Below are positions 1 to 43,396 of a stretch of DNA of 43,396 nucleotides, piece after piece. Below the pieces are notes generated by a model that was not told where the DNA came from, did no database searches, and worked only from the letters and a program-made list of their open reading frames with translations. Numbering within the stretch: the first letter of the stretch is position 1; each line of letters begins with the position of its first letter. A program made the position numbers and the translations under genes. The stretch spans positions 1 through 43,396 of the forward strand of contig JAFAHI010000679.1 of NCBI GenBank assembly GCA_019237325.1. The letters are read 5' to 3'. Source of the DNA: Verrucomicrobiota bacterium. Its GTDB lineage: Bacteria; Verrucomicrobiota; Verrucomicrobiia; Chthoniobacterales; JAFAMB01.

Positions 1-358
1 ATCCGCCTGGAGAGAAACCATAGCTGACTTCCGAGCCGGTTAGCTCGCCATGGGAGTCGGATAAGCCTACATTTTTCGGGATCTCTCCGATCATTTGCTA
101 TTGTACGCTGCAGGATAATGTTGTAATATCGTAGAAGGTAGTGAGGCGATGTTTTGGCGGATTGTAGTATCGGTTGCGATCGTCGAAGTACTGCTGTGCG
201 TGTTGCCAATTGAGCTAGCAGGAACGATTGCCTTACTCCGCATTTTGCTTTTCGGTAACTAACCCTTATTGCAGCGGCGCGGTTGGCCGTTTCGCCGCAC
301 AAGATTTCCGGATCGATCGAAGATCTGGTGCAACCTGTCCCTCCTCCCAGATGTGGAC

Positions 359-934
359 CTACAGGTCGCGCACCATGTGGAAATACGCTTCGCCTGCTAG
401 CTCTCTTTGTTTGTTGACTCGGAACTGTAAGCGTTCGTACAGCCGCTTTGCGTCGGGATTGGTTACATCCACGAGGAGACCAACGCGCGTGCGGCCCAGT
501 TGACGTCCCTGCTCGCACACCGCTTCGATCAATTGCCGCCCAATTCCTCGTCCTTGGTAATTGCGATTGACGCTGACGGTATCCAAATAGAACTCATCCG
601 GTTCGGCTTCGGTTGGAATTGCATAGTCAAAAAGACCAGATTGCAGCTTGGCGGCTTTCTCCAAAGGTTCGTCCAGCCGCCTGGCCACTGCCCCATCATA
701 GCTGATGGCGACACCGAGTATCCGCCGGTCCCCGACCGCGCTTTCCAGTTCCTCTATTACCAGGGCGTTTTGGTGACTGACACGGTTGCCTTCCTCTTGA
801 AAAAAACCCTCAAGAATCGACATCGCCTCGGCCAGAACTTTCGTTCCAGTCAGGACAAAGGCGATTGAGCCGATCGCTTCAAAAATCAAAGGAACGGCAT
901 CCGGCGCATCGTCTGAGGTAGCCGGTCGAATCAT
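359..934 (-). CDS. GNAT family N-acetyltransferase
   Basis: 191-aa ORF with acetyl-CoA binding motif A 'NYQGRGIGRQLIEAV' and a GNAT-type C-terminus 'NPDAKRLYERLQF'. Confidence 0.85.
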   Translation of the reverse strand: MIRPATSDDAPDAVPLIFEAIGSIAFVLTGTKVLAEAMSILEGFFQEEGNRVSHQNALVIEELESAVGDRRILGVAISYDGAVARRLDEPLEKAAKLQSGLFDYAIPTEAEPDEFYLDTVSVNRNYQGRGIGRQLIEAVCEQGRQLGRTRVGLLVDVTNPDAKRLYERLQFRVNKQRELAGEAYFHMVRDL

Positions 935-1014
935 TTACGAGCGTAGTCCAGGCACAGCCGTTGTCCACCGTTCACCGTTTGGCGTTCACGCCTTGCAGAT
1001 CGCGTTCTCGCTCC

Positions 1015-1464
1015 TCAGCTCCCCGCCTCCTTGACCGAGCGGACGACCTGGGGCGACTTGGACGGCTCACCGAACTTTTTCTGCAGTTTGTCAGCCAGCT
1101 CTTTCACGAACATTTTGCCGTCCGCCGATTGCGTTTGAGTGCCAACGACAATCGACGACAACCGGCTTTTCAAGCCGGCTCGCGTGGGAAACATGACGAC
1201 GGCAATGACGTCTCCTCGCTTCACCTGGACATTGTTCAGAACCGTGTCTGGAGGCAAGTTTTTAGCAGGAGGACTGACTACCGATACCCCTTTCATTTTG
1301 CCAACAACTGAAACGACAGCGCTGGAGGGGACATTTTGATTATGACGAAGATAGACATGGCTTTCCCAACCTACGCCGCCGCAGCTCGATAAGAATCCCG
1401 ACAGGATAAAAAGTGGAATCAACCGTCTCGCCCGGAGAACGGTTCGCACAAAAGAACTGTTCAT
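1015..1464 (-). CDS. Putative lipoprotein, unknown function
   Basis: 149-aa ORF with a basic N-terminus, a hydrophobic stretch and a lipobox-like 'GFLSSC'. No catalytic motif recognised. Confidence 0.55.
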   Translation of the reverse strand: MNSSFVRTVLRARRLIPLFILSGFLSSCGGVGWESHVYLRHNQNVPSSAVVSVVGKMKGVSVVSPPAKNLPPDTVLNNVQVKRGDVIAVVMFPTRAGLKSRLSSIVVGTQTQSADGKMFVKELADKLQKKFGEPSKSPQVVRSVKEAGS

Positions 1465-1588
1465 TTATAGATAGCGTCACCAAAAAACCCGCCCTCGGCT
1501 TTCGGAGGGTCCCTATCGCGCGATGGTACCGGGATGGGCGCTCGTTGGCAATATCGGCCTTCGCCTCTCCGGATAGGCGTACAGGACT

Positions 1589-1739
1589 CCGGGAGGGATC
1601 GCGTCCTCGCGATCTGTTGTCCGCGGTGCCGAGCGTGTTACTGAACCGATGCGTTACCGAATCGGTCTCGTTTCACAACCGTATCCCGAGCACCTGCGCT
1701 TCCGCGAATAACGGATCACGGGGACGCGATCCCTCCCGT
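1589..1739. repeat. Inverted repeat pair (about 17/18 nt arms, 'ccgggagggatcgcgtcc' / 'ggacgcgatccctcccgt') separated by about 115 nt
   Basis: Left arm 1589-1606, right arm 1722-1739, read directly. It fills the gap between the lipoprotein and PhzF-like genes. Confidence 0.6.
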
Positions 1740-1749
1740 GGCGTCGCTT

Positions 1750-2556
1750 TCAACCGCGCGCCACTAGGCGCCCTTTCAACATGGTCACGGCGCGTCCCTG
1801 CAAAATGGTCCGATTGCCCTGGACCGACAGCCGCAGCTCCCCGCCCCGCTCGGAGCATTGGAACGCGTGGAGCTCGTTCCTGCCTAGCTTCTTCGCCCAG
1901 TAAGGCGCGAGCACGCAATGCGCTGAACCCGTGACCGGGTCTTCATTGATCCCTGCATCCGGAGCAAAGAATCGGGAAAAGAAATCGTATTCGTCCCCGG
2001 CTTCCGCCTGACAGGTCACAATGACGCGGCCGCAACCGCTTTGAACCAGGAGACCGAAATCCGGCTGGATCCCCAGTAACACTTTCTTGTTAGCAACCTC
2101 TACCAGCAATCCGGAATCGTACTTGGCAACGAACGCCGCCTCAGCACCTAAACCTTGACGGAGTTCCGGAGGACAAACCGATTCCGTGACCGATTTAGAA
2201 GGAAAATTCAGGGCGATCCAACCCTCTTCCTTTTGTTCGGCGGTTAATCTCCCGCTCAAGGTCTCGAACTGGAGCGGCGTCGCGGATGCTTGTCCTTCCC
2301 CCCACAACACATGCGCCGAAGCCAACGTGGCGTGTCCGCACAGCTTCACCTCCACCTTTGGCGTAAACCAGCGGAGACGATAAACATTCTCACCCTCAGA
2401 CAGCAGGAATGCCGTCTCGGAAAGGTTCATTTCTTTAGCAACCGATTGCATCCATTCGGCAGACTCTGCCTGTTTCAGAACACAAACTGCCGCCGGATTT
2501 CCGGCAAACGGAACGCTGGTAAACGCGTCGACAACAGTAATCGGTTGAACGTCCAT
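1750..2556 (-). CDS. PhzF family phenazine-biosynthesis-like isomerase
   Basis: 268-aa ORF. The N-terminus 'VVDAFTSVPFAGNPAAVCVL', the 'ETAFL' motif and the length are typical of the PhzF/YddE fold. Confidence 0.85.
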   Translation of the reverse strand: MDVQPITVVDAFTSVPFAGNPAAVCVLKQAESAEWMQSVAKEMNLSETAFLLSEGENVYRLRWFTPKVEVKLCGHATLASAHVLWGEGQASATPLQFETLSGRLTAEQKEEGWIALNFPSKSVTESVCPPELRQGLGAEAAFVAKYDSGLLVEVANKKVLLGIQPDFGLLVQSGCGRVIVTCQAEAGDEYDFFSRFFAPDAGINEDPVTGSAHCVLAPYWAKKLGRNELHAFQCSERGGELRLSVQGNRTILQGRAVTMLKGRLVARG

Positions 2557-2681
2557 AAGCGTTTACAGCATTGAGTTCCGCTGCTTCAAAAGCAAGCTGC
2601 GGGCGGCGGAGAAGCGCTACAGTTGGGACGATAAACGTCGGCCGTCTGTCCGCGTATTCGCCGGCAGAATGACAACAGAAG

Positions 2682-2858
2682 GGAATAGCCGCAAAAGAGC
2701 GCAAAGAACGCAAAAAAGTCACTCAATAAAACACCAGGGATAAAAATTCGAAGAACTGCAAATGCGCAGGACTAGACATGAGTTAGGAGTCGATTGTCCA
2801 CGACTCCCATCTCCTCGATTTTTTTTGCGTTCTTTGCGCTCTTTTGCGGCTATTTTCC
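2682..2858. repeat. 34-bp perfect inverted repeat (ggaatagccgcaaaagagcgcaaagaacgcaaaaaa / ttttttgcgttctttgcgctcttttgcggctatt), about 100-nt spacer
   Basis: Arms at 2682-2717 and 2821-2858. The right arm generates the false 'FFAFFALFCGY' N-terminal extension of track ORF 2794..3237. Confidence 0.85.
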
Positions 2859-2874
2859 GGCCAATTTCACAACC

Positions 2875-3237
2875 ATGCCCTACTTAACCCTGAAAGTCGT
2901 TCATCTGGTTGCTTTGGCCCTGACCTTTATGGGCTTAGCTGGAGCTCTTGCTTCGAATGCCGTTTCCCCTGGGCCTTCGCTTACCCGTCGCGTCTTTGCC
3001 ATCTCGCATGGCCTAGGATTAGTGCTGCTCTTGATTAGCGGCTTCTTCCTCTTAATTCAGCTTGGGATCGGCAAGAATTTACCTGGCTGGGTCTGGGGCA
3101 AGGTCATCATCTGGTTGCTAGCCGGTGCTTCAGCCACTTTGGTCCGCCGTTTCGCTCGGTTTCAGGTTCCGATGCTGGTGTACCTGGCCGTGTTGGTGGG
3201 GCTCGGAGCTTGGCTGGCGTTGTATAAGCCGTTTTAG
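2875..3237 (+). CDS. Small integral membrane protein (about 4 TM helices), unknown function
   Basis: ORF trimmed to the ATG at 2875 (MPYLTLKVVHLVAL...) because the upstream part is the repeat arm. 120 aa, four hydrophobic segments. Confidence 0.6.
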   Translation: MPYLTLKVVHLVALALTFMGLAGALASNAVSPGPSLTRRVFAISHGLGLVLLLISGFFLLIQLGIGKNLPGWVWGKVIIWLLAGASATLVRRFARFQVPMLVYLAVLVGLGAWLALYKPF

Positions 3238-3250
3238 CGCCGCGCGCGGA

Positions 3251-3415
3251 GCAGAATAGCAAATAGCAAATTCGCAGAGCGCTCCGACGGAGTCCCTAGA
3301 ACTTGGAACGCCCCCGTATGGGTGGCCGCCGATACTCGCTTTGCTGGTCTTCCGAGGACGCGGCAGCGTGATAGCCGCTCGCGCGTCGCCTTATTTGCTA
3401 TCTGCTATTTGCTAT
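3251..3415. repeat. Hairpin element with tandem AGCAAAT-type heptamer arms
   Basis: 'gcagaatagcaaatagcaaat' at 3251-3271 and its inverted partner 'atttgctatctgctatttgctat' at 3393-3415. Confidence 0.7.
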
Positions 3416-3566
3416 CCGCAAAGCGGTAGGCCGCCCGGACACTCGCCGGGGCGACCCCTGTTTTCCTCCGCGAAGAAAAGGAGAATTGTTTGAGTGAGCA
3501 ACCCCCACTTTTCAGAAACTCTAACCCGCTGCTTACTAATGAATCTCGAGCCTCGGGTTTCAAAAC

Positions 3567-3693
3567 GGTTCACAGTTCGCAGTTCGCAGTTCGCTGTTCA
3601 CGGTTGGCTTCGCTGCAGCGCGCAACGCTAACGACGACGCCAACTACCAACCGCTAACGAAAACAGCGAACTGTGAATTGTGAACGGCGAACA
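3567..3693. repeat. Hairpin element with tandem GTTCGCA/GTTCACG heptamer arms
   Basis: 'ggttcacagttcgcagttcgcagttcgctgttcacggttgg' at 3567-3607, inverted partner 'aacagcgaactgtgaattgtgaacggcgaaca' at 3662-3693. Confidence 0.75.
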
Positions 3694-3704
3694 GAAACGA
3701 ACAG

Positions 3705-3735
3705 GGCCGCTCGGGCGGTTCTAACCCGAGCGGCC
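3705..3735. terminator. GC-rich hairpin (11-bp stem, 9-nt loop), terminator-like
   Basis: ggccgctcggg-cggttctaa-cccgagcggcc, followed by the T-containing 'tgcgtttcccgttt'. No adjacent gene end, so the function is unclear. Confidence 0.3.
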
Positions 3736-3946
3736 TGCGTTTCCCGTTTGGCTACGTTGTTTGCGGGTCATCCCCGCACTGGCTCGCTATGTTCGAAGGG
3801 ACCTCCGCACCGAGTGGATTGGAGGCGATCCCGTTCCGTACTAATGATTTTTGCGAACGTGGTTTCAGAGATCCCTGCGAAGCCCCGAATTTATTTTCTC
3901 TAGGCCCGCTTCTCGGCCGATGCCCCGCGCCGACAGACCGATTGTA

Positions 3947-4873
3947 TTATGCTTCCCGCTGAGCCAGGAATTGGGCTAAAGCATCCGCAATGATGGGTCG
4001 AGCAGGAGATTCGTAAAAAAGGAAAGCCGGAGATGTGTTCACCTCGAAGCAATAATACTCTCCGGACGGAGTCTCTTTCAGATCGATTCCGGACAGCGCC
4101 AGCCCGAGCTCTTTCGTAAGTCTGATACAATTGGCTGAGATGTCTTCGGGAAGTACCGCGGGAACCATGCTTAGACTGTAACCTTCCTCGCCAGCATACC
4201 GGTAGTCGACCGCCTCACACTGAATCCGGACCGCAAACCATTGTTCGCCGATGACGTGCACCCTGATGTTCTCACCAGCAATATACTCCTGAAACTGCGC
4301 TGGACAGTTTTCTAGAAGCTCCAAGCGTCCAAAATCGTCTTTTGTCATTGGGTGCACCGTCGAACGGACGCCGCCGATCGATTTAAAGATTACTTTTTCG
4401 CCGCATTCAACGAAGAAGCTGGCAACTGCTTCTGGATCATTGGTCACAAGCGTCTCGGGGATCTTGAAACCAAACCGACGAATCAATAAGGCCTGGTAAG
4501 GTTTGCTACGATTAGAGTACGTCGCGACGGGCCGGTTCAGGACGTTGCACGGAAGATTATTCAGAACCGCTGCCAGCCGAGCGTCGGTCTCAGGGTAAGC
4601 TTGCCCTTTGCCGTCCGCTTTCTCTCCCTCTTCTTCGGATTCATGCAGCTCGACGTTTCGAAAATAGACACCGCTAAGCTCGTCAAACTCGATTCGCCAA
4701 TCATGAGTGGATATCGATCCGCAAGGCCGACCGGCGATCCAGGTCAAATCTAGATCGGCGCCGCGAGGAAATCCGCCGAGATCCAATCGGCGATAATCGA
4801 TTTTAAGTAAATCGAGCCGAGAGCAAAGAAATGCCGTCACCGGCTCGTATGGATGGCCACAAACTAAAACCAT
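3947..4873 (-). CDS. ATP-grasp ligase, MvdC/MvdD-like (RiPP/graspetide maturase type)
   Basis: 308 aa. ATP-grasp motifs 'FQEYIAGENIRVHVIG' and 'SGIDLKETPSGEYYCFEVNTSPAF' (Mg-binding E-x-N). The 'AVDYRY' segment and a pre-ATP-grasp N-domain fit this type. The start overlaps the upstream gene by 10 nt. Confidence 0.8.
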   Translation of the reverse strand: MVLVCGHPYEPVTAFLCSRLDLLKIDYRRLDLGGFPRGADLDLTWIAGRPCGSISTHDWRIEFDELSGVYFRNVELHESEEEGEKADGKGQAYPETDARLAAVLNNLPCNVLNRPVATYSNRSKPYQALLIRRFGFKIPETLVTNDPEAVASFFVECGEKVIFKSIGGVRSTVHPMTKDDFGRLELLENCPAQFQEYIAGENIRVHVIGEQWFAVRIQCEAVDYRYAGEEGYSLSMVPAVLPEDISANCIRLTKELGLALSGIDLKETPSGEYYCFEVNTSPAFLFYESPARPIIADALAQFLAQREA

Positions 4874-5607
4874 GAGTCGGTTGCGTCACGGGTCGGGCCT
4901 GCACTCTTTGAGTTGGTCAGGAAATCGATTAACTCGACTATGATTTCCCGACGGCTTGATAAGCCGAATTCGTGATACTTTGGAAAAGGTTCTACCGCTG
5001 CGACCTGCGGTTTGCCCATCGAATCGGTTATCCGGAACTCGAGATAACTGAGACCAAGCGATTCGGCGAACCCAACAAGAGAATCATTGATGCGGTCCAA
5101 TCTGCCGGGTGCACCTTGATCCCACACGGCTCTCGAACCGATCACCGCAACCGGATATGAAGGCACGGCCTGCTCCGAGCCCGTGGACAGCAGTTCGAGA
5201 TCGAACCGCTCAATGCGCCCGCGCCAAAACTCTAATGATTCCACGGGCTCAAACCATAGTTCGGGAGGGTACCGATTAATAACCGGGCATGGCAACCCCC
5301 AAGTCCAACCCAAAAGAGCTGCCTCTTTCTCTGCATGGACATAAGTGGCTTCGTCCAGCGCCCAACCCTCCTTCTGGGCGAACGGGCTCTTTCGCACAAA
5401 GACCGCCGAAATCTCTGCTTCGAAACTCGCGCCGCCGGTCTCTAAGCGGAAGTTAGTAGACCATCTGTCAGTACCTAGCCGCCAGGAAATCTTCGCCGGA
5501 CTACAATATAGGTCTTGGATCGCTCGCACTGAATGCCCGCGCTCCGTCAGCCCTTTCCGCAAGTCGAGGCACAAAGGATCGCCAGTGCAGTTGACTAAGA
5601 GAACCAA
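4864..5607 (-). CDS. Degenerate ATP-grasp paralog (probably non-catalytic partner)
   Basis: 247 aa. The N-terminus (MVLLVN...LPCPVINRYP) parallels that of 3947..4873 (MVLVCG...LPCNVLNRP). The C-terminus 'LGLSYLEFRITDSMGKPQVAAVEPFPKY' parallels 'LGLALSGIDLKETPSGEYYCFEVNTSPAF'. The central nucleotide-binding segment is missing and the E-x-N Asn is lost. Confidence 0.6.
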   Translation of the reverse strand: MVLLVNCTGDPLCLDLRKGLTERGHSVRAIQDLYCSPAKISWRLGTDRWSTNFRLETGGASFEAEISAVFVRKSPFAQKEGWALDEATYVHAEKEAALLGWTWGLPCPVINRYPPELWFEPVESLEFWRGRIERFDLELLSTGSEQAVPSYPVAVIGSRAVWDQGAPGRLDRINDSLVGFAESLGLSYLEFRITDSMGKPQVAAVEPFPKYHEFGLSSRREIIVELIDFLTNSKSAGPTRDATDSWF

Positions 5608-5612
5608 GGTAG

Positions 5613-6338
5613 CTATTCGCCGAGACCCTTACCGAATACAAAGTTGACACCTGTTCCTTGCCCAGGGTTAGTCGGCGTCGCTGTGAATCGAAAGAATCTT
5701 AGCAGGATCAAAATATATTTCGGCCTGAGCGGGGCAACCGGGCTCGTGAGATGAGAATTTGCTCCCGCATCCTCTTCAACATCGTTCTCGATAGCGCCCA
5801 AGATCTCATACGACTTCGACTGACCGGACGAATGATTAGTCATCGTAAATGTCGCTTGATCCAGCAATTCGGCAATGTCGATAAGGCTTAGTTCATCAAA
5901 TGTGCTACTAAAATCGTGGCCGCTATGTGACGCCTTAGGCTTGCTTGGCAATTTGCCGCTCAGCACATAAGAATCACCCTCTATTTTGGTCCCGTTGAGG
6001 TAGGTATCGATCTGGAATGTGAAATGGTCTAAGAGCTCGATGACGTCCTTGAGAGAAAGCTTCTCTAGCGGCATCGACAAACGAGGATCGTCCTCGGTTT
6101 TCTGACCAGTGATTCCGTATATCGAAGCCGAGATTGGCCTATGCGTGACTCGGTCAGTGCATATCTTATTTACTATCGGATAGGCGTTTGGGAGGAACTT
6201 AGTAGCGAGATCTTCAAGATATCGTTTACCGAGCGGAAGATTTCCGCCCTGACCCTTTTTGGGTTTTGTAAAGGATTTGCCGGGCATGATGGTTGGTTTT
6301 CTAGGATTATATAAACGAAATCCCGGCAAAAATTTCAA
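5613..6338 (-). CDS. Two-repeat protein, candidate multi-core graspetide precursor
   Basis: 241 aa from TTG 6338, or 224 aa from ATG 6287. Internal duplication 'LSLKDVIELLDHFTFQIDTYLNGTKIEGD' / 'LSLIDIAELLDQATFTMTNHSSGQSKSYEILGAIENDVEEDAG'. It ends 5 nt before the ATP-grasp paralog. Confidence 0.55.
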   Translation of the reverse strand: MKFLPGFRLYNPRKPTIMPGKSFTKPKKGQGGNLPLGKRYLEDLATKFLPNAYPIVNKICTDRVTHRPISASIYGITGQKTEDDPRLSMPLEKLSLKDVIELLDHFTFQIDTYLNGTKIEGDSYVLSGKLPSKPKASHSGHDFSSTFDELSLIDIAELLDQATFTMTNHSSGQSKSYEILGAIENDVEEDAGANSHLTSPVAPLRPKYILILLRFFRFTATPTNPGQGTGVNFVFGKGLGE

Positions 6339-6401
6339 CGCTCCTGCCCAGTTTCACTTGTTTTCTGTGTCTCTGTGGTGAATCCAGGTCAGCGCCGGCT
6401 C

Positions 6402-9314
6402 TCAGTGAGGGAAGCTCCTCTCTATCTCGGCAATACGAGCCCGGGTTTCAGCGTCTTTCTTGTCAAAGCTGGCCATCAATTCCTGGAAACTGCTGTCTTG
6501 CTTAAAGACATCCAGGGAAGGATCGTCCCGCAAAAGATTGACTGCATTCGGTAACACGCTGATTGATTTCGGAAAAAGCTTACGCAAGAGCTCGTTCGCT
6601 TCATCTCTAAGCCCTAGAATCCGGTCGCTGACAGCGAGGTAGTATATCGCGTCCCGGTCCGTCGGGTGTATGCTGAGAAGCGATTTAGCTTGAGCCTGCA
6701 ATTTCGTTGCCTCAGCGCTAGCCCTGGTCGCGTCGCCCGACAAGTGATAGGCCAAAGCCGAGTGAAACTGGGCCCAGGCATCAGTGTTCGCCTTCGCCTG
6801 TGTAACCTGAATTACAAATGGCCAATCACTCAACCGTTCCGCACATTCGACCCGCAAATCGAGAGCGGATGGATTATAAGCGACGGCATCAGGAGGGAGA
6901 TCTTTCAGCTCGTTAAACGCCTTTTGATAGTCGCGCCGTTGGGCCAGCAGCTCACATTCTAACATCTTCCGCCGATCCGGATCGCTTTCGAGCTGAAGGG
7001 TTTTTTGCATCCATTTTTCGCGCAAGTCGTTCTCACCTATGACCGCGCAGATATAAGCCAAGAGATACGCCTTCCGCGGATCATTTGGATCGAGAGAATA
7101 CGACTTTCGCAGCATGGAATAGGCTTCGAAGTCTACCGATGAGCCTAGCCTTTGGCTGGCGGCCCTGAAATTAACCTCCGCATCGTTCGGAGCGAGCCGA
7201 AGCGCCTTGTTAATCGCTTCTCCAGCCTGATCGAATAAGCTTTTCCAAACGTAAGCTCGGGAAAGGACGACGTAGGCACGAGCCTGCGCCGGATCTATGG
7301 AAACGGCACGGTTGCCAAGGTCGATCGCTGAATCTACCCAGAACGCCTCCTCCCCAAAGCGGACATTCCGATCGATGTAGGCGTTAGCAAGACCCACATA
7401 GGCCAGCGAAAATTTAGGATCTAACTCTAAAGCCTGCCGGTAAAGCTCTACGGCTTTTTCGTTATCGTCCTTGTGGCGAAGGAGGTAGTAGGCCCGCCCC
7501 TGGAGAAAAAGATCGTACGCTGTGACGTTGTCCGTCGGTTTCTGCTGAATCTCGTCACGTTCGTTTGGGCTGAGGCGCACTTGGAGAGCTGAAGCCAGGT
7601 TTTCAGCGACATCTGTTTGAATAGCGAACAGGTCTCTCATTTCTCGGTTATAGGCGGCCCCCCAAAGGCGTTTGCCGGTCCGAGCATCGTATAGAACAGC
7701 GATAATTTTAATCTCTTGGTCCAACCGCTGCACACTGCTCTCCAGCACCGTTTGTACGTTCAATTCGCGGCCGATCTCATGCAGCGATTTCCTTGGTACT
7801 CCCGGTGCGGCCTTATATCCAAGGACCGAGTCGCGGGAGATAACCCGGAGGTCCGCAATCTTCGAAAGCTGAAAGATAACCTCGGTCGTAAGTCCATCGC
7901 TAAGATAATCGTTTTGCTTGTCTCCACCCACGTTATCAAATGGCAAAACCGCCACGGACTTCTCCCCTCCCCCTGCAGCAGGCATGCCGGGATGAAAGAA
8001 AAAGTACGCTCCTAGCACGCCGGCCAACACCAAGGCCACACCGCCGCCGATGAGGTAACTTTTTCCCAAGAGATGCCTTTTCCGCCGGGTTGCTGGAACC
8101 GGCACGCTCGTTTGCGCCACTCTGTGTCCCGCAAGGCTCCGCTGGGTCGCACGCACTATCGCCAAGAGATCTTCCGGAGTTTGCGGCCGGTCTTTCGGGT
8201 CTTTCTCAAGCAAATGGGTTAGCAACGCCACCATCGGTTGCGGGAAGTATTTCAGTTTGCTGATTGGTAACGGCGCTTGGAGATGTTGGGCCGCTACCTC
8301 CGATGGCGTACCGATAAACGGCGCGGATTTGGTCAACATCTGCCATAAGGTGACGCCGACCGAGTAGAGATCCGATCTTATATCGACCGGTCCGCAGCTG
8401 ATCTGCTCGGGACTCGCGTATCGCGGGGTACCCAAGAAAATTCCAGGTTCGGAGGCGGAAGATTCCTCTATGTCGCCAGTGGCGAACTTTACTAACCCGA
8501 AATCGATCACTTTGGCGGTTAGTTGGCCGTGGCTGTCTCGGGTCAGGATGATATTGGCGGGTTTGATGTCCCGGTGTACCAGCCCAGCTTCATGAGCGGC
8601 CGCCAGCGCAGAAGCGATTTGGGCCGTGATCTCCAGCGCTAATTTCGCGTCCAGTGGTCCGTGTTGGGCGATAAAAGCTTCAAGGGTTTGCCCCTCGATT
8701 AATTCCATCGCATAGAAATAGGAAGCTTCGGTGGAACCGAGATAGTAGATCGATGCGACGAAGGGATGGCGCAGCGACGCGGCGGCGCGCGCTTCCCGCA
8801 AGAAGCGGTTCTTAAGCGATTCGTTATGAAGCAGCCGGCTCGAAATCACTTTTAATGCTACCGGGCGTCGCAAGGTGGTGTCGGACGCTTTGTAAGTAAT
8901 CCCCATGGCTCCCCGGCCGAGCTCAACTGGTTTGCCATCGGAGTCGATCTCAACTTCGAAATGGGCATATCGCCGTTGGAAATGTTCGGCGACTAACAGG
9001 CTTAGATCAGCTGCTTCATCTGAAAACGAATCCATTGAGCTGCCGCTGGCCTGGCGGAGCATTTCTGCGCCCGGCGGCAGAGGTTGGTTCGGCGGTAACC
9101 CTTCAGTGGCGCCAGAGGCTTCCGCCTCTGCTTCGCTACGGCGCGACAAGTCCGCATCTCCCGCCGGGGGACCTTGGCTCGGTGACTCGCCCTTCACTTC
9201 GCTTTGGCGCGACGAATCCGCCTCCGCTTCGCTACGGCGCGGCGAACCAGATTCGGGATTTGGCGGTGTCTGGTTTTCTGGGTCGTCGGGTTTCCGCTCG
9301 CTACCGGCGCTCAT
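6402..9314 (-). CDS. Ser/Thr protein kinase with TM helix and extracytoplasmic TPR domain
   Basis: 970 aa. Hanks motifs 'GRGAMGITYKA', 'VALKVI', 'HRDIKPANIIL', 'DFGLVK' and 'GTPRYASPEQ'. One TM helix (LIGGGVALVLAGVLGAYFFF), a 'VAVLPFDNVGGD' module, then many TPR-like repeats. The start overlaps the sigma-gene stop (ATGA). Confidence 0.9.
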   Translation of the reverse strand: MSAGSERKPDDPENQTPPNPESGSPRRSEAEADSSRQSEVKGESPSQGPPAGDADLSRRSEAEAEASGATEGLPPNQPLPPGAEMLRQASGSSMDSFSDEAADLSLLVAEHFQRRYAHFEVEIDSDGKPVELGRGAMGITYKASDTTLRRPVALKVISSRLLHNESLKNRFLREARAAASLRHPFVASIYYLGSTEASYFYAMELIEGQTLEAFIAQHGPLDAKLALEITAQIASALAAAHEAGLVHRDIKPANIILTRDSHGQLTAKVIDFGLVKFATGDIEESSASEPGIFLGTPRYASPEQISCGPVDIRSDLYSVGVTLWQMLTKSAPFIGTPSEVAAQHLQAPLPISKLKYFPQPMVALLTHLLEKDPKDRPQTPEDLLAIVRATQRSLAGHRVAQTSVPVPATRRKRHLLGKSYLIGGGVALVLAGVLGAYFFFHPGMPAAGGGEKSVAVLPFDNVGGDKQNDYLSDGLTTEVIFQLSKIADLRVISRDSVLGYKAAPGVPRKSLHEIGRELNVQTVLESSVQRLDQEIKIIAVLYDARTGKRLWGAAYNREMRDLFAIQTDVAENLASALQVRLSPNERDEIQQKPTDNVTAYDLFLQGRAYYLLRHKDDNEKAVELYRQALELDPKFSLAYVGLANAYIDRNVRFGEEAFWVDSAIDLGNRAVSIDPAQARAYVVLSRAYVWKSLFDQAGEAINKALRLAPNDAEVNFRAASQRLGSSVDFEAYSMLRKSYSLDPNDPRKAYLLAYICAVIGENDLREKWMQKTLQLESDPDRRKMLECELLAQRRDYQKAFNELKDLPPDAVAYNPSALDLRVECAERLSDWPFVIQVTQAKANTDAWAQFHSALAYHLSGDATRASAEATKLQAQAKSLLSIHPTDRDAIYYLAVSDRILGLRDEANELLRKLFPKSISVLPNAVNLLRDDPSLDVFKQDSSFQELMASFDKKDAETRARIAEIERSFPH
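9121..9247. repeat. Three copies of a 16-17-nt motif (cttcgctayggcgcgrc) inside the kinase 5' coding region
   Basis: Copies near 9131-9147, 9197-9213 and 9227-9243. On the minus strand they encode the reiterated 'RRSEAEA / RQSEVKG / RRSEAEA' in the disordered N-terminus. Confidence 0.6.
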
Positions 9315-10081
9315 TTCAATCGCCGTCCTTCGGTCACCAGAAGCGCCTGGTACAACGCATGGATCTCCGCGTCGATGTCCCCAGGATCAACCAATGTCTG
9401 AGCTACTTCATCGCGCAGAAGGGCCGAGTATCGTTTACGCATTCGGAACACCAGGGTCTTAACTCCGGCGACGGTCAGCCCCAGCTCGGCCGCAACCTCA
9501 TCATAGCCTTCGCTGAGATTTGTTCCGGTTAGATCAAGATAGCCGCGTAGCCGGTCGAATTGGGCGGTCTTACCCACTTGCCGATATTCTTCGCTGAGCC
9601 GGACCATGGCTCGCTCCAGTAGCAGCTGTGCCCATTGAGCATCGAAAAAGACCTCCGCCGTCACGTTATCCTTCGGTTCGATCTGGTCGCGTTCATTCGC
9701 TTCCTGCGCATCAAGCGCCACTAACGGATTTCCTCCACCCCGTTTCGCTGCCCCGGCTCGGTGGCGCACCGCCGAGATATGGTTCTGAAATGAAGCCAGC
9801 AAGAATGATCGGAACCGGCCGCGGTTCGGATCAGCGTGCTTTAAGCTGACCTTATCCAGAAGGTGCAAAAAGAAACTCTGGGTCAGGTCCTGGGCGTCTT
9901 CATCGCTAAAACCTCTGTAACGAGCGAAATGGTATAGGGGATACCAATACCGGGAACAGAATTCGGACAAAGACTCCTCATGGAATGGTGACGTGACGTC
10001 ACCAGAACGAAGCACTAGGTCCCAGCGAGTGGTATGGAACTGCATCCCTGCCTGCTGTTCCTTACTTTGCCTGGTATTCAC
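9311..10081 (-). CDS. ECF-type RNA polymerase sigma factor (kinase-associated)
   Basis: 256 aa. Region 2 'YWYPLYHFARYRGFSDEDAQDLTQSFFLHLL', region 4 HTH 'YDEVAAELGLTVAGVKTLVFRMRKRY'. There is a 4-nt overlap with the downstream kinase. Confidence 0.85.
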   Translation of the reverse strand: MNTRQSKEQQAGMQFHTTRWDLVLRSGDVTSPFHEESLSEFCSRYWYPLYHFARYRGFSDEDAQDLTQSFFLHLLDKVSLKHADPNRGRFRSFLLASFQNHISAVRHRAGAAKRGGGNPLVALDAQEANERDQIEPKDNVTAEVFFDAQWAQLLLERAMVRLSEEYRQVGKTAQFDRLRGYLDLTGTNLSEGYDEVAAELGLTVAGVKTLVFRMRKRYSALLRDEVAQTLVDPGDIDAEIHALYQALLVTEGRRLK

Positions 10082-10194
10082 CGCGTGTACCTCTCTAAAT
10101 CTTTTAAGCCGAAAGCCTTCCAGGGGACAATGAATTTTGTTGGGAAACTGGCGAGCCGCGGTATGGGCAGGTCAGCCGCAATGCGGCGGCTCAT

Positions 10195-10223
10195 GATAGC
10201 CTAGGGCCTAGCCCTAGGCTATC
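10195..10223. repeat. Palindrome (12-bp arms, 5-nt loop) gatagcctaggg-cctag-ccctaggctatc
   Basis: Read directly. It lies in the 400-nt gap upstream of the ECF sigma gene. Confidence 0.7.
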
Positions 10224-10481
10224 CAGTAATATTTGGTCTGGCGCGGAAGGCGCGAAAGAAATGGCTGGCCGCCTCTTCGATTCGCAATCCTGGCGTAAAC
10301 GAAAAGCATACATATTCGTGAGACGCGCTTTCCGCGCGAGATTGCTGAATAACCGGATTCCTAGGCCTACGCACGGCAGGCGCCGGACTATCATGAGTCG
10401 CCATTTCGCGGACGCCCGGTCCTCCGATCTGGCGGAACCGTCCTTTTATCTCTCACTTTTCACCTCCCTAGCCCCTGGATT

Positions 10482-11675
10482 CTAGCTCCTGGCTCCTCCT
10501 AGATATTCCATCACTGCATCAACCCCGCCCTTCTTAAAAGGAACCCTGAATTCGGCCAGGCTCATCTCGACCCCGCACAGCGTTCCGCATAGCATGAGAT
10601 CATTGAAATCGCCAAGATGACCGATTCGAAATGCGCGGCCCTTGAGTTTTCCGAGACCGGACCCCAGGGACAAATTGAATTTCTCGAGGACAACGTTCCG
10701 AAACGCGGCTTCATCAAAACCGCTCGGTAAAAAGATGGCAGTCAAAGAACCGCTATATTCGTGCGGATCGGCGCACACCAATTCGAGTCCCCAAGCGTTG
10801 ACGGCCGCACGAGTTGCTTCAGCGTGCCTCTGATGCCGCTTAAATACTGCATCCAGGCCCTCCTCCTCCACCAACATGGAGATGGCTTCACGCAACCCGA
10901 ATAACAGATTCGTTGCCGGCGTATATGGGAAAAAGCCCTGCTTGTTCGGTTCGACCATTTCTGTCCAGGACCAAAACGAACGCGGTAGCCGGGCGGTACG
11001 AGACGCCTCGAGCGCTTTTTGGCTAACGGCGTTAAAGCCGAGGCCTGGCGGCAACATCAAACCTTTTTGGGAGCCGCCAATAGCAACATCGACGCCCCAT
11101 TCGTCATGTCGATAGTCGATGCTCCCAAGTGAGGAGATAGTATCGACCATCAGTAAGGCCGGGTGACCTGCACGATCCATGGATTGTCGGACCTCCGCGA
11201 TCCGGCTGGTGACCCCGGTCGAGGTTTCGTTATGGACGCACATGACCGCCTTGATTTCTTTGCGAGCATCGTCGCGCAGCCTGGCTTCAACGGCTTCGGG
11301 TGGCACGCCGTGTCGCCAATCCCCAGGGACAAAGTCAACGATGATACCGAAGTTTAGCGCCAGCTTTTGCCAGAGGGTGCCGAAATGCCCAGTCTCGAAC
11401 ATCAATACCCGATCACCGGGTGAGAGCGTGTTTACAATCGCGGCTTCCCAGGCGCCGGTTCCGCTGGATGGAAAGATGAACACTTGGCCCTGAGATGTCT
11501 GGAAGACTCTTTTCATGCCCTCTAAACAGTCATGACCAAGCTGGGAAAACTCCTGACTGCGGTGATCGATGGTGGGACGATCAATCGCGCGGAGCACCCG
11601 ATCGGGCACATTGGTCGGACCAGGGATTTGGAGAAAGTGTCTGCCAGGGAAGCGGGAGTAGGGTTCGCGGTTCAC
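10482..11675 (-). CDS. Class V aminotransferase (serine-glyoxylate / alanine-glyoxylate type)
   Basis: 397 aa. 'PGRHFLQIPGPTNVPDRVLRA' N-terminus and PLP-lysine motif 'GGSQKGLMLPPGLG'. GTG start. The first and last about 5 codons lie in repeat units. Confidence 0.9.
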   Translation of the reverse strand: MNREPYSRFPGRHFLQIPGPTNVPDRVLRAIDRPTIDHRSQEFSQLGHDCLEGMKRVFQTSQGQVFIFPSSGTGAWEAAIVNTLSPGDRVLMFETGHFGTLWQKLALNFGIIVDFVPGDWRHGVPPEAVEARLRDDARKEIKAVMCVHNETSTGVTSRIAEVRQSMDRAGHPALLMVDTISSLGSIDYRHDEWGVDVAIGGSQKGLMLPPGLGFNAVSQKALEASRTARLPRSFWSWTEMVEPNKQGFFPYTPATNLLFGLREAISMLVEEEGLDAVFKRHQRHAEATRAAVNAWGLELVCADPHEYSGSLTAIFLPSGFDEAAFRNVVLEKFNLSLGSGLGKLKGRAFRIGHLGDFNDLMLCGTLCGVEMSLAEFRVPFKKGGVDAVMEYLGGARS

Positions 11676-11872
11676 GGTTCGCAGCTCGCGGTTGGTGGTG
11701 GCTTGTTCGGCGGTTGTAGCGGATTAGTTGGGGTGGCTCAGATGGGACTTATGGGACCAATGGGACTAATGGGGACCATATGACAAGTCTTCTCAATGGG
11801 AAACCGGCAAGCTGCAGTAGAAGCTGGAGCTCAACTGCCAACGGCGAACCGTGAACTGTGAACTGCGAAACC
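11661..11872. repeat. Hairpin element with GTTCGCR/GTTCACR heptamer arms and an internal ATGGGACY octamer array
   Basis: Left arm 11661-11694, right arm 11838-11872. Internal 'atgggacttatgggaccaatgggactaatggggaccata' at 11742-11780. It spans the whole intergenic region. Confidence 0.75.
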
Positions 11873-12516
11873 TACTCCGGTATTGGCGGATAGCTGGCTC
11901 GGAATCGTTCGTAGGCATCTTCATCCGAGATCATGCCTTCGATCGCGGCGAAAACCGGTTCGGGGCGGTAAATACCGCTCAACAGGACGGTATCTTCAAT
12001 GGCGCTACGGAGAAGAAACGTTGGGCGCTGATTTACGGGTAACAGACTGAATTCGGCGGTGCTGGCTTTTATGGCATCCGCGATCGTCTGATCGTTGACC
12101 GCGTGTTCCAGTTCAGATTGGCTGATGCCACTTGCTTTTGCGGCAAGTTCAAGCGCGACCTCGAGACGAAGAATCGGTTTACCTTCTATTAATCCTTCGG
12201 TCTTGAGGATTTCTCTCACCGCGTCGCCGTGACCGAGAGCTTCGGCCGCCTGGATTACGGCATTCGGCACCCAGGTGGCCTGGCCTGACTTCTCGATCCA
12301 GTTATGATTGAACCGCCGCCCGGTAACGAAATCGCACCGGTCGTAGTACCATTTCTCCTGTTCGAGGCCGGCCGCCATCGGTTTGCCGTCATTAATCAAA
12401 GCGATCTTTCGAACGATCGGTACTCGAGAGCGGTAGCGCTTGTTGATGGCGACGAGGACTTCGTCGCCCATGGCGCACCACATTGAACAAACATCGTAGT
12501 AGTAGGTGAGGTTCAT
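11872..12516 (-). CDS. DsbA/FrnE-like thioredoxin-fold protein
   Basis: Trimmed to the ATG at 12516 (MNLTYYYDVCSMWCAMG...). 214 aa. A Cys pair sits where DsbA-like proteins carry 'D..CPWC', here with CxxxC spacing. The upstream 39 codons of the track ORF are repeat sequence. Confidence 0.65.
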   Translation of the reverse strand: MNLTYYYDVCSMWCAMGDEVLVAINKRYRSRVPIVRKIALINDGKPMAAGLEQEKWYYDRCDFVTGRRFNHNWIEKSGQATWVPNAVIQAAEALGHGDAVREILKTEGLIEGKPILRLEVALELAAKASGISQSELEHAVNDQTIADAIKASTAEFSLLPVNQRPTFLLRSAIEDTVLLSGIYRPEPVFAAIEGMISDEDAYERFRASYPPIPE

Positions 12517-12521
12517 TGTTT

Positions 12522-12609
12522 GCAGTGAGCAGTGAGCAGTGAGCAGTGAGTAGGGGTGCGCTAGGGGGTGGCGGGAATGGGACCAATGAGACTCATGGGA
12601 CTTATGGGA
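12522..12609. repeat. Tandem (GCAGTGA)x4 followed by an ATGGGAC-type octamer array
   Basis: 'gcagtgagcagtgagcagtgagcagtgagtagg' at 12522-12554 and 'aatgggaccaatgagactcatgggacttatggga' at 12576-12609. Confidence 0.7.
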
Positions 12610-12742
12610 TCGGAGGGTGGCGAGCAACTGCAAACCGCTAACTGCTCACCGCTAACCTTTAACAGCGTCAGGAAAGCGACCAGCCCATGGTTGCCACGCC
12701 TCATATTGGTGCGCCAGAGCGCACAACAATCCGTTCTGTCCT

Positions 12743-12789
12743 GAACTGCAAACGGCGAACGGTGAATGGCGAACCGTGAACGGTGAACC
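12743..12789. repeat. Tandem GAACGGY/GAACCGT heptamers abutting the Kir gene stop
   Basis: 'gaactgcaaacggcgaacggtgaatggcgaaccgtgaacggtgaacc'. Same unit family as 3567-3693 and 11661-11872. Confidence 0.6.
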
Positions 12790-12791
12790 TC

Positions 12792-13664
12792 TCACGCTTC
12801 CTCCGTGTCGTGGATTCGACTGTAGTCAACTGCGAACCGACCCTCGCCTTGTTCGGTATAGATCTCGACGAATCGCCGATTCCAAAGAATCTCATCGTTA
12901 GTGTAATCGACCGCGCTTTGAATTGGAGCCGGAATCACCGTGTCGACACAGACGACGGAAGCCATAATTCGGGTATCACTCTTTTTCAGATCCTCGGCGG
13001 TTAACCCATACAATGGGCTGGTTTCATCGATTCGATGGCGGATGGTCAGTGCGGCCGGAAACGCGATTAGCCGATCGAAGTCGAGCTTTAACTGATGAAA
13101 CCGCCGAACATCCGGATCTTCTTTCGTCGCCTCAGTTCGGATCAGCATCAATCGAAATTCGGCTTCCACCATTGCGTGATGCCGCAGGTTGGCCACGCGC
13201 AACATCAAATTGGGTATGCCGTCGAACGGCCCTATGATCATAGACTTACTGAAAAGGATCTTGGCGGTGGGACGCGAAAATCTGACAAAAATCAAGCCGG
13301 TCACGACGGCCATGCCGAACATACCGACCATGATCTCCAGCGTGGCGATCAAATGACCGTATAAGCTGTCCGGATACATATGGCCGTAGCCGACCGTGGC
13401 CAAGGTCTCAACACTGAAGAAAAAAGCGTCGAGAAAGGAGCCGGGAGGTAACTCGGCAATGCTTTTTCCACCCGCCCAATAAAAGGCTGCAAAGAAGACG
13501 TTGATGAGCACGTAGATGCCTAAGATCAGCCCCGCGAATTGAGGCCAAGTTAACGTGAGGATCGAATGATAAGCATCTCGCCAGTCATATTTCTCCGCAT
13601 TCAGTTTCAGAAATTCGAGATGGCCGGCTTTAACTGAGATCGGGGCAGTACGCAGTTTTTTCAT
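12792..13664 (-). CDS. Inward-rectifier-type potassium channel (KirBac-like)
   Basis: 290 aa. Two TM helices flank the pore helix and selectivity filter 'ETLATVGYGHMYP'. The cytoplasmic beta-rich C-domain is typical of Kir. Confidence 0.9.
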   Translation of the reverse strand: MKKLRTAPISVKAGHLEFLKLNAEKYDWRDAYHSILTLTWPQFAGLILGIYVLINVFFAAFYWAGGKSIAELPPGSFLDAFFFSVETLATVGYGHMYPDSLYGHLIATLEIMVGMFGMAVVTGLIFVRFSRPTAKILFSKSMIIGPFDGIPNLMLRVANLRHHAMVEAEFRLMLIRTEATKEDPDVRRFHQLKLDFDRLIAFPAALTIRHRIDETSPLYGLTAEDLKKSDTRIMASVVCVDTVIPAPIQSAVDYTNDEILWNRRFVEIYTEQGEGRFAVDYSRIHDTEEA

Positions 13665-13797
13665 GGCAGTGCAGGGAATGTTCTGTGGGAACTAAAACCG
13701 TAGCCAGGCAGCTAAGACCTGGAAACCGAAAATGAGGGTCTTTGTCGAGAGGGTAAAGTCAGACGACGACGCGTCTGAATTGGTCGTCAGCCCGGAC

Positions 13798-14019
13798 CAG
13801 CTCCGTAGGAGCGAAATCTTTATAGCAATATCGGCCTCCACCTACCGCTGCAGCTCCGTAGGAGCGACATCTTCGGGAGCAGATCGACGCACCGGTTGGC
13901 AGTGCATTGCGAACATCAGTGACGCTTTCCTTTGATACGGATCAGATGTCACTCCTACGGAGTTCCCGGCGATTTTTCTCCGTGTCGTTTCCTATAAAGA
14001 TTTCGCTCCTACGGAGCTG
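13798..14019. repeat. MITE-like nested palindrome, copy 1 (AGCTCCGTAGGAGCG core)
   Basis: Outer arms A 13798-13825 / A' 13992-14019 (cagctccgtaggagcgaaatctttatag). Inner arms B 13851-13872 / B' 13944-13962 (cagctccgtaggagcgacatct). Confidence 0.75.
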
Positions 14020-14215
14020 TTTAGCGGCCTTCATCCAATCGGGAGTCATCACCAGCCCGGGATTGATCGTGTTCACGCTGGTTGGCGAGCCAGACTCCGT
14101 TCGGGACGGCTCACCGACAGATTTAACCTAGCTAACCTCAAATGAGCAGGAACTATCTAACCCTTTCGTATGCCTTGCGACTCACATCATACTGCCGTAG
14201 GTTTGGGGTACAAAA

Positions 14216-14470
14216 TTGGCTTCGATTTATCTTAGTTTTCTTCGCAAGTGTGGGTTGATACTAGCAAACGGGATCGGTAGTATTATCTGTCTGGGAACTG
14301 CCAGCGTGGTCGCAGGTCTCTTGTACGGGGAAACGAGTACGCCCCGCGCGTTCTTTCTGCTTTTTCTCATCCTGACGTTTCTGTTCGGCGGCTTTTATCT
14401 GTTCATCCGTTGTCTGAAGATAATCTCGCCAAACCGACGTATCCGGAGCTATCCCATCAAACGGTTATAA
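14216..14470 (+). CDS. Hypothetical small membrane protein (2 TM)
   Basis: 84-aa ORF with two hydrophobic segments. It lies between the two MITE-like copies. No other support. Confidence 0.3.
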   Translation: MASIYLSFLRKCGLILANGIGSIICLGTASVVAGLLYGETSTPRAFFLLFLILTFLFGGFYLFIRCLKIISPNRRIRSYPIKRL

Positions 14471-14594
14471 GTTGTAGGTTTTGAGTTTTAGGTTTTAGGT
14501 CGCCTAACGGCGAAATCGTCCAGAAAAGCTGACCGCGGGATCGATCGCAGAAGATTCGGCGCAAACCTAAAACGTAAAACATAAAACCTAAAAC
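14471..14594. repeat. Hairpin element with GTTTTAG-type heptamer arms
   Basis: 'gttgtaggttttgagttttaggttttaggt' at 14471-14500 and the inverted 'acctaaaacgtaaaacataaaacctaaaac' at 14565-14594. Confidence 0.75.
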
Positions 14595-14650
14595 TTTTAA
14601 CTTTCTATCGCTGGAGGCAGTAGCGGACGCTATTGCCGGATGGGACCTTG

Positions 14651-15141
14651 AAGGTGAGAAGTGAGACGTGAGAAGTGAGAGGCCTGCCTGAGCCCGGTGA
14701 AAGGTGATCGGTGATTGGTGATTGGTGATTGGTGGACCGCAGCTGCCGCCTTGGCTAATCAGGCCTTGATTCATGAGCCGATGCCCAGCTCCGTAGGAGC
14801 GAAACCTTTATAGCCCCAGCCAGGTATACGCGGACAGCTCCGTTAGGAGCGGCATCTACGAGCGGGCGGCTCCGGTCAAATTACGTTCCAAGCTAGATGT
14901 CGCTCCTACGGAACTGACCCGTTTTTTGCGGCGCCAGCTATAAAGATTTCGCTCCTACGGAGCTGAGCATTGCGTTGCTGAGTCAGAGCCGGGGATGATC
15001 TGGCGCTTTACAATCCCGCGCTTACGCAACTAGACCTCTGCGTCTGACCGCTCATTTCCTCATTTCCTTGGACTCCTCGCTAGGCTATTCTAAAAACCCG
15101 CGCACCTACCCCTTCTCACCTCTCACTTCTTACTTCTCACT
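14651..15141. repeat. GTGAGAA/GTGAGAC heptamer arms (long-range inverted pair) plus a GGTGATT tandem array
   Basis: 'aaggtgagaagtgagacgtgagaagtgagagg' at 14651-14682 and the inverted 'ccttctcacctctcacttcttacttctcact' at 15111-15141. '(ggtgatt)n' at 14696-14735. The pair encloses MITE-like copy 2. Confidence 0.65.
14786..14965. repeat. MITE-like nested palindrome, copy 2
   Basis: A 14786-14813, B 14835-14857, B' 14895-14916, A' 14938-14965. Same orientation and architecture as copy 1. Confidence 0.75.
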
Positions 15142-15149
15142 CCAAGAGT

Positions 15150-16544
15150 ATGTACGTTGAACGATTCTTTGTTTCTGGACTGGCGCATGCGTCTTACATC
15201 GTGACATCGGACGGCGAAGCGATGGTCATTGATCCCGAACGGAGGGTGGATGGCTACTTGGATTATCTGGCTAAGAACAAGTTGTCCCTGAAAGAAATTT
15301 TTCTGACGCATCCGCATGCGGATTTCGTGGCCGGTCATGCCGAATTGGCCGCACGAACGGGCGCACCAATTTTTATCTCCGATCAGGCTCCAGCCACCTT
15401 TGCGCACCAAGATCTCAAGGAAGGTGACCGTTTCAAGGTAGGGTCGCTTGAGATAACAGTTTTGCACACGCCCGGTCACTCACCGGACAGCATCTGTCTG
15501 TGCGTCTACCAAAATCGAGGCCCGGTCGCAGTGTTCTCCGGCGATACGCTTTTTGCAGGCGATGTTGGCCGACCTGATCTACGGGATCGCGAACTTCCGG
15601 CTACCGATCTGGCCACTCGGCTTTACGACTCGCTCTTCAACAAACTTCTAAAACTTCCTCCGGAAACGAAAGTTTATCCCGCGCACGGTGCGGGGTCACT
15701 GTGCGGCCGCCAGATTTCTTCGGCGCCGTTCACCACCATCGGTCAGGAGATGGCAACGAACTGGGCTCTGCAATTGACCAACCAGCAGCAATTTGTCGAC
15801 GCCATGGTGAGCAACTTGCCGGATCGCCCAGTTTATTTCGGCCGTTCCGTGACCATTAATCTGCGCGGCGCCCCACGCTTTTCCGAGCTCCCCGAAATCG
15901 AGCGCCTGGAAATCTCCGAGTTCGATGCGCTGAGACAAGAGGGTGGGACCGTCTTGGATTTGCGGGCTCCGGCTCTGTTTGGTGATGCCCATATTGCAGG
16001 TAGTTTGAACATTGGGATTGCTAGTCCATCGTTCGCAGTTTGGTGCGGGTTTTTTGTTAACCCCGACCTGCCGATCCTTTTAGTAGCTGACTATGAATCG
16101 GAGGTAGAACACGCCCGTCTGGAATTGGCCCGGATCGGGTTTGACCAGATCCTGGGTTTTATTCCGGCGGATGATTTAGGTGAAACCCTGCAAATCACTC
16201 AGATCGGAGCTCGCGATTTTGTTGAATTGTTGGAAAGCGGACAACGCCCCACCGTTCTGGATGTCAGGTCTGTGCCGGAATGGACCCAGGATCATTTGGA
16301 GGGCGCAGTGAATATCCCATTGCCGCGACTTGCGCAACGGACAGGTAGTTTTCCTCGTAACGCGCCTCTGACCATTTTATGCGGGAGCGGTTACCGTAGC
16401 TCCATCGCGGCGAGCTTTCTTGAAGCCGAAGGGTTCGAACGCCTGAGTAACGTCATGGGCGGCATGCACGCGGTTCGCCACGCCACGCGTCCTCGGCTGG
16501 TATCCCTCGAACGCGCCGAGACGGCGTTAACATGGGAAATCTAA
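15150..16544 (+). CDS. MBL-fold hydrolase fused to rhodanese domains (persulfide dioxygenase / sulfurtransferase-like)
   Basis: 464 aa. Metallo-beta-lactamase motif 'LTHPHADFVAGH', then two rhodanese-like modules. The last carries the active-site loop 'ILCGSGYRSS'. Confidence 0.85.
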   Translation: MYVERFFVSGLAHASYIVTSDGEAMVIDPERRVDGYLDYLAKNKLSLKEIFLTHPHADFVAGHAELAARTGAPIFISDQAPATFAHQDLKEGDRFKVGSLEITVLHTPGHSPDSICLCVYQNRGPVAVFSGDTLFAGDVGRPDLRDRELPATDLATRLYDSLFNKLLKLPPETKVYPAHGAGSLCGRQISSAPFTTIGQEMATNWALQLTNQQQFVDAMVSNLPDRPVYFGRSVTINLRGAPRFSELPEIERLEISEFDALRQEGGTVLDLRAPALFGDAHIAGSLNIGIASPSFAVWCGFFVNPDLPILLVADYESEVEHARLELARIGFDQILGFIPADDLGETLQITQIGARDFVELLESGQRPTVLDVRSVPEWTQDHLEGAVNIPLPRLAQRTGSFPRNAPLTILCGSGYRSSIAASFLEAEGFERLSNVMGGMHAVRHATRPRLVSLERAETALTWEI

Positions 16545-16560
16545 GCTGCGCCCGCCTACC

Positions 16561-16917
16561 CTAACCCAATGCGCTCTTCAATAGCCCTGGCACCGCTTCA
16601 AACGGAGCGAACGGTAAATTGTAACGTTCTTTTAATTCCTCCGGGCCAGTAAAGGTCACATGCACTTGACCGGCTTCTTCCCAAACCAAGGCTTTCAACG
16701 GCAGATCCAGAGCCAGACCTGGGTATTGTACCATCAACGGTGTCCCCGCCTTAGGATTCCCGAACAGGAGGAGGATGGTGGGCCGCAGTTCTAAGCCAAC
16801 AGCAGCAGCCTCCGCCGCTTGATCGATCCGGGCAAAAATCTTCATTCCTTTACCGGAAAGAAACGATTCCAATAAATCCGCCGTTTCTTGTGCAGGGTGC
16901 GAACTAATGAAATCCAT
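16561..16917 (-). CDS. DUF302-like small protein
   Basis: 118 aa. 'IFARIDQAAEAAAVGLELRPTILLLFGNPKAGTPLM' resembles the DUF302 consensus as I recall it. Confidence 0.65.
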   Translation of the reverse strand: MDFISSHPAQETADLLESFLSGKGMKIFARIDQAAEAAAVGLELRPTILLLFGNPKAGTPLMVQYPGLALDLPLKALVWEEAGQVHVTFTGPEELKERYNLPFAPFEAVPGLLKSALG

Positions 16918-16922
16918 GACTC

Positions 16923-17006
16923 GGTGTGAGACGTGAGAAGTGATTAGTGAAAAGTGATAGGTAATCGGTTACCGCGCGCGGTACCTCTCACATCTCACTT
17001 CTCACC
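16923..17006. repeat. Hairpin element with GTGAGAN/GTGATAG heptamer arms
   Basis: 'ggtgtgagacgtgagaagtgattagtgaaaagtgataggt' at 16923-16962 and the inverted 'acctctcacatctcacttctcacc' at 16983-17006. Confidence 0.75.
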
Positions 17007-17011
17007 GATTT

Positions 17012-17779
17012 TTATTGTTCGCTATAGTTCCAGGTTAGACCGCCGTCGATGACGATGGTAGCACCGGTGATATAATCGGCGTCTGACGAGGCCAGAAAAG
17101 CCGCTACTCCAGCGACATCACTCACCTGTCCCAGACGGCCGAGCGGAATATTCTCGAGCAGCGCCTTCAATTTAACCGGGTCATTCAGAAGGGCGGTGTT
17201 AATCGGTGTCTCGATCGCGCCGGGGGCGATGTTATTGACCGTGATTCCGTAAGGCGCCAATTCGATCGAAAGGTTTCGCATCATCATTTTCATGCCGCCT
17301 TTGCTGGCACAATAAGAAGTGAAATGCGGAAACGGCAGATCTTCGTGTACCGAGCTGACGTTGATAATCTTACCCGGCTTTTTCACGGCCATGCGGTGCT
17401 GAACAAACGCTTGGCTGGCGAAGTAAGCGCCTTTCAAATTGATATTCAAAACCAGATCGTAGTCGTGCTCGGATGCTTCCCAGATCGAGGCATGCTTTTC
17501 CACGCCCGCGTTGTTGATGAGCACATCGACGGCGCCGCAGTAGTCGATGGCTTGCTTCATCATACCATGAATCTGGTCGACCGATGAGATGTCGGCTTCT
17601 ACGGCTAAAGCCTTGCGTCCTCTCTTCTCAATTTGCGCAACTGTGTCATTCGCCGATTGCGGGTTCCCTACAAAGTCGATGACAATATTTGCGCCTTGGT
17701 CGGCTAGCCGATAAGCGATCCCTTGGCCAATACCCTGGCCTCCCCCTGTGATGAGCACCGTTTTACCTTCGAGTTTCAT
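17012..17779 (-). CDS. Short-chain dehydrogenase/reductase (glucose 1-dehydrogenase-like)
   Basis: 255 aa with 'TGGGQGIGQG', 'NNAG' and catalytic 'YCASKGG'. Confidence 0.9.
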   Translation of the reverse strand: MKLEGKTVLITGGGQGIGQGIAYRLADQGANIVIDFVGNPQSANDTVAQIEKRGRKALAVEADISSVDQIHGMMKQAIDYCGAVDVLINNAGVEKHASIWEASEHDYDLVLNINLKGAYFASQAFVQHRMAVKKPGKIINVSSVHEDLPFPHFTSYCASKGGMKMMMRNLSIELAPYGITVNNIAPGAIETPINTALLNDPVKLKALLENIPLGRLGQVSDVAGVAAFLASSDADYITGATIVIDGGLTWNYSEQ

Positions 17780-18006
17780 AAGCGTTTTTCGATTGAACTC
17801 TCTGAGATGCGAAAGCCTCTAATCGCTTACCGCGTTTTAGCAACCGAATTCACCACCGGGAGACAGAGGAGGCAGAGGATTTCACGACAACGACACAAAG
17901 AGCGCCAAGATTGGGAGACAAAAGTTGCCTTAAGCATGAGACCTAAATGTTGATGGTTAGCTTTCGAGCCGGAACTGGACTGCCGCAATTATACTTAAGG
18001 AGCAGA

Positions 18007-18034
18007 TTGGTGGGACGAGGCCTCGCCCCACCAA
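18007..18034. repeat. Near-perfect 28-nt palindrome ttggtgggacgaggcctcgccccaccaa
   Basis: Read directly. It lies in the divergent promoter region between the two SDR genes. Confidence 0.6.
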
Positions 18035-18104
18035 GCTTTAGTCAATGCGCAGCCGCCGAGCTCCGCTGGCAATTGCTGACGGGACGTGATCCACTAAGAG
18101 AATC

Positions 18105-18917
18105 ATGAAAAAGGATTTGTTTGATCTTACCGGCCAGGTGGGAGTGGTCATCGGGGCGACGGGAGTTCTCGGCGGAGCCATTAGCCAAGCCTTGGCCGCC
18201 GCCGGCGCCAGCGTTGCTGTGCTCGGGCGGAACACGCAGCACGGTCAAGCTCGAGTTGCAGCAATCCGAGAACAGGGCGGCACAGCCGATTTTTTTCCCG
18301 CGGACGCACTCGATCGAGATTCGCTACGGATCGCGAAAGAGAAAATCATCCAACAATGGCGGACACCTACAATCCTAGTGAATGCGGCCGGTGGAAACGA
18401 TCCTAAGGTCACCGTTACCGGCGACCTGCCTTTCGAGAAGATTCCAACGGACGATTGGCGCACCAGTTTTGATCTGAACTTGACCGCGGGAGCTTTCCTG
18501 CCCTGTCAGGAGATCGGGTCCGCTATGAAAGACGCTGGTCAGGGCAGCATCATCAATATCGCTAGTATCGCTGCCCATGTCCCTTTGTCGCGGGTGGTGG
18601 CATACGCCGCCGCCAAGTCGGCTCTGCTCAACCTGACTCAATTCCTCGCCCGCGAGTGGGCCCCTTACGGAGTTCGGGTGAATTCCATCACGCCCGGGTT
18701 TTTCCCCGGCGAGCAAAATCGTCGCCTGCTTTTCAACGAGAATGGCGCCCCGACCGAAAGAGGTGGGGCTATCCTCAATCACACTCCGATGAAGCGATTT
18801 GGCCGGCCGGATGAATTGGCCGGAGCAGCCGTCTTTTTGGCTAGCCCAGCCGCTAGCAGCTTCGTGACGGGAATGGACTTACGAGTTGACGGCGGGTTCT
18901 TAGCTCAGACGCTGTGA
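18105..18917 (+). CDS. Short-chain dehydrogenase/reductase (gluconate 5-dehydrogenase / mannonate oxidoreductase-like)
   Basis: 270 aa with 'GATGVLGGA', 'NAAGG' and catalytic 'YAAAKSA'. Confidence 0.9.
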   Translation: MKKDLFDLTGQVGVVIGATGVLGGAISQALAAAGASVAVLGRNTQHGQARVAAIREQGGTADFFPADALDRDSLRIAKEKIIQQWRTPTILVNAAGGNDPKVTVTGDLPFEKIPTDDWRTSFDLNLTAGAFLPCQEIGSAMKDAGQGSIINIASIAAHVPLSRVVAYAAAKSALLNLTQFLAREWAPYGVRVNSITPGFFPGEQNRRLLFNENGAPTERGGAILNHTPMKRFGRPDELAGAAVFLASPAASSFVTGMDLRVDGGFLAQTL

Positions 18918-18934
18918 CGTTAGGCAAAACTTCG

Positions 18935-18958
18935 AGCCCGGGTTTTTTAACCCGGGCT
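18935..18958. terminator. Hairpin between convergent genes (10-bp stem agcccgggtt / aacccgggct, TTTT loop)
   Basis: Located 18 nt after the SDR stop and 69 nt after the stop of the minus-strand gene. No flanking U-tract, so the call is weak. Confidence 0.45.
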
Positions 18959-19026
18959 GAGTCGTATGGTATTTGCCGAGCAGAGATCAAATCCGCCACA
19001 CGATCCAGACGGATTCGCTGCAGCGG

Positions 19027-19287
19027 TTACCGATAATACCAGCGACCGCGATTCCAATAACGACCGCGCCAATACGGATGCGCGTAGTAGCGGTAGCCGT
19101 AAGGCCCCCAATAATAGCCTGCACCATAGTAGCCCGGACCGTACCAACCAGGACCCGGACCATAATAGGCGGGTACTGGAACCGGGACAGGTAAAGGAAA
19201 ACCGATCCACCATCCGGCTTTTGCCGGCACCTGGGAGGCCAGGTTTACGGCGAATACAAGCGCTAAAACTAAAAACAATTTTTTCAT
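19027..19287 (-). CDS. Secreted Gly/Tyr/Pro/Trp-rich miniprotein
   Basis: Trimmed to ATG 19287 (MKKLFLVLALVFAVNLASQVPAKA signal peptide). The mature part is 'GWWIGFPLPVPVPVPAYYGPGPGWYGPGYYGAGYYWGPYGYRYYAHPYWRGRYWNRGRWYYR'. Confidence 0.6.
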   Translation of the reverse strand: MKKLFLVLALVFAVNLASQVPAKAGWWIGFPLPVPVPVPAYYGPGPGWYGPGYYGAGYYWGPYGYRYYAHPYWRGRYWNRGRWYYR

Positions 19288-19389
19288 AGCGTGCTCACGA
19301 GAAAAGACGAACAAGCGAGGACTTGGTTACTTGTAACCTTCCCCATTCCCACTCGTTGACGCCATCGGCGCCCTTGTCGACCGTACCGT

Positions 19390-20337
19390 ATGCTTGACCT
19401 ATTCGCGGCTTTCGATCGGGACCGTCTGGCAGCCCGCCTTAAGGCCTTGGCCCAAGCTCAAATCTTCATCGGCACGTCGTCATGGAAATATGAAGGCTGG
19501 CTGGGGATGCTTTATGACCGGGCTAACTACGAGAATCGTTCGCGGTTCTCAAAAACCCGGTTCGAACAGGAATGTCTGTACGAATACAGCCAATATTTCC
19601 CGAGTGTTTGTGTCGATGCCGGCTATTATCGATTTCCCGAAGAGCGTTATTTAGAAAAGCTCGTCGGTCAAGTCCCCAGCAGTTTTAAATTCACCTGGAA
19701 AGTCACCGATGAAATCACTCTTCGACGGTTTCCTAAGTTGCCGCGTTTTGGTGACAGGAAGGGTCAATTGAATCAAAATTTCCTGAATGCCGAGCTCTGC
19801 TACAACTCATTCCTTCGGCTGCTAGAGCCGTATCGCGAGCAAGTCGGATCTTTGGTGTTCGAGTTTGCTGAATTTCGCCCCGGCGATTTCAAGGGCGAAG
19901 ACGATTTTCTGCTGCAGCTGGAGAACTTTCTTCAAGCTCTGCCACGGGGCTGGCCTTATTCGGTCGAAATCCGGACCGAAAAATTCTTTACCACTGGTTA
20001 CTTGGAGGTGTTGGCCAAACATGGTGTTGCTCACGTTCTAAGCCAATGGTCCTACATGCCGGAAGTCAGCGAACAGCTTAAAGATCCCGGCATTTTCACC
20101 GCGGATTTTCGAGTGGCCCGGTTCCTTTTGCGACGTGGGAGACCGTACGAACGGGCAGTTCAGATCTTTAGCCCCTACGCCGAAACCCGCGAAGTAAACG
20201 AGGATGCGCGCAGCGCAGCTCGCCGCCTGATTTTTGATCTCCGGCCTGAAGAGGTGAAACCGCTCTTCTTATACGTGAACAACCGGCTTGAGGGCAACGC
20301 GCTGAATACCATATGGAGCGTTATACATGGTGATTAG
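19390..20337 (+). CDS. DUF72 family protein
   Basis: 315 aa. 'IFIGTSSWKYEGWLGMLY' and the overall length match the DUF72/UPF0759 pattern as I recall it. Confidence 0.8.
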   Translation: MLDLFAAFDRDRLAARLKALAQAQIFIGTSSWKYEGWLGMLYDRANYENRSRFSKTRFEQECLYEYSQYFPSVCVDAGYYRFPEERYLEKLVGQVPSSFKFTWKVTDEITLRRFPKLPRFGDRKGQLNQNFLNAELCYNSFLRLLEPYREQVGSLVFEFAEFRPGDFKGEDDFLLQLENFLQALPRGWPYSVEIRTEKFFTTGYLEVLAKHGVAHVLSQWSYMPEVSEQLKDPGIFTADFRVARFLLRRGRPYERAVQIFSPYAETREVNEDARSAARRLIFDLRPEEVKPLFLYVNNRLEGNALNTIWSVIHGD

Positions 20338-20360
20338 GGCGGTGGGCTTCGGTCGCGAAA

Positions 20361-20557
20361 GTAAGCAGTAATCAGTAGGTCAGTAATCAGTACAGGATTC
20401 AGGAGCCAGGAGGGCGGATCGTATCGGCATGAGGCAAAGCATGAGCACTTTCGCGGGAAGAAGGCAGACTAAATGGTGATTTCTTGCTCGCCGGCGCGCT
20501 AGGCAGTAGTGGCGGAACCTCCTGGATCCTGGCTCCTGACTCCTACACTGATTACTC
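20361..20557. repeat. Hairpin element with CAGTAAT and CAGGAGC heptamer arms
   Basis: Left 'gtaagcagtaatcagtaggtcagtaatcagtacaggattcaggagccaggagg' at 20361-20413. Inverted right arm 'cctcctggatcctggctcctgactcctacactgattactc' at 20518-20557. Confidence 0.75.
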
Positions 20558-20596
20558 GCCGATTTGGCCCACGGTGTTGATCCGCAGATGGATGCT

Positions 20597-20818
20597 CTAT
20601 TGCCGAAGGAGCTCTGCCAAGTGCCCTAGGGCTGCTGAATCTGTGGCGATTTGGGCGAGGATAGCATCTTGCTCTTTTTGGCTCCTGGCGTATGAGCCTT
20701 CCGCCAATAAACGTAGATGGTCGTCTAACTCGGGATCCAGGGCGATCCGGCCCGAGACCTCGCCGGGCATCCTGCCAAGGAAACCGAGTACGGCTCGAAA
20801 CTGTTGTTCTTCTGTCAT
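20597..20818 (-). CDS. Small acidic anti-sigma-like paralog 3
   Basis: 73 aa 'MTEEQQFRAVLGFLGRMPGEVSGR...LAEGSYARSQKEQDAIL...LGHLAELLRQ'. It shares the motif frame with 20986..21246 and 21531..21758. Confidence 0.6.
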   Translation of the reverse strand: MTEEQQFRAVLGFLGRMPGEVSGRIALDPELDDHLRLLAEGSYARSQKEQDAILAQIATDSAALGHLAELLRQ

Positions 20819-20985
20819 TCTGTAAAACTGGGTCGCTCCGCTCGGTCAGGTCGTTGCTGCATTGTTCATGTCAAAAAAATTGCCTGAACACAGCAGCGCA
20901 CTAGCCAATGCGGTCACTAGAAAGGACGCTCGTCCGCGAGAACAGTTGCAGGAATTCGTCCTTGATCCACAAATGCCACCGCGGC

Positions 20986-21246
20986 TCATTGATCCTCCCG
21001 CGACACTTGATCTTGGAGATATGCGGCCAATCGCCTAAGTAGTTCCGGGCTACCGACGAGCTCTTCGAGCAGGTAATTTCGTTCTTCGGAGCTTAGCCCC
21101 CCACCCGCGAGCGCCCTCAAGCGTTCATCGGTCTCAGCCGGAAGATCCCCGGTCATACGGCCAAACACGTCCGCAGAGGTGTCATCCGAAAAATGGAGAA
21201 GCGCGCGAAATTGATCACCGTCCAGCAACGTACGAATTGCTTTCAT
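20986..21246 (-). CDS. Small acidic anti-sigma-like paralog 2
   Basis: 86 aa '...DGDQFRALLHF...FGRMTGDL...LRALAGGGLSSEERNYLLEELVGSPELLRRLAAYL'. Confidence 0.6.
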   Translation of the reverse strand: MKAIRTLLDGDQFRALLHFSDDTSADVFGRMTGDLPAETDERLRALAGGGLSSEERNYLLEELVGSPELLRRLAAYLQDQVSREDQ

Positions 21247-21353
21247 TCAATTTTTCCTTGGGAAACAACAATTTGCTCCCTAAGAAGGAGTGCTGGTTAC
21301 GCGCTGATTGCAGGAAATTTGCAGGAGCTAGGAGGATGCGGCCAGTCGGTGTC

Positions 21354-21511
21354 TCGTCCTCGTACTCGTCGTCGTCCTCGTCCTCGTCCTCGAAGCGCTT
21401 GTCCCATCGTTTTCGATGAACCCTTTAGCTCGATCTCTGGGTACTTCGACGCGTCATCCGCGATCCACCCTTCAAAGTCGAGGACGAGGACGACGACGAG
21501 TACGAGGACGA
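21354..21511. repeat. Hairpin element with (GAGGAC/GACGAC)n arms, about 34-bp near-perfect inverted repeat, 84-nt spacer
   Basis: Left 'tcgtcctcgtactcgtcgtcgtcctcgtcctcgtcctcga' at 21354-21393. Right 'tcgaggacgaggacgacgacgagtacgaggacga' at 21478-21511. Confidence 0.85.
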
Positions 21512-21530
21512 TTGCAATTAAGCTTACAGC

Positions 21531-21758
21531 CTAGCTGCGCAGGCAGGAAGCCAGCAATTCCAGGCCGGCTCGGTTGCCTGAGACTGCCAGCAGGGTCTGT
21601 TCACGTTCGTTGTCGTCGAGCGTTCCGGCCGCTAAACCGCGGATTTTTGCCTCCAGCTCGGCATCGAGTGATTCAGCCGATCGGCCGCTTACGTCGCTCC
21701 CGAACCGTTCCAGGAACCCAACCAAGGCCCTGAATTGATCTTCTTCGTCCATGTCCAA
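21531..21758 (-). CDS. Small acidic anti-sigma-like paralog 1
   Basis: 75 aa 'MDMDEEDQFRALVGFLERFGSDVSGR...LAAGTLDDNEREQTLLAVSGNRAGLELLASCL'. It starts 15 nt after the sigma gene stop. Confidence 0.65.
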   Translation of the reverse strand: MDMDEEDQFRALVGFLERFGSDVSGRSAESLDAELEAKIRGLAAGTLDDNEREQTLLAVSGNRAGLELLASCLRS

Positions 21759-21773
21759 ATCTGCCGTGCGGTC

Positions 21774-22472
21774 TCAAAAACTATCGAAAATCGAAATCGA
21801 TTCCGACGCACAAAGCCTTACACAATCATTCCAAGTAATCTCTAAGAAAGGATCAAGCAACTTAAGGTTCCAAAGCAAGCGCCGTTTAATGGCCGCTTTG
21901 GTCTGGTCAAGGTCGCGGCTAATCGTCGCCGCGTGGCAGCCAAACATTCTGGCGAGACGTTGTTGCTCGACGCCATGTAAATAGACTAAACGGAGACAAA
22001 CCGACTCGCGAGGGGTTAGGCTGCTCAAGCTATCGGATAATGCATCTGCTAAAAGGGCGAGCACATCCGAATTATCATGCGCCGCTCCATCGGACCCATC
22101 GCCTCTATCCGCCGGCGAAGCGTCCTGATCCGGCTGCGGCTCAACTCCTCTTTCGCGCTTCCGATAGCCTGGACCGCGCCACCAGCTCTTCAATCGAGAG
22201 AGAGCCACAACCGTAATCCATGACCTCAATGAAGCGCGACCTTGATACATCTCCAAAAGCTTGACGGTTTTACCGTCACGGTCGACGCCCGCTAACAGGT
22301 CACCGGGGAGATCTTCAATAATCTCCCGCGCTTTTTCCTCGGAATCTGAGTCAGTACATTTCGAGAGCAGGACAGCCAAGCTGTAAGGTAACTCTTCGAG
22401 GACTGCATTGACAGCCGCTGAATCGCCCCCTAGCGCTGCCTGGGCGATATTCAAATCGTCTTGGTTCACCAT
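21774..22472 (-). CDS. ECF-like sigma-70 family factor
   Basis: Trimmed to ATG 22472 (MVNQDDL...), 232 aa. Region-2-like 'LRSWITVVALSRLKSWWR', an acidic linker, and region 4 HTH 'LTPRESVCLRLVYLHGVEQQRLARMFGCHAATISRDLDQTKAAIKRRL'. Confidence 0.75.
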   Translation of the reverse strand: MVNQDDLNIAQAALGGDSAAVNAVLEELPYSLAVLLSKCTDSDSEEKAREIIEDLPGDLLAGVDRDGKTVKLLEMYQGRASLRSWITVVALSRLKSWWRGPGYRKRERGVEPQPDQDASPADRGDGSDGAAHDNSDVLALLADALSDSLSSLTPRESVCLRLVYLHGVEQQRLARMFGCHAATISRDLDQTKAAIKRRLLWNLKLLDPFLEITWNDCVRLCASESISIFDSF

Positions 22473-22580
22473 ACCGACACTGACCGGCCCAGGATAGCGA
22501 TGCTGACAAGAAAGTCTACGAAAATGCAAACAAGCTAGGAGATAGAATGCAGGAGATAGGAGAGCGTTTCAAACTATCAT

Positions 22581-22691
22581 ACTGAGTAGATTCAGTAGAC
22601 GAAGTGGACCTGGACCGCTGGCGATCGTAGGGTATGGGCGTCTGCTACATCTCACATCTCACTTTCTCACTACTCACCTCTCACTTCTTAC
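22581..22691. repeat. AGTAGAC/AGTGGAC array and (TCTCACN)n array directly upstream of the GAF gene
   Basis: 'actgagtagattcagtagacgaagtggacc' at 22581-22610 and 'acatctcacatctcactttctcactactcacctctcacttcttac' at 22647-22691. Confidence 0.7.
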
Positions 22692-22697
22692 AGCTCG

Positions 22698-23318
22698 ATG
22701 TCTACCCGCCTCAATTTCCTGCCGGACGAACGCTTTGCTCCCCTCCGCACTTCACTAAAAGAGCGCCTCCAGAAAATGACGGACCTGATCACCCCGGAGA
22801 ATTTTCCTAGTTTGCTGGATTTCCGTTCCGGGAGCCTGCTCCATGACGTGTTCGCAGCGGTACGAGCGGATGAGGGCAGTGTCTGGATCCTGGACCAAGC
22901 AAAGGAACACTTGGTGGTCTCTTACGCCTCAGGTCCACACGCCGCCGACATAATGGGATTCAAGCAACCGCTTAGCGCAGGCATTGTGAGTACTTCGTTC
23001 ATCAGTGAACAGGGGTTTGCCGAGAACGACGTTTACCTGCATGAACTTCACAGCGGCCTGCTGGACGAGAAACTGCGCGTTACCACCTACGCCATGATTG
23101 TGGCGCCGTTTTATATTTTAGACGCCTGCCGAGGGGTTATCTCTTGCGTCCAATTGATCAATGTTCGGAATCAGGATGGGCGTTCGATACCGGCCGCGGA
23201 AACACCAGGCGGTTTCAGCATGGGTAACCTGGATGCAGTCAAACGAGCGGCATTAGTTCTCACCGACTTGCTCAATTACCGGCTCCTGCGGACCGCCATC
23301 GGTTGGGAAGCAAACTGA
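22698..23318 (+). CDS. Stand-alone GAF domain protein
   Basis: 206 aa. GAF-like pattern 'ADEGSVWILDQAKEHLVV...QPLSAGIVSTSFISEQGFAENDV...LRVTTYAMIVAPFYILDACRGVISCVQLIN'. The stop TGA shares one base with the ATG of the next gene. Confidence 0.7.
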   Translation: MSTRLNFLPDERFAPLRTSLKERLQKMTDLITPENFPSLLDFRSGSLLHDVFAAVRADEGSVWILDQAKEHLVVSYASGPHAADIMGFKQPLSAGIVSTSFISEQGFAENDVYLHELHSGLLDEKLRVTTYAMIVAPFYILDACRGVISCVQLINVRNQDGRSIPAAETPGGFSMGNLDAVKRAALVLTDLLNYRLLRTAIGWEAN

Positions 23319-24124
23319 TGAAAACCAGCTCTTGGATCACGGTCGAGCAAGCTCGTGAAGCGCTGAAGACTGGAACCGGCAAAAATATCAAGATTGCCGT
23401 GATCGACTCCGGCATCGAGGTTAGTCATCCAGACTTAAATGGGCTGCAACTAACCGACGATACTCATGTGATCGGCAGCGACCTACAACTGGTCGTTCGG
23501 CCTGGCGACGGCACCGATCTGTTCGGGCACGGAACAGCGGTGGCCGCGATTATCCGGTCATTGGCGCCCGAAGCGGAGATCGGTAGTTTCCGGGTCCTGA
23601 ATGAGAACAATGCTTCTCGCACCGAAGTAATCTGCGAAGGCGTCAATCTGGCACTGGATCGCGGCTATAATATTCTGAATTGCAGCTTCGGTTGTGGAGT
23701 AGCGGAACACATACATCGATACAAGGCCTGGATCGACCAAGCGTATCTAAAAGGTGTCCACGTGGTGGCGGCTTGTAACAATTACGATTACACCCGGCCA
23801 GAGTGGCCTGGTTATTTCCCCTCTGTAATCACCGTCAATTACGGTGAGCTAAAGGACAAAGAAGATTTCTACTATAAGCCGGGCAACCTGGTTGAGTTTG
23901 TCGCGCGCGGGACCGGCTTTGAGGCGGCCTGGAAAGGGGGCAAGCGACGCCGGATGCACGGTAGCAGTTTTGCCGCACCGCATGGAGCCGCTCTTCTTTC
24001 TCGGATTCTGTCGATCTATCCGGATCTGGCTCCACTCCAAGCAAAGTCTTTGCTGCACCAGCTCGCTAAGCCCTGGGACGAAAAAGCGTTCTCGACGCTT
24101 CTCGCTCCCAATGCGCCCCGATAG
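23318..24124 (+). CDS. S8 (subtilisin-like) serine peptidase, no signal peptide
   Basis: 268 aa from ATG 23318. Triad motifs 'IAVIDSGI' (Asp), 'HGTAVAAII' (His) and 'HGSSFAAPHGAA' (Ser). The N-terminus is hydrophilic. Confidence 0.9.
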   Translation: MKTSSWITVEQAREALKTGTGKNIKIAVIDSGIEVSHPDLNGLQLTDDTHVIGSDLQLVVRPGDGTDLFGHGTAVAAIIRSLAPEAEIGSFRVLNENNASRTEVICEGVNLALDRGYNILNCSFGCGVAEHIHRYKAWIDQAYLKGVHVVAACNNYDYTRPEWPGYFPSVITVNYGELKDKEDFYYKPGNLVEFVARGTGFEAAWKGGKRRRMHGSSFAAPHGAALLSRILSIYPDLAPLQAKSLLHQLAKPWDEKAFSTLLAPNAPR

Positions 24125-24142
24125 GAACGCTGGGACGTGGCG

Positions 24143-24225
24143 AGGCAGTGGACGTAGTGGACTGAGTAGACGGAGTAGATCCGAGCCGGGTTATTTCACC
24201 CCGTCCACTGATGTCCACTGCCTAC
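24143..24225. repeat. Hairpin element with AGTGGAC/AGTAGAC arms
   Basis: 'aggcagtggacgtagtggactgagtagacggagtagat' at 24143-24180 and the inverted 'cgtccactgatgtccactgcctac' at 24202-24225. Confidence 0.7.
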
Positions 24226-24309
24226 ACGCCCTCTGCTCCCTTCTGCAAGCGGCCGCTCCGGCCGCGTCTATCCGGTAAGTACTGAATCTTTTCTTTTACC
24301 ACTTTCCTT

Positions 24310-25485
24310 ATGCCAACCGATACTTTCATCTCCAGTCAGAAGGCACCGGAACGGCGACTTTTGTTCTGGTGGTATCTCGAGCCAACTACCTTCTTTGGCG
24401 CCATCCTTCTTTGTTTCTGGCTGTGTTCAACAACGGCTGCGTCGATGTGCGGCAGCGGCTTCGTGATTCAACAGAACGGTTATATCCTAACGAACTACCA
24501 CGTCATCGAGGACGCGACCCGAATTACGATCACAGTTCCGGGACGTCAGGCTGTTTCTGCTCGCTTAGTCACCACCGATCAGGAGAAAGATCTCGCGATC
24601 CTGCAGGTATCGCTCGGTAATTTGACGGCGCTGCCTATCACCTCTTCCGAAGCGGTCCAGGTCCTCGATTCGATCACGGTGCTAGGATACCCGTTACCAA
24701 ACGAGCTCGGAACGGCGCTTTCAGCGTCCGCCGGTAAGGTGAACGCCGTGAGAGACCGACGCAATGACAGCACACGCTTATTCCAGATCGACGCCAATGT
24801 TAATCCGGGCAATAGCGGGGGCCCGTTACTCAACAATCACGGAGAGGTGGTGGGAATCGTTGTCGCCAAAATCAACTCTCTGCAATATGCAAAAGAAAAT
24901 GGGGCGTTACCGGAGCGGATTAACTTCGCGATTCCGATCGATGAAGCTCAAGAGCTTCTTCGCAAAGTGATTCCCAATTTCAGGCTCTCCAACCGGCAAG
25001 AAGTGTTGACCGACCAGCAAGTGTTTCAGTCGGCCAAAGGCTCGACCGTACTGATTGTAGCAGACCAAGACGAAACCAGCCGCGCGACCTACGCAGAAAA
25101 TGAAGACAACGGATCCCTGGCGCGATTCATCGGCGAGTTTGTTCGAGCCGGTGAAATCGGCTCGGGCGAAGGTCAAACCGACTATTACGCCTCGCCCTGC
25201 GACTATTTCGAAAACGGGCAATGTACGCGCGAGTCTATTTTTCGGGAGTTGCTAGATTACAATCACAAATGGCCGTCTCGCCAATATCAATTGTTAGGTA
25301 CGCCGTTGGTCAATGTTACGAATCAGGGAGACCGCTACGACGTTAGTTTCAAAGTCTCTTTCACGCTGCGCAACCGGGCTAAGACCGTCAGTGGTGTCTG
25401 TTATTTTCGCGCACAACTGATTCGCAGCCAGGACAGCTTCTTGATTACGACGATCCGGGAGAAGTTCGCCGCAGACGGAAGCTAG
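24310..25485 (+). CDS. Trypsin-like (S1C/DegP-type) serine protease with N-terminal TM/signal anchor and a C-terminal domain of unknown function
   Basis: 391 aa. Hydrophobic 'TTFFGAILLCFWLCSTTAA'. Triad 'LTNYHVIED', 'KDLAILQV' and 'NPGNSGGPLL'. About 170 aa at the C-terminus have no recognisable motif. Confidence 0.85.
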   Translation: MPTDTFISSQKAPERRLLFWWYLEPTTFFGAILLCFWLCSTTAASMCGSGFVIQQNGYILTNYHVIEDATRITITVPGRQAVSARLVTTDQEKDLAILQVSLGNLTALPITSSEAVQVLDSITVLGYPLPNELGTALSASAGKVNAVRDRRNDSTRLFQIDANVNPGNSGGPLLNNHGEVVGIVVAKINSLQYAKENGALPERINFAIPIDEAQELLRKVIPNFRLSNRQEVLTDQQVFQSAKGSTVLIVADQDETSRATYAENEDNGSLARFIGEFVRAGEIGSGEGQTDYYASPCDYFENGQCTRESIFRELLDYNHKWPSRQYQLLGTPLVNVTNQGDRYDVSFKVSFTLRNRAKTVSGVCYFRAQLIRSQDSFLITTIREKFAADGS

Positions 25486-25486
25486 T

Positions 25487-25710
25487 GAAGGCGAAAGGGC
25501 GAATGGGCGAAACGGCGATGCGGCGAAGTGACGTATGGGCATGACGACGGGCTGTGCATGCGGGTAATTCCAGGACTCCGAAAACGGATGGGACCTATGG
25601 GACTAATAGGACTAATGGGTCCCGTCTCATTAGTCCCATGGGTCCCATAAGTCCCATCCGATCTCAGCACCCACGAACGCCCCTCCGCCCATTCGCCGTT
25701 TCGCTCTTCC
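25487..25710. repeat. Nested hairpin element: GGCGAAR outer arms, ATGGGACY inner arms
   Basis: Outer arms 25487-25527 / about 25678-25710. Inner arms 25585-25623 / 25627-25660 with a 3-nt loop. Confidence 0.75.
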
Positions 25711-25756
25711 CCCGCCCTTGCAACCGAGGCGCCTACACGCGATGGTTCGGCGCTAG

Positions 25757-27802
25757 ATGCCTATTCTGGACGAGCTCATGCCCGCGCTGAAGTCCGTTCG
25801 CGGAATTCGCAGATTTTGGCATCGGCGCTCTGAATGGTTTCCTCGCCTGGTTTCCAAATATCAGGAGGCCGATCAAACTGACACCGCGCTCCGATTCAGC
25901 AAGGACAGCTCGGTGTATACCCGCTTAGCCAAAGCGGCGACGCAGCTTGGCGAAAATCTGATCGCCCTGGAAATCGCGAGCGAGGGCAGCGACAGCCTGG
26001 AGACAGCTTTTCGGCAGAAATTCTCGGAAATAGTAACAGCTCAACAGATCGACCTGGCCCGCGAACGGGCGATCGCTTTGTCGAGGTTAGGCTCGATTCG
26101 AGAAGCGCAAAAGATCTTGCGAGACCTTTTAGCGATCCGAGCCGACGATGATAAATCGTTGAGTGCGCTGGGACGGACTTACAAAGACCTGGCTAAGTTT
26201 CCAGGCCCAGCCCAAAAAAAGTTCCTGGAACGATCGCGCGCCTACTATTTGAAGGCTTACGCGGTGAATGGTGAATACTATCCCGCGATTAACGCCTGCA
26301 CTTTATCGCTCTGGCTGAACGACCGGGAACCCGCCCGTCGATTAGCCGGAGAGGTGAAAAGGCTTTGCCTCAACTCCCTGACGTCTAATCCCGACGACTA
26401 CTGGGCTCTAGCGTCGATGGCCGAAGCCGAGTTAGTCTTAAGCGCCGATATGGGTGAGATTACTCAACCAACTTTTGAGTATTACCAACAGTACTCCCGG
26501 CTCATACACCAAAAGCGCGGCTGGGGCGATCTCAGCTCCACCAGCGAACAAGCAAAACGAATCTGTGAATCGCTGGATTGGCACTTCGGCGCCCTCAAAC
26601 GAATTTTCCGCGTGCCGGATGTCGTCATTTTCTCCGGCCATATGGTCGATGCACCAGGACGCCAGGTGCCACGTTTCCCAGGCAAATTCGCGGACGCCGT
26701 TGCAGAACAGATACGCCGAACCTTGGATTCCCTTGACGCCCGGATCGGGATCTCATCCGCAGCCTGCGGTTCGGACCTTCTCTTCATCGACGCTATGTTG
26801 GCGCGGGAAGCTGATATCCAGGTGGTTCTACCTTGGCGAAAGGAAGAGTTCAAACAGACCAGTGTGTTAGCTGGCGGCCAGGAGTGGGCACAGCGGTTCG
26901 ATCGAGCCATCGACGACGCCACTTCGCTCACCTACCTTTCGCAACAGGGCGCTCCCAGCGGCAACCTCGGTTACGTCTATTGCAACGACTGCATGAACGG
27001 TATGGCCTTGTTCCGGTCCGAAAAACTAGGCTCCGATGTGCGTCCCCTGGCAGTTTGGGACGGCCGGCGTGGAGACGGTCTAGGCGGTACTTCCAGCTTT
27101 GTAGATTTCTGGACATCGAAAGGTCACGCGGTCGAAGTGATTGACCTCGAAAAGATCACCGATGCGAAACCAAAGGATGAGAAGTTTGATCGGATCTCAT
27201 TCGGAGAAATCACTGTTAGTGAAGGTCAACAGACCATAAAAACACTTCTGTTTGCCGACGTAGTCGGTTACAGCAAGATCCCCGAAAACCAGATCAAATA
27301 CTTCGCTCCGGAATTCCTGGGAATGATTTCCTCGTTGATCTCCGAGACGCCGCGCCCGGTCCTAACCAATACTTGGGGTGACGCCATTTATTTCGTGTTC
27401 GATGAACCGGTATCGGCGGGCAATGTCGCGCTCCGCCTGCTAGAAACGCTGAAACAAGGAACCTGGCGACGAGAACTGACGGCGTCGCTCAACCTCCGGA
27501 TCAGTCTGCATACCGGGCCAGTCATCCTCTGCCTCGACCCCGTCATTCGCCAAATTTCTTTCACTGGATCACACGTGAGCCACACCGCACGCATCGAGCC
27601 GATTGTAAGAGAAGGCGAAGTTTGGGCCACGGAAGCCTTCGTCTCTTATGCGATGATTGACAGCCAAAAACGAGGCAACCCGTGCAGGTTCGGGTTTGAC
27701 TATCTTGGCCAAGTTGAGTTTGCCAAGAACTATGGCCGATATCCACTCTACCGATTGAGCTCACCGGTTACGGACGGCGCTGATACAGAAGGCACGGAAT
27801 AA
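25757..27802 (+). CDS. Multidomain protein: helical TPR-like (DUF4071/TRAF-binding-like) + SLOG/DprA-like Rossmann module + class III nucleotidyl cyclase domain
   Basis: 681 aa. It contains 'GEYYPAINACTLSLWL' and a Rossmann-like module ('VVIFSGH', 'GISSAACGSDLLFIDAMLAREADIQVVLP', 'LAVWDGRRGDGLGGTSSFVDFW'). Cyclase motifs are 'LLFADVVGYS', 'NTWGDAIYFVF', 'RISLHTGPV' and 'GSHVSHTARIEP'. Confidence 0.8.
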   Translation: MPILDELMPALKSVRGIRRFWHRRSEWFPRLVSKYQEADQTDTALRFSKDSSVYTRLAKAATQLGENLIALEIASEGSDSLETAFRQKFSEIVTAQQIDLARERAIALSRLGSIREAQKILRDLLAIRADDDKSLSALGRTYKDLAKFPGPAQKKFLERSRAYYLKAYAVNGEYYPAINACTLSLWLNDREPARRLAGEVKRLCLNSLTSNPDDYWALASMAEAELVLSADMGEITQPTFEYYQQYSRLIHQKRGWGDLSSTSEQAKRICESLDWHFGALKRIFRVPDVVIFSGHMVDAPGRQVPRFPGKFADAVAEQIRRTLDSLDARIGISSAACGSDLLFIDAMLAREADIQVVLPWRKEEFKQTSVLAGGQEWAQRFDRAIDDATSLTYLSQQGAPSGNLGYVYCNDCMNGMALFRSEKLGSDVRPLAVWDGRRGDGLGGTSSFVDFWTSKGHAVEVIDLEKITDAKPKDEKFDRISFGEITVSEGQQTIKTLLFADVVGYSKIPENQIKYFAPEFLGMISSLISETPRPVLTNTWGDAIYFVFDEPVSAGNVALRLLETLKQGTWRRELTASLNLRISLHTGPVILCLDPVIRQISFTGSHVSHTARIEPIVREGEVWATEAFVSYAMIDSQKRGNPCRFGFDYLGQVEFAKNYGRYPLYRLSSPVTDGADTEGTE

Positions 27803-27900
27803 TGCCTGGAATAAGTTTGCAAGTCTGGCCCGTTCTACCGTCTTATCGTCGATGACTGCCGGCATCGGCAGACAAACCAGATAAAACCAGGTACTCCAAA

Positions 27901-28137
27901 ATGGCTGAATCACTGAAACAACAGCGTCAAACAAAGAAGACTGAAGGTAGCCTCGACCCGGATAAACAAGGCAAGGAAAGCGCGGCATCGGATCAGAATG
28001 CAGAAGTTGGGGGCCGTGGGGTGCTTATTTTTGTGACCTGTCCGCACTGCGGCTCTAGCCGAATCATTTCGTTCGATTACGAGGGCGAATGGTTTACCTG
28101 CAGCCAGTGTCAGGGTACTTACCAAGTTGCTTCCTGA
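27901..28137 (+). CDS. Zinc-ribbon miniprotein 1
   Basis: 78 aa. Disordered basic N-terminal half, then 'CPHCGS...(17 aa)...CSQCQG'. Confidence 0.5.
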   Translation: MAESLKQQRQTKKTEGSLDPDKQGKESAASDQNAEVGGRGVLIFVTCPHCGSSRIISFDYEGEWFTCSQCQGTYQVAS

Positions 28138-28499
28138 CCCCTACTCCATCAGTTCCCCGCCACCTCGGGTCTGAAGCTGCAGATATTCGCTAGGATCGAA
28201 TTTCTCGTATTGGGGGACGAGCAATCGTCCCACGAGAATAGATACTCTATCAGCTCCACGTTTTTAACCGTGCTCGGTTGGGGCGGTTTGGATCCAGGCA
28301 TTAGTCGATGCCGGGTCGAGCAGTGATCGCCGCCCCGGAATCGACAGAAGAGCGAAAAGGAAATCGCAATTTAGGTAATCGTACGTATTTCTCGGTCAGA
28401 GTTTTGAGGTAGTCTGCTAGTAACCGCGGAGGCGCTAGTGGTTAACATTAACGCTAACATTAACCATCCGAACCGGCGGTTAGTTATCACCTCAATCCC

Positions 28500-28736
28500 A
28501 TGGCTGATCCTGAAGAGACCTACCTAGGTAGTACGGACCCATTTGGAAGGAGAATTCGGCCAACAAATGGGTTCGGTACATCCTCAGAAACAGAGGACTA
28601 TTACGACGCCGGCGACCGCAGTCATGGTTTCCTTTCCCATGTTTGTAAGCAGTGCGCCGCAGAAAATTGGATCGACCCTGGCTGGCTGGTTTTTCGGTGT
28701 TGGTCGTGTGGCAGCACAGAGCGGTCGTCGCTGTAG
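28500..28736 (+). CDS. Zinc-ribbon miniprotein 2
   Basis: 78 aa. Disordered acidic N-terminal half, then 'CKQCAA...(15 aa)...CWSCGS'. Confidence 0.5.
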   Translation: MADPEETYLGSTDPFGRRIRPTNGFGTSSETEDYYDAGDRSHGFLSHVCKQCAAENWIDPGWLVFRCWSCGSTERSSL

Positions 28737-28751
28737 CTCACAGGCTAACGA

Positions 28752-29558
28752 TCAACCTGCTAACAGACTATCGGCAGTTCGCGGAACTGTCTCTAGGTCT
28801 TTCAATTTGACCATTGCCTCGTAGCCGGCCGAGCCACGGGTCTCGGATTGCAGCTTTCGCAGAATGCGGGCGATGTGCTGATGAACGGTGCGAACACTGA
28901 TCTTAAGGATACTGGCGATTACACCGTCTTGTTTCCCTTTCATTACCCAGTGCAGCACTTCGGCCTCTCTTGGAGTTAGCCCGACCCGTTCGAGATCTTC
29001 CGGACCCGGAATGACCTGAGCCGCCGCGCACCGCAGGGCTTCTATGCGTTGCAAATTCCGGTGCGCTAGAGCCAAATGCGGCGCGAGCAGGCTGAGTAGG
29101 AGTGCTTCTTCGTCAGAAAAATCTCTGTCTCGATTTACGGTCACTCCTGCAATGTGTCCAGGGATGTCAAGAGTAGCCACCGTCTGATGACTTATGCCGA
29201 GCGGGAAAAAAACGTCTGCGTAAAGCGCGCTTTGTTCAAACTCTCGCTGAGCCACACAATCGGAGAGCTTAACCGCCCCCTTGGCGCCCGCCCGCGCAGC
29301 AGGAACGACCGGGTGGGTCGGGAGCAATTCCACAAGGCGCTGCTTTAATTCGGCCGAGACTCGATCATCATCACTTGTGGCGCTAATGACCTCCCCGGTC
29401 TTGGGATTGAACGTGTCCAACGAAAAGACACAGTCCTTAAACAATTCGCCGAGGGCGCTAAAGACGGCCGACGGAAATTCACGCAAACCTTCGGCGCCGT
29501 AGATGCGTTCCAGACTGCGCATTAACGCCTGCACGCTTCGGGTTGAGATTGTATCCAT
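28752..29558 (-). CDS. LuxR-family transcriptional regulator with N-terminal GAF-like sensor domain
   Basis: Trimmed to ATG 29558, 268 aa. C-terminal HTH 'LTPREAEVLHWVMKGKQDGVIASILKISVRTVHQHIARILRKL'. The N-terminal approximately 190 aa look like an alpha/beta sensor. Confidence 0.85.
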   Translation of the reverse strand: MDTISTRSVQALMRSLERIYGAEGLREFPSAVFSALGELFKDCVFSLDTFNPKTGEVISATSDDDRVSAELKQRLVELLPTHPVVPAARAGAKGAVKLSDCVAQREFEQSALYADVFFPLGISHQTVATLDIPGHIAGVTVNRDRDFSDEEALLLSLLAPHLALAHRNLQRIEALRCAAAQVIPGPEDLERVGLTPREAEVLHWVMKGKQDGVIASILKISVRTVHQHIARILRKLQSETRGSAGYEAMVKLKDLETVPRTADSLLAG

Positions 29559-29814
29559 GGTGGTAGTGCTTTGACGCTTACGTCCTGCCAGTGCCACCTC
29601 CCTGGACCCAATCCCTCTACGTAACAGGTTAACGTACGAAATGCACGCTAAAAGTGGCTCGGGGTTAAGTACTTTCGAATAAAGAGACGAGGAAAGACTG
29701 CTGATATTGCGGAAATTCTTCTGCGCCCTCGGGGCGACGGCTTCTTAGCCGTGGAGCGGCGATAGATTGTAGCCAAGGGGTTTAGCCTATAAGCTTAACT
29801 TAAGTGTTTGGTCG

Positions 29815-29840
29815 TAACCCAGGGCTAATGCCCTGGGTTA
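29815..29840. repeat. Hairpin taacccagggc-taat-gccctgggtta (11-bp stem)
   Basis: Read directly, between the LuxR start and the TIR gene stop. Confidence 0.7.
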
Positions 29841-29930
29841 TAGTGTTGCGCCGCTTCGCGCCAAGTCCGGGGCTAACAGAGTCCGCAGGAGGACCGAGGA
29901 GCCCGAGGACGAATTAATATTCGCGCTGGA

Positions 29931-31670
29931 TTACTTGTTCCCCGAATTCGACCCCGTTACACCCAGACGGCGCGCTTCGGCGAAGTCGGCTTTGGCCTTA
30001 TCTCCCTGTCCTGTTTTCTGATAAGCCATCGCTCGGTTGTAGTAGGCACGACCGTAATTCGGATTGAGCCGGACCGCTTCGTTGAAATCGTTAATGGCGT
30101 CGTCAGTCTTTCCTTTCTCAGAGAACGCAATCCCTCGATTGTAATAGGCCAACATGTAACTCGGATTTCTCCGGATCGCTTCGTTATAGTCGGCCATCGC
30201 GCGGTCGATATCTTTCAGGTCGTCGTAACAGAGACCCCGGTTGTTGTACGCATCCAAGAAGTTGTCGTTGATGTCGATCGCATAAGAATAATCGCTGATC
30301 GCCTTCTTGTAGTTTCCCAGGGTCTGGTAACACAACGCCCGCATGTAATAAGCGTTGGCATATTTCTGCTCGCGGTCGAGGGTTGCAGAGAAATCGGAAA
30401 TCGCCGGGTCGTATTCCTTAGCGTAGTAGTGAAGCAGGCCGCGATTGTAATAGGGATCGGCATATTGCGGATCAGCCCGCATGGAGTCCTCATAATCGCT
30501 CTGCGCTTGCTTGGCATTGCCCTTGTCATAATAGGCCAGGCCCCGATTATTGTAGGCCCGGGAAACGTTTCCGTTGAGATGCAAGGCTTGGTTGTAGTCC
30601 GCAATAGCGTTGTCGTACTGCTTCGCCTTCCAGTAAACGATTCCGCGGTCATTGTAATAGTCAGGATTATCTGACCGCAAACGAATCGCCGTATTGTAAT
30701 CGCCTAGCGCTTGCTCGTATTGCTCCAAATTTTTATAGCAATTGCCGCGCTTGCTATAGGAGTCGGGATTGTTGCCATCAAGTCGGATCGCGGTCGTATA
30801 GTCACTGAGCGCCGCCTGGTAGTCTCCTTGAGTTTCATGTGCCTGCCCCGCAGCCAACGCGCTGGCCACATCCGTCGGACTCGAGGTCTCGGTCGCCCGC
30901 GGCTTCGGTGGGGGTGAAAACGGGGTTGCGCTCGGCGCTTGTACGACGACCTGTTCTTTCTTGAAGCCTTGGCTCACCACATACGCTGCCACCAGCCCGA
31001 AACAAACCAGTCCAATCACCAAGAAGGCCAGCATTGCGGTTACGGCGATTACGGCAATTGGAGCTTTCGGCTTCACCGGAGCCGGCGCCCCGGGAACTGC
31101 GCCGGGATGAACCGGAAAACCGGTCTGCGGCGCGCCGCCACCGCCTCGATCCGGTGGTCCGCTAGAACTCGGGGTCTGGCCGCTGCCAACCGGAACCGGT
31201 CGAGGAGTCCGATTGGCTGGGCTTTCTTCGCGGTGCCTTATTGGAGCCTGACTGGTCTGGCCGCTGGCTCGTTCCAGCAAAATCTGAATCGTCGAAGTGA
31301 GTTGCTTCAGGTGTTGCTCCAGAGGCGGAGTCAAAGCATCAAGCCAATGCGGCGAGCTGATATAATACTCCAGCGCTCTCGCCGGTGGCACATCTTCGAT
31401 TCGAAACGGGATGATCGGGATACCATGATGTACGGCCCGCTCAACCTCGCGCTTCACTTGGTTCGATCGATTTGCGTTCGAGGAGAAAATGAGGAGCATC
31501 GCGCGGCATTTCTCGAGTGCTTCAATAATAGCCTCTGCGTAATCCATCCCTGGCAGAACGTCGCGCGGTGCAATCCAACAACGGATTCCGGCAGATTCGA
31601 GAGCCGCACAGGCAGCATCCGCGGTGAGTTTGTCAGCGATCGCGTAACTGATGAATACATCCACAGCCAT
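29931..31670 (-). CDS. TIR domain - Pro-rich linker - TM helix - TPR repeat protein
   Basis: Trimmed to ATG 31670 (MAVDVFISYA...), 579 aa. TIR_2-like 'VFISYAIADK...IRCWIAPRDVLPGMDYAEAIIEALEKCRAMLLIFSSNANRSNQVKREVERA'. TM helix 'IAVIAVTAMLAFLVIGLVCFGLVAAYVV'. About 9 TPRs (A..DY..AI.L.P....AY.NRG). Confidence 0.9.
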   Translation of the reverse strand: MAVDVFISYAIADKLTADAACAALESAGIRCWIAPRDVLPGMDYAEAIIEALEKCRAMLLIFSSNANRSNQVKREVERAVHHGIPIIPFRIEDVPPARALEYYISSPHWLDALTPPLEQHLKQLTSTIQILLERASGQTSQAPIRHREESPANRTPRPVPVGSGQTPSSSGPPDRGGGGAPQTGFPVHPGAVPGAPAPVKPKAPIAVIAVTAMLAFLVIGLVCFGLVAAYVVSQGFKKEQVVVQAPSATPFSPPPKPRATETSSPTDVASALAAGQAHETQGDYQAALSDYTTAIRLDGNNPDSYSKRGNCYKNLEQYEQALGDYNTAIRLRSDNPDYYNDRGIVYWKAKQYDNAIADYNQALHLNGNVSRAYNNRGLAYYDKGNAKQAQSDYEDSMRADPQYADPYYNRGLLHYYAKEYDPAISDFSATLDREQKYANAYYMRALCYQTLGNYKKAISDYSYAIDINDNFLDAYNNRGLCYDDLKDIDRAMADYNEAIRRNPSYMLAYYNRGIAFSEKGKTDDAINDFNEAVRLNPNYGRAYYNRAMAYQKTGQGDKAKADFAEARRLGVTGSNSGNK

Positions 31671-31715
31671 CTTATGTCCCCGACGAGAAAGTTTGTAGGA
31701 ATTGCAGCATTTTTT

Positions 31716-31763
31716 AGCATCCAACGCCAACAAAAGCGCATGCTTTTGTTGGCGTTGGATGCT
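31716..31763. repeat. Perfect 22-bp-stem hairpin (agcatccaacgccaacaaaagc-gcat-gcttttgttggcgttggatgct)
   Basis: Arms 31716-31737 and 31742-31763. It lies 46 nt upstream of the TIR gene start and about 115 nt downstream of the NlpC/P60 stop. Confidence 0.85.
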
Positions 31764-31850
31764 TCGGCAGACTGATCTGGCTACGCCAAACCATTCTGGC
31801 TCCTAGTATGATATTAACCGAGGCAAGAAACTCCGTGCGCTGGCCCCGTA

Positions 31851-31881
31851 CACCAATCACTTCTCACCTCTCACGTCTCAC
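31851..31881. repeat. (TCTCACN)n array overlapping the NlpC/P60 stop codon
   Basis: 'caccaatcacttctcacctctcacgtctcac'. Same unit family as 15111-15141, 16983-17006 and 22647-22691. Confidence 0.65.
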
Positions 31882-32384
31882 AACCCTCGCGGGTGCCGTA
31901 GCACGTAGCCACGCGTAGGGCGGGACCCGGTCTGCCAGCGCGGCCCATGTGTGTGATCACCGTATCCGGTGTCAAAGCGTAAGCCGGCGATGACCAAAAA
32001 GACATGTCCCCTGGCCGCGTAGATAGTCAACCACCGGCCGGCGCCGTTTGCTCCGTATTTACGAAAATTTTCGGAAGGGGTTGGCGTTTCCAGGCGTCCG
32101 ATCGCATGGAGAACATACGACACCGAACCGGAGCAATCATAGGCATTGTCGTAGAATGTCCTATGACCGCCTCCATACCGGTACGGTTTGCCGATGAGTT
32201 CATTTCCCGCTGCGATTGCTTGTCTCACAACTGCTGGCGCCTGCGATGGCGGGCTGGCTAATGATCCTTCCATGAAAGCGGTGCGCGCAGGATTGTATTG
32301 ATAAGAGTACGGGGCATTAGTCTCACATCCGGTCAAAACGAGTGTCAGGCCGATGACAATAAAGAGAACTTTCTTTGGCAGCAC
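31878..32384 (-). CDS. NlpC/P60 (C40) family lipoprotein peptidase
   Basis: 168 aa. Lipobox 'LVLTGC' and the catalytic Cys context 'YDCSGSVSYVLH' after 'GKPYRYGGG'. Confidence 0.8.
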   Translation of the reverse strand: MLPKKVLFIVIGLTLVLTGCETNAPYSYQYNPARTAFMEGSLASPPSQAPAVVRQAIAAGNELIGKPYRYGGGHRTFYDNAYDCSGSVSYVLHAIGRLETPTPSENFRKYGANGAGRWLTIYAARGHVFLVIAGLRFDTGYGDHTHGPRWQTGSRPTRGYVLRHPRGL

Positions 32385-32426
32385 GGCCGCGATTCTGCCA
32401 CAGGTGGAGAAACGACGTCAACGGGG

Positions 32427-32560
32427 CAGGGCTCGCTTAGGCTCGCCCGGAACAGCAAATAGCAGATCGCAAATAGCAAATGCGTTCGCAGCGGAGTTGC
32501 GGGTCGTTTGCTATGTGATGTTCGCTATTTGCTATTTGGGGCGAGCCTAAGCGAGCCCTG
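32427..32560. repeat. Modular hairpin element: conserved outer arms (cagggctcgcttaggctcgccc, perfect 22 bp) and AGCAAAT heptamer inner arms
   Basis: Outer arms 32427-32448 / 32539-32560. Inner arms 32454-32481 / 32506-32537. The element ends one base before the next gene's stop codon. Confidence 0.85.
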
Positions 32561-33784
32561 CTACCACAGTTCGTTCGCGTTAGAAAACTTCTTTAGAACC
32601 AGGTCGTAGCGGGTCGGTTCGAGGATCGGGAGCACGCGGCGCAGGACGACATTGAACAGCGGGTTGGTCGCTCGGACACAGAGATCCAATGGCTCGAGGT
32701 CCATCCGAAAATGCAGCTTGGGATCGTAGTTAAGCGGTGCGCTGTGATAATAGCGGTACCCGTTCTCCATCGCCCAAATTACGGTGTCTCGCCACGTCAC
32801 AAAATAAAGGTGCCGGTCGAGGGCAACGGAGTAATCTAATCCGATATAGTTATCGCGCAGGACCCCATCGTGGACGATGCAGGAAGCGAAAGCTACGATC
32901 CGGCCTTGTATCCGCCAGATGAGAAACCGGGAACGATCCGGCATTTTTTTTCCCAATTCCGACAAGTAACTCACGTTCAGTTCTTCGAACTTCTGAGCAG
33001 CGCGCTGATAGACACCCTGGTAAAGCGGTAACACTTCTTCGGCGTAAGGGGTGATATCAGTGACCACTTCAAATTCGATGGACGGTCCCTCAGCGCTTTT
33101 GCGAAACTTACGGCGCAAGTTCTTGCGCATAGCATGACTCAGTTTCGTGCTGAGATAATCCTCGAAATCTCGGAAATTCAATTCCATGCCCGTAGCCGGC
33201 ATACTCGGCACCCGAGTAAACCCGCCTGTAACCATCAAATCGAGCAATGAACGGTAGCTCTTAGGATAATCTTTGAAGACTATCATCCATGCCCCAAGCG
33301 ATCTGCCGACCTGAGGCAATGCTTCTTTCAAACCCTCCACTGTCCAGCCGATCTCGCCCGAGACCGTATCGCAGGCGATATCCCCTTCTCCCGCCGAACA
33401 GCCGACCATAATCATGGGCAGCTTAAGAAAAGAAGGGAAAATTCTCCGCGCAGCCGCAACCGATCGGCGGACAAACGCGGGCGTCCCCATGACGAGATCC
33501 TGATGCACCAACAGAAACGGCTGGACGGCTCGGGTCGCGCCTGTGGCATCCTTCAGCAGCAAATAAAGGTGTTCGAACTGCTTCCCCAGCGCTGATTGGG
33601 TAATCTCGTAATACCGGTGGTCGAGGGCATAACGGCGGAACCCAAACTCGAAGGCTGGCTGGTCCTCAGAGGCAATGTGATCCACGACCGCAACCGAGCC
33701 GAACGATGTCCGTAAAGACAGCCTCGGCGAAAGGCACGGCGGATCTTGTTCGGTCTCTTGTACCAAGGTGTAGGAGCCAACCAT
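32561..33784 (-). CDS. FemAB-like / GNAT-superfamily (Acetyltransf_6-like) protein
   Basis: Trimmed to ATG 33784, 407 aa. The size and the C-terminal half ('FLIWRIQGRIVAFASCIVHDGVLRDNYIGLDY') resemble aminoacyl/acyl-transferase GNAT folds. The assignment is tentative. Confidence 0.55.
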   Translation of the reverse strand: MVGSYTLVQETEQDPPCLSPRLSLRTSFGSVAVVDHIASEDQPAFEFGFRRYALDHRYYEITQSALGKQFEHLYLLLKDATGATRAVQPFLLVHQDLVMGTPAFVRRSVAAARRIFPSFLKLPMIMVGCSAGEGDIACDTVSGEIGWTVEGLKEALPQVGRSLGAWMIVFKDYPKSYRSLLDLMVTGGFTRVPSMPATGMELNFRDFEDYLSTKLSHAMRKNLRRKFRKSAEGPSIEFEVVTDITPYAEEVLPLYQGVYQRAAQKFEELNVSYLSELGKKMPDRSRFLIWRIQGRIVAFASCIVHDGVLRDNYIGLDYSVALDRHLYFVTWRDTVIWAMENGYRYYHSAPLNYDPKLHFRMDLEPLDLCVRATNPLFNVVLRRVLPILEPTRYDLVLKKFSNANELW

Positions 33785-34179
33785 CTTATTAAAAACCGGA
33801 GATTTCAAAGCGAGGTTCCTAGTGCGGCACTGTGCGAATTGCAAATGGAAAGGAGCCAGGAGCCAGGAGTGGTATGATCGCGACGACGCGCCTGGAGGGG
33901 AGCCGCTTTGGCCCGTTGAATACTACCTCGTAATATTTGCTATCTACGTTCGTCTGGCGAAGGTGCGCCCGAAAAGCAGGCGGCTCCCGGAAACGTCTCG
34001 ACGCAATGCAGGTCTGCGGTCGTGCCGGGATTAATGACCTAAGTTTACGGAGCTGTGGGTAAATGCACCGCGTCGAGACGTTCTCGGGAGCCGCCTGCTT
34101 TCACGTTTTCCGGTGGGGCCCGCGCTGGGAATAATTTAGCCGGATCGTATGCAACGCTCCAAAGCGGCTCCCCTCCAAG

Positions 34180-35118
34180 TCACAGTTCGCGCCTATCGAC
34201 TGGCGCTCCCAAATCTTGTATCGGACCCAGCGGCACGATCCGAGTCGGGTTGATATCGTCGTGGGTATAATAGTAGTGCCGCTTAATGTGGTCGAAATTG
34301 ACGGTCTGGGCGATGCCTGGCTGTTGATATAGATCGCGCAAGTAGCCGAACAGGTTCTGGTAGTCGATGATTCTACGTAAATTGCATTTAAAGTGTCCAT
34401 GGTAAACCGCATCGAATCGAACCAGGGTTACAAACAGGCGCCAATCGGTTTCTAGAGGAGTGTCGCCGAACAGAAAGCGATCATTGGCAAGGCGTTCTTC
34501 CAGCATATCGAGCGTCGCGAAGAGCGGCAGCACCGCCGCTTCGTACGCCTTCTGTGACGTAGCGAACCCCGCCTTGTAGACACCGTTATTTACCGTGTCA
34601 TAAATCAACGCATTCAGCTGGTCGATTTCGAGTCGGTGTTCCTTCGGGTAAAGATCGAGGTTCGCAGCGCCCAGCTCATCGAAAGCCGAGTTAAATATCC
34701 GCATGAGATCGTCATCAGAATTGTTCACGATCCGTTTTTTCTCTTTATCCCAAAGCACCGGCACCGTGACCCGGCCGTGGTAATGAGGGTCCGTGGCAAA
34801 ATAGGCTTCGCTCAGAAAGTTGAACCGGTTGATTGGATCCAGAGTATGTCCCGGCCCTTCGCGGAATGCCCAGCCAAGATCATCGCGGATCGGGTCGACA
34901 ACGGTCATTCCAATGAGTTTCTCGAGCTGCTTGAGGTGTCGGACAATGATTGTGCGATGAGCCCAAGGACAAGCCCATGAAACGTAAAGGTGATAACGTC
35001 CTGCGACTGCGGGATACCCGGAACTTCCATCCGGAGTAACCCAATCACGGAATGCGTCGTCCTGACGCTCAAACTCGCCCGTGTCACTCTGTTCGTCCGG
35101 AAACTGCGCGGATGCCAT
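34180..35118 (-). CDS. yqjG: Glutathionyl-hydroquinone reductase (Xi-class GST, YqjG/ECM4 family)
   Basis: Trimmed to ATG 35118, 312 aa. Hallmark 'RYHLYVSWACPWAHRTIIVRHLK', with 'FRDWVT' upstream as in E. coli YqjG. Confidence 0.88.
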   Translation of the reverse strand: MASAQFPDEQSDTGEFERQDDAFRDWVTPDGSSGYPAVAGRYHLYVSWACPWAHRTIIVRHLKQLEKLIGMTVVDPIRDDLGWAFREGPGHTLDPINRFNFLSEAYFATDPHYHGRVTVPVLWDKEKKRIVNNSDDDLMRIFNSAFDELGAANLDLYPKEHRLEIDQLNALIYDTVNNGVYKAGFATSQKAYEAAVLPLFATLDMLEERLANDRFLFGDTPLETDWRLFVTLVRFDAVYHGHFKCNLRRIIDYQNLFGYLRDLYQQPGIAQTVNFDHIKRHYYYTHDDINPTRIVPLGPIQDLGAPVDRREL

Positions 35119-35173
35119 GTGGGACAGTCGCGCAGACCGGAGGAGGGGTAAAGTAGCCAAAAGGAGGGGGTGA

Positions 35174-35944
35174 TTGGTGAGGCCGTCTCCGCAAGGTCTG
35201 GAACAGAAATGGCAAACCCGCTATCTTAGCCTCACTTTGTCCGGACCTCCGAATGCCCCCCGACTCGAATCCTTAATCGGTGATCGTCAGCAGCTCGACG
35301 CGTTGATCATCAATATTGAACTGACGCTAACGAGCATCATCCAGGGCGTCGCCCTCTCGTTTCTTTGTGAAAATGCCACCGCTGCGTTAGGTCACGGTCG
35401 CATGCAGGATCTGCCGTACATCGTGAACGGCCTGCTTTTAATCCTCCTGTTCTGGTCCAGGTCGATCGGCCACACCCTCACATTGATTCGTTGGCCTCTG
35501 GATTTTACACACAACTTTTTCTACTTCGGCGCCGCGTTTTTAGAGGCGGTCACATTCGGTCAAATCGGCAATCCCTTGGGCTGGTACGGAACGCTCACCT
35601 GCTTTTCCATCGTCGTATGGCTCCTGTTCATCTTAGACCTGAGGCTCATTTCTAGGCGCACAAAAGACGCTAGCGATCAGAGACTGGAGCAGTTGATGAT
35701 TGAGGTGCGTAAAGATCAAAATCTTAACATCTATTGCCTGGTACCAGGCTTAATCGCGTTTCATGCCGTGGCCGCATGGTTTTGCTCCGAGGCCAACGCC
35801 CGCTGGCCGGATTGGGTTCTCCTCCCGGCCATCCTCCAGTTCGTGTGTTTCGCTGCGTATCTGGTTTATTTCCTGAAAAAGATGGCGCGGCTATTCGTAC
35901 ATGTCCGCCCCGCAGGAACATCGGGGCCTATCCCTCCCGGATAG
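35174..35944 (+). CDS. Hypothetical integral membrane protein
   Basis: 256-aa ORF with a TTG start and about 6 hydrophobic segments. No recognisable motif. Confidence 0.5.
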   Translation: MVRPSPQGLEQKWQTRYLSLTLSGPPNAPRLESLIGDRQQLDALIINIELTLTSIIQGVALSFLCENATAALGHGRMQDLPYIVNGLLLILLFWSRSIGHTLTLIRWPLDFTHNFFYFGAAFLEAVTFGQIGNPLGWYGTLTCFSIVVWLLFILDLRLISRRTKDASDQRLEQLMIEVRKDQNLNIYCLVPGLIAFHAVAAWFCSEANARWPDWVLLPAILQFVCFAAYLVYFLKKMARLFVHVRPAGTSGPIPPG

Positions 35945-36560
35945 CAGGCACCGTGAAACAATCGGGAAATTTCGCCCTGACGTTATCGATGTATCTCACT
36001 CGGCTAGGGAGGCTGCCGAAACGTGCGGTATCACAAGGCGCGAACTCCCGTTCCATGGCTTCGAGCCGGTTAACCCACACACGCAGAGCTGCCGACCACT
36101 GAATATCGCCAGGGTTAGGTTCGCTCAGGAGCTCATCGATTTTCCCCATCGCGAGTCCCTTAAGAAAAATGGTTTCCGGTGTAACCCATCGGAGACAGAC
36201 CCCATATTCCCCGCTTAGATACGACGCAAATTCTTCCGCGATCTGTGCCTCGGGAATTTCCTGACCGTAGGACTCTGCCATCCGCTGGTACCGCGCGAAA
36301 AACTGCTTTTTCAATCGATCTCCAAGGCCACCTGCCGAGTCCGGGAAAACGAAAAAGTCGGCAGGATACATCTCGACTCCGTCCACGGCGTAAGTCGGCA
36401 GAGGGAGAAGACCGGCACGGATTTGAGATCGGCAATCCTCGGGCTGGTTTGGACGGCTCACGCAGAGCTCTTCCAGTGTATGGAAATTGCCCCGGATATA
36501 AATTTTATCGGCCGGACTCAATGGCGGCAAAGGACGATACGTGTCGATGAAATCAGTCAT
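35928..36560 (-). CDS. Hypothetical cytoplasmic protein
   Basis: 210-aa ORF with coding-like composition. It converges on and overlaps the previous gene by 17 nt. No motif recognised. Confidence 0.55.
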   Translation of the reverse strand: MTDFIDTYRPLPPLSPADKIYIRGNFHTLEELCVSRPNQPEDCRSQIRAGLLPLPTYAVDGVEMYPADFFVFPDSAGGLGDRLKKQFFARYQRMAESYGQEIPEAQIAEEFASYLSGEYGVCLRWVTPETIFLKGLAMGKIDELLSEPNPGDIQWSAALRVWVNRLEAMEREFAPCDTARFGSLPSRVRYIDNVRAKFPDCFTVPAIREG

Positions 36561-36636
36561 AACAGAGTTGCGCTTGACCTACCGAAGACCTATAGGCCCA
36601 GCGAGCCGCGGCGCACAAGATCGAACGCTTCGGCCG

Positions 36637-37929
36637 CTACCGCATCCTGGCCGGCTGACCAGTTGTCTCCATAACAGAAAGCCAGAGATCCGCATCCGGC
36701 TCTACCCGGCGCCGCCCATGTGTGACCAGTTCAAACGGAATATGAACAAAGGAGCCGTGCCATCTCCCCACCAACATATTGGTGCGCCCACTTATCCCTG
36801 CATGAACCGCCGCTTGAGCCAACCTGGTGCAATAGACGTTGTCTTGCGGAGAGGCCGGCACACTTCTGATCAGATAGCTCGGGTCAACGTACTTCAGATT
36901 AATCTCCATGCGGCGATCCGCAAAAAACTGATTGATCTTCTCCTTAAGGAATAGGCCGATATCGCCCAAACGCACATTGCCGGAAGCGTCGGTTTCATTG
37001 CTGACTTGCATCAAGTCTTGACCGGCGCCTTCCGCCACCACAATGACTGCATGTTTGCGCTGCGCAGTTCGATGCCGAAGCATCTCTAAGAGGCCGCGAC
37101 CGCCTTCCAATTGAAAGGGCACCTCTGGAATTAGACAAAAATTAACGTGTTGAGCCGCTAAGGTGGCAAAACAAGCAATGAATCCTGAATGACGCCCCAT
37201 GAGCTTGACCAGCCCAATCCCGTTTACAGCGCAACTCGCCTCGACATAGGCGGCGGTAACGGCTTTCACGGCTTCTGCAAAGGCGGTTTCGAACCCGAAA
37301 CTTTTGTCGATATACATGATGTCGTTATCGATGGTTTTCGGGATCCCGATGACGCTCTTGGGCAAACCCCGACGGCGAAGTTCGGCATTGATCGCGGCAG
37401 CTCCCCGCAACGTGCCGTCGCCGCCGATAACGAATAGAATATCGACGTTCAGCTCTTCCAAATGATCAACCATCTCACCCACATCTTGTGGACCTCGGGA
37501 GCTGCCTAAAACCGTGCCGCCAAAGGTGTGGATCGTAGAAACTGATTCAGGCCGGAGCGTCAACGGGACATGCCCGAAGCGTGGCACCAACCCTTCGTAT
37601 CCGTAGCGAATGCCGTAGATCCGTGTCGTGCCATAATGGTTGTAAAGCTCGTTGACGATGCCTCGGATGATATCGTTAACCCCGGGGCAAAGACCGCCGC
37701 ACGTCACGATTGCGGCCGTCGCTTTCGGCGGATCGAAGAATATCTTTTCGCGCGGCCCGGCGATCTCAAAGCTCAGAGGAATTTCACCCCGCCCAAACAC
37801 TTCCTGCGAAGCGGGCAGCCTGTCGTCGTAGAGGACTCGATGGCTTTCGCCTTTGAATCCCTCAGAATGCCCGTGACGCAAGGGAGATAAATATTGCGCC
37901 TCTCCCAATGACTCAATCGACCATAGCAT
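36637..37929 (-). CDS. pfkA: 6-phosphofructokinase (long, plant/PPi-related clade type)
   Basis: Trimmed to ATG 37929, 430 aa. Motifs 'TCGGLCPGVNDIIRG', 'IGGDGTLRGA', 'IGIPKTIDNDI' and 'LMGRHSGFIA'. Confidence 0.9.
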   Translation of the reverse strand: MLWSIESLGEAQYLSPLRHGHSEGFKGESHRVLYDDRLPASQEVFGRGEIPLSFEIAGPREKIFFDPPKATAAIVTCGGLCPGVNDIIRGIVNELYNHYGTTRIYGIRYGYEGLVPRFGHVPLTLRPESVSTIHTFGGTVLGSSRGPQDVGEMVDHLEELNVDILFVIGGDGTLRGAAAINAELRRRGLPKSVIGIPKTIDNDIMYIDKSFGFETAFAEAVKAVTAAYVEASCAVNGIGLVKLMGRHSGFIACFATLAAQHVNFCLIPEVPFQLEGGRGLLEMLRHRTAQRKHAVIVVAEGAGQDLMQVSNETDASGNVRLGDIGLFLKEKINQFFADRRMEINLKYVDPSYLIRSVPASPQDNVYCTRLAQAAVHAGISGRTNMLVGRWHGSFVHIPFELVTHGRRRVEPDADLWLSVMETTGQPARMR

Positions 37930-37985
37930 GAGGAACGCTACCCAAGAACACCTCGCACGACCGCGCAAGCGGAAACTAGTCGGAG

Positions 37986-38109
37986 ACTCGCCTTAGGCTC
38001 GCTCCGAATGACAAATGACAGATCACAGATCACAAATCTGGAGCCTTCGCGCCCCGTAGTTTGTGATCTGTCATTTGTGATCTGTCATCCGAACGAGCCT
38101 AAGGAGAGT
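37986..38109. repeat. Modular hairpin element: 'cgccttaggctcg' outer arms and ATGACAG/ATCACAG heptamer inner arms
   Basis: Outer arms 37986-38006 / 38090-38109. Inner arms 38007-38036 / 38060-38088. Confidence 0.8.
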
Positions 38110-38114
38110 TCGGC

Positions 38115-39041
38115 TTACCAATAGTTCCGGGCGTAGGGTCCATAGGGCCCGTAAGGTCCCCATGGCCCGTACGGAGCGGGACCGTAAGGTCCATATGGTC
38201 TATAGGGGCCGTAAGGCGAGTACACGCGATAAACTTTTCGTACCACACCCAAGGCTAGCAACGTTCGAGGGTTAAGACGTCCCGTCGGAGGCAAACCTCG
38301 CGATGCTTGAAATCTGCCGATCGCGTCCACCGTGTTTTCACCTAGTTCCCCATCGATTGGTCCGCGATAATAACCGCGGCGCGCGAGTGCCATCTGAACC
38401 CTGGCAACTACCCGCGGGTTGCCTCGACCAGGCGCTTGTCGATAGGACGGTCCTCCTCCCCCATAAGACGGTCCTCCATACGGATTTCCGTAGTTTCCTC
38501 CGCCAGAAGGCCCTCGGTTATAGCCTTGGTGCGGCGGTTCGTTTTCCGGCGTCTCTTCGTTCGGTCCCTGCTGTTCCTCTTGGGGTCCCCGATAAGTCGG
38601 AGTTTGCGGCTGCACTTTCGGGCGAGCCTGCTCCGAAGGCGTAGGCCGCGGAGTTGCTAGGTGAGGCCGGGGAGTCGGAGATGCGACCGCCCGCGGAGGC
38701 TGTGCTTGCGGTGCCGAGGTCTGCGGCTTCGGTGTGCTGCTTGGGGTAGTAGCTTCGGTTTCGTTGCCATGCCGCGTCGCATTCTGCGGAGGCGGATAGT
38801 TCCCCGTCTGTAGTCCTAAAGAATGCATGGTCTCGTCGTTCAAACCGCCAGTCACCTTTAAGCCGTAGCGTATTTGATAACGGCGAATCGCAGCATCCGT
38901 TTCGGAACCCGGTTGACCAGTCGCTTCCCCGTAAAAGAACCCTTGGTCTTTTAATTTTTGCTGGACCGCTTTGGTCAGCTCGTCACCCCAGGCACTAGCC
39001 GATAAGACGGCAAGCCCGAGAATAAGAAAGAAAGTCTTCAT
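38115..39041 (-). CDS. Secreted protein with two peptidoglycan-binding (PG_binding_1) domains and Pro/Gly/Tyr-rich regions
   Basis: Trimmed to ATG 39041 (MKTFFLILGLAVLSASAWG signal), 308 aa. Contains 'LKDQGFFYGEATGQPGSETDAAIRRYQIRYGLKVTGGLN' and 'LARRGYYRGPIDGELGENTVDAIGRFQASRGLPPTGRLN'. The tail is 'YGPYRPYGPYGPAPYGPWGPYGPYGPY'. Confidence 0.8.
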   Translation of the reverse strand: MKTFFLILGLAVLSASAWGDELTKAVQQKLKDQGFFYGEATGQPGSETDAAIRRYQIRYGLKVTGGLNDETMHSLGLQTGNYPPPQNATRHGNETEATTPSSTPKPQTSAPQAQPPRAVASPTPRPHLATPRPTPSEQARPKVQPQTPTYRGPQEEQQGPNEETPENEPPHQGYNRGPSGGGNYGNPYGGPSYGGGGPSYRQAPGRGNPRVVARVQMALARRGYYRGPIDGELGENTVDAIGRFQASRGLPPTGRLNPRTLLALGVVRKVYRVYSPYGPYRPYGPYGPAPYGPWGPYGPYGPYARNYW

Positions 39042-39150
39042 CGCGAGACAGTAGGAATTTCTAATGCTGTAGCCGTACTGACGCACGTTACTGAATTTGG
39101 TTTCATAAGCGAGTCGGACTTTTGCTCGCGAGGGAGGGAAGGTCGTCCCT

Positions 39151-39241
39151 TCGTACTCGTCCTCGTCGTCGTCCTCGTCCTCGGTTCCGGCCGGACGGGG
39201 TGATGGAGTATTGGAGTGACGGAGTAATGGAGTGTTGGAGG
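39151..39241. repeat. (GAGGAC/GACGAC)n array plus a GGAGTRWTG nonamer-like array
   Basis: 'tcgtactcgtcctcgtcgtcgtcctcgtcctcgg' at 39151-39184 and 'ggtgatggagtattggagtgacggagtaatggagtgttggagg' at 39199-39241. Confidence 0.65.
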
Positions 39242-39467
39242 ACTGCTCGGTATCCGAATTGTCCCCGGGATTGCGGGGTCGAACAGCTCTATTTACCCGA
39301 TAAATGCAGTAAAATAAGAGCGGATCTGATGACGAGCAATAATCCGACCCAAGCGAGGAGCTGGACCCCGACTCGACGAAGAACGTGCAACCAATCGTTT
39401 GGTAGAGGCATGGGCGGGTCGGGGGCAGACTAGCGGCGGATTCAAGATAGATCAGGTCGGGCTTTTG

Positions 39468-39731
39468 TCCCGTAGGGACTAGATGAAGGTAGCCAGGTAA
39501 TTCATTGCCTGGAAACACTCCGAGATCGAATCCGTCCCGTAGGGAACGGTCTGATTGGTGGAAGCCACGGTCATCATTCGATAACCAAACGTGTTCGCAA
39601 ACCCAGATAGGCGACGTGCAACGGTATCACAACTCGCGGAAACCACTCACACCGTACCCTACGGGACGGTCCGTTATGGGGCGATTCCAGGAAATAAATT
39701 GCCTGGCTACCATCATTCAGTCCGTTCGGGA
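39468..39731. repeat. MITE-like nested palindrome (GGTAGCCAGGNAAT core)
   Basis: Outer arms 39468-39514 / 39685-39731 (gtcccg..ggtagccaggtaattcattgcctggaa). Inner arms 'ccgtcccgtagggaacgg' at 39532-39549 and 'ccgtaccctacgggacgg' at 39652-39669. Confidence 0.75.
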
Positions 39732-39759
39732 CCAGAGAGCTCCGTCCCCCGATCGGCGC

Positions 39760-40539
39760 CTAACCCTTATACTCCGCCAACACGCTCGCGATCTTTTCTT
39801 CAGCTAACTCGGTAAAAGCAATTCGCGTCTTCGGCTTCCGCTCGAGAAGCGCCGTCTCAACCGAGTAATCTTTCAATTGAGTCTTCAGGAAATTCTTCAG
39901 CTCTTCTCGCGAAGGGATATCGGCGTGATCCTCGTCCATGGTGTAAAGACCGACCCCCCACGCTCTGACGGCCAAGGCTAACGAACTATTTAAGGGGCCA
40001 ACTTGCTCATTGCGGAGGAACAAGGCGATTTGCTCGGCGGAACGCCGCGTTCCGGAGATCACGGCAAAATGGTCTCTCCCTTTTCCCGAGCTCATGGAGT
40101 TGGCCGTCATAGAGCCATCGTAATCGAGCGCAACGAAGAGATCGTCAGCGGGCGTAGCCCCGACTTCGGCAAAGAGTAGCCGGGCCAGGTACGGAGCGCC
40201 GTAAATCTGTTCAAAAGCCTGTTTCAGCGCCGGGCTAAAGCTATACGTCGCCATGCGACGCAAGGAGACATCGCTAACTGACCGGGCAAACCCTTCGGTG
40301 CTAGCCAGTTCAATGGCCATCATGCGAAGACGTTCGATATCTCCGGGGTGGCCAATTCCTCCGAGAGCGATCTGGTCATAGATCTCGAAGATTTTCTTAC
40401 GATCCTTGCCGAAGGTCAGAAGTAACACTCCTTCCTGGCAACTCAATGCAATGGTGGGGCTGCCGGGCGCGAGCTCGCTTTCGATGTATTCTCGCCGATT
40501 CGCGATCGCCTCGACCCAACGATACGGTTCATCTATCAT
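39760..40539 (-). CDS. prcA: Bacterial 20S proteasome alpha subunit
   Basis: 259 aa, 5 nt downstream of prcB. 'GSPTIALSCQEGVLLLTFGKDRKKIFEIYDQIALGGIGHPGDIERLR' follows the PrcA pattern. No N-terminal Thr nucleophile. Confidence 0.85.
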   Translation of the reverse strand: MIDEPYRWVEAIANRREYIESELAPGSPTIALSCQEGVLLLTFGKDRKKIFEIYDQIALGGIGHPGDIERLRMMAIELASTEGFARSVSDVSLRRMATYSFSPALKQAFEQIYGAPYLARLLFAEVGATPADDLFVALDYDGSMTANSMSSGKGRDHFAVISGTRRSAEQIALFLRNEQVGPLNSSLALAVRAWGVGLYTMDEDHADIPSREELKNFLKTQLKDYSVETALLERKPKTRIAFTELAEEKIASVLAEYKG

Positions 40540-40544
40540 GGTGG

Positions 40545-41354
40545 TTAAATCGCCGCCTGAAACGATGAAGATAGCACGTCGTAGGGCACGGTGGTGATCC
40601 CGTCCTGGTTCACGATCTTAACGACCGGGAAGATCTTTCCCTGACGATCGATACCGCCGGTTGCGGTATCAGCCTCTGCCGCGGTATCGAGCGCGCGTAA
40701 AGCAATGGTAAGCGCACCCTTCTCATCTAGCTCTCGCAGCGGCGTTTTTCCCCAGGCGTTCTCATAATACAATATGCTCCGGACGGAAGGCCCGCCGGAA
40801 CCGCTCGCAGCAAAATCGGTGGCTTCGAACTGCGCGCCCATCGCATCATAGAAAAAGACCTTGGCTGGATCGTCCGCGCCATGATCATAGGTCGCGAATA
40901 ACGGCACCACGACGCCAACGCCTTGTAGAACCATCCCCAAATTGTCGCGCAGCAGCTTGGAAAGCGCGCGGACCTTACCTTCAAGGCTCATCTCCTGTAA
41001 CTGGCTACGGCGGTAAAACTGGAATGAATGTTCCAGCACTCGAGCCATTTCCCAGGCAGTAGCGGGTGATCCAGCGATCGCCATCACGGAGTGCCGGTCG
41101 ATTTCCAACACTTTGTCCGCTCGGTCGTACATCACCACGTTGCCTGCCGTGGCTCGGCGGTCCCCTGCAATCAGGACTCCGTTAGAAAACTTGAAGGCAA
41201 GAACCGTGGTGGCCTGCGTTTCTACAACCGGCTGGCGTCCGCCTACAGCCGGCAGATGTCCTTGAAGATGTTTATCTTCTCGTAAGGCACCAAAGCGCCG
41301 CAGCAAAGTCACGAAATCGCCCGCGTCCGCGGAATTCGATTCAAGTAACTCCAT
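40545..41354 (-). CDS. prcB: Bacterial 20S proteasome beta subunit (48-aa propeptide, Thr49 nucleophile)
   Basis: 269 aa. 'ETQA|TTVLAFKFSNGVLIAGDRRATAGNVVMYDRADKVLEI' carries the Thr1/Asp17/Lys33 equivalents. Confidence 0.9.
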   Translation of the reverse strand: MELLESNSADAGDFVTLLRRFGALREDKHLQGHLPAVGGRQPVVETQATTVLAFKFSNGVLIAGDRRATAGNVVMYDRADKVLEIDRHSVMAIAGSPATAWEMARVLEHSFQFYRRSQLQEMSLEGKVRALSKLLRDNLGMVLQGVGVVVPLFATYDHGADDPAKVFFYDAMGAQFEATDFAASGSGGPSVRSILYYENAWGKTPLRELDEKGALTIALRALDTAAEADTATGGIDRQGKIFPVVKIVNQDGITTVPYDVLSSSFQAAI

Positions 41355-41355
41355 T

Positions 41356-41532
41356 TTACTGGCCAGTCCGCTGCCGGTAGCGCTTCGACTGGTTCGGATC
41401 GACCTTTCGCATCCGCTTCAACAAATCTTTTGTGTCCGGCTTGGAGACATCAGGACTCCGCGGCCCGTCTCCATCTCCTTGCTTAGGTTCCCAAGGTGCC
41501 GGTGCTGGTGGTTTTTGCGTCCTCTCGGGCAT
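41356..41532 (-). CDS. ubact: UBact-type (Pup-like) small protein modifier; not in the ORF track (58 aa)
   Basis: My manual translation of the minus strand gives MPERTQKPPAPAPWEPKQGDGDGPRSPDVSKPDTKDLLKRMRKVDPNQSKRYRQRTGQ*. ATG at 41530-41532, TAA at 41356-41358, 1 nt before the prcB ATG. The disordered N-terminus and the conserved 'LLKRMRKVDP..SKRYRQRTGQ' tail fit the family. Confidence 0.8.
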   Translation of the reverse strand: MPERTQKPPAPAPWEPKQGDGDGPRSPDVSKPDTKDLLKRMRKVDPNQSKRYRQRTGQ

Positions 41533-41581
41533 ATACGTACAGTACTGAGTTACAAATTGGAAAGCAACTCAGAGCTCGCTC

Positions 41582-41706
41582 CGGACTCGCCTTAGGCTCG
41601 TCCGAATGACCAATGACAGATGACATAGTGTCGGCAGCGGAAACTCCGGATCTGTCATTTGTCATCTGTAATCTGTCATGCGGAGCGAGCCTAAGGCGAG
41701 TCTCCG
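41582..41706. repeat. Modular hairpin element: 'cgccttaggctcg' outer arms and ATGACAG heptamer inner arms
   Basis: Outer arms 41582-41604 / 41681-41706. Inner arms 41605-41627 / 41650-41679. It lies between the LysM gene stop and the UBact start. Confidence 0.8.
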
Positions 41707-42222
41707 CTAGTCTTGCTCGCTCGGCGATGGCGAAGCGCTGCCTCCGGATCCTGGAATTTTTAACGTCTGGCCGATCTGCAGCTTTTTTGCATCCGTTATT
41801 TTATTGAGTTGCTCAATATCCTCGACCGTGACGCCGTACTGTTTGGCGATCTGGGTCAACGTCTCCCCCTTCGCCACGACGTGGCTGCGGACGCCGCCCA
41901 CGGCAGTCGGTGACGGATTATCAACGCCGACCGTGCCCGGAACCGTCGCACTCGGACTTGCTGGAGTCGCCTTGGGCGCTGGAGAAGCTTTTGAAACCGC
42001 TGCGGCCCCTTTCTCAACTACGATCCCTTTATCTTTCAACGCTTCCGTTAAGCGAGTGATTTCGGCAGATAACCTGTTGATACGATCATCCTGTGATCTC
42101 AATTCAGCTTTGATGGCTTCAAGATCGCCTTGAGTCGTGGGGCCTCCTTTTTCCTGGGCTGCCAGGAATGAAATCGGCGCCATCATGAATGCGATCGCGG
42201 TAGCCAAGCGTTTCCCGTCCAT
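41707..42222 (-). CDS. Secreted coiled-coil protein with C-terminal LysM domain
   Basis: 171 aa with a signal peptide and the coiled coil 'LEAIKAELRSQDDRINRLSAEITRLTEAL'. LysM domain 'HVVAKGETLTQIAKQYGVTVEDIEQLNKITDAKKLQIGQTLKIP'. Confidence 0.8.
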   Translation of the reverse strand: MDGKRLATAIAFMMAPISFLAAQEKGGPTTQGDLEAIKAELRSQDDRINRLSAEITRLTEALKDKGIVVEKGAAAVSKASPAPKATPASPSATVPGTVGVDNPSPTAVGGVRSHVVAKGETLTQIAKQYGVTVEDIEQLNKITDAKKLQIGQTLKIPGSGGSASPSPSEQD

Positions 42223-42264
42223 CGCTCATTTGTGTACAACTGCCGGAACCAGCATGCAACCTGT

Positions 42265-43396
42265 TTAGAATATCCAAGATACGCCACCAAAGAAGCCACG
42301 CCGCGGCCCATACTGAGGCGCAAACACTCCGATGCCGGAACCGGTCCTCAGCTGGTAGGCATTATTGAAGAGATTGGTGATATCAAATCGCACTTGGATC
42401 TTTCCATATTCCGGCAAATTGAAGGTATGGCTTAGACCTACGTTGAACACCCAATACGCCGGGACTTCATCGGTGTTGGCAAACCCGTCTCTGAGGCCGT
42501 TCCCGTAAAGCATATCGCTGTACACCGTTGTGTTCATGAACGAGTACGAGATGCCGGCTGAAGCTGTGTAGCGTTGGTCGTGATCGAGAAAGACCCAATG
42601 ATTGTGTATGAAGGCGACCTCGTCCGCTCCAAACTGAAATTGTCCGGAACCGAGGGTCTTTCCGGTGCCGCGCTCAAAGCCGAAATTCAGATAGGCGTTA
42701 AATCCTTTCTCCGAATAGTTAGCGGTTACTTCGGTGCCGTATTGGTTGCCTTGTACATAGTTGAATGGGGCAAAGATCAGGGCAGCGCCGAACTGGCCTA
42801 GATCCAATAGGTCGTGCGCTTCTTTATAATAGGCATCCACGCCCATGGAAAAAGCGCTGGTGAATTGCTCGGTTATGCCTGCATCAAAGTAGTCGGCTTT
42901 CTCCGGCTGAACCGGTGAACTTATATTAACGGCAGCTTGATTGCTGGTACCGATAAACTTCGCCAGATCTCGATTATTTACCAGTTCCAGCGGCGGCGGC
43001 GTGAAGTATTTAGAATACCCGGCATGCAGCGTCGTGATACTGGTTGCTTTTAGGACGATGTTGACCCGCGGACTAAGCTGATTTGCATGTGCGTATTCAT
43101 CGACGACGTCGAATCGACTTCCGAAGTTAATGGTCAAAGGCGTAAACGGGTGCCATTCGTCCTGTAGGTAGAACCCGTAATAAAGCCCGAGCTTACTGGT
43201 ATCGTCAGTGATATCGATCGGTATATTGGAGGTTTGGAATCCGGGCCCCCCAGGAAAAACCAAATCGTTGCTATCTCCTATTGCCTTCTCCACTGACACC
43301 AGAAATCCTCCCCGGATGGTATGCTGGTCGTTCAACCGCCAAGCCGCATCAAATTGGACCCCGTTGGAAAAAATATTGTCGTTAACGCGGCTAGCT
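42265..43396 (-). CDS. TonB-dependent receptor, C-terminal beta-barrel part (5' end outside the window)
   Basis: The frame stays open to the window edge. Alternating beta-strand pattern, with the terminal 'RGFFGGVSWIF' (C-terminal Phe) typical of TBDR/OMP barrels. Confidence 0.85.
   Translation of the reverse strand, partial: ASRVNDNIFSNGVQFDAAWRLNDQHTIRGGFLVSVEKAIGDSNDLVFPGGPGFQTSNIPIDITDDTSKLGLYYGFYLQDEWHPFTPLTINFGSRFDVVDEYAHANQLSPRVNIVLKATSITTLHAGYSKYFTPPPLELVNNRDLAKFIGTSNQAAVNISSPVQPEKADYFDAGITEQFTSAFSMGVDAYYKEAHDLLDLGQFGAALIFAPFNYVQGNQYGTEVTANYSEKGFNAYLNFGFERGTGKTLGSGQFQFGADEVAFIHNHWVFLDHDQRYTASAGISYSFMNTTVYSDMLYGNGLRDGFANTDEVPAYWVFNVGLSHTFNLPEYGKIQVRFDITNLFNNAYQLRTGSGIGVFAPQYGPRRGFFGGVSWIF

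Follow-up and report, generated by a model that had tools for sequence, protein, structure and literature searches.

A graspetide-type ATP-grasp ligase, its inactive paralog and a folded repeat protein encoded together with an ECF sigma factor and a Ser/Thr kinase in a soil Verrucomicrobium

The window analysed here, that is, the whole stretch of 43,396 nucleotides of soil Verrucomicrobium DNA, carries on its minus strand a cassette of five genes, which encode an ECF sigma factor, a Ser/Thr kinase and three further proteins that we call A, B and C. In the order of the minus strand, the features of this locus are:

9311..10081, minus strand: ECF-type sigma factor, 256 aa (weak Pfam matches)
6402..9314, minus strand: Hanks-type Ser/Thr kinase, 970 aa (Pfam: Pkinase at 2.9e-44, with matches to several TPR families)
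5613..6287, minus strand: protein A, a globular repeat protein of 224 aa, proposed substrate of B and C (AF2; homolog context)
6096..6245, minus strand: unit 1 of A, residues 15-64, a probable diverged fourth repeat with the helix LEDLATKFL and a hairpin (profile, AF2)
5946..6092, minus strand: unit 2 of A, residues 66-114, with the helix LSLKDVIELLD and a beta hairpin (BLASTP, profile, AF2)
5784..5924, minus strand: unit 3 of A, residues 122-168, with S/T128, the helix LSLIDIAELLD and a beta hairpin (BLASTP, profile, AF2)
5631..5756, minus strand: unit 4 of A, residues 178-219, with the helix KYILILLRFF and a beta hairpin (profile, AF2)
5616..5630, minus strand: tail codons of A, K220-G-L-G-E224 followed by the stop, the proposed modification site (conservation, AF2 disorder)
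4864..5607, minus strand: protein B, a pseudo-ATP-grasp of 247 aa (hhalign against C; residue comparison)
3947..4873, minus strand: protein C, a graspetide-type ATP-grasp ligase of 308 aa (NCBIfam, PDB sequence, Foldseek)
3705..3735, minus strand: terminator-like hairpin with a 12-bp stem containing 10 G-C pairs, about 210 nt past the stop of C (consensus scan)

A sequence-only reading of the same DNA had described three tightly packed minus-strand genes, and these are real: the open reading frames lie at 5613-6338 (241 aa from a TTG codon), 4864-5607 (247 aa) and 3947-4873 (308 aa), with a gap of 5 nt between the first two and an overlap of 10 nt between the last two. The length of 241 aa which it gave for A is correct for the reading frame, which is open up to the TTG at 6338, but not for the protein; all gene callers and all distant homologs place the start at the ATG of position 6287, so that the protein begins MPGKSF and is 224 aa long. 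The cassette reaches further upstream on the same strand, where the sigma and kinase genes, the stop of the former overlapping the start of the latter by 4 nt, precede A. A consensus scan of the minus strand found no terminator-like site from the sigma and kinase genes through C, including the interval between the kinase and A, until the hairpin at 3705-3735, which is probably the end of the transcription unit. No protease or exporter gene adjoins these genes in the window, and none is conserved in 61 related loci; nor does the cassette include genes for amino-acid biosynthesis, a proteasome or a depupylase-like enzyme.

The assignment of the last gene to the ATP-grasp ligases of the MvdC/D type was borne out by three kinds of comparison. 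Among NCBIfam models, C matched TIGR04187 over its full length (1e-39, 137 bits against a trusted cut-off of 350), followed by MvdD (6e-31), MvdC (6e-25) and rimK_fam (5e-13), all of them below the trusted cut-offs. Its sequence matches in the PDB were PsnB (1.4e-26), MdnC (2.4e-21), CdnC (6e-18) and RimK (4e-7), and in a Foldseek search with the AF2 model the best 32 matches were all graspetide macrocyclases (TM 0.61-0.77), headed by MdnC (E 1.8e-25, TM 0.75). By sequence and structure taken together, its best relatives are PsnB, MdnC, CdnC and PruB. It had been proposed that grouping with RimK or glutathione synthetases would speak against such a ligase; C groups with the graspetide macrocyclases, and the RimK structures rank below every one of them, LysX, ArgX and RimK following the macrocyclases at E 5e-16 to 1e-14 and TM 0.64-0.68. 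Membership of C in the RimK/LysX family of C-terminal Glu ligases was considered separately and rejected on scores of 49 against 143 bits for rimK_fam and 28 against 276 bits for LysX. C retains R204 (equivalent to PsnB Arg213), D223-Y224-R225 (equivalent to the D(F/W)R loop), K164, D264 and E277-x-N279, which are invariant in 55 members of the C family, and judged by these residues it is a catalytically competent ATP-grasp of the macrocyclase type.

The middle gene had been called a degenerate ATP-grasp, which agrees with our comparison of B and C. Although no family in Pfam, NCBIfam or PADLOC recognizes B, hhalign aligned it with residues 1-306 of C (probability 99.7%, E 5e-26), so B is a paralog of C. 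In 56 B sequences the residues that are invariant in C (K124, K164, Q193, Q195, R204, H206, D223-Y-R225, D264, E277 and N279) have been substituted or lost, and in the clade of the window B also lacks the central nucleotide-binding subdomain. Since no ATP-binding or catalytic residue is left, B is a pseudoenzyme, and it is translationally coupled to C.

Protein A has no family in Pfam, NCBIfam or PADLOC and is rare, with 16 cluster representatives among 1.84 billion proteins. The internal duplication seen in the sequence-only reading does exist, units 2 and 3 being similar by BLASTP (E=3e-6, 33% identity over 46 aa) and by profile comparison (E=5e-14), but there are more than the two repeats it counted. 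Unit 4 matches units 2 and 3 at a profile value of ~1e-6 and a probability of 91-92%, and unit 1 shows weak profile similarity to the same two units (P 0.003-0.007 over 38-42 columns). A thus has three clearly homologous units and, probably, a fourth at the N-terminus. The AF2 model (pLDDT 84.2, pTM 0.81, with 122 residues at pLDDT >=90) is a confidently predicted globular fold of helix and beta-hairpin units, with elements H24-34, E38-42 and E51-63 in unit 1, H79-88, E89-97 and E106-112 in unit 2, and H189-198, E199-205 and E212-217 in unit 4. A search with this model in the PDB and BFVD gave no match at E<=0.001. The best PDB matches, ABBA prenyltransferases that include the RiPP enzymes PagF, KgpF and LimF, came up at E ~0.02 and TM 0.24-0.30 and were rejected as the fold of A, with which they share only an alpha-beta-beta repeat topology. 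No signal peptide was seen in the sequence of A.

What, then, is conserved in this protein? The alignment extended to homologs with 23-35% identity, and among the 80 D/E/K/S/T positions of A no lysine other than K220 and no acidic residue other than E224 is conserved. All 26 sequences have K220 and 25 of them have E224, while the three residues in between vary. In the AF2 model residues 221-224 have a pLDDT <50 and the tail is predicted to be disordered. The sequence-only reading had not mentioned this K220...E224-COOH pair. It had pointed instead to LSLxDhxELL motifs resembling a leader, each followed by a Thr/Ser/Lys-rich and an Asp/Glu-rich stretch resembling a core. In the AF2 model, the former are the helices of the repeated helix and beta-hairpin units and the latter are the hairpins, where no candidate donor or acceptor is conserved, D94, T95, K101, D105 and the DVEED stretch all varying across divergent homologs. 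Apart from K220 and E224, only S/T128 in unit 3 is kept, in 13 of 13 divergent members.

Adjacent B and C genes, usually overlapping by 4 nt, are found at 61 loci in at least ten phyla; in the window the overlap is 10 nt. At the mainstream loci the sole other conserved gene, found directly after C at 55 loci, encodes a Glu/Lys-repeat protein of 130-190 aa with the N-terminus PFVxxxDRPEVKIxLDTPLSELRVRDL, repeats of the form (E-K-x)n and, at its C-terminus, a coiled-coil-like helix; locus L047 of Paracoccus subflavus GY0581 is an example. The repeat protein matches no family in Pfam, NCBIfam or PADLOC, and we found no description of the cassette as a whole in these databases or in the literature consulted. 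The window resembles the mainstream cassette in its pair of pseudo-ATP-grasp and ATP-grasp (the C proteins are 43-49% identical to the window C), in its compactness and lack of a protease or exporter, and in the third, protein-sized partner adjoining the pair. It differs in that this partner is the folded A, and in the kinase and sigma genes, which most mainstream loci lack. The window A sits against B, and in L003 an A homolog (E 4.6e-15) fills the slot directly after C; A takes the place of the Glu/Lys-repeat protein and is the sole plausible candidate for a partner or substrate encoded in cis. Looking for homologs of A beside ATP-grasp genes, as had been suggested, we found in eight of eight readable contexts the order kinase-A-B-C or, in L003, kinase-B-C-A. 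Part of this conservation of gene order reflects shared ancestry, since the A family is small and mostly of one lineage, in which the flanking genes are conserved as well. One kinase::ATP-grasp fusion, P0091, was set aside as most likely a deletion or an assembly chimera.

We also asked if A and the Glu/Lys-repeat protein might themselves be homologous. An HMM of the Glu/Lys leader gave noise-level scores against A, hhalign aligned the third helix of A with the leader helix at P=0.0097 and a probability of 4%, and the N-terminus of A matched the leader region with a score of 8.7, which was reached by 48 of 200 shuffles, and the full Glu/Lys alignment at P=0.035, a value that 4 of 150 shuffles attained. 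A homolog search with the A-like protein of L003 returned only itself. The relationship is suggestive at most and we do not claim it.

The two upstream genes appear to be a regulatory pair. The matches of the sigma factor to Sigma70_r2 (5e-5), Sigma70_r4_2 (1e-4) and Sigma70_ECF (4e-3) are all under the curated Pfam cut-offs; the same gene also lies 5' of the kinase in L001, L003, L006, L010, L067 and L086. The kinase has its catalytic domain at residues 131-380, one hydrophobic segment at ~420-440 and a C-terminal TPR region. Its PADLOC matches to PD-T4-6 were rejected as evidence of a defence function, being generic kinase-domain similarity. Pairs of an ECF sigma factor and a Hanks kinase are known from the ECF43 type, for example EcfK/PknS (PMC13147305), where, as in the window, the sigma gene overlaps that of a transmembrane kinase upstream of presumed target genes. 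An ATP-grasp modification module as the output of such a pair is unreported in the literature consulted, and the likeness to the ECF43 type, which lies in the adjacency and 4-nt overlap of the two genes, is tentative, the sigma matches being weak and below the cut-offs.

Taken together, the locus appears to be an offshoot of graspetide biosynthesis that modifies proteins, and not a classic cluster of leader-plus-core type. The reading we tentatively prefer, and to which we would give somewhat less than an even chance, is that the output of the five-gene cassette is a graspetide-type modification of the whole folded protein A, a Lys220-Glu224 lactam formed by C with B under the control of the sigma factor and kinase. 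In this scheme B and C would form a heterodimer in which B, in place of the non-catalytic subunit of an asymmetric dimer like that of PsnB, would assist docking or activation. C, using ATP, would phosphorylate a carboxylate of the terminal Glu224, and the epsilon-amine of Lys220 would attack the acyl-phosphate to give an i/i+4 macrolactam (-18 Da) capping the C-terminus of A. The module would be turned on by the sigma factor and kinase upon an extracytoplasmic signal. Several points speak against this reading. The modification chemistry is one which we infer throughout; the substrates of known graspetide synthetases are mostly unstructured peptides, but the predicted structure of A is compact; A has no demonstrable leader; and its K...E-COOH tail could instead be a binding motif. 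C falls far short of the trusted cut-offs in the curated models for graspetide maturases, and LysX, ArgX and RimK, its next structural relatives, modify the C-terminal Glu of proteins differently.

Could A be an accessory, scaffold or signalling protein, a target of the kinase at S/T128 or a docking partner through its tail, while the true substrate of B and C is encoded elsewhere? The protein is globular, stands beside the kinase in its readable contexts and keeps S/T128, and graspetide clusters do contain partner proteins which are not substrates, as with MirC and CorC. C-terminal acidic motifs are classic TPR ligands, and the window kinase carries TPRs. However, the TPR region lies past the transmembrane segment and A has no signal peptide. 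Moreover, with only three genes conserved, the mainstream cassette must have its substrate in the third protein, and it is this protein that A replaces, even in the downstream slot of L003; a gene of the Glu/Lys type is absent from the 43 kb of the window. We regard such an accessory role as unlikely.

It may also be that C with B joins Glu224 not to Lys220 but to an external amine. This could be an amino acid, following the model of LysX/ArgX and the C-terminal Glu of the carrier protein LysW, or further glutamates, following RimK and ribosomal protein S6; or it could be a lysine on a different protein or on a second A molecule, in a kind of Pup-like tagging or polymerisation. E224 is the very last residue and nearly invariant, A is predicted to be folded with a flexible tail like LysW or S6, and the next structural neighbours of C all modify the C-terminal Glu of a folded protein. 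C is nevertheless nearer to the macrocyclases, in NCBIfam (1e-39 against 5e-13) and in all of its top 32 Foldseek matches, and the invariant Lys four residues upstream, which has no role in LysW or RimK systems, has the spacing of the corallotide KxxxD donor. The cassette also lacks genes for amino-acid biosynthesis, a proteasome or a depupylase-like enzyme, and we consider an external amine quite unlikely. Highly improbable, finally, is the proposal of the sequence-only reading that A is a long precursor of reiterated leader and core in which C makes Thr/Ser/Lys-Asp/Glu macrocycles in each repeat: the repeats exist, in the window A each helix is followed by a stretch rich in T/S/K and D/E, the L-x-L-x-D-h helix starts resemble both LFIEDL of the group-2 leaders and ELRVRDL of the Glu/Lys proteins, and multi-core and very large precursors are known from plesiocin and corallotide, but the repeats pack into one confidently predicted domain, those of the 80 D/E/K/S/T positions that lie within the hairpins all vary in divergent homologs, and neither a cleavage motif nor a protease or exporter is present.

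The nearest precedent for a lactam at the tail of A is corallotide (graspetide group 15), in which the CorA/CorB/CorC system of Corallococcus forms Lys-Asp i/i+4 lactams on a precursor of ~22 kDa (PMC13097080). By analogy, the chemistry that we infer for the A tail would match that of CorB on the KxxxD motifs. The two systems have in common a large substrate, a TIGR04187-type ATP-grasp, an i/i+4 spacing of Lys and acid (KxxxD there, KxxxE here) and, as proposed for B and C, a synthetase depending on a co-encoded partner. They differ in that CorA carries KxxxD five times internally and A, predicted to be globular, has a single K-x-x-x-E at its C-terminus, in that the partner is a 2OG oxygenase there and a dead ATP-grasp paralog here, and in the kinase and sigma genes that are attached here. 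An assignment to the corallotide type, which is restricted to Corallococcus, was rejected, since the window, from a Verrucomicrobium, has no repeated KxxxD and no 2OG-Fe(II) oxygenase or beta-lactamase-fold gene.

Other graspetides resemble the locus in part. Of the sequences in the PDB, C is closest to the plesiocin enzyme PsnB (group 2, PDB 7drm), whose Arg213 and D(F/W)R loop it keeps, and the LFIEDL leader pattern recalls the helix starts of A; the asymmetry of the PsnB dimer makes an enzyme and pseudoenzyme pair plausible. PsnB is a homodimer, however, the peptide PsnA2 is short and its cores carry Thr-Glu esters, and A could not be shown to be homologous to PsnA2. The microviridin system MdnA/MdnB/MdnC (MvdC/MvdD) also has two adjacent paralogous ATP-grasp genes, but both ligases are active, one forming esters and the other amides, whereas B has lost all catalytic residues. 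A microviridin-type assignment was rejected, A having neither the PFFARFL leader nor the TxKYPSDWEE core and C falling far under the cut-offs of the MvdC/MvdD models. The 'Branch 8' loci of Makarova et al. 2022 typically have, as the paper describes them, an extra truncated and inactive ATP-grasp and no predicted precursor (PMC8939145); by that description, on which our comparison is based, they are linked to peptidases, none of which is conserved at the B-C loci. In the portions of the published graspetide group tables that we consulted, the motifs EKPEK, LRVRDL, DRPEV and KGLGE had no match, and the representative precursors of RODEO groups 25, 33-35 and 37-43, as far as they are given there, look unrelated. 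The LysW/LysX (ArgX) and S6/RimK systems are like the proposed one in that an ATP-grasp modifies a folded protein at its C-terminal Glu, but they add an external amino acid without forming a ring, and A is unrelated to LysW or S6. Class V lasso peptides, with a ring from Lys to the C-terminus, are no precedent, because this ring is made by a transpeptidase and not by an ATP-grasp.

Work on graspetide ATP-grasp ligases has treated them as macrocyclases of peptides, with a view to natural products and to peptide engineering. This locus and the much larger B-C family suggest that one lineage of these enzymes may act as a heterodimer of enzyme and pseudoenzyme, which fits the half-of-sites behaviour in PsnB crystals. 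Its members may naturally modify full-length proteins, in the present case one whose predicted fold matches nothing in the PDB or BFVD. The single Lys-x3-Glu-COOH tail may be a minimal site of recognition and cyclisation, with potential as a C-terminal capping tag. Control of the module by a Hanks kinase and an ECF sigma factor would suggest a physiological role in stress or signalling rather than an antibiotic one. Perhaps B and C even represent a widespread, undescribed class of enzyme and obligatory pseudoenzyme, forming Lys-Glu isopeptide bonds within or between whole proteins. Such bonds could covalently staple or polymerise the Glu/Lys coiled coils and, in Verrucomicrobia, cap or cross-link a new four-repeat alpha/beta fold, that of A, via K-x-x-x-E, in a process wired to kinase and ECF-sigma signalling. 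This wider view is possible and on balance doubtful; if true, it would describe a regulated pathway of protein cross-linking whose purpose is not natural-product biosynthesis. The hypothesis is directly testable, since the Glu/Lys cassette occurs in at least ten phyla, and in such cultured bacteria as Paracoccus subflavus.

The genes for A, B and C are packed tightly on the minus strand, with the positions, gap and overlap that the sequence-only reading had reported, and they are preceded by genes for a kinase and a sigma factor. The features of this region are the following:

9311-10081, minus: ECF-type sigma factor, 256 aa; its stop overlaps the kinase start
6402-9314, minus: Hanks-type Ser/Thr kinase, 970 aa; one hydrophobic segment, TPR repeats at the C-terminus
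5613-6338, minus: ORF of A, the proposed substrate or partner; open from TTG 6338, which gives 241 aa
4864-5607, minus: ORF of B, predicted pseudo-ATP-grasp protein; 5-nt gap from the ORF of A
3947-4873, minus: ORF of C, graspetide-type ATP-grasp ligase; 10-nt overlap with the ORF of B
3705-3735, minus: terminator-like hairpin, G+C-rich, 12-bp stem, about 210 nt 3' of C

The frame of A is indeed open to the TTG codon, but the length of 241 aa did not hold, as all database gene callers and all distant homologs place the start at ATG 6287 (MPGKSF...), giving 224 aa. The hairpin is the only strong terminator-like site on the minus strand from 10081 to 3700 (its T-run is weak), and because it falls after C, the five genes look like one unit.

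C had been taken for an ATP-grasp of the microviridin or graspetide type, and comparisons with NCBIfam, PDB sequences and PDB structures all place it there. The nearest NCBIfam models, matched over the full length although no match attains the trusted cut-off, were graspetide maturases (TIGR04187, 1e-39; MvdD, 6e-31; MvdC, 6e-25), with RimK far behind (5e-13). The best PDB sequence matches were PsnB (1.4e-26) and MdnC (2.4e-21), then CdnC, PruB, MdnB and AMdnB, while RimK reached 4e-7. When the AF2 model of C (pLDDT 85, pTM 0.84) was searched with Foldseek, the best 32 matches were all graspetide macrocyclases (E 1.8e-25 to 2.6e-16, TM 0.61-0.77), and LysX, ArgX and RimK ranked next. Because C is thus nearer to the graspetide enzymes than to RimK, the proposal survives the test that the sequence-only reading had set against itself, namely clustering with RimK or glutathione synthetase. 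The study of PsnB singled out Arg213 and a D(F/W)R loop for graspetide enzymes. Their equivalents in C are R204 and D223-Y-R225, and these, together with the retained nucleotide and Mg motifs (K164, D264, E277-x-N279), are invariant across 55 members of the C family. Verrucomicrobia MAGs are the annotated source of close relatives of C, such as JO025_19540, which is 85% identical to it. C is predicted to be an active macrocyclase-type ligase.

B had no significant match in Pfam or among PDB sequences. A profile of 56 B sequences aligns to that of C across residues 1-306 of C with 99.7% probability (E 5e-26), and in the joint alignment K124, K164, Q193, Q195, R204, H206, the entire DYR loop, D264, E277 and N279 are replaced or deleted in B. 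Since B is homologous to C and yet has lost this set of residues, it is predicted to be a pseudoenzyme, a dead paralog of C, and the middle gene had been rightly described as a degenerate ATP-grasp. In the clade of the window B is about 50 residues shorter than elsewhere (247 aa vs about 300) and its central subdomain is absent. B and C share a segment, E...L-x-C-P-V-V-N-R, which in C spans residues 95-114 (window 4532-4588). It is conserved across all 56 B and 55 C sequences and is a candidate dimer interface or substrate-docking element. A heterodimer of an enzyme with a pseudoenzyme would be a natural evolutionary outcome.

The B-C pair is widespread. A search of GTDB species genomes with the C profile returned 80 loci, in 61 of which a B homolog lies directly before C and overlaps it; assigned by record title, these 61 belong to at least 10 phyla (Acidobacteriota, Gemmatimonadota, Chloroflexota, Actinomycetota, Pseudomonadota, Bacteroidota, Verrucomicrobiota, Armatimonadota, Deinococcota and Bacillota). 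B is absent where the identity of C falls below about 41%. Clustering of the flanking ORFs revealed only one further conserved gene, located directly 3' of C in 55 loci, and no conserved protease, transporter or tailoring enzyme. The gene encodes a protein of 130-190 aa, here called the Glu/Lys protein, with a strongly conserved N-terminus (PFVxxEDRPEVKIxLDTPLSELRVRDLxAILG), a middle part of E-K-x repeats in variable number (e.g. KIEKIEKPEKPEKLEKNEK) and a coiled-coil-like C-terminal helix (PDPRxEQVIQAVxGLTxQVxQLANQVEELRKK). Neither Pfam nor NCBIfam holds a family for this protein or for B. As the third member of a three-gene cassette, the Glu/Lys protein is the obvious putative substrate of the mainstream cassette, which fits the Lys and Glu groups that its repeats would offer to an amide-forming ATP-grasp. 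Examples of the cassette, within the related loci L007-L068, are L019:7015-9557 and L047:7105-9529, the latter from Paracoccus subflavus GY0581, a cultured strain.

Could A be the counterpart of this protein? No gene of the Glu/Lys type is present anywhere in the 43-kb window. At every A homolog on a readable contig, down to 33% identity of A, the order is kinase-A-B-C, usually with a sigma gene before the kinase, and the co-occurrence of A, B and C at these loci is strict. In locus L003, from a more distant lineage whose C is 46% identical, the order is sigma-kinase-B-C-A'; the A' protein ends in ...KIHCE and matches, with E 4.6e-15, an A-family HMM built without it. Because A occupies the place of the Glu/Lys protein, literally so in L003, we read A as a probable substrate or partner of B-C, position being the main argument. 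Comparison of A with the Glu/Lys protein did not establish homology, giving two short local matches only (P 0.01-0.035). It is also conceivable, if rather unlikely, that A has an accessory or signalling function and that the substrate of B-C is encoded elsewhere, a reading against which the three-gene make-up of the mainstream cassette speaks. The partner protein of the B-C pair seems to have been swapped repeatedly. A kinase/sigma-linked B-C pair of an uncultured Verrucomicrobiae has a third type of partner, encoded convergently after C (L010:9070-10188, minus): 372 aa with a leader-type N-terminus (DRPEVK...VRDL), no E-K repeats, and a C-terminal region that is large and beta-rich. In protein P0091 (503 aa), encoded on a metagenome contig of 3.2 kb, the catalytic domain of the kinase continues in frame into C-type ATP-grasp residues ~100-308 (72% identical), without the transmembrane/TPR region, A, B or the N-terminus of C; this reflects a deletion that arose naturally or else a chimeric assembly.

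A itself has no family in Pfam, NCBIfam or PADLOC. Among 5.8 billion clusters it has just 28 close homologs (at 69% identity or above), and a profile search over 1.84 billion representatives returned only 16. The internal duplication proposed for A is real, the two stretches quoted for it aligning to each other by BLASTP (E=3e-6) and units 2 and 3 matching as profiles at 5e-14, but it extends beyond two units: a third, residues 178-219, matches each of units 2 and 3 at about 1e-6, and an N-terminal unit shows a weak profile match to units 2 and 3. AF2 (24-sequence alignment) gives a confident single domain (pLDDT 84.2, pTM 0.81; pLDDT at least 90 for 122 residues) built from four units, each a helix plus a beta hairpin, with residues 1-14 and 221-224 disordered. 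The model had no match in a fold search of PDB and BFVD, where ABBA prenyltransferases came best (E about 0.02, TM 0.30 or below). Among the 80 Asp, Glu, Lys, Ser and Thr positions of A, only S/T128, K220 and the terminal E224 are conserved in 13 divergent members (23-52% identity). When 26 sequences are aligned, L74, Y107 and K220 alone are invariant, while 25 of the sequences carry E224. The three residues between K220 and E224 vary freely (GLG, TLV, TYN, ITS, NHS, IHC and others) while the two ends are kept, and therefore a flexible tail ending in K-x-x-x-E-COOH is the signature of the family. As modelled, the partner A is folded and carries a Lys-x3-Glu-COOH tail that is both conserved and disordered.

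We suggest that B and C would pair as a heterodimer, that C would phosphorylate one carboxylate of Glu224 in A, and that attack by Lys220 on the activated Glu224 would form an i/i+4 lactam (-18 Da). Corallotide offers the nearest precedent for such chemistry: there, a TIGR04187 enzyme joins Lys to Asp in KxxxD motifs of the 22-kDa precursor CorA and requires a co-encoded partner protein for full activity (PMC13097080). Alternatively, Glu224 could be ligated to an external amine, as in LysW/LysX, S6/RimK or Pup. In its favour, LysX, ArgX and RimK are the next structural neighbours of C, but Lys220 is invariant and C is closer to the macrocyclases, and we regard such a ligation as unlikely. The original model of A as a precursor with reiterated leader and core is very improbable, since LSLKDVIELLD and LSLIDIAELLD, taken for leader motifs, are helices of units 2 and 3 in the predicted fold, the core-like stretches are its hairpins, and no donors or acceptors are conserved inside the repeats.

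Expression of the locus is probably controlled by the sigma/kinase pair, which resembles ECF sigma/Hanks kinase pairs in which the sigma factor is activated via phosphorylation by the kinase (PMC13147305, PMC8999054), and S/T128 of A may be a second control point. This residue (codon at window 5904-5906) sits in the loop that leads into the third helix, in the motif [FL]-x-[ST]-x-h-x-x-L-x-L, and because it is the sole conserved hydroxyl residue across divergent homologs, it may be phosphorylated by the neighbouring kinase or serve in recognition. The surrounding L-x-T-x-L-x-E-L pattern recurs in the leader of the Glu/Lys protein.

To judge by its sequence, the locus may work like a graspetide system, but it departs, or may depart, from the known types in several features. 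Graspetides have a leader/core peptide, whereas A is predicted to be a folded protein, in which the comparisons showed no leader; the microviridin type has a second active ligase in place of the inactive B, and the corallotide type an oxygenase that this cassette lacks. According to Makarova et al. (PMC8939145), "branch 8" ATP-grasp loci encode an ATP-grasp that is truncated and inactive, and lack an identifiable precursor. Branch 8 may be the same clade as the B-C loci, although its features as described (peptidase-linked, only two N-terminal domains) do not fit them well. The representative precursors compared from newer RODEO groups bear no resemblance to A or to the Glu/Lys proteins. For graspetide-type ligases, the finding would point to substrates that are whole proteins, to an obligatory partner that is a pseudoenzyme, and to wiring with a kinase and a sigma factor.

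Upstream of the sigma gene, an intergenic match to Rfam Acido-Lenti-1 (RF01687) at window 10174-10218 scores exactly at the gathering threshold, and matches occupy the equivalent place in two related loci (L006:2441-2485 and L001:2552-2597). Since the matched stretch consists of a perfect 13-bp inverted repeat, GATAGCCTAGGGC-TA-GCCCTAGGCTATC, the match fits either strand. Possible functions are those of an operator, a small RNA or, for the aminotransferase gene upstream, a terminator. This class-V aminotransferase gene (10482-11675) and a DsbA-like gene (11872-12633) keep their synteny in relatives (L001, L086 and the contig of P0018) whose A is just 31-76% identical, and the conservation of gene order is therefore partly shared ancestry in one Verrucomicrobial lineage.

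What the first reader, a model, noticed from the sequence alone, without database searches (positions are those of the whole stretch)
22698..27802. GAF + cytosolic subtilase + exported trypsin-like protease + TPR/SLOG-like/cyclase gene row: candidate cyclic-nucleotide-gated protease system
This is a row of four same-strand genes.

1. A 206-aa stand-alone GAF-like protein. Its TGA shares a base with the ATG of the next gene (ctgATGa at 23316-23320).
2. An S8 subtilase with an intact Asp/His/Ser triad but no signal peptide. It is therefore an intracellular protease translationally coupled to a small-molecule-binding domain.
3. A membrane-anchored or exported S1 protease with an uncharacterised C-terminal domain of about 170 aa.
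4. A 681-aa protein with three parts: a DUF4071-like helical repeat region (YYPAINACT), a DprA/SLOG-like Rossmann module (GISSAACGSDLLFIDAML; LAVWDGRRGDGLGGTSSF) and a class III nucleotidyl cyclase domain.

A cyclase placed next to a cNMP-receptor-type domain that is operonically welded to a protease follows the signal-generator/sensor/effector logic of CBASS, Pycsar and type III CRISPR signalling. I do not recognise this domain combination as any named system.
Basis: partly seen in the sequence, partly recalled or inferred. Interest (0 to 1): 0.8.

Follow-up and report, generated by a model that had tools for sequence, protein, structure and literature searches.

The report
Cyclase-linked GAF–protease–sigma factor module
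A soil Verrucomicrobium carries a conserved four-gene core (a ligand-sensing GAF protein coupled to an intracellular protease, plus a sigma factor and a small anti-sigma-like protein) that repeatedly sits next to cyclic-nucleotide cyclases, one of which is partnered with a membrane TIR receptor; this suggests an untested multi-step signalling relay, not a simple four-gene protease operon.

Summary
All four ORFs are real and their domain calls hold: GAF fold, S8 with an intact triad and no signal peptide or prodomain, a membrane-anchored S1 protease, and a TPR-S + SLOG-like + class III cyclase protein. The row is not one conserved unit. It is a lineage-specific juxtaposition of two modules.

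Module 1 is specific to Verrucomicrobiota.

Module 2 is widespread in soil bacteria. It comprises the TPR-S/SLOG/cyclase protein and an adjacent TIR–TM–repeat receptor (15 of 26 fully flanked loci; here at 29931-31733).

The S1 protease is a lineage-specific neighbour.

Class III cyclases of three architectures lie near GAF–S8 in five different arrangements, which supports a cyclase→GAF→S8 link.

Best model: cNMP-gated proteolysis releases a sigma factor, analogous to CRISPR CalpL/T/S. No step has been tested biochemically. PADLOC assigns nothing to the GAF or cyclase proteins, and I found no publication describing either module.

The parts
20597..20818 (-). SMALL paralogue 3 (73 aa), anti-sigma-like small protein family
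   Evidence: ORF. Family alignment with the conserved QF(R/K)xLLxFL...EVxGR...LAxGxLxxxER motif. Present in 47 of 61 GAF-centred loci (cluster 3).
20986..21246 (-). SMALL paralogue 2 (86 aa)
   Evidence: No Pfam family. Weak zf-HC2 (anti-sigma) hits in 3 of 13 family members.
21531..21758 (-). SMALL paralogue 1 (75 aa), 15 nt downstream of the sigma gene
   Evidence: In the distant group E the single SMALL gene overlaps the sigma stop codon.
21774..22472 (-). ECF-type sigma-70 family factor. About 232 aa from the internal Met; the ORF extends to 22529.
   Evidence: TIGR02937 sigma70-ECF scores 49.3 bits against a cut-off of 42.9; Sigma70_r4_2. Homologue within 10 kb of GAF in 34/43 loci. Relatives are annotated at 230-232 aa.
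22511..22523 (.). Only conserved block (AAAGTCTAYGnnAAA) in the divergent sigma|GAF intergenic region; candidate promoter or operator
   Evidence: Alignment of 13 intergenic regions from groups A and B; sequence. Function not tested.
22698..23318 (+). Stand-alone GAF protein (206 aa), candidate cNMP receptor and regulator of the S8
23318..24124 (+). Minimal cytoplasmic subtilase (S8, 268 aa) with no signal peptide or prodomain, translationally coupled to the GAF gene
   Evidence: Adjacent to GAF in 53/55 loci.
24146..24210 (.). Intergenic hairpin built from 9-nt simple repeats; generic genome feature and possible unit boundary
24310..25485 (+). Membrane-anchored HtrA-like S1 protease with an unassigned ~170-aa C-terminal domain. 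Lineage-specific neighbour of the cyclase, probably not part of the core.
   Evidence: Replaced by trypsin-PDZ proteins in L008, L009 and L038. A 39%-identity homologue sits in an unrelated context.
25491..25713 (.). Nested intergenic hairpins (outer arms 25491-25534 / 25677-25713; inner arms 25580-25617 / 25628-25665)
25757..27802 (+). TPR-S (about residues 1-285) + SLOG/DprA-like domain (about 286-470) + class III cyclase domain (about 490-670)
   Evidence: Metal-binding D501 and D542 and R612 are invariant. Non-canonical N538, S601 and S608 occupy the base-specifying and transition-state positions.
28752..29597 (-). LuxR/GerE-type regulator with a weak GAF-like N-terminal region. Conserved between the cyclase and TIR genes in close relatives; possible second receptor.
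   Evidence: GerE E=2.3e-14, GAF_2 E=0.061. Conserved in L014, L016, L008 and L075-L078.
29931..31733 (-). TIR (residues 26-134) – single TM (about 222-250) – TPR x9 receptor-like protein; predicted partner of the SLOG/cyclase protein
   Evidence: TIR_2 E=2.3e-20. TM segment. Catalytic-Glu motif conserved. A TIR gene lies within 3 kb of the cyclase homologue in 15/26 fully flanked loci.

Best explanation
The core is a four-gene cytoplasmic switch specific to Verrucomicrobiota: an ECF-type sigma factor, a small anti-sigma-like protein (SMALL, three paralogues here), a stand-alone GAF protein and a minimal prodomain-less subtilase.

Proposed mechanism: a nearby class III cyclase makes a cyclic nucleotide. 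Here that cyclase is the TPR-S/SLOG/cyclase protein; in other lineages it is a RyR-type or HAMP-type cyclase. The GAF protein binds the nucleotide and thereby releases or activates its partner S8 protease. The protease cleaves the SMALL protein(s) holding the sigma factor, and the freed sigma factor switches on a regulon.

Shown here:
- the folds;
- intact catalytic residues in the S8;
- GAF-S8 translational coupling;
- conserved linkage of the four core genes down to 28% GAF identity;
- recurrent, rearranged linkage to cyclases.

Inferred:
- that the GAF ligand is a cNMP;
- that GAF controls the S8;
- that SMALL is an anti-sigma factor and the S8 substrate;
- that the 681-aa cyclase is active.

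The S1 protease is most likely a separate periplasmic function that travels with the cyclase gene in this lineage.
For: - GAF fold, with cNMP-binding GAFs as the nearest sequence and structure relatives.
- S8 follows GAF in 53/55 loci, with overlapping stop and start codons.
- S8 triad conserved, with no signal peptide or prodomain.
- Sigma homologue within 10 kb in 34/43 loci, in three different orientations.
- SMALL family in 47 of 61 GAF-centred loci, always next to sigma or GAF. This includes group E, where it overlaps the sigma stop codon.
- Weak zf-HC2 anti-sigma hits in the SMALL family.
- A cyclase lies within 10 kb in 21/35 fully flanked loci, and 16 of those 21 are within 2.7 kb. The arrangements are: TPR-S/SLOG type after S1, after a CobW-like gene or after an ABC gene; RyR type upstream; canonical HAMP-cyclase (Pfam E about 1e-26) divergent and adjacent in Verrucomicrobiaceae.
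- Rough test by lineage gives p about 0.0015.
- Mechanistic precedent: cA4→SAVED-Lon CalpL→anti-sigma CalpT→ECF sigma CalpS (bioRxiv 10.1101/2024.05.08.593097).
Against: - Ten of 17 evaluable lineages have no cyclase within 10 kb.
- The enrichment test loses significance if the true cyclase density in these genomes is five times my rough background.
- The NKFDE motif of cNMP-binding GAFs is only partly kept (N and F), so the ligand is open.
- No GAF-S8 fusion protein appears among the top 150 representatives.
- The SMALL family has no significant match to known anti-sigma structures.
- The window's cyclase domain has Asn, Ser and Ser at the base-specifying and transition-state positions and scores just below Pfam's cut-off.
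- Hairpins separate S8, S1 and the cyclase gene.
- Some lineages have an ABC exporter directly after the S8, which suits a peptide-export reading.
Confidence: 0.4

Rival explanations
1. The GAF protein is a ligand-independent (or non-cNMP) inhibitor or chaperone that substitutes for the missing subtilase prodomain. It would hold the S8 inactive until it is itself degraded, as PopD does for the subtilase PopC in Myxococcus. The cyclase neighbours would be inherited synteny with no functional link.
For: - The S8 lacks any prodomain or signal peptide.
- GAF and S8 are obligately co-encoded.
- Ten of 17 lineages lack a nearby cyclase.
- The NKFDE motif is incomplete.
Against: - Cyclases of three unrelated architectures were found beside the pair in five arrangements, including a divergent adjacent HAMP-cyclase in all 9 evaluable group E loci. 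Inherited synteny alone does not easily explain this.
- The nearest GAF relatives are cNMP binders.
Confidence: 0.2
2. The S8 is a cytoplasmic leader peptidase (QhpE-like) that matures small proteins for export through an ABC transporter. The SMALL proteins, or the Zn-ribbon ORFs seen in some loci, would be the substrates. The sigma factor and GAF would merely regulate the operon.
For: - NCBIfam QhpE profile E=1.2e-24 over nearly its full length.
- An ABC exporter follows the S8 directly in about 10 loci. L004 and L006 add several ~82-aa ORFs and a double M16 peptidase.
- SMALL occurs as three tandem paralogues here.
Against: - The ABC exporter is absent from the window and from most lineages.
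- SMALL proteins are conserved along their whole length, with no leader/core pattern and no Cys-rich core.
- No modification enzymes are present.
- The QhpE score (86.9) is far below the 165-bit cut-off.
- SMALL is tied to the sigma gene, not to the ABC gene.
Confidence: 0.12
3. One reading: the locus is an abortive-infection-type anti-phage system in which the cNMP-activated S8 (and/or S1) protease is a toxic effector.
For: - The cyclase protein is partnered with TIR proteins.
- Neighbouring genes in relatives include CHAT, SIR2-TIR, nSTAND1 and SLATT proteins.
- Trypsin and subtilase models exist in PADLOC.
Against: - PADLOC has no hit for the GAF or cyclase proteins, and only generic protease-domain hits for S8 and S1.
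- The GAF-S8-sigma core keeps conserved chromosomal neighbours (LptE, TP_methylase) in groups A and B, unlike a mobile defence island.
- The tight sigma/SMALL linkage implies a transcriptional output, not a lethal one.
- The S1 has a membrane anchor and is probably periplasmic.
Confidence: 0.1

Closest known systems
CalpL–CalpT–CalpS (type III CRISPR SAVED-Lon protease / anti-sigma / ECF sigma)
   Same: [quoted passage not shown]
   Different: - The sensor is a separate GAF protein, not a fused SAVED domain.
- The protease is S8, not Lon.
- The messenger source is a class III cyclase, not Cas10.
- The small partner has no detectable homology to CalpT, and there is no CRISPR context.
- All steps here are inferred.
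Thoeris (ThsB TIR → cADPR isomer → ThsA SLOG-SIR2)
   Same: A TIR protein is encoded next to a protein with a SLOG-type domain. In Thoeris the SLOG domain senses the TIR product (PMC9503650).
   Different: - The domain fused to SLOG is a class III cyclase with TPR-S, not SIR2 or a TM domain.
- The TIR partner is a TIR–TM–repeat receptor-like protein.
- PADLOC Thoeris models give only marginal ThsB hits for the TIR protein and nothing for the cyclase protein.
Pycsar / Pucsar (class III-type cyclase → cNMP → effector)
   Same: A dedicated cyclase is encoded beside a candidate cNMP receptor/effector pair. Pucsar also couples a cyclase with TIR proteins (bioRxiv 10.64898/2026.08.12.744502).
   Different: - In Pucsar the TIR protein carries a cNMP-binding domain and is the effector. 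Here the TIR partners have no such domain and the receptor candidate is GAF.
- PADLOC gives no hit.
- Neither SLOG nor GAF is mentioned in that survey; the only peptidases it mentions are caspase-superfamily and JAB.
PopC–PopD of Myxococcus xanthus
   Same: [quoted passage not shown]
   Different: - PopC is 50.8 kDa with an extra N-terminal region and is secreted.
- I could not check the PopD fold.
- No sigma or cyclase linkage is reported.
cNMP-binding GAF domains of PDE2/5/6, CyaB2 and Lcd1
   Same: These are the best sequence-profile and structural matches of the 206-aa family.
   Different: - Those GAFs are fused in cis to the enzymes they regulate. Here the GAF is a stand-alone protein next to a protease.
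- The NKFDE motif is incomplete.

Membership tests
GAF domain | GAF fold: a six-stranded antiparallel sheet flanked by helices | tested here: met
   AF2 pLDDT 89. 273 PDB matches at E≤1e-3; the best-ranked ones listed are almost all GAF domains. Profile versus 1ykd E=1.3e-8.
cNMP-binding GAF subgroup | NKFDE signature and demonstrated cAMP/cGMP binding | tested here: inconclusive
   Only the N and F positions are conserved in alignment A1. The nearest relatives are cNMP binders. Binding itself cannot be tested here.
Peptidase S8 (subtilase) | Asp-His-Ser triad in that order, plus the oxyanion Asn | tested here: met
   PF00082 E=6.7e-22. D30, H71 and N121 in 55/55 homologues; S216 in 50/55.
Peptidase S8 (classical secreted subtilisins) | Signal peptide and N-terminal I9 propeptide | tested here: not met
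   The catalytic Asp is at residue 30. The stop-to-stop upstream extension is 0-14 codons in about half of the loci. Maximum hydropathy is below TM range.
HtrA/DegP (S1C) | Trypsin-like domain followed by PDZ domain(s) | tested here: not met
   Trypsin_2 E=7.7e-34, but no PDZ. The C-terminal 166 aa have no Pfam hit. All NCBIfam HtrA scores are far below their cut-offs.
Class III nucleotidyl cyclase | Cyclase homology fold with two metal-binding Asp residues | tested here: met
   Foldseek TM 0.75-0.84 to 3et6, 1wc1, 3r5g and 1ybu. D501 and D542 invariant.
Class III nucleotidyl cyclase | Canonical Lys/Asp (or Glu/Cys) base-specifying pair and transition-state Asn + Arg | tested here: not met
   N538 and S601 occupy the specifying positions and S608 replaces the Asn. 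R612 is kept (alignment A2; residue mapping by my own alignment to the canonical motifs). Activity and substrate are therefore open.
SLOG superfamily | Rossmannoid TIR/DprA/LOG-like fold with a Gly-rich nucleotide loop | tested here: inconclusive
   - The AF2 model shows an alternating β-α pattern over residues 289-463.
- Viral DprA-like hit, TM 0.74, E=3e-4.
- Weak YpsA/cpYpsA hits, E about 0.1.
- Paralogue fused to SLATT_3 + SLATT_1.
- No PDB sequence hit.
Thoeris | ThsB-type TIR plus ThsA (SLOG fused to SIR2 or a TM effector) | tested here: not met
   The TIR neighbour is present, but the SLOG is fused to a cyclase. There is no PADLOC ThsA hit, and ThsB hits are only marginal, E=0.002-0.03.
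Pycsar / CBASS | PycC-type cyclase or CD-NTase with a cognate cNMP/CDN-binding effector, recognised by PADLOC models | tested here: not met
   No PADLOC hit for the cyclase or GAF proteins. No CD-NTase in the locus.
ECF sigma / anti-sigma pair | σ2-σ4 sigma factor passing the ECF model, co-transcribed with its anti-sigma | tested here: inconclusive
   - Sigma: TIGR02937 scores 49.3 against a cut-off of 42.9, so this part is met.
- SMALL lies immediately downstream or overlapping.
- Anti-sigma identity rests only on zf-HC2 hits at E≥0.025 in 3/13 members, with no PDB match.
CalpL/T/S | SAVED-Lon protease with CalpT and CalpS in a type III CRISPR context | tested here: not met
   No SAVED, Lon or CRISPR component in the window. 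The resemblance is in logic only.

The most novel reading that the evidence does not exclude
The locus encodes a relay between two nucleotide second-messenger systems that ends in transcription.

1. A membrane receptor (cytoplasmic TIR, one TM helix, extracytoplasmic TPR) senses an external cue.
2. Its TIR domain makes an NAD-derived signal.
3. The SLOG domain of the TPR-S/SLOG/cyclase protein senses that signal and switches on the fused class III cyclase.
4. The resulting (possibly non-canonical) cNMP binds the stand-alone GAF protein.
5. This unleashes the minimal cytoplasmic subtilase.
6. The subtilase destroys the small anti-sigma proteins and frees an ECF sigma factor.

This would be a bacterial counterpart of receptor-TIR → regulated proteolysis → transcription factor signalling. 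The TIR-TM-sensor + SLOG-cyclase pair would be a widespread, undescribed receptor module in soil bacteria.
Probability: 0.2. Interest if true: 0.9.

Novelty: new variant of a known kind. Interest (0 to 1): 0.65.

Why it matters
If the model holds, it would add three things:

1. A GAF-gated intracellular subtilase as a new kind of second-messenger effector, and a second example after CalpL/T/S of messenger-triggered proteolytic release of a sigma factor. This one would run on ordinary cNMP signalling instead of CRISPR.
2. A new small anti-sigma-like family.
3. A widespread two-gene module in which a membrane-spanning TIR receptor is paired with a SLOG-cyclase. That pairing implies conversion of one nucleotide signal into another.

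It would also give a function to the many "TRAFs-binding domain-containing"/TPR-S cyclases annotated in Acidobacteria and Verrucomicrobia.

Each link can be tested directly with purified proteins.

Tried and rejected
- **Four genes as one conserved operon:** rejected. L009 and L038 separate the two pairs by 6 kb and four opposite-strand genes. Cyclase homologues at 37% identity stand without GAF-S8.
- **S1 protease as a core component:** rejected. It is replaced by unrelated trypsin-PDZ proteins in close relatives, and a 39%-identity family member lies in an unrelated context.
- **GAF-S8 fusion proteins as Rosetta-stone evidence:** none among the top 150 of 1606 representatives.
- **Hairpins as system-specific regulatory elements:** rejected. 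They are generic across the window. Rfam finds nothing in 20000-32000, and the promoter/terminator scan is at or below shuffle expectation.
- **SMALL family against the PDB:** no meaningful hit.
- **Middle-domain profile against PDB sequences:** no hit. The PDB fold search of the whole model was dominated by cyclase hits.
- **Literature:**
  - No occurrence of 'TPR-S' as a domain name in the library.
  - The 2015 SLOG/SLATT paper is not held.
  - No paper combines GAF, subtilisin, anti-sigma and cyclase in this sense.
  - The PopD domain composition could not be checked.
- **PADLOC assignment:** none beyond generic protease and TIR domain hits.

Full report
**1. Observation**

The four same-strand ORFs exist exactly as described.

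- **GAF/S8 junction.** The GAF stop codon and the S8 start codon share one base, TGATG at 23316-23320.
- **206-aa protein.** It has no Pfam or NCBIfam hit of its own, but many of its 135 relatives carry PF13185. A profile of 24 family members hits the cAMP-binding tandem GAF of CyaB2 at E=1.3e-8, the Lcd1 GAF at 7e-7 and PDE6C GAF-A. The AlphaFold model (pLDDT 89, pTM 0.85) gives PDE2A, Lcd1-cAMP, CyaB2 and PDE6 GAFs as its top Foldseek matches.
- **S8.** It is a bona fide subtilase (PF00082, E=6.7e-22). Asp30, His71 and Asn121 are invariant in 55/55 homologues and Ser216 is present in 50/55. The catalytic Asp at residue 30 leaves no space for a signal peptide or prodomain. In about half of the loci the reading frame cannot extend more than 14 codons upstream.
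- **S1 protein.** It has a Trypsin_2 domain (E=7.7e-34), a hydrophobic N-terminal anchor, and a C-terminal 166 aa without any Pfam match.
- **681-aa protein.** It has TPR-S (E=9.7e-14) and a sub-threshold Guanylate_cyc hit that passes in its homologues. Its model (pLDDT 85) superposes on class III cyclase catalytic domains at TM 0.75-0.84.
- **Middle domain.** The motifs FSGHMxD, SSAACGSD and AVWDGxxGDGxGGT are invariant in alignment A2. The fold is alternating β-α. It matches a phage DprA-like protein (TM 0.74, E=3e-4) and gives weak YpsA/cpYpsA hits. A paralogue is fused to SLATT_3 + SLATT_1, the "SMODS and SLOG-associating" effector domains.
- **Hairpins.** The two intergenic hairpin regions are real. 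They belong to a genome-wide class: at least 20 hairpins whose arms are short degenerate tandem repeats lie in intergenic regions of the 43-kb window.

**2. What is conserved around GAF-S8**

The GAF family is confined to Verrucomicrobiota in the reference-genome scan: Chthoniobacterales, Terrimicrobiaceae, Methylacidiphilaceae and Verrucomicrobiaceae, plus one contig binned as Binatia. I mapped neighbours in 60 genome loci plus the window by unbiased ORF clustering and by profile or phmmer labelling.

| Feature | Loci with it | Loci evaluable |
|---|---|---|
| S8 directly after GAF | 53 | 55 |
| Sigma homologue within 10 kb | 34 | 43 |
| Class III cyclase within 10 kb | 21 | 35 |

- **Sigma factor.** An ECF-type sigma factor lies at window 21774-22472 on the minus strand. 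It passes TIGR02937 with 49.3 bits against a cut-off of 42.9.
- **SMALL family.** This is a previously unnamed family of ~75-100-aa proteins with the motif QF(R/K)xLLxFL…EVxGR…LAxGxLxxxER. It is found in 47 of 61 GAF-centred loci. The window has three tandem copies downstream of the sigma gene.
- **Distant members.** In the most distant group (Prosthecobacter and Brevifollis, 28-30% GAF identity) the order is GAF→S8→ ←SMALL←sigma, and the SMALL start overlaps the sigma stop.

The gene position and a weak zf-HC2 resemblance (3 of 13 members, E≥0.025) suggest an anti-sigma factor. No structural homologue was found by sequence.

**3. The cyclase link**

A class III cyclase lies within 10 kb of GAF-S8 in 21 of 35 fully flanked loci, and 16 of those 21 are within 2.7 kb. 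The cyclase and its position differ between lineages:

- TPR-S/SLOG/cyclase after the S1 gene (window, L013-L016, L073).
- The same protein after a CobW-like gene, in the operon-like row sigma>SMALL>GAF>S8>CobW-like>cyclase (L020-L034 and others).
- The same protein after an ABC exporter (L042, L046).
- A RyR-type relative upstream (L004, L006, L057).
- In Verrucomicrobiaceae, an unrelated canonical HAMP-cyclase (Guanylate_cyc E about 1e-26), divergent and adjacent in all nine evaluable loci.

Repeated re-creation of the linkage with different cyclases is the strongest argument that the GAF protein reads a cyclase product.

Caveats:

- Ten of 17 lineages (clustered at 70% GAF identity) have no cyclase within 10 kb.
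- My rough enrichment test gives p=0.0015 by lineage, but this disappears if the true cyclase density is five times higher.
- There are no GAF-S8 fusions among the top representatives.

**4. The row is a juxtaposition of two modules**

In relatives at 57-60% identity (L009, L038), GAF-S8 and the S1/cyclase pair are 6 kb apart, separated by four opposite-strand genes. The protease next to the cyclase there is a trypsin-PDZ protein only distantly related to the window's S1. A homologue of the window's S1 at 39% identity sits in an unrelated context.

I then sampled 79 cyclase-centred loci from metagenomes, mostly 31-43% identical. GAF-S8 is present in only two of them, both of the Verrucomicrobial arrangement types. 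The recurrent neighbour of the cyclase is instead a TIR protein:

- A TIR protein lies within 3 kb in 15 of 26 loci with at least 3 kb on both sides, and within 500 bp in 13. The background is 4 TIR ORFs in 340 kb, giving p about 1e-11.
- Pfam confirmed TIR_2 in 7 of 10 sampled partners, fused to TPR, Sel1, FGE-sulfatase or PEGA+F5/8 domains. Two more are WD40 proteins whose 25-row listing is saturated by WD40 families, as with the TIR-WD40 in L008.
- Of 32 TIR partners, 23 share one plan: N-terminal TIR, a 60-100-aa linker, one TM-like segment, then a large variable C-terminal domain.
- The TIR catalytic-Glu motif is conserved.
- The window's member is the TIR–TM–TPR gene at 29931-31733 on the minus strand. 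A LuxR-type regulator with a weak GAF-like N-terminus lies between it and the cyclase gene.

SLOG domains sense TIR products in Thoeris (PMC9503650). The pairing therefore suggests TIR→SLOG→cyclase signalling. The reverse direction, cyclase→TIR as in Pucsar, is not excluded, but these TIR proteins lack a cNMP-binding domain.

**5. Mechanism**

Best-supported reading (confidence about 0.4): a cNMP-gated regulated-proteolysis switch. The GAF protein senses a cyclase product and controls its partner, a minimal cytoplasmic subtilase. The subtilase removes the SMALL anti-sigma-like protein(s) and frees the ECF sigma factor.

- **Shown:** the folds, the catalytic residues, the translational coupling, and the conserved and repeatedly rearranged gene linkage.
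- **Inferred:** the ligand, the GAF-S8 interaction, SMALL's role and its cleavage, and cyclase activity.
- **Cyclase residues.** The window's cyclase keeps both metal-binding Asp residues and the Arg. It has Asn538/Ser601 at the base-specifying positions and Ser608 in place of the transition-state Asn. Its substrate, and even whether it is active, are open.

The closest precedent in logic is CalpL/CalpT/CalpS.

Rivals, weighed in the structured fields:

- a ligand-independent inhibitor or chaperone role for GAF, like PopD;
- a QhpE-like leader peptidase feeding an ABC exporter;
- an abortive-infection protease effector.

**6. Comparison and novelty**

PADLOC recognises no system here. The membership tests for Thoeris, Pycsar, CBASS and CalpL/T/S fail on defining components, so the resemblance is functional only. 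I found no paper describing a GAF-S8-sigma module or a TIR + TPR-S/SLOG/cyclase pair. The library does not hold the 2015 SLOG paper, so prior computational mention of the latter cannot be excluded.

I rate it a new variant of a known kind: a second messenger acting through a sensor and a protease on a transcription factor, with Thoeris-like TIR/SLOG pairing. Interest is 0.65. The comparative evidence is unusually coherent and every step is directly testable, but nothing has been shown biochemically.

Noticed in passing
window, e.g. 2684-2854, 3568-3692, 11663-11863, 13798-14019, 14781-14970, 21354-21511, 32426-32561, 38005-38091, 41601-41684: Almost every intergenic region carries a long imperfect hairpin whose arms are short (6-9 nt) degenerate tandem repeats. 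Each hairpin has a different repeat unit (GTTCGCA, ATGACAG, CTCGTC, GGGACYA ...). There are at least 20 in 43 kb. The style is shared but the sequences differ, unlike classical REP elements.
   Followed up: partly
L075-L154 (e.g. L106:8328-9923, L092:9733-12285, L154:6475-7719); window 29931-31733: The TIR partners of the TPR-S/SLOG/cyclase family mostly share one plan: N-terminal TIR, linker, single TM-like segment, then a large variable domain (TPR, WD40, Sel1, FGE-sulfatase, PEGA+F5/8). This holds for 23 of 32. They look like membrane-spanning TIR receptors in diverse soil bacteria.
   Followed up: partly
L021:11474-12565 and 20 other loci (L020-L055): A CobW_C-containing protein sits between the S8 and the cyclase gene in the largest lineage. 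It appears to have a degenerate P-loop and has a His/Cys-rich C-terminal tail (HDHGHDHACDHEHGSDEHDCCHH), which may indicate a metal-binding accessory of the module.
   Followed up: no
L021:15598-20606 and about 12 other loci: A TPR-CHAT protease and a CHASE2-class III cyclase form a conserved convergent pair about 4-8 kb downstream of GAF-S8 in group C. A DUF4190 small membrane protein lies between them and the SLOG-cyclase.
   Followed up: no
L031:17071-18588; L024:15065-15619: Paralogues of the SLOG-like middle domain occur without the cyclase. In L031 the domain is fused to SLATT_3 + SLATT_1 membrane effector domains, about 2.6 kb downstream of a TIR gene.
   Followed up: partly
L004:9443-14925; L006:9448-16615: In group D, GAF-S8 is followed by an ABC exporter, then one to four ORFs of 82-97 aa (some with a C-terminal zinc ribbon) and a ~950-aa double M16 peptidase. 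This looks like a peptide processing/export set.
   Followed up: partly
L006:1970-6491: A SIR2-TIR protein and an nSTAND1-TPR NTPase are inserted between the RyR-type cyclase and the sigma/GAF-S8 core. This is a defence-like insertion inside the neighbourhood.
   Followed up: no
window 28752-29597 (-): A LuxR/GerE regulator with a weak GAF_2-like N-terminal region (E=0.061) is conserved between the cyclase and TIR genes in close relatives. It could be an alternative receptor for the cyclase product.
   Followed up: no
window 22511-22523: AAAGTCTAYGnnAAA is the only block conserved across groups A and B in the otherwise unalignable sigma|GAF divergent intergenic region, about 40-50 nt upstream of the sigma start. 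It is a candidate promoter or operator.
   Followed up: partly
S8 homologues in 4 of the 55 loci (alignment): Four S8 homologues have Thr in place of the nucleophile Ser in an otherwise intact active site.
   Followed up: no
window 19027-19314 (-): A 95-aa ORF has a signal-peptide-like N-terminus and an extremely Gly/Tyr/Pro/Trp-rich C-terminal half (…PVPVPVPAYYGPGPGWYGPGYYGAGYYWGPYGYRYY…).
   Followed up: no

Follow-up and report, generated by a model that had tools for sequence, protein, structure and literature searches.

The stretch of DNA analysed here (the window) comprises 43,396 nucleotides of a single contig and carries, directly 5' of the proteasome gene prcB, a reading frame of 58 codons that was missed because the default listing of open reading frames (ORFs) begins at 60 aa. 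A sequence-only reading of the window had taken this frame for a gene of UBact, the modifier that was reportedly described by Lehmann, Udasin, Livneh & Ciechanover in 2017 (BBRC 483:946-950). The locus raises the questions of whether the frame is a functional gene, to which family its product belongs, and by which enzymes such a product could be attached to proteins destined for the proteasome encoded next door. The host of the window is a soil member of the Chthoniobacterales that resembles Candidatus Udaeobacter. The features discussed below are listed in Table 1.

Table 1. Features of the window and their positions.
Feature	Position	Strand	Length	Description
UBact gene	41356..41532	-	58 aa	Putative Pup-like small protein modifier, C-terminus ...RYRQRTGQ; PF20513, NF033388, pN/pS
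prcB	40545..41354	-	269 aa	20S proteasome beta subunit, with propeptide; PF00227, TIGR03690
prcA	39760..40539	-	259 aa	20S proteasome alpha subunit, divergent; PF00227, TIGR03691
ORF overlapping UBact	41483..41665	-	60 aa	Spurious
PG_binding_1 gene	38115-39518	-		Peptidoglycan-binding
TIR-domain and TPR protein	29931-31733	-	600 aa	
TPR-S/S8/GAF/sigma cluster	21786-26680			Syntenic with L088 58-4259
Acido-Lenti-1 sRNA match	10174-10218	-		Rfam
Ser/Thr kinase with TPR repeats	6402-9314	-	970 aa	
Seven ORFs of at least 400 aa				Ser/Thr kinase with TPR repeats; TPR-S; TIR-TPR; metallo-beta-lactamase-rhodanese; peptidoglycan-binding; phosphofructokinase; GNAT/FemAB-like
Palindromic element, first copy	41584-41702		~120 nt	Intergenic; outer arms at 41584-41600 and 41686-41702
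Palindromic element, second copy	37985-38110		~120 nt	Intergenic
Short near-palindromic repeats	39519-39759			Downstream of prcA
Region of high contig depth	39691-39781			Suggested to be a short, widely repeated element

Gene structure and family assignment

The frame begins with an ATG and translates as MPERTQKPPAPAPWEPKQGDGDGPRSPDVSKPDTKDLLKRMRKVDPNQSKRYRQRTGQ, exactly as in the hand translation of the sequence-only reading, and the close spacing to prcB noted there is also read directly in the sequence: the stop codon TAA (41358-41356) is followed by a single A (41355) and then by the ATG of prcB. Since a TGA lies in frame 13 codons upstream of the start codon, with no ATG, GTG or TTG in between, 58 aa is the longest form that the gene can have in the window. 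Homologues share the conserved start MP(E/D)R(T/I)Q(K/R)P. Longer versions in databases (71-102 aa) were rejected as start-codon miscalls, because their extensions are unrelated to one another and an in-frame stop is present in the window. Neither a Shine-Dalgarno-like motif nor a sigma-70-like promoter was found upstream of the gene, and promoter, terminator and Rfam scans around it yielded nothing informative.

The 58-aa protein was matched by both UBact family models, namely Pfam PF20513 (82.3 bits, E=2e-23, profile positions 2-43 of 43, gathering cutoff 27.8 bits) and the NCBIfam equivalog NF033388 (86.3 bits, E=1.2e-24, positions 2-54 of 54, cutoff 35 bits). The similarity to UBact that had been claimed is significant with either model, and no Pup model was matched at E<=1 (Pfam) or E<=0.01 (NCBIfam); at these thresholds the Pfam scan returned UBact and a sub-threshold DUF3563 only, and the NCBIfam scan returned UBact only. 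A search of 5.8 billion proteins yielded 626 homologues, the best 120 of which all carry PF20513 at identities of 81-100%; several close homologues, from metagenome-assembled genomes (MAGs) of Chthoniobacterales or Candidatus Udaeobacter, bear the NCBI name 'ubiquitin-like protein UBact'. In a scan with one genome per species, relatives of UBact were present in at least 548 stretches, and the best 80 of these all belong to the Chthoniobacterales. The frame almost certainly encodes UBact.

The gene had been called unannotated, which holds for the ORF track with its 60-aa cutoff but not for public assemblies: 117 blocks of these, six NCBI MAGs included, have exactly this protein of 58 aa among their called genes. 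The family, its models and the exact protein are already public, so that no new kind of system is involved, and PGAP with NF033388, as standard annotation, would name the gene. What the assignment does is to mend a blind spot of the 60-aa cutoff and to supply the first gene of the proteasome operon.

Conservation and expression

The coding potential of the frame was assessed with 88 orthologous coding sequences, 83 of them distinct. Pooled pairwise pN/pS was 0.116 in the UBact frame, whereas the two remaining frames gave 3.26 and 1.92. Among the 83 distinct orthologues the third position was variable in 55 of the 58 codons, the first position in 24 and the second in 22, and constraint was strongest in the C-terminal 24 codons (pN/pS 0.058). 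Between the window and locus L001, 34 of 174 nucleotides differ without a single amino-acid change. Because the DNA of the window is just 81-91% identical to that of the nearest loci, the conservation of UBact reflects selection and not recency. The gene is under strong purifying selection, and its ORF is far beyond what chance would produce.

RNA contigs of four soil metatranscriptomes cover UBact, and in two of these a contig crosses the junction between UBact and prcB (X25, 41115-41517; X27, 41215-41518). Co-transcription of the two genes is supported but not proven by these contigs, which come from close relatives and from a kind of library that can contain DNA.

The C-terminal sequence ...RYRQRTG[Q/E] is invariant among the UBact orthologues. 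The end predicted by the sequence-only reading, ...YRQR(T/S)G(E/Q), is found in the window as RYRQRTGQ. Regarding the database homologues, RYRQRTGQ is the end of 106 and RYRQRTGE that of 13 out of 119; regarding the genomic orthologues, all 88 end in either Gln (77, codon CAG or CAA) or Glu (11, codon GAG or GAA). The Glu-ending forms are spread over at least seven sequence groups, and five of them have an amino-acid sequence otherwise the same as that of the nearest Gln-ending form. A position that is limited to Gln and Glu and toggles between them is what would be expected if the reactive group were the gamma-carboxylate of a terminal Glu; the restriction lends indirect support to a conjugation chemistry.

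A disordered, Pro/Gly-rich N-terminus and a basic C-terminal helix had also been proposed, and both agree with the amino-acid composition (12 Pro or Gly among residues 1-33, 9 Lys or Arg among the last 25) and with an AlphaFold2 model built on 17 orthologues (mean pLDDT 66.7, the values of 58-81 being only indicative). In the model, residues 1-33 are predicted to lack secondary structure (pLDDT about 60), and two short helices are predicted at residues 34-43 and 48-56 (pLDDT 67-81). With 58 aa the protein also falls within the size range of UBact (about 50-90 aa). The predicted shape fits the description of Pup as a 'bihelical unit plus tail' (Iyer et al. 2008, PMC2588565).

The proteasome operon

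The product of prcB matches PF00227 with E 7.4e-26 and the bacterial beta-subunit model TIGR03690 (20S_bact_beta) with 169.7 bits, under the cutoff of 191.9. Around the end of the propeptide its sequence reads ...ETQA|TTVLAFKFSNGVLIAGDRRAT...DKV, and Thr1, Asp17 and Lys33 are found by direct reading at the canonical active-site spacing. The divergent prcA product scores 24.3 bits against PF00227 (cutoff 22.4), and its best NCBIfam match is TIGR03691 (20S_bact_alpha), which covers positions 12-228 of 229 with 64.3 bits, under the cutoff.

In all relatives inspected, prcA follows prcB. The order UBact-prcB-prcA is conserved, and stop and start codons overlap or are separated by 1-4 nt in the great majority of the 88 orthologues. 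As the sequence-only reading had implied, the ORF is a constant companion of the proteasome genes, being conserved directly in front of prcB at each of the 87 related loci retrieved around a UBact gene. It opens a UBact-prcB-prcA unit. The spacing in the window, with a single nucleotide between the stop codon and the ATG, suggests that UBact may be translationally coupled to prcB.

The operon and its surroundings in the window have the layout TonB receptor - LysM - UBact - prcB - prcA - PG_binding_1 - PFK, which is common to the loci L002 and L006; in this type of layout, a LysM-domain gene precedes the UBact-proteasome genes. In three other loci the proteasome genes are followed by Amidase_3 and PG_binding_1 genes with gaps of at most 15 nt or with overlaps (L001 11791-13370, L007 11869-13715, L093 13966-15726). 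Only the PG_binding_1 gene is found in the window, about 700 nt after prcA, and its likely true start is the Met of a signal peptide, MKTFFLILGLAVLSASAWG. The linkage of the UBact-proteasome operon to cell-wall genes is conserved.

Search for conjugation enzymes

Pfam scans took in 25 of the 36 window ORFs of at least 150 aa, and the rest were covered by tblastn with one probe each. The probes were sequences of M. tuberculosis PafA and Mpa, used only after validation; the former was validated by its match to PF03136 (571.5 bits) and the latter by comparison with Mpa of PDB entry 7px9 (residues 1-609, 1338 bits). According to Pfam, none of the seven window ORFs of at least 400 aa encodes a Pup_ligase (PF03136) or an AAA protein, and tblastn with the PafA probe found no Dop/PafA homologue in the 43-kb window. 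With no ligase in the window, the presence of Dop or PafA is answered at the level of the lineage only.

Around 82 of the 87 related UBact loci (up to 10 kb on each side) neither a Dop/PafA nor an Mpa gene was found. In the other five (L031, L034, L049, L070 and L093) a Pup_ligase gene is adjacent to UBact, 0.7-1.9 kb upstream; tblastn with the PafA probe gave strong matches (E 1e-67 to 1e-71) in the first four of these, 1.2-1.9 kb upstream of UBact. The ligases of L034, a locus on a contig of 21,607 bp, and of L070 are full-length proteins that match PF03136 with 420-424 bits, and DUF4198, GYF_2 or LysM genes lie between ligase and UBact. On the 4.5-Mb contig of L093 (ligase P0155) the gene order is ligase - GYF_2 - UBact - prcB - prcA - Amidase_3 - PG_binding_1. 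No Mpa homologue was detected by tblastn at E<=1e-3 in the window and 90 loci, 1.43 Mb in all.

Searches with the L034 ligase and then with the ligase P0184 yielded thousands of PF03136 proteins; among the matches listed, several are NCBI-named proteins from MAGs of Chthoniobacterales and Verrucomicrobiota, and the cluster of P0184 at 90% identity has 451 members. Ligase genes that stand alone (loci L088-L092) are located on three distinct contigs, in GCA_035556975.1, in GCA_003219295.1 and on an ENA contig of 484 kb; the ligases P0184, P0300 and P0253 were traced to the assemblies GCA_035556975.1, GCA_003219295.1 and ERZ25039533. The three contigs have kept the same neighbourhood, Pterin_4a - DUF5069 - ligase - PDZ proteases (two PDZ/trypsin), and no UBact, proteasome or AAA gene was found within 3-10 kb on either side of the ligase. 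When the assemblies of P0184, P0300 and P0253 were compared with the UBact loci, no genome with both a ligase and a UBact gene of the detached type was found.

Genes for a TPR-S protein, an S8 peptidase, a GAF protein and a sigma factor form a cluster that the window and L088 share in synteny. In L088 the ligase is about 6 kb away from this cluster; in the window the cluster is about 15 kb away from UBact, no ligase is found beside it and other genes occupy the corresponding side.

The Chthoniobacterales show an adjacent and a detached layout, and the window is of the detached type. The enzyme genes lie outside the UBact operon in the lineage of the window, in which a single Pup_ligase homologue was detected, elsewhere in the genome of relatives. 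The search for dop, pafA and mpa homologues elsewhere, to which the sequence-only reading had pointed, was thus successful in part: the lineage has a Pup_ligase gene, but the window has no ligase and no Mpa appeared in the 1.43 Mb searched. The detached layout departs from an earlier survey (Iyer et al. 2008, PMC2588565), based on the genomes available at the time, in which the Pup gene was 'invariably adjacent' to a PafA gene.

Properties of the Pup_ligase enzyme

The ligases of the Chthoniobacterales score 318-334 bits against the PafA equivalog (cutoff 551) and 308-320 bits against the Dop equivalog (cutoff 492). They were aligned to PafA and read at the diagnostic positions tabulated in Hecht et al. 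2020 (PMC7947786). Both the shared GhExE motif (as GIETEYG) and the catalytic Asp (within LYLDMG) are retained. Around the catalytic Asp the ligases have LDMG-H, as against LDVGSH in PafA and VDHA in Dop; they have (A/S)SP in place of ATA in PafA and SAP in Dop; an insert of 11 residues is present at the site of the 37-residue loop of Dop; and the alpha-loop, HIVNDIYQWVQFN, is unlike that of PafA and unlike that of Dop. Near-identical ligases are named 'PafA2 family protein', 'proteasome accessory factor' or 'Pup amidohydrolase' by NCBI, a variety that stems from the same ambiguity between PafA and Dop.

The near-equal scores and the diagnostic residues matching neither enzyme indicate that the Chthoniobacterales Pup_ligase is neither clearly a PafA nor clearly a Dop and, as judged from these residues, represents a putative third type. 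The existence of a potentially active Pup_ligase orthologue in the lineage is supported but not proven.

Proposed mechanism and alternatives

The best explanation overall, which we consider likely, is that the window carries a functional UBact gene whose product serves in Pup-like tagging for the PrcAB proteasome. UBact, known from some Gram-negative phyla, is a Pup-like, intrinsically disordered small protein modifier. By analogy with Pup, its C-terminal Gln would be deamidated to Glu, the gamma-carboxylate of which would be phosphorylated with ATP by an enzyme of the Pup_ligase family (glutamine-synthetase fold); the activated Glu would then form an isopeptide bond with a substrate lysine, and the disordered tag would be engaged by an unfoldase, so that the PrcAB 20S proteasome, the product of the neighbouring genes, degrades the substrate. 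Deamidation of the Gln-ending form is established for Pup (PMC2588565), and by the same analogy we infer that the Gln-ending UBact would need a Dop-like deamidase, as the sequence-only reading had supposed. Conjugation for degradation as such is stated with somewhat more reserve than the overall explanation, as the probable mode of action of UBact.

Its length of only 58 aa and the failure to find a Shine-Dalgarno-like motif or a sigma-70-like promoter upstream could suggest that the frame is a chance ORF or an untranslated leader of prcB, with the overlapping 60-aa ORF as the real gene. The substitution pattern disposes of this reading, pN/pS being 0.116 in the UBact frame and above 1.9 in the others. 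The HMM matches are full-length, and the upstream extensions that some database entries carry show no conservation. The 60-aa ORF does exist as an ORF, but it has no family match in the Pfam scan and lies mostly in a palindromic repeat element that is missing from a relative, and its description as spurious in the sequence-only reading stands. Another reading is an ordinary actinobacterial-type Pup orthologue, given that the protein agrees with Pup in size class, in its disordered-plus-helical build, in the terminal Gln or Glu and in the position beside prcB, and that verrucomicrobial homologues were first counted as Pup (Iyer et al. 2008, PMC2588565). The family scans contradict this, however, with 82-86 bits for the UBact models and no match to a Pup model at the thresholds given above, and the C-terminus is TGQ and not GGQ or GGE; a plain Pup orthologue is effectively excluded.

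The main rival is a UBact that is not an attached tag but a non-covalent partner of the 20S proteasome, be it an assembly factor, a gate regulator or an adaptor. Such a role would explain why UBact stayed with prcBA while the ligase gene drifted away: the coupling of UBact to prcB is tight everywhere, whereas 82 of the 87 loci lack a ligase nearby and Mpa was not seen. An experimental demonstration of UBact conjugation was also not found in the searchable literature, in which UBact receives passing mention only. On the other hand, a non-covalent partner leaves the strict and repeated toggle between Gln and Glu unexplained, for which the chemistry of gamma-carboxylate ligation accounts, and a Pup_ligase orthologue with intact catalytic motifs has been retained; it is abundant within the Chthoniobacterales, and at five loci it lies beside UBact. 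We regard the non-covalent role as quite improbable, and Pup-like tagging is the reading followed here.

A more specific version of Pup-like tagging, which we put forward as speculative and on the whole unlikely, is that the UBact-20S operon of Udaeobacter-type Chthoniobacterales is uncoupled from its enzymes, and that one stand-alone ligase, neither Dop nor PafA, deamidates UBact, ligates it and perhaps also removes it, the Mpa-type ATPase being absent or replaced. If this were true, one of the most abundant groups of soil bacteria would possess a minimal tagging system with a single enzyme. The detached operon, the enzyme intermediate between Dop and PafA and the recurrent toggling between Gln and Glu are mildly interesting at the level of the lineage, and the soil Chthoniobacterales are a reasonable group for testing whether UBact is conjugated, and by how many enzymes.

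Repeat elements and other features

An imperfect palindromic element of about 120 nt, which is REP- or MITE-like, is present in two intergenic copies in the window. In the copy next to UBact the outer arms, GACTCGCCTTAGGCTCG, are 100% complementary, and the inner part contains ATGACAAATGACAGAT-type repeats. One contig of a soil metatranscriptome joins position 41553 to position 41675, skipping 121 nt, which indicates that the element is missing from a relative. The element makes up the greater part of the spurious 60-aa ORF and, when translated, also the false N-terminal extension of the database protein P0004.

Downstream of prcA, short near-palindromic repeats of the sequences GACCGTCCCGTAGGGTACGG and GACCGTTCCCTACGGGACGG are found. 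Contig depth in the region of high depth reaches 488 in one metatranscriptome, with many contigs diverging on both sides, a pattern suggestive of a short element with many copies across these genomes or communities.

The match to the Rfam Acido-Lenti-1 sRNA covers the full model with 37 bits, equal to the gathering score (E=6e-05). Besides the TIR-TPR and kinase-TPR genes of the window, TIR-TPR genes were seen on the flanks of the UBact locus in L001, L003, L004 and L005. In L093 a stretch of 6 kb without called genes (2770-8962), which may be an rRNA operon, is located 1 kb upstream of the ligase-UBact-proteasome locus.

Comparison with known systems

In UBact systems as described in 2017, the modifier gene is said to share a cluster with homologues of Dop/PafA and Mpa, as is also stated for Pup-type genes (Iyer et al. 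2008, PMC2588565); such clustering is a trait of the gene context and not of the protein. The gene of the window resembles UBact in that both family models are matched over their full length, in the ...RYRQRTG[Q/E] end, in the position directly 5' of prcB-prcA and in the verrucomicrobial host. It differs from the reported cluster in that UBact, prcB and prcA are on their own, flanked by a LysM gene and a peptidoglycan-binding gene, and in relatives the ligase homologue is located elsewhere in the genome.

With the Pup system of M. tuberculosis (Pup, Dop, PafA, Mpa and PrcBA) the locus has in common a small modifier, disordered and with a helical C-terminal part as far as can be predicted, that ends in Gln or Glu and is encoded beside prcB, and the lineage has a Pup_ligase of the glutamine-synthetase fold. 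Deamidation followed by ATP-dependent gamma-glutamyl-lysine ligation would presumably be shared as well. Unlike Pup, the protein of the window matches no Pup model and ends in TGQ, as against GGQ or GGE; the ligase of the lineage is equidistant from PafA and Dop, and Mpa was not found near the loci searched. In some Planctomycetes a single Dop/PafA homologue is present (Hecht et al. 2020, PMC7947786), and the Pup_ligase of the Chthoniobacterales, which appears to fit neither the Dop nor the PafA clade, resembles that enzyme by description.
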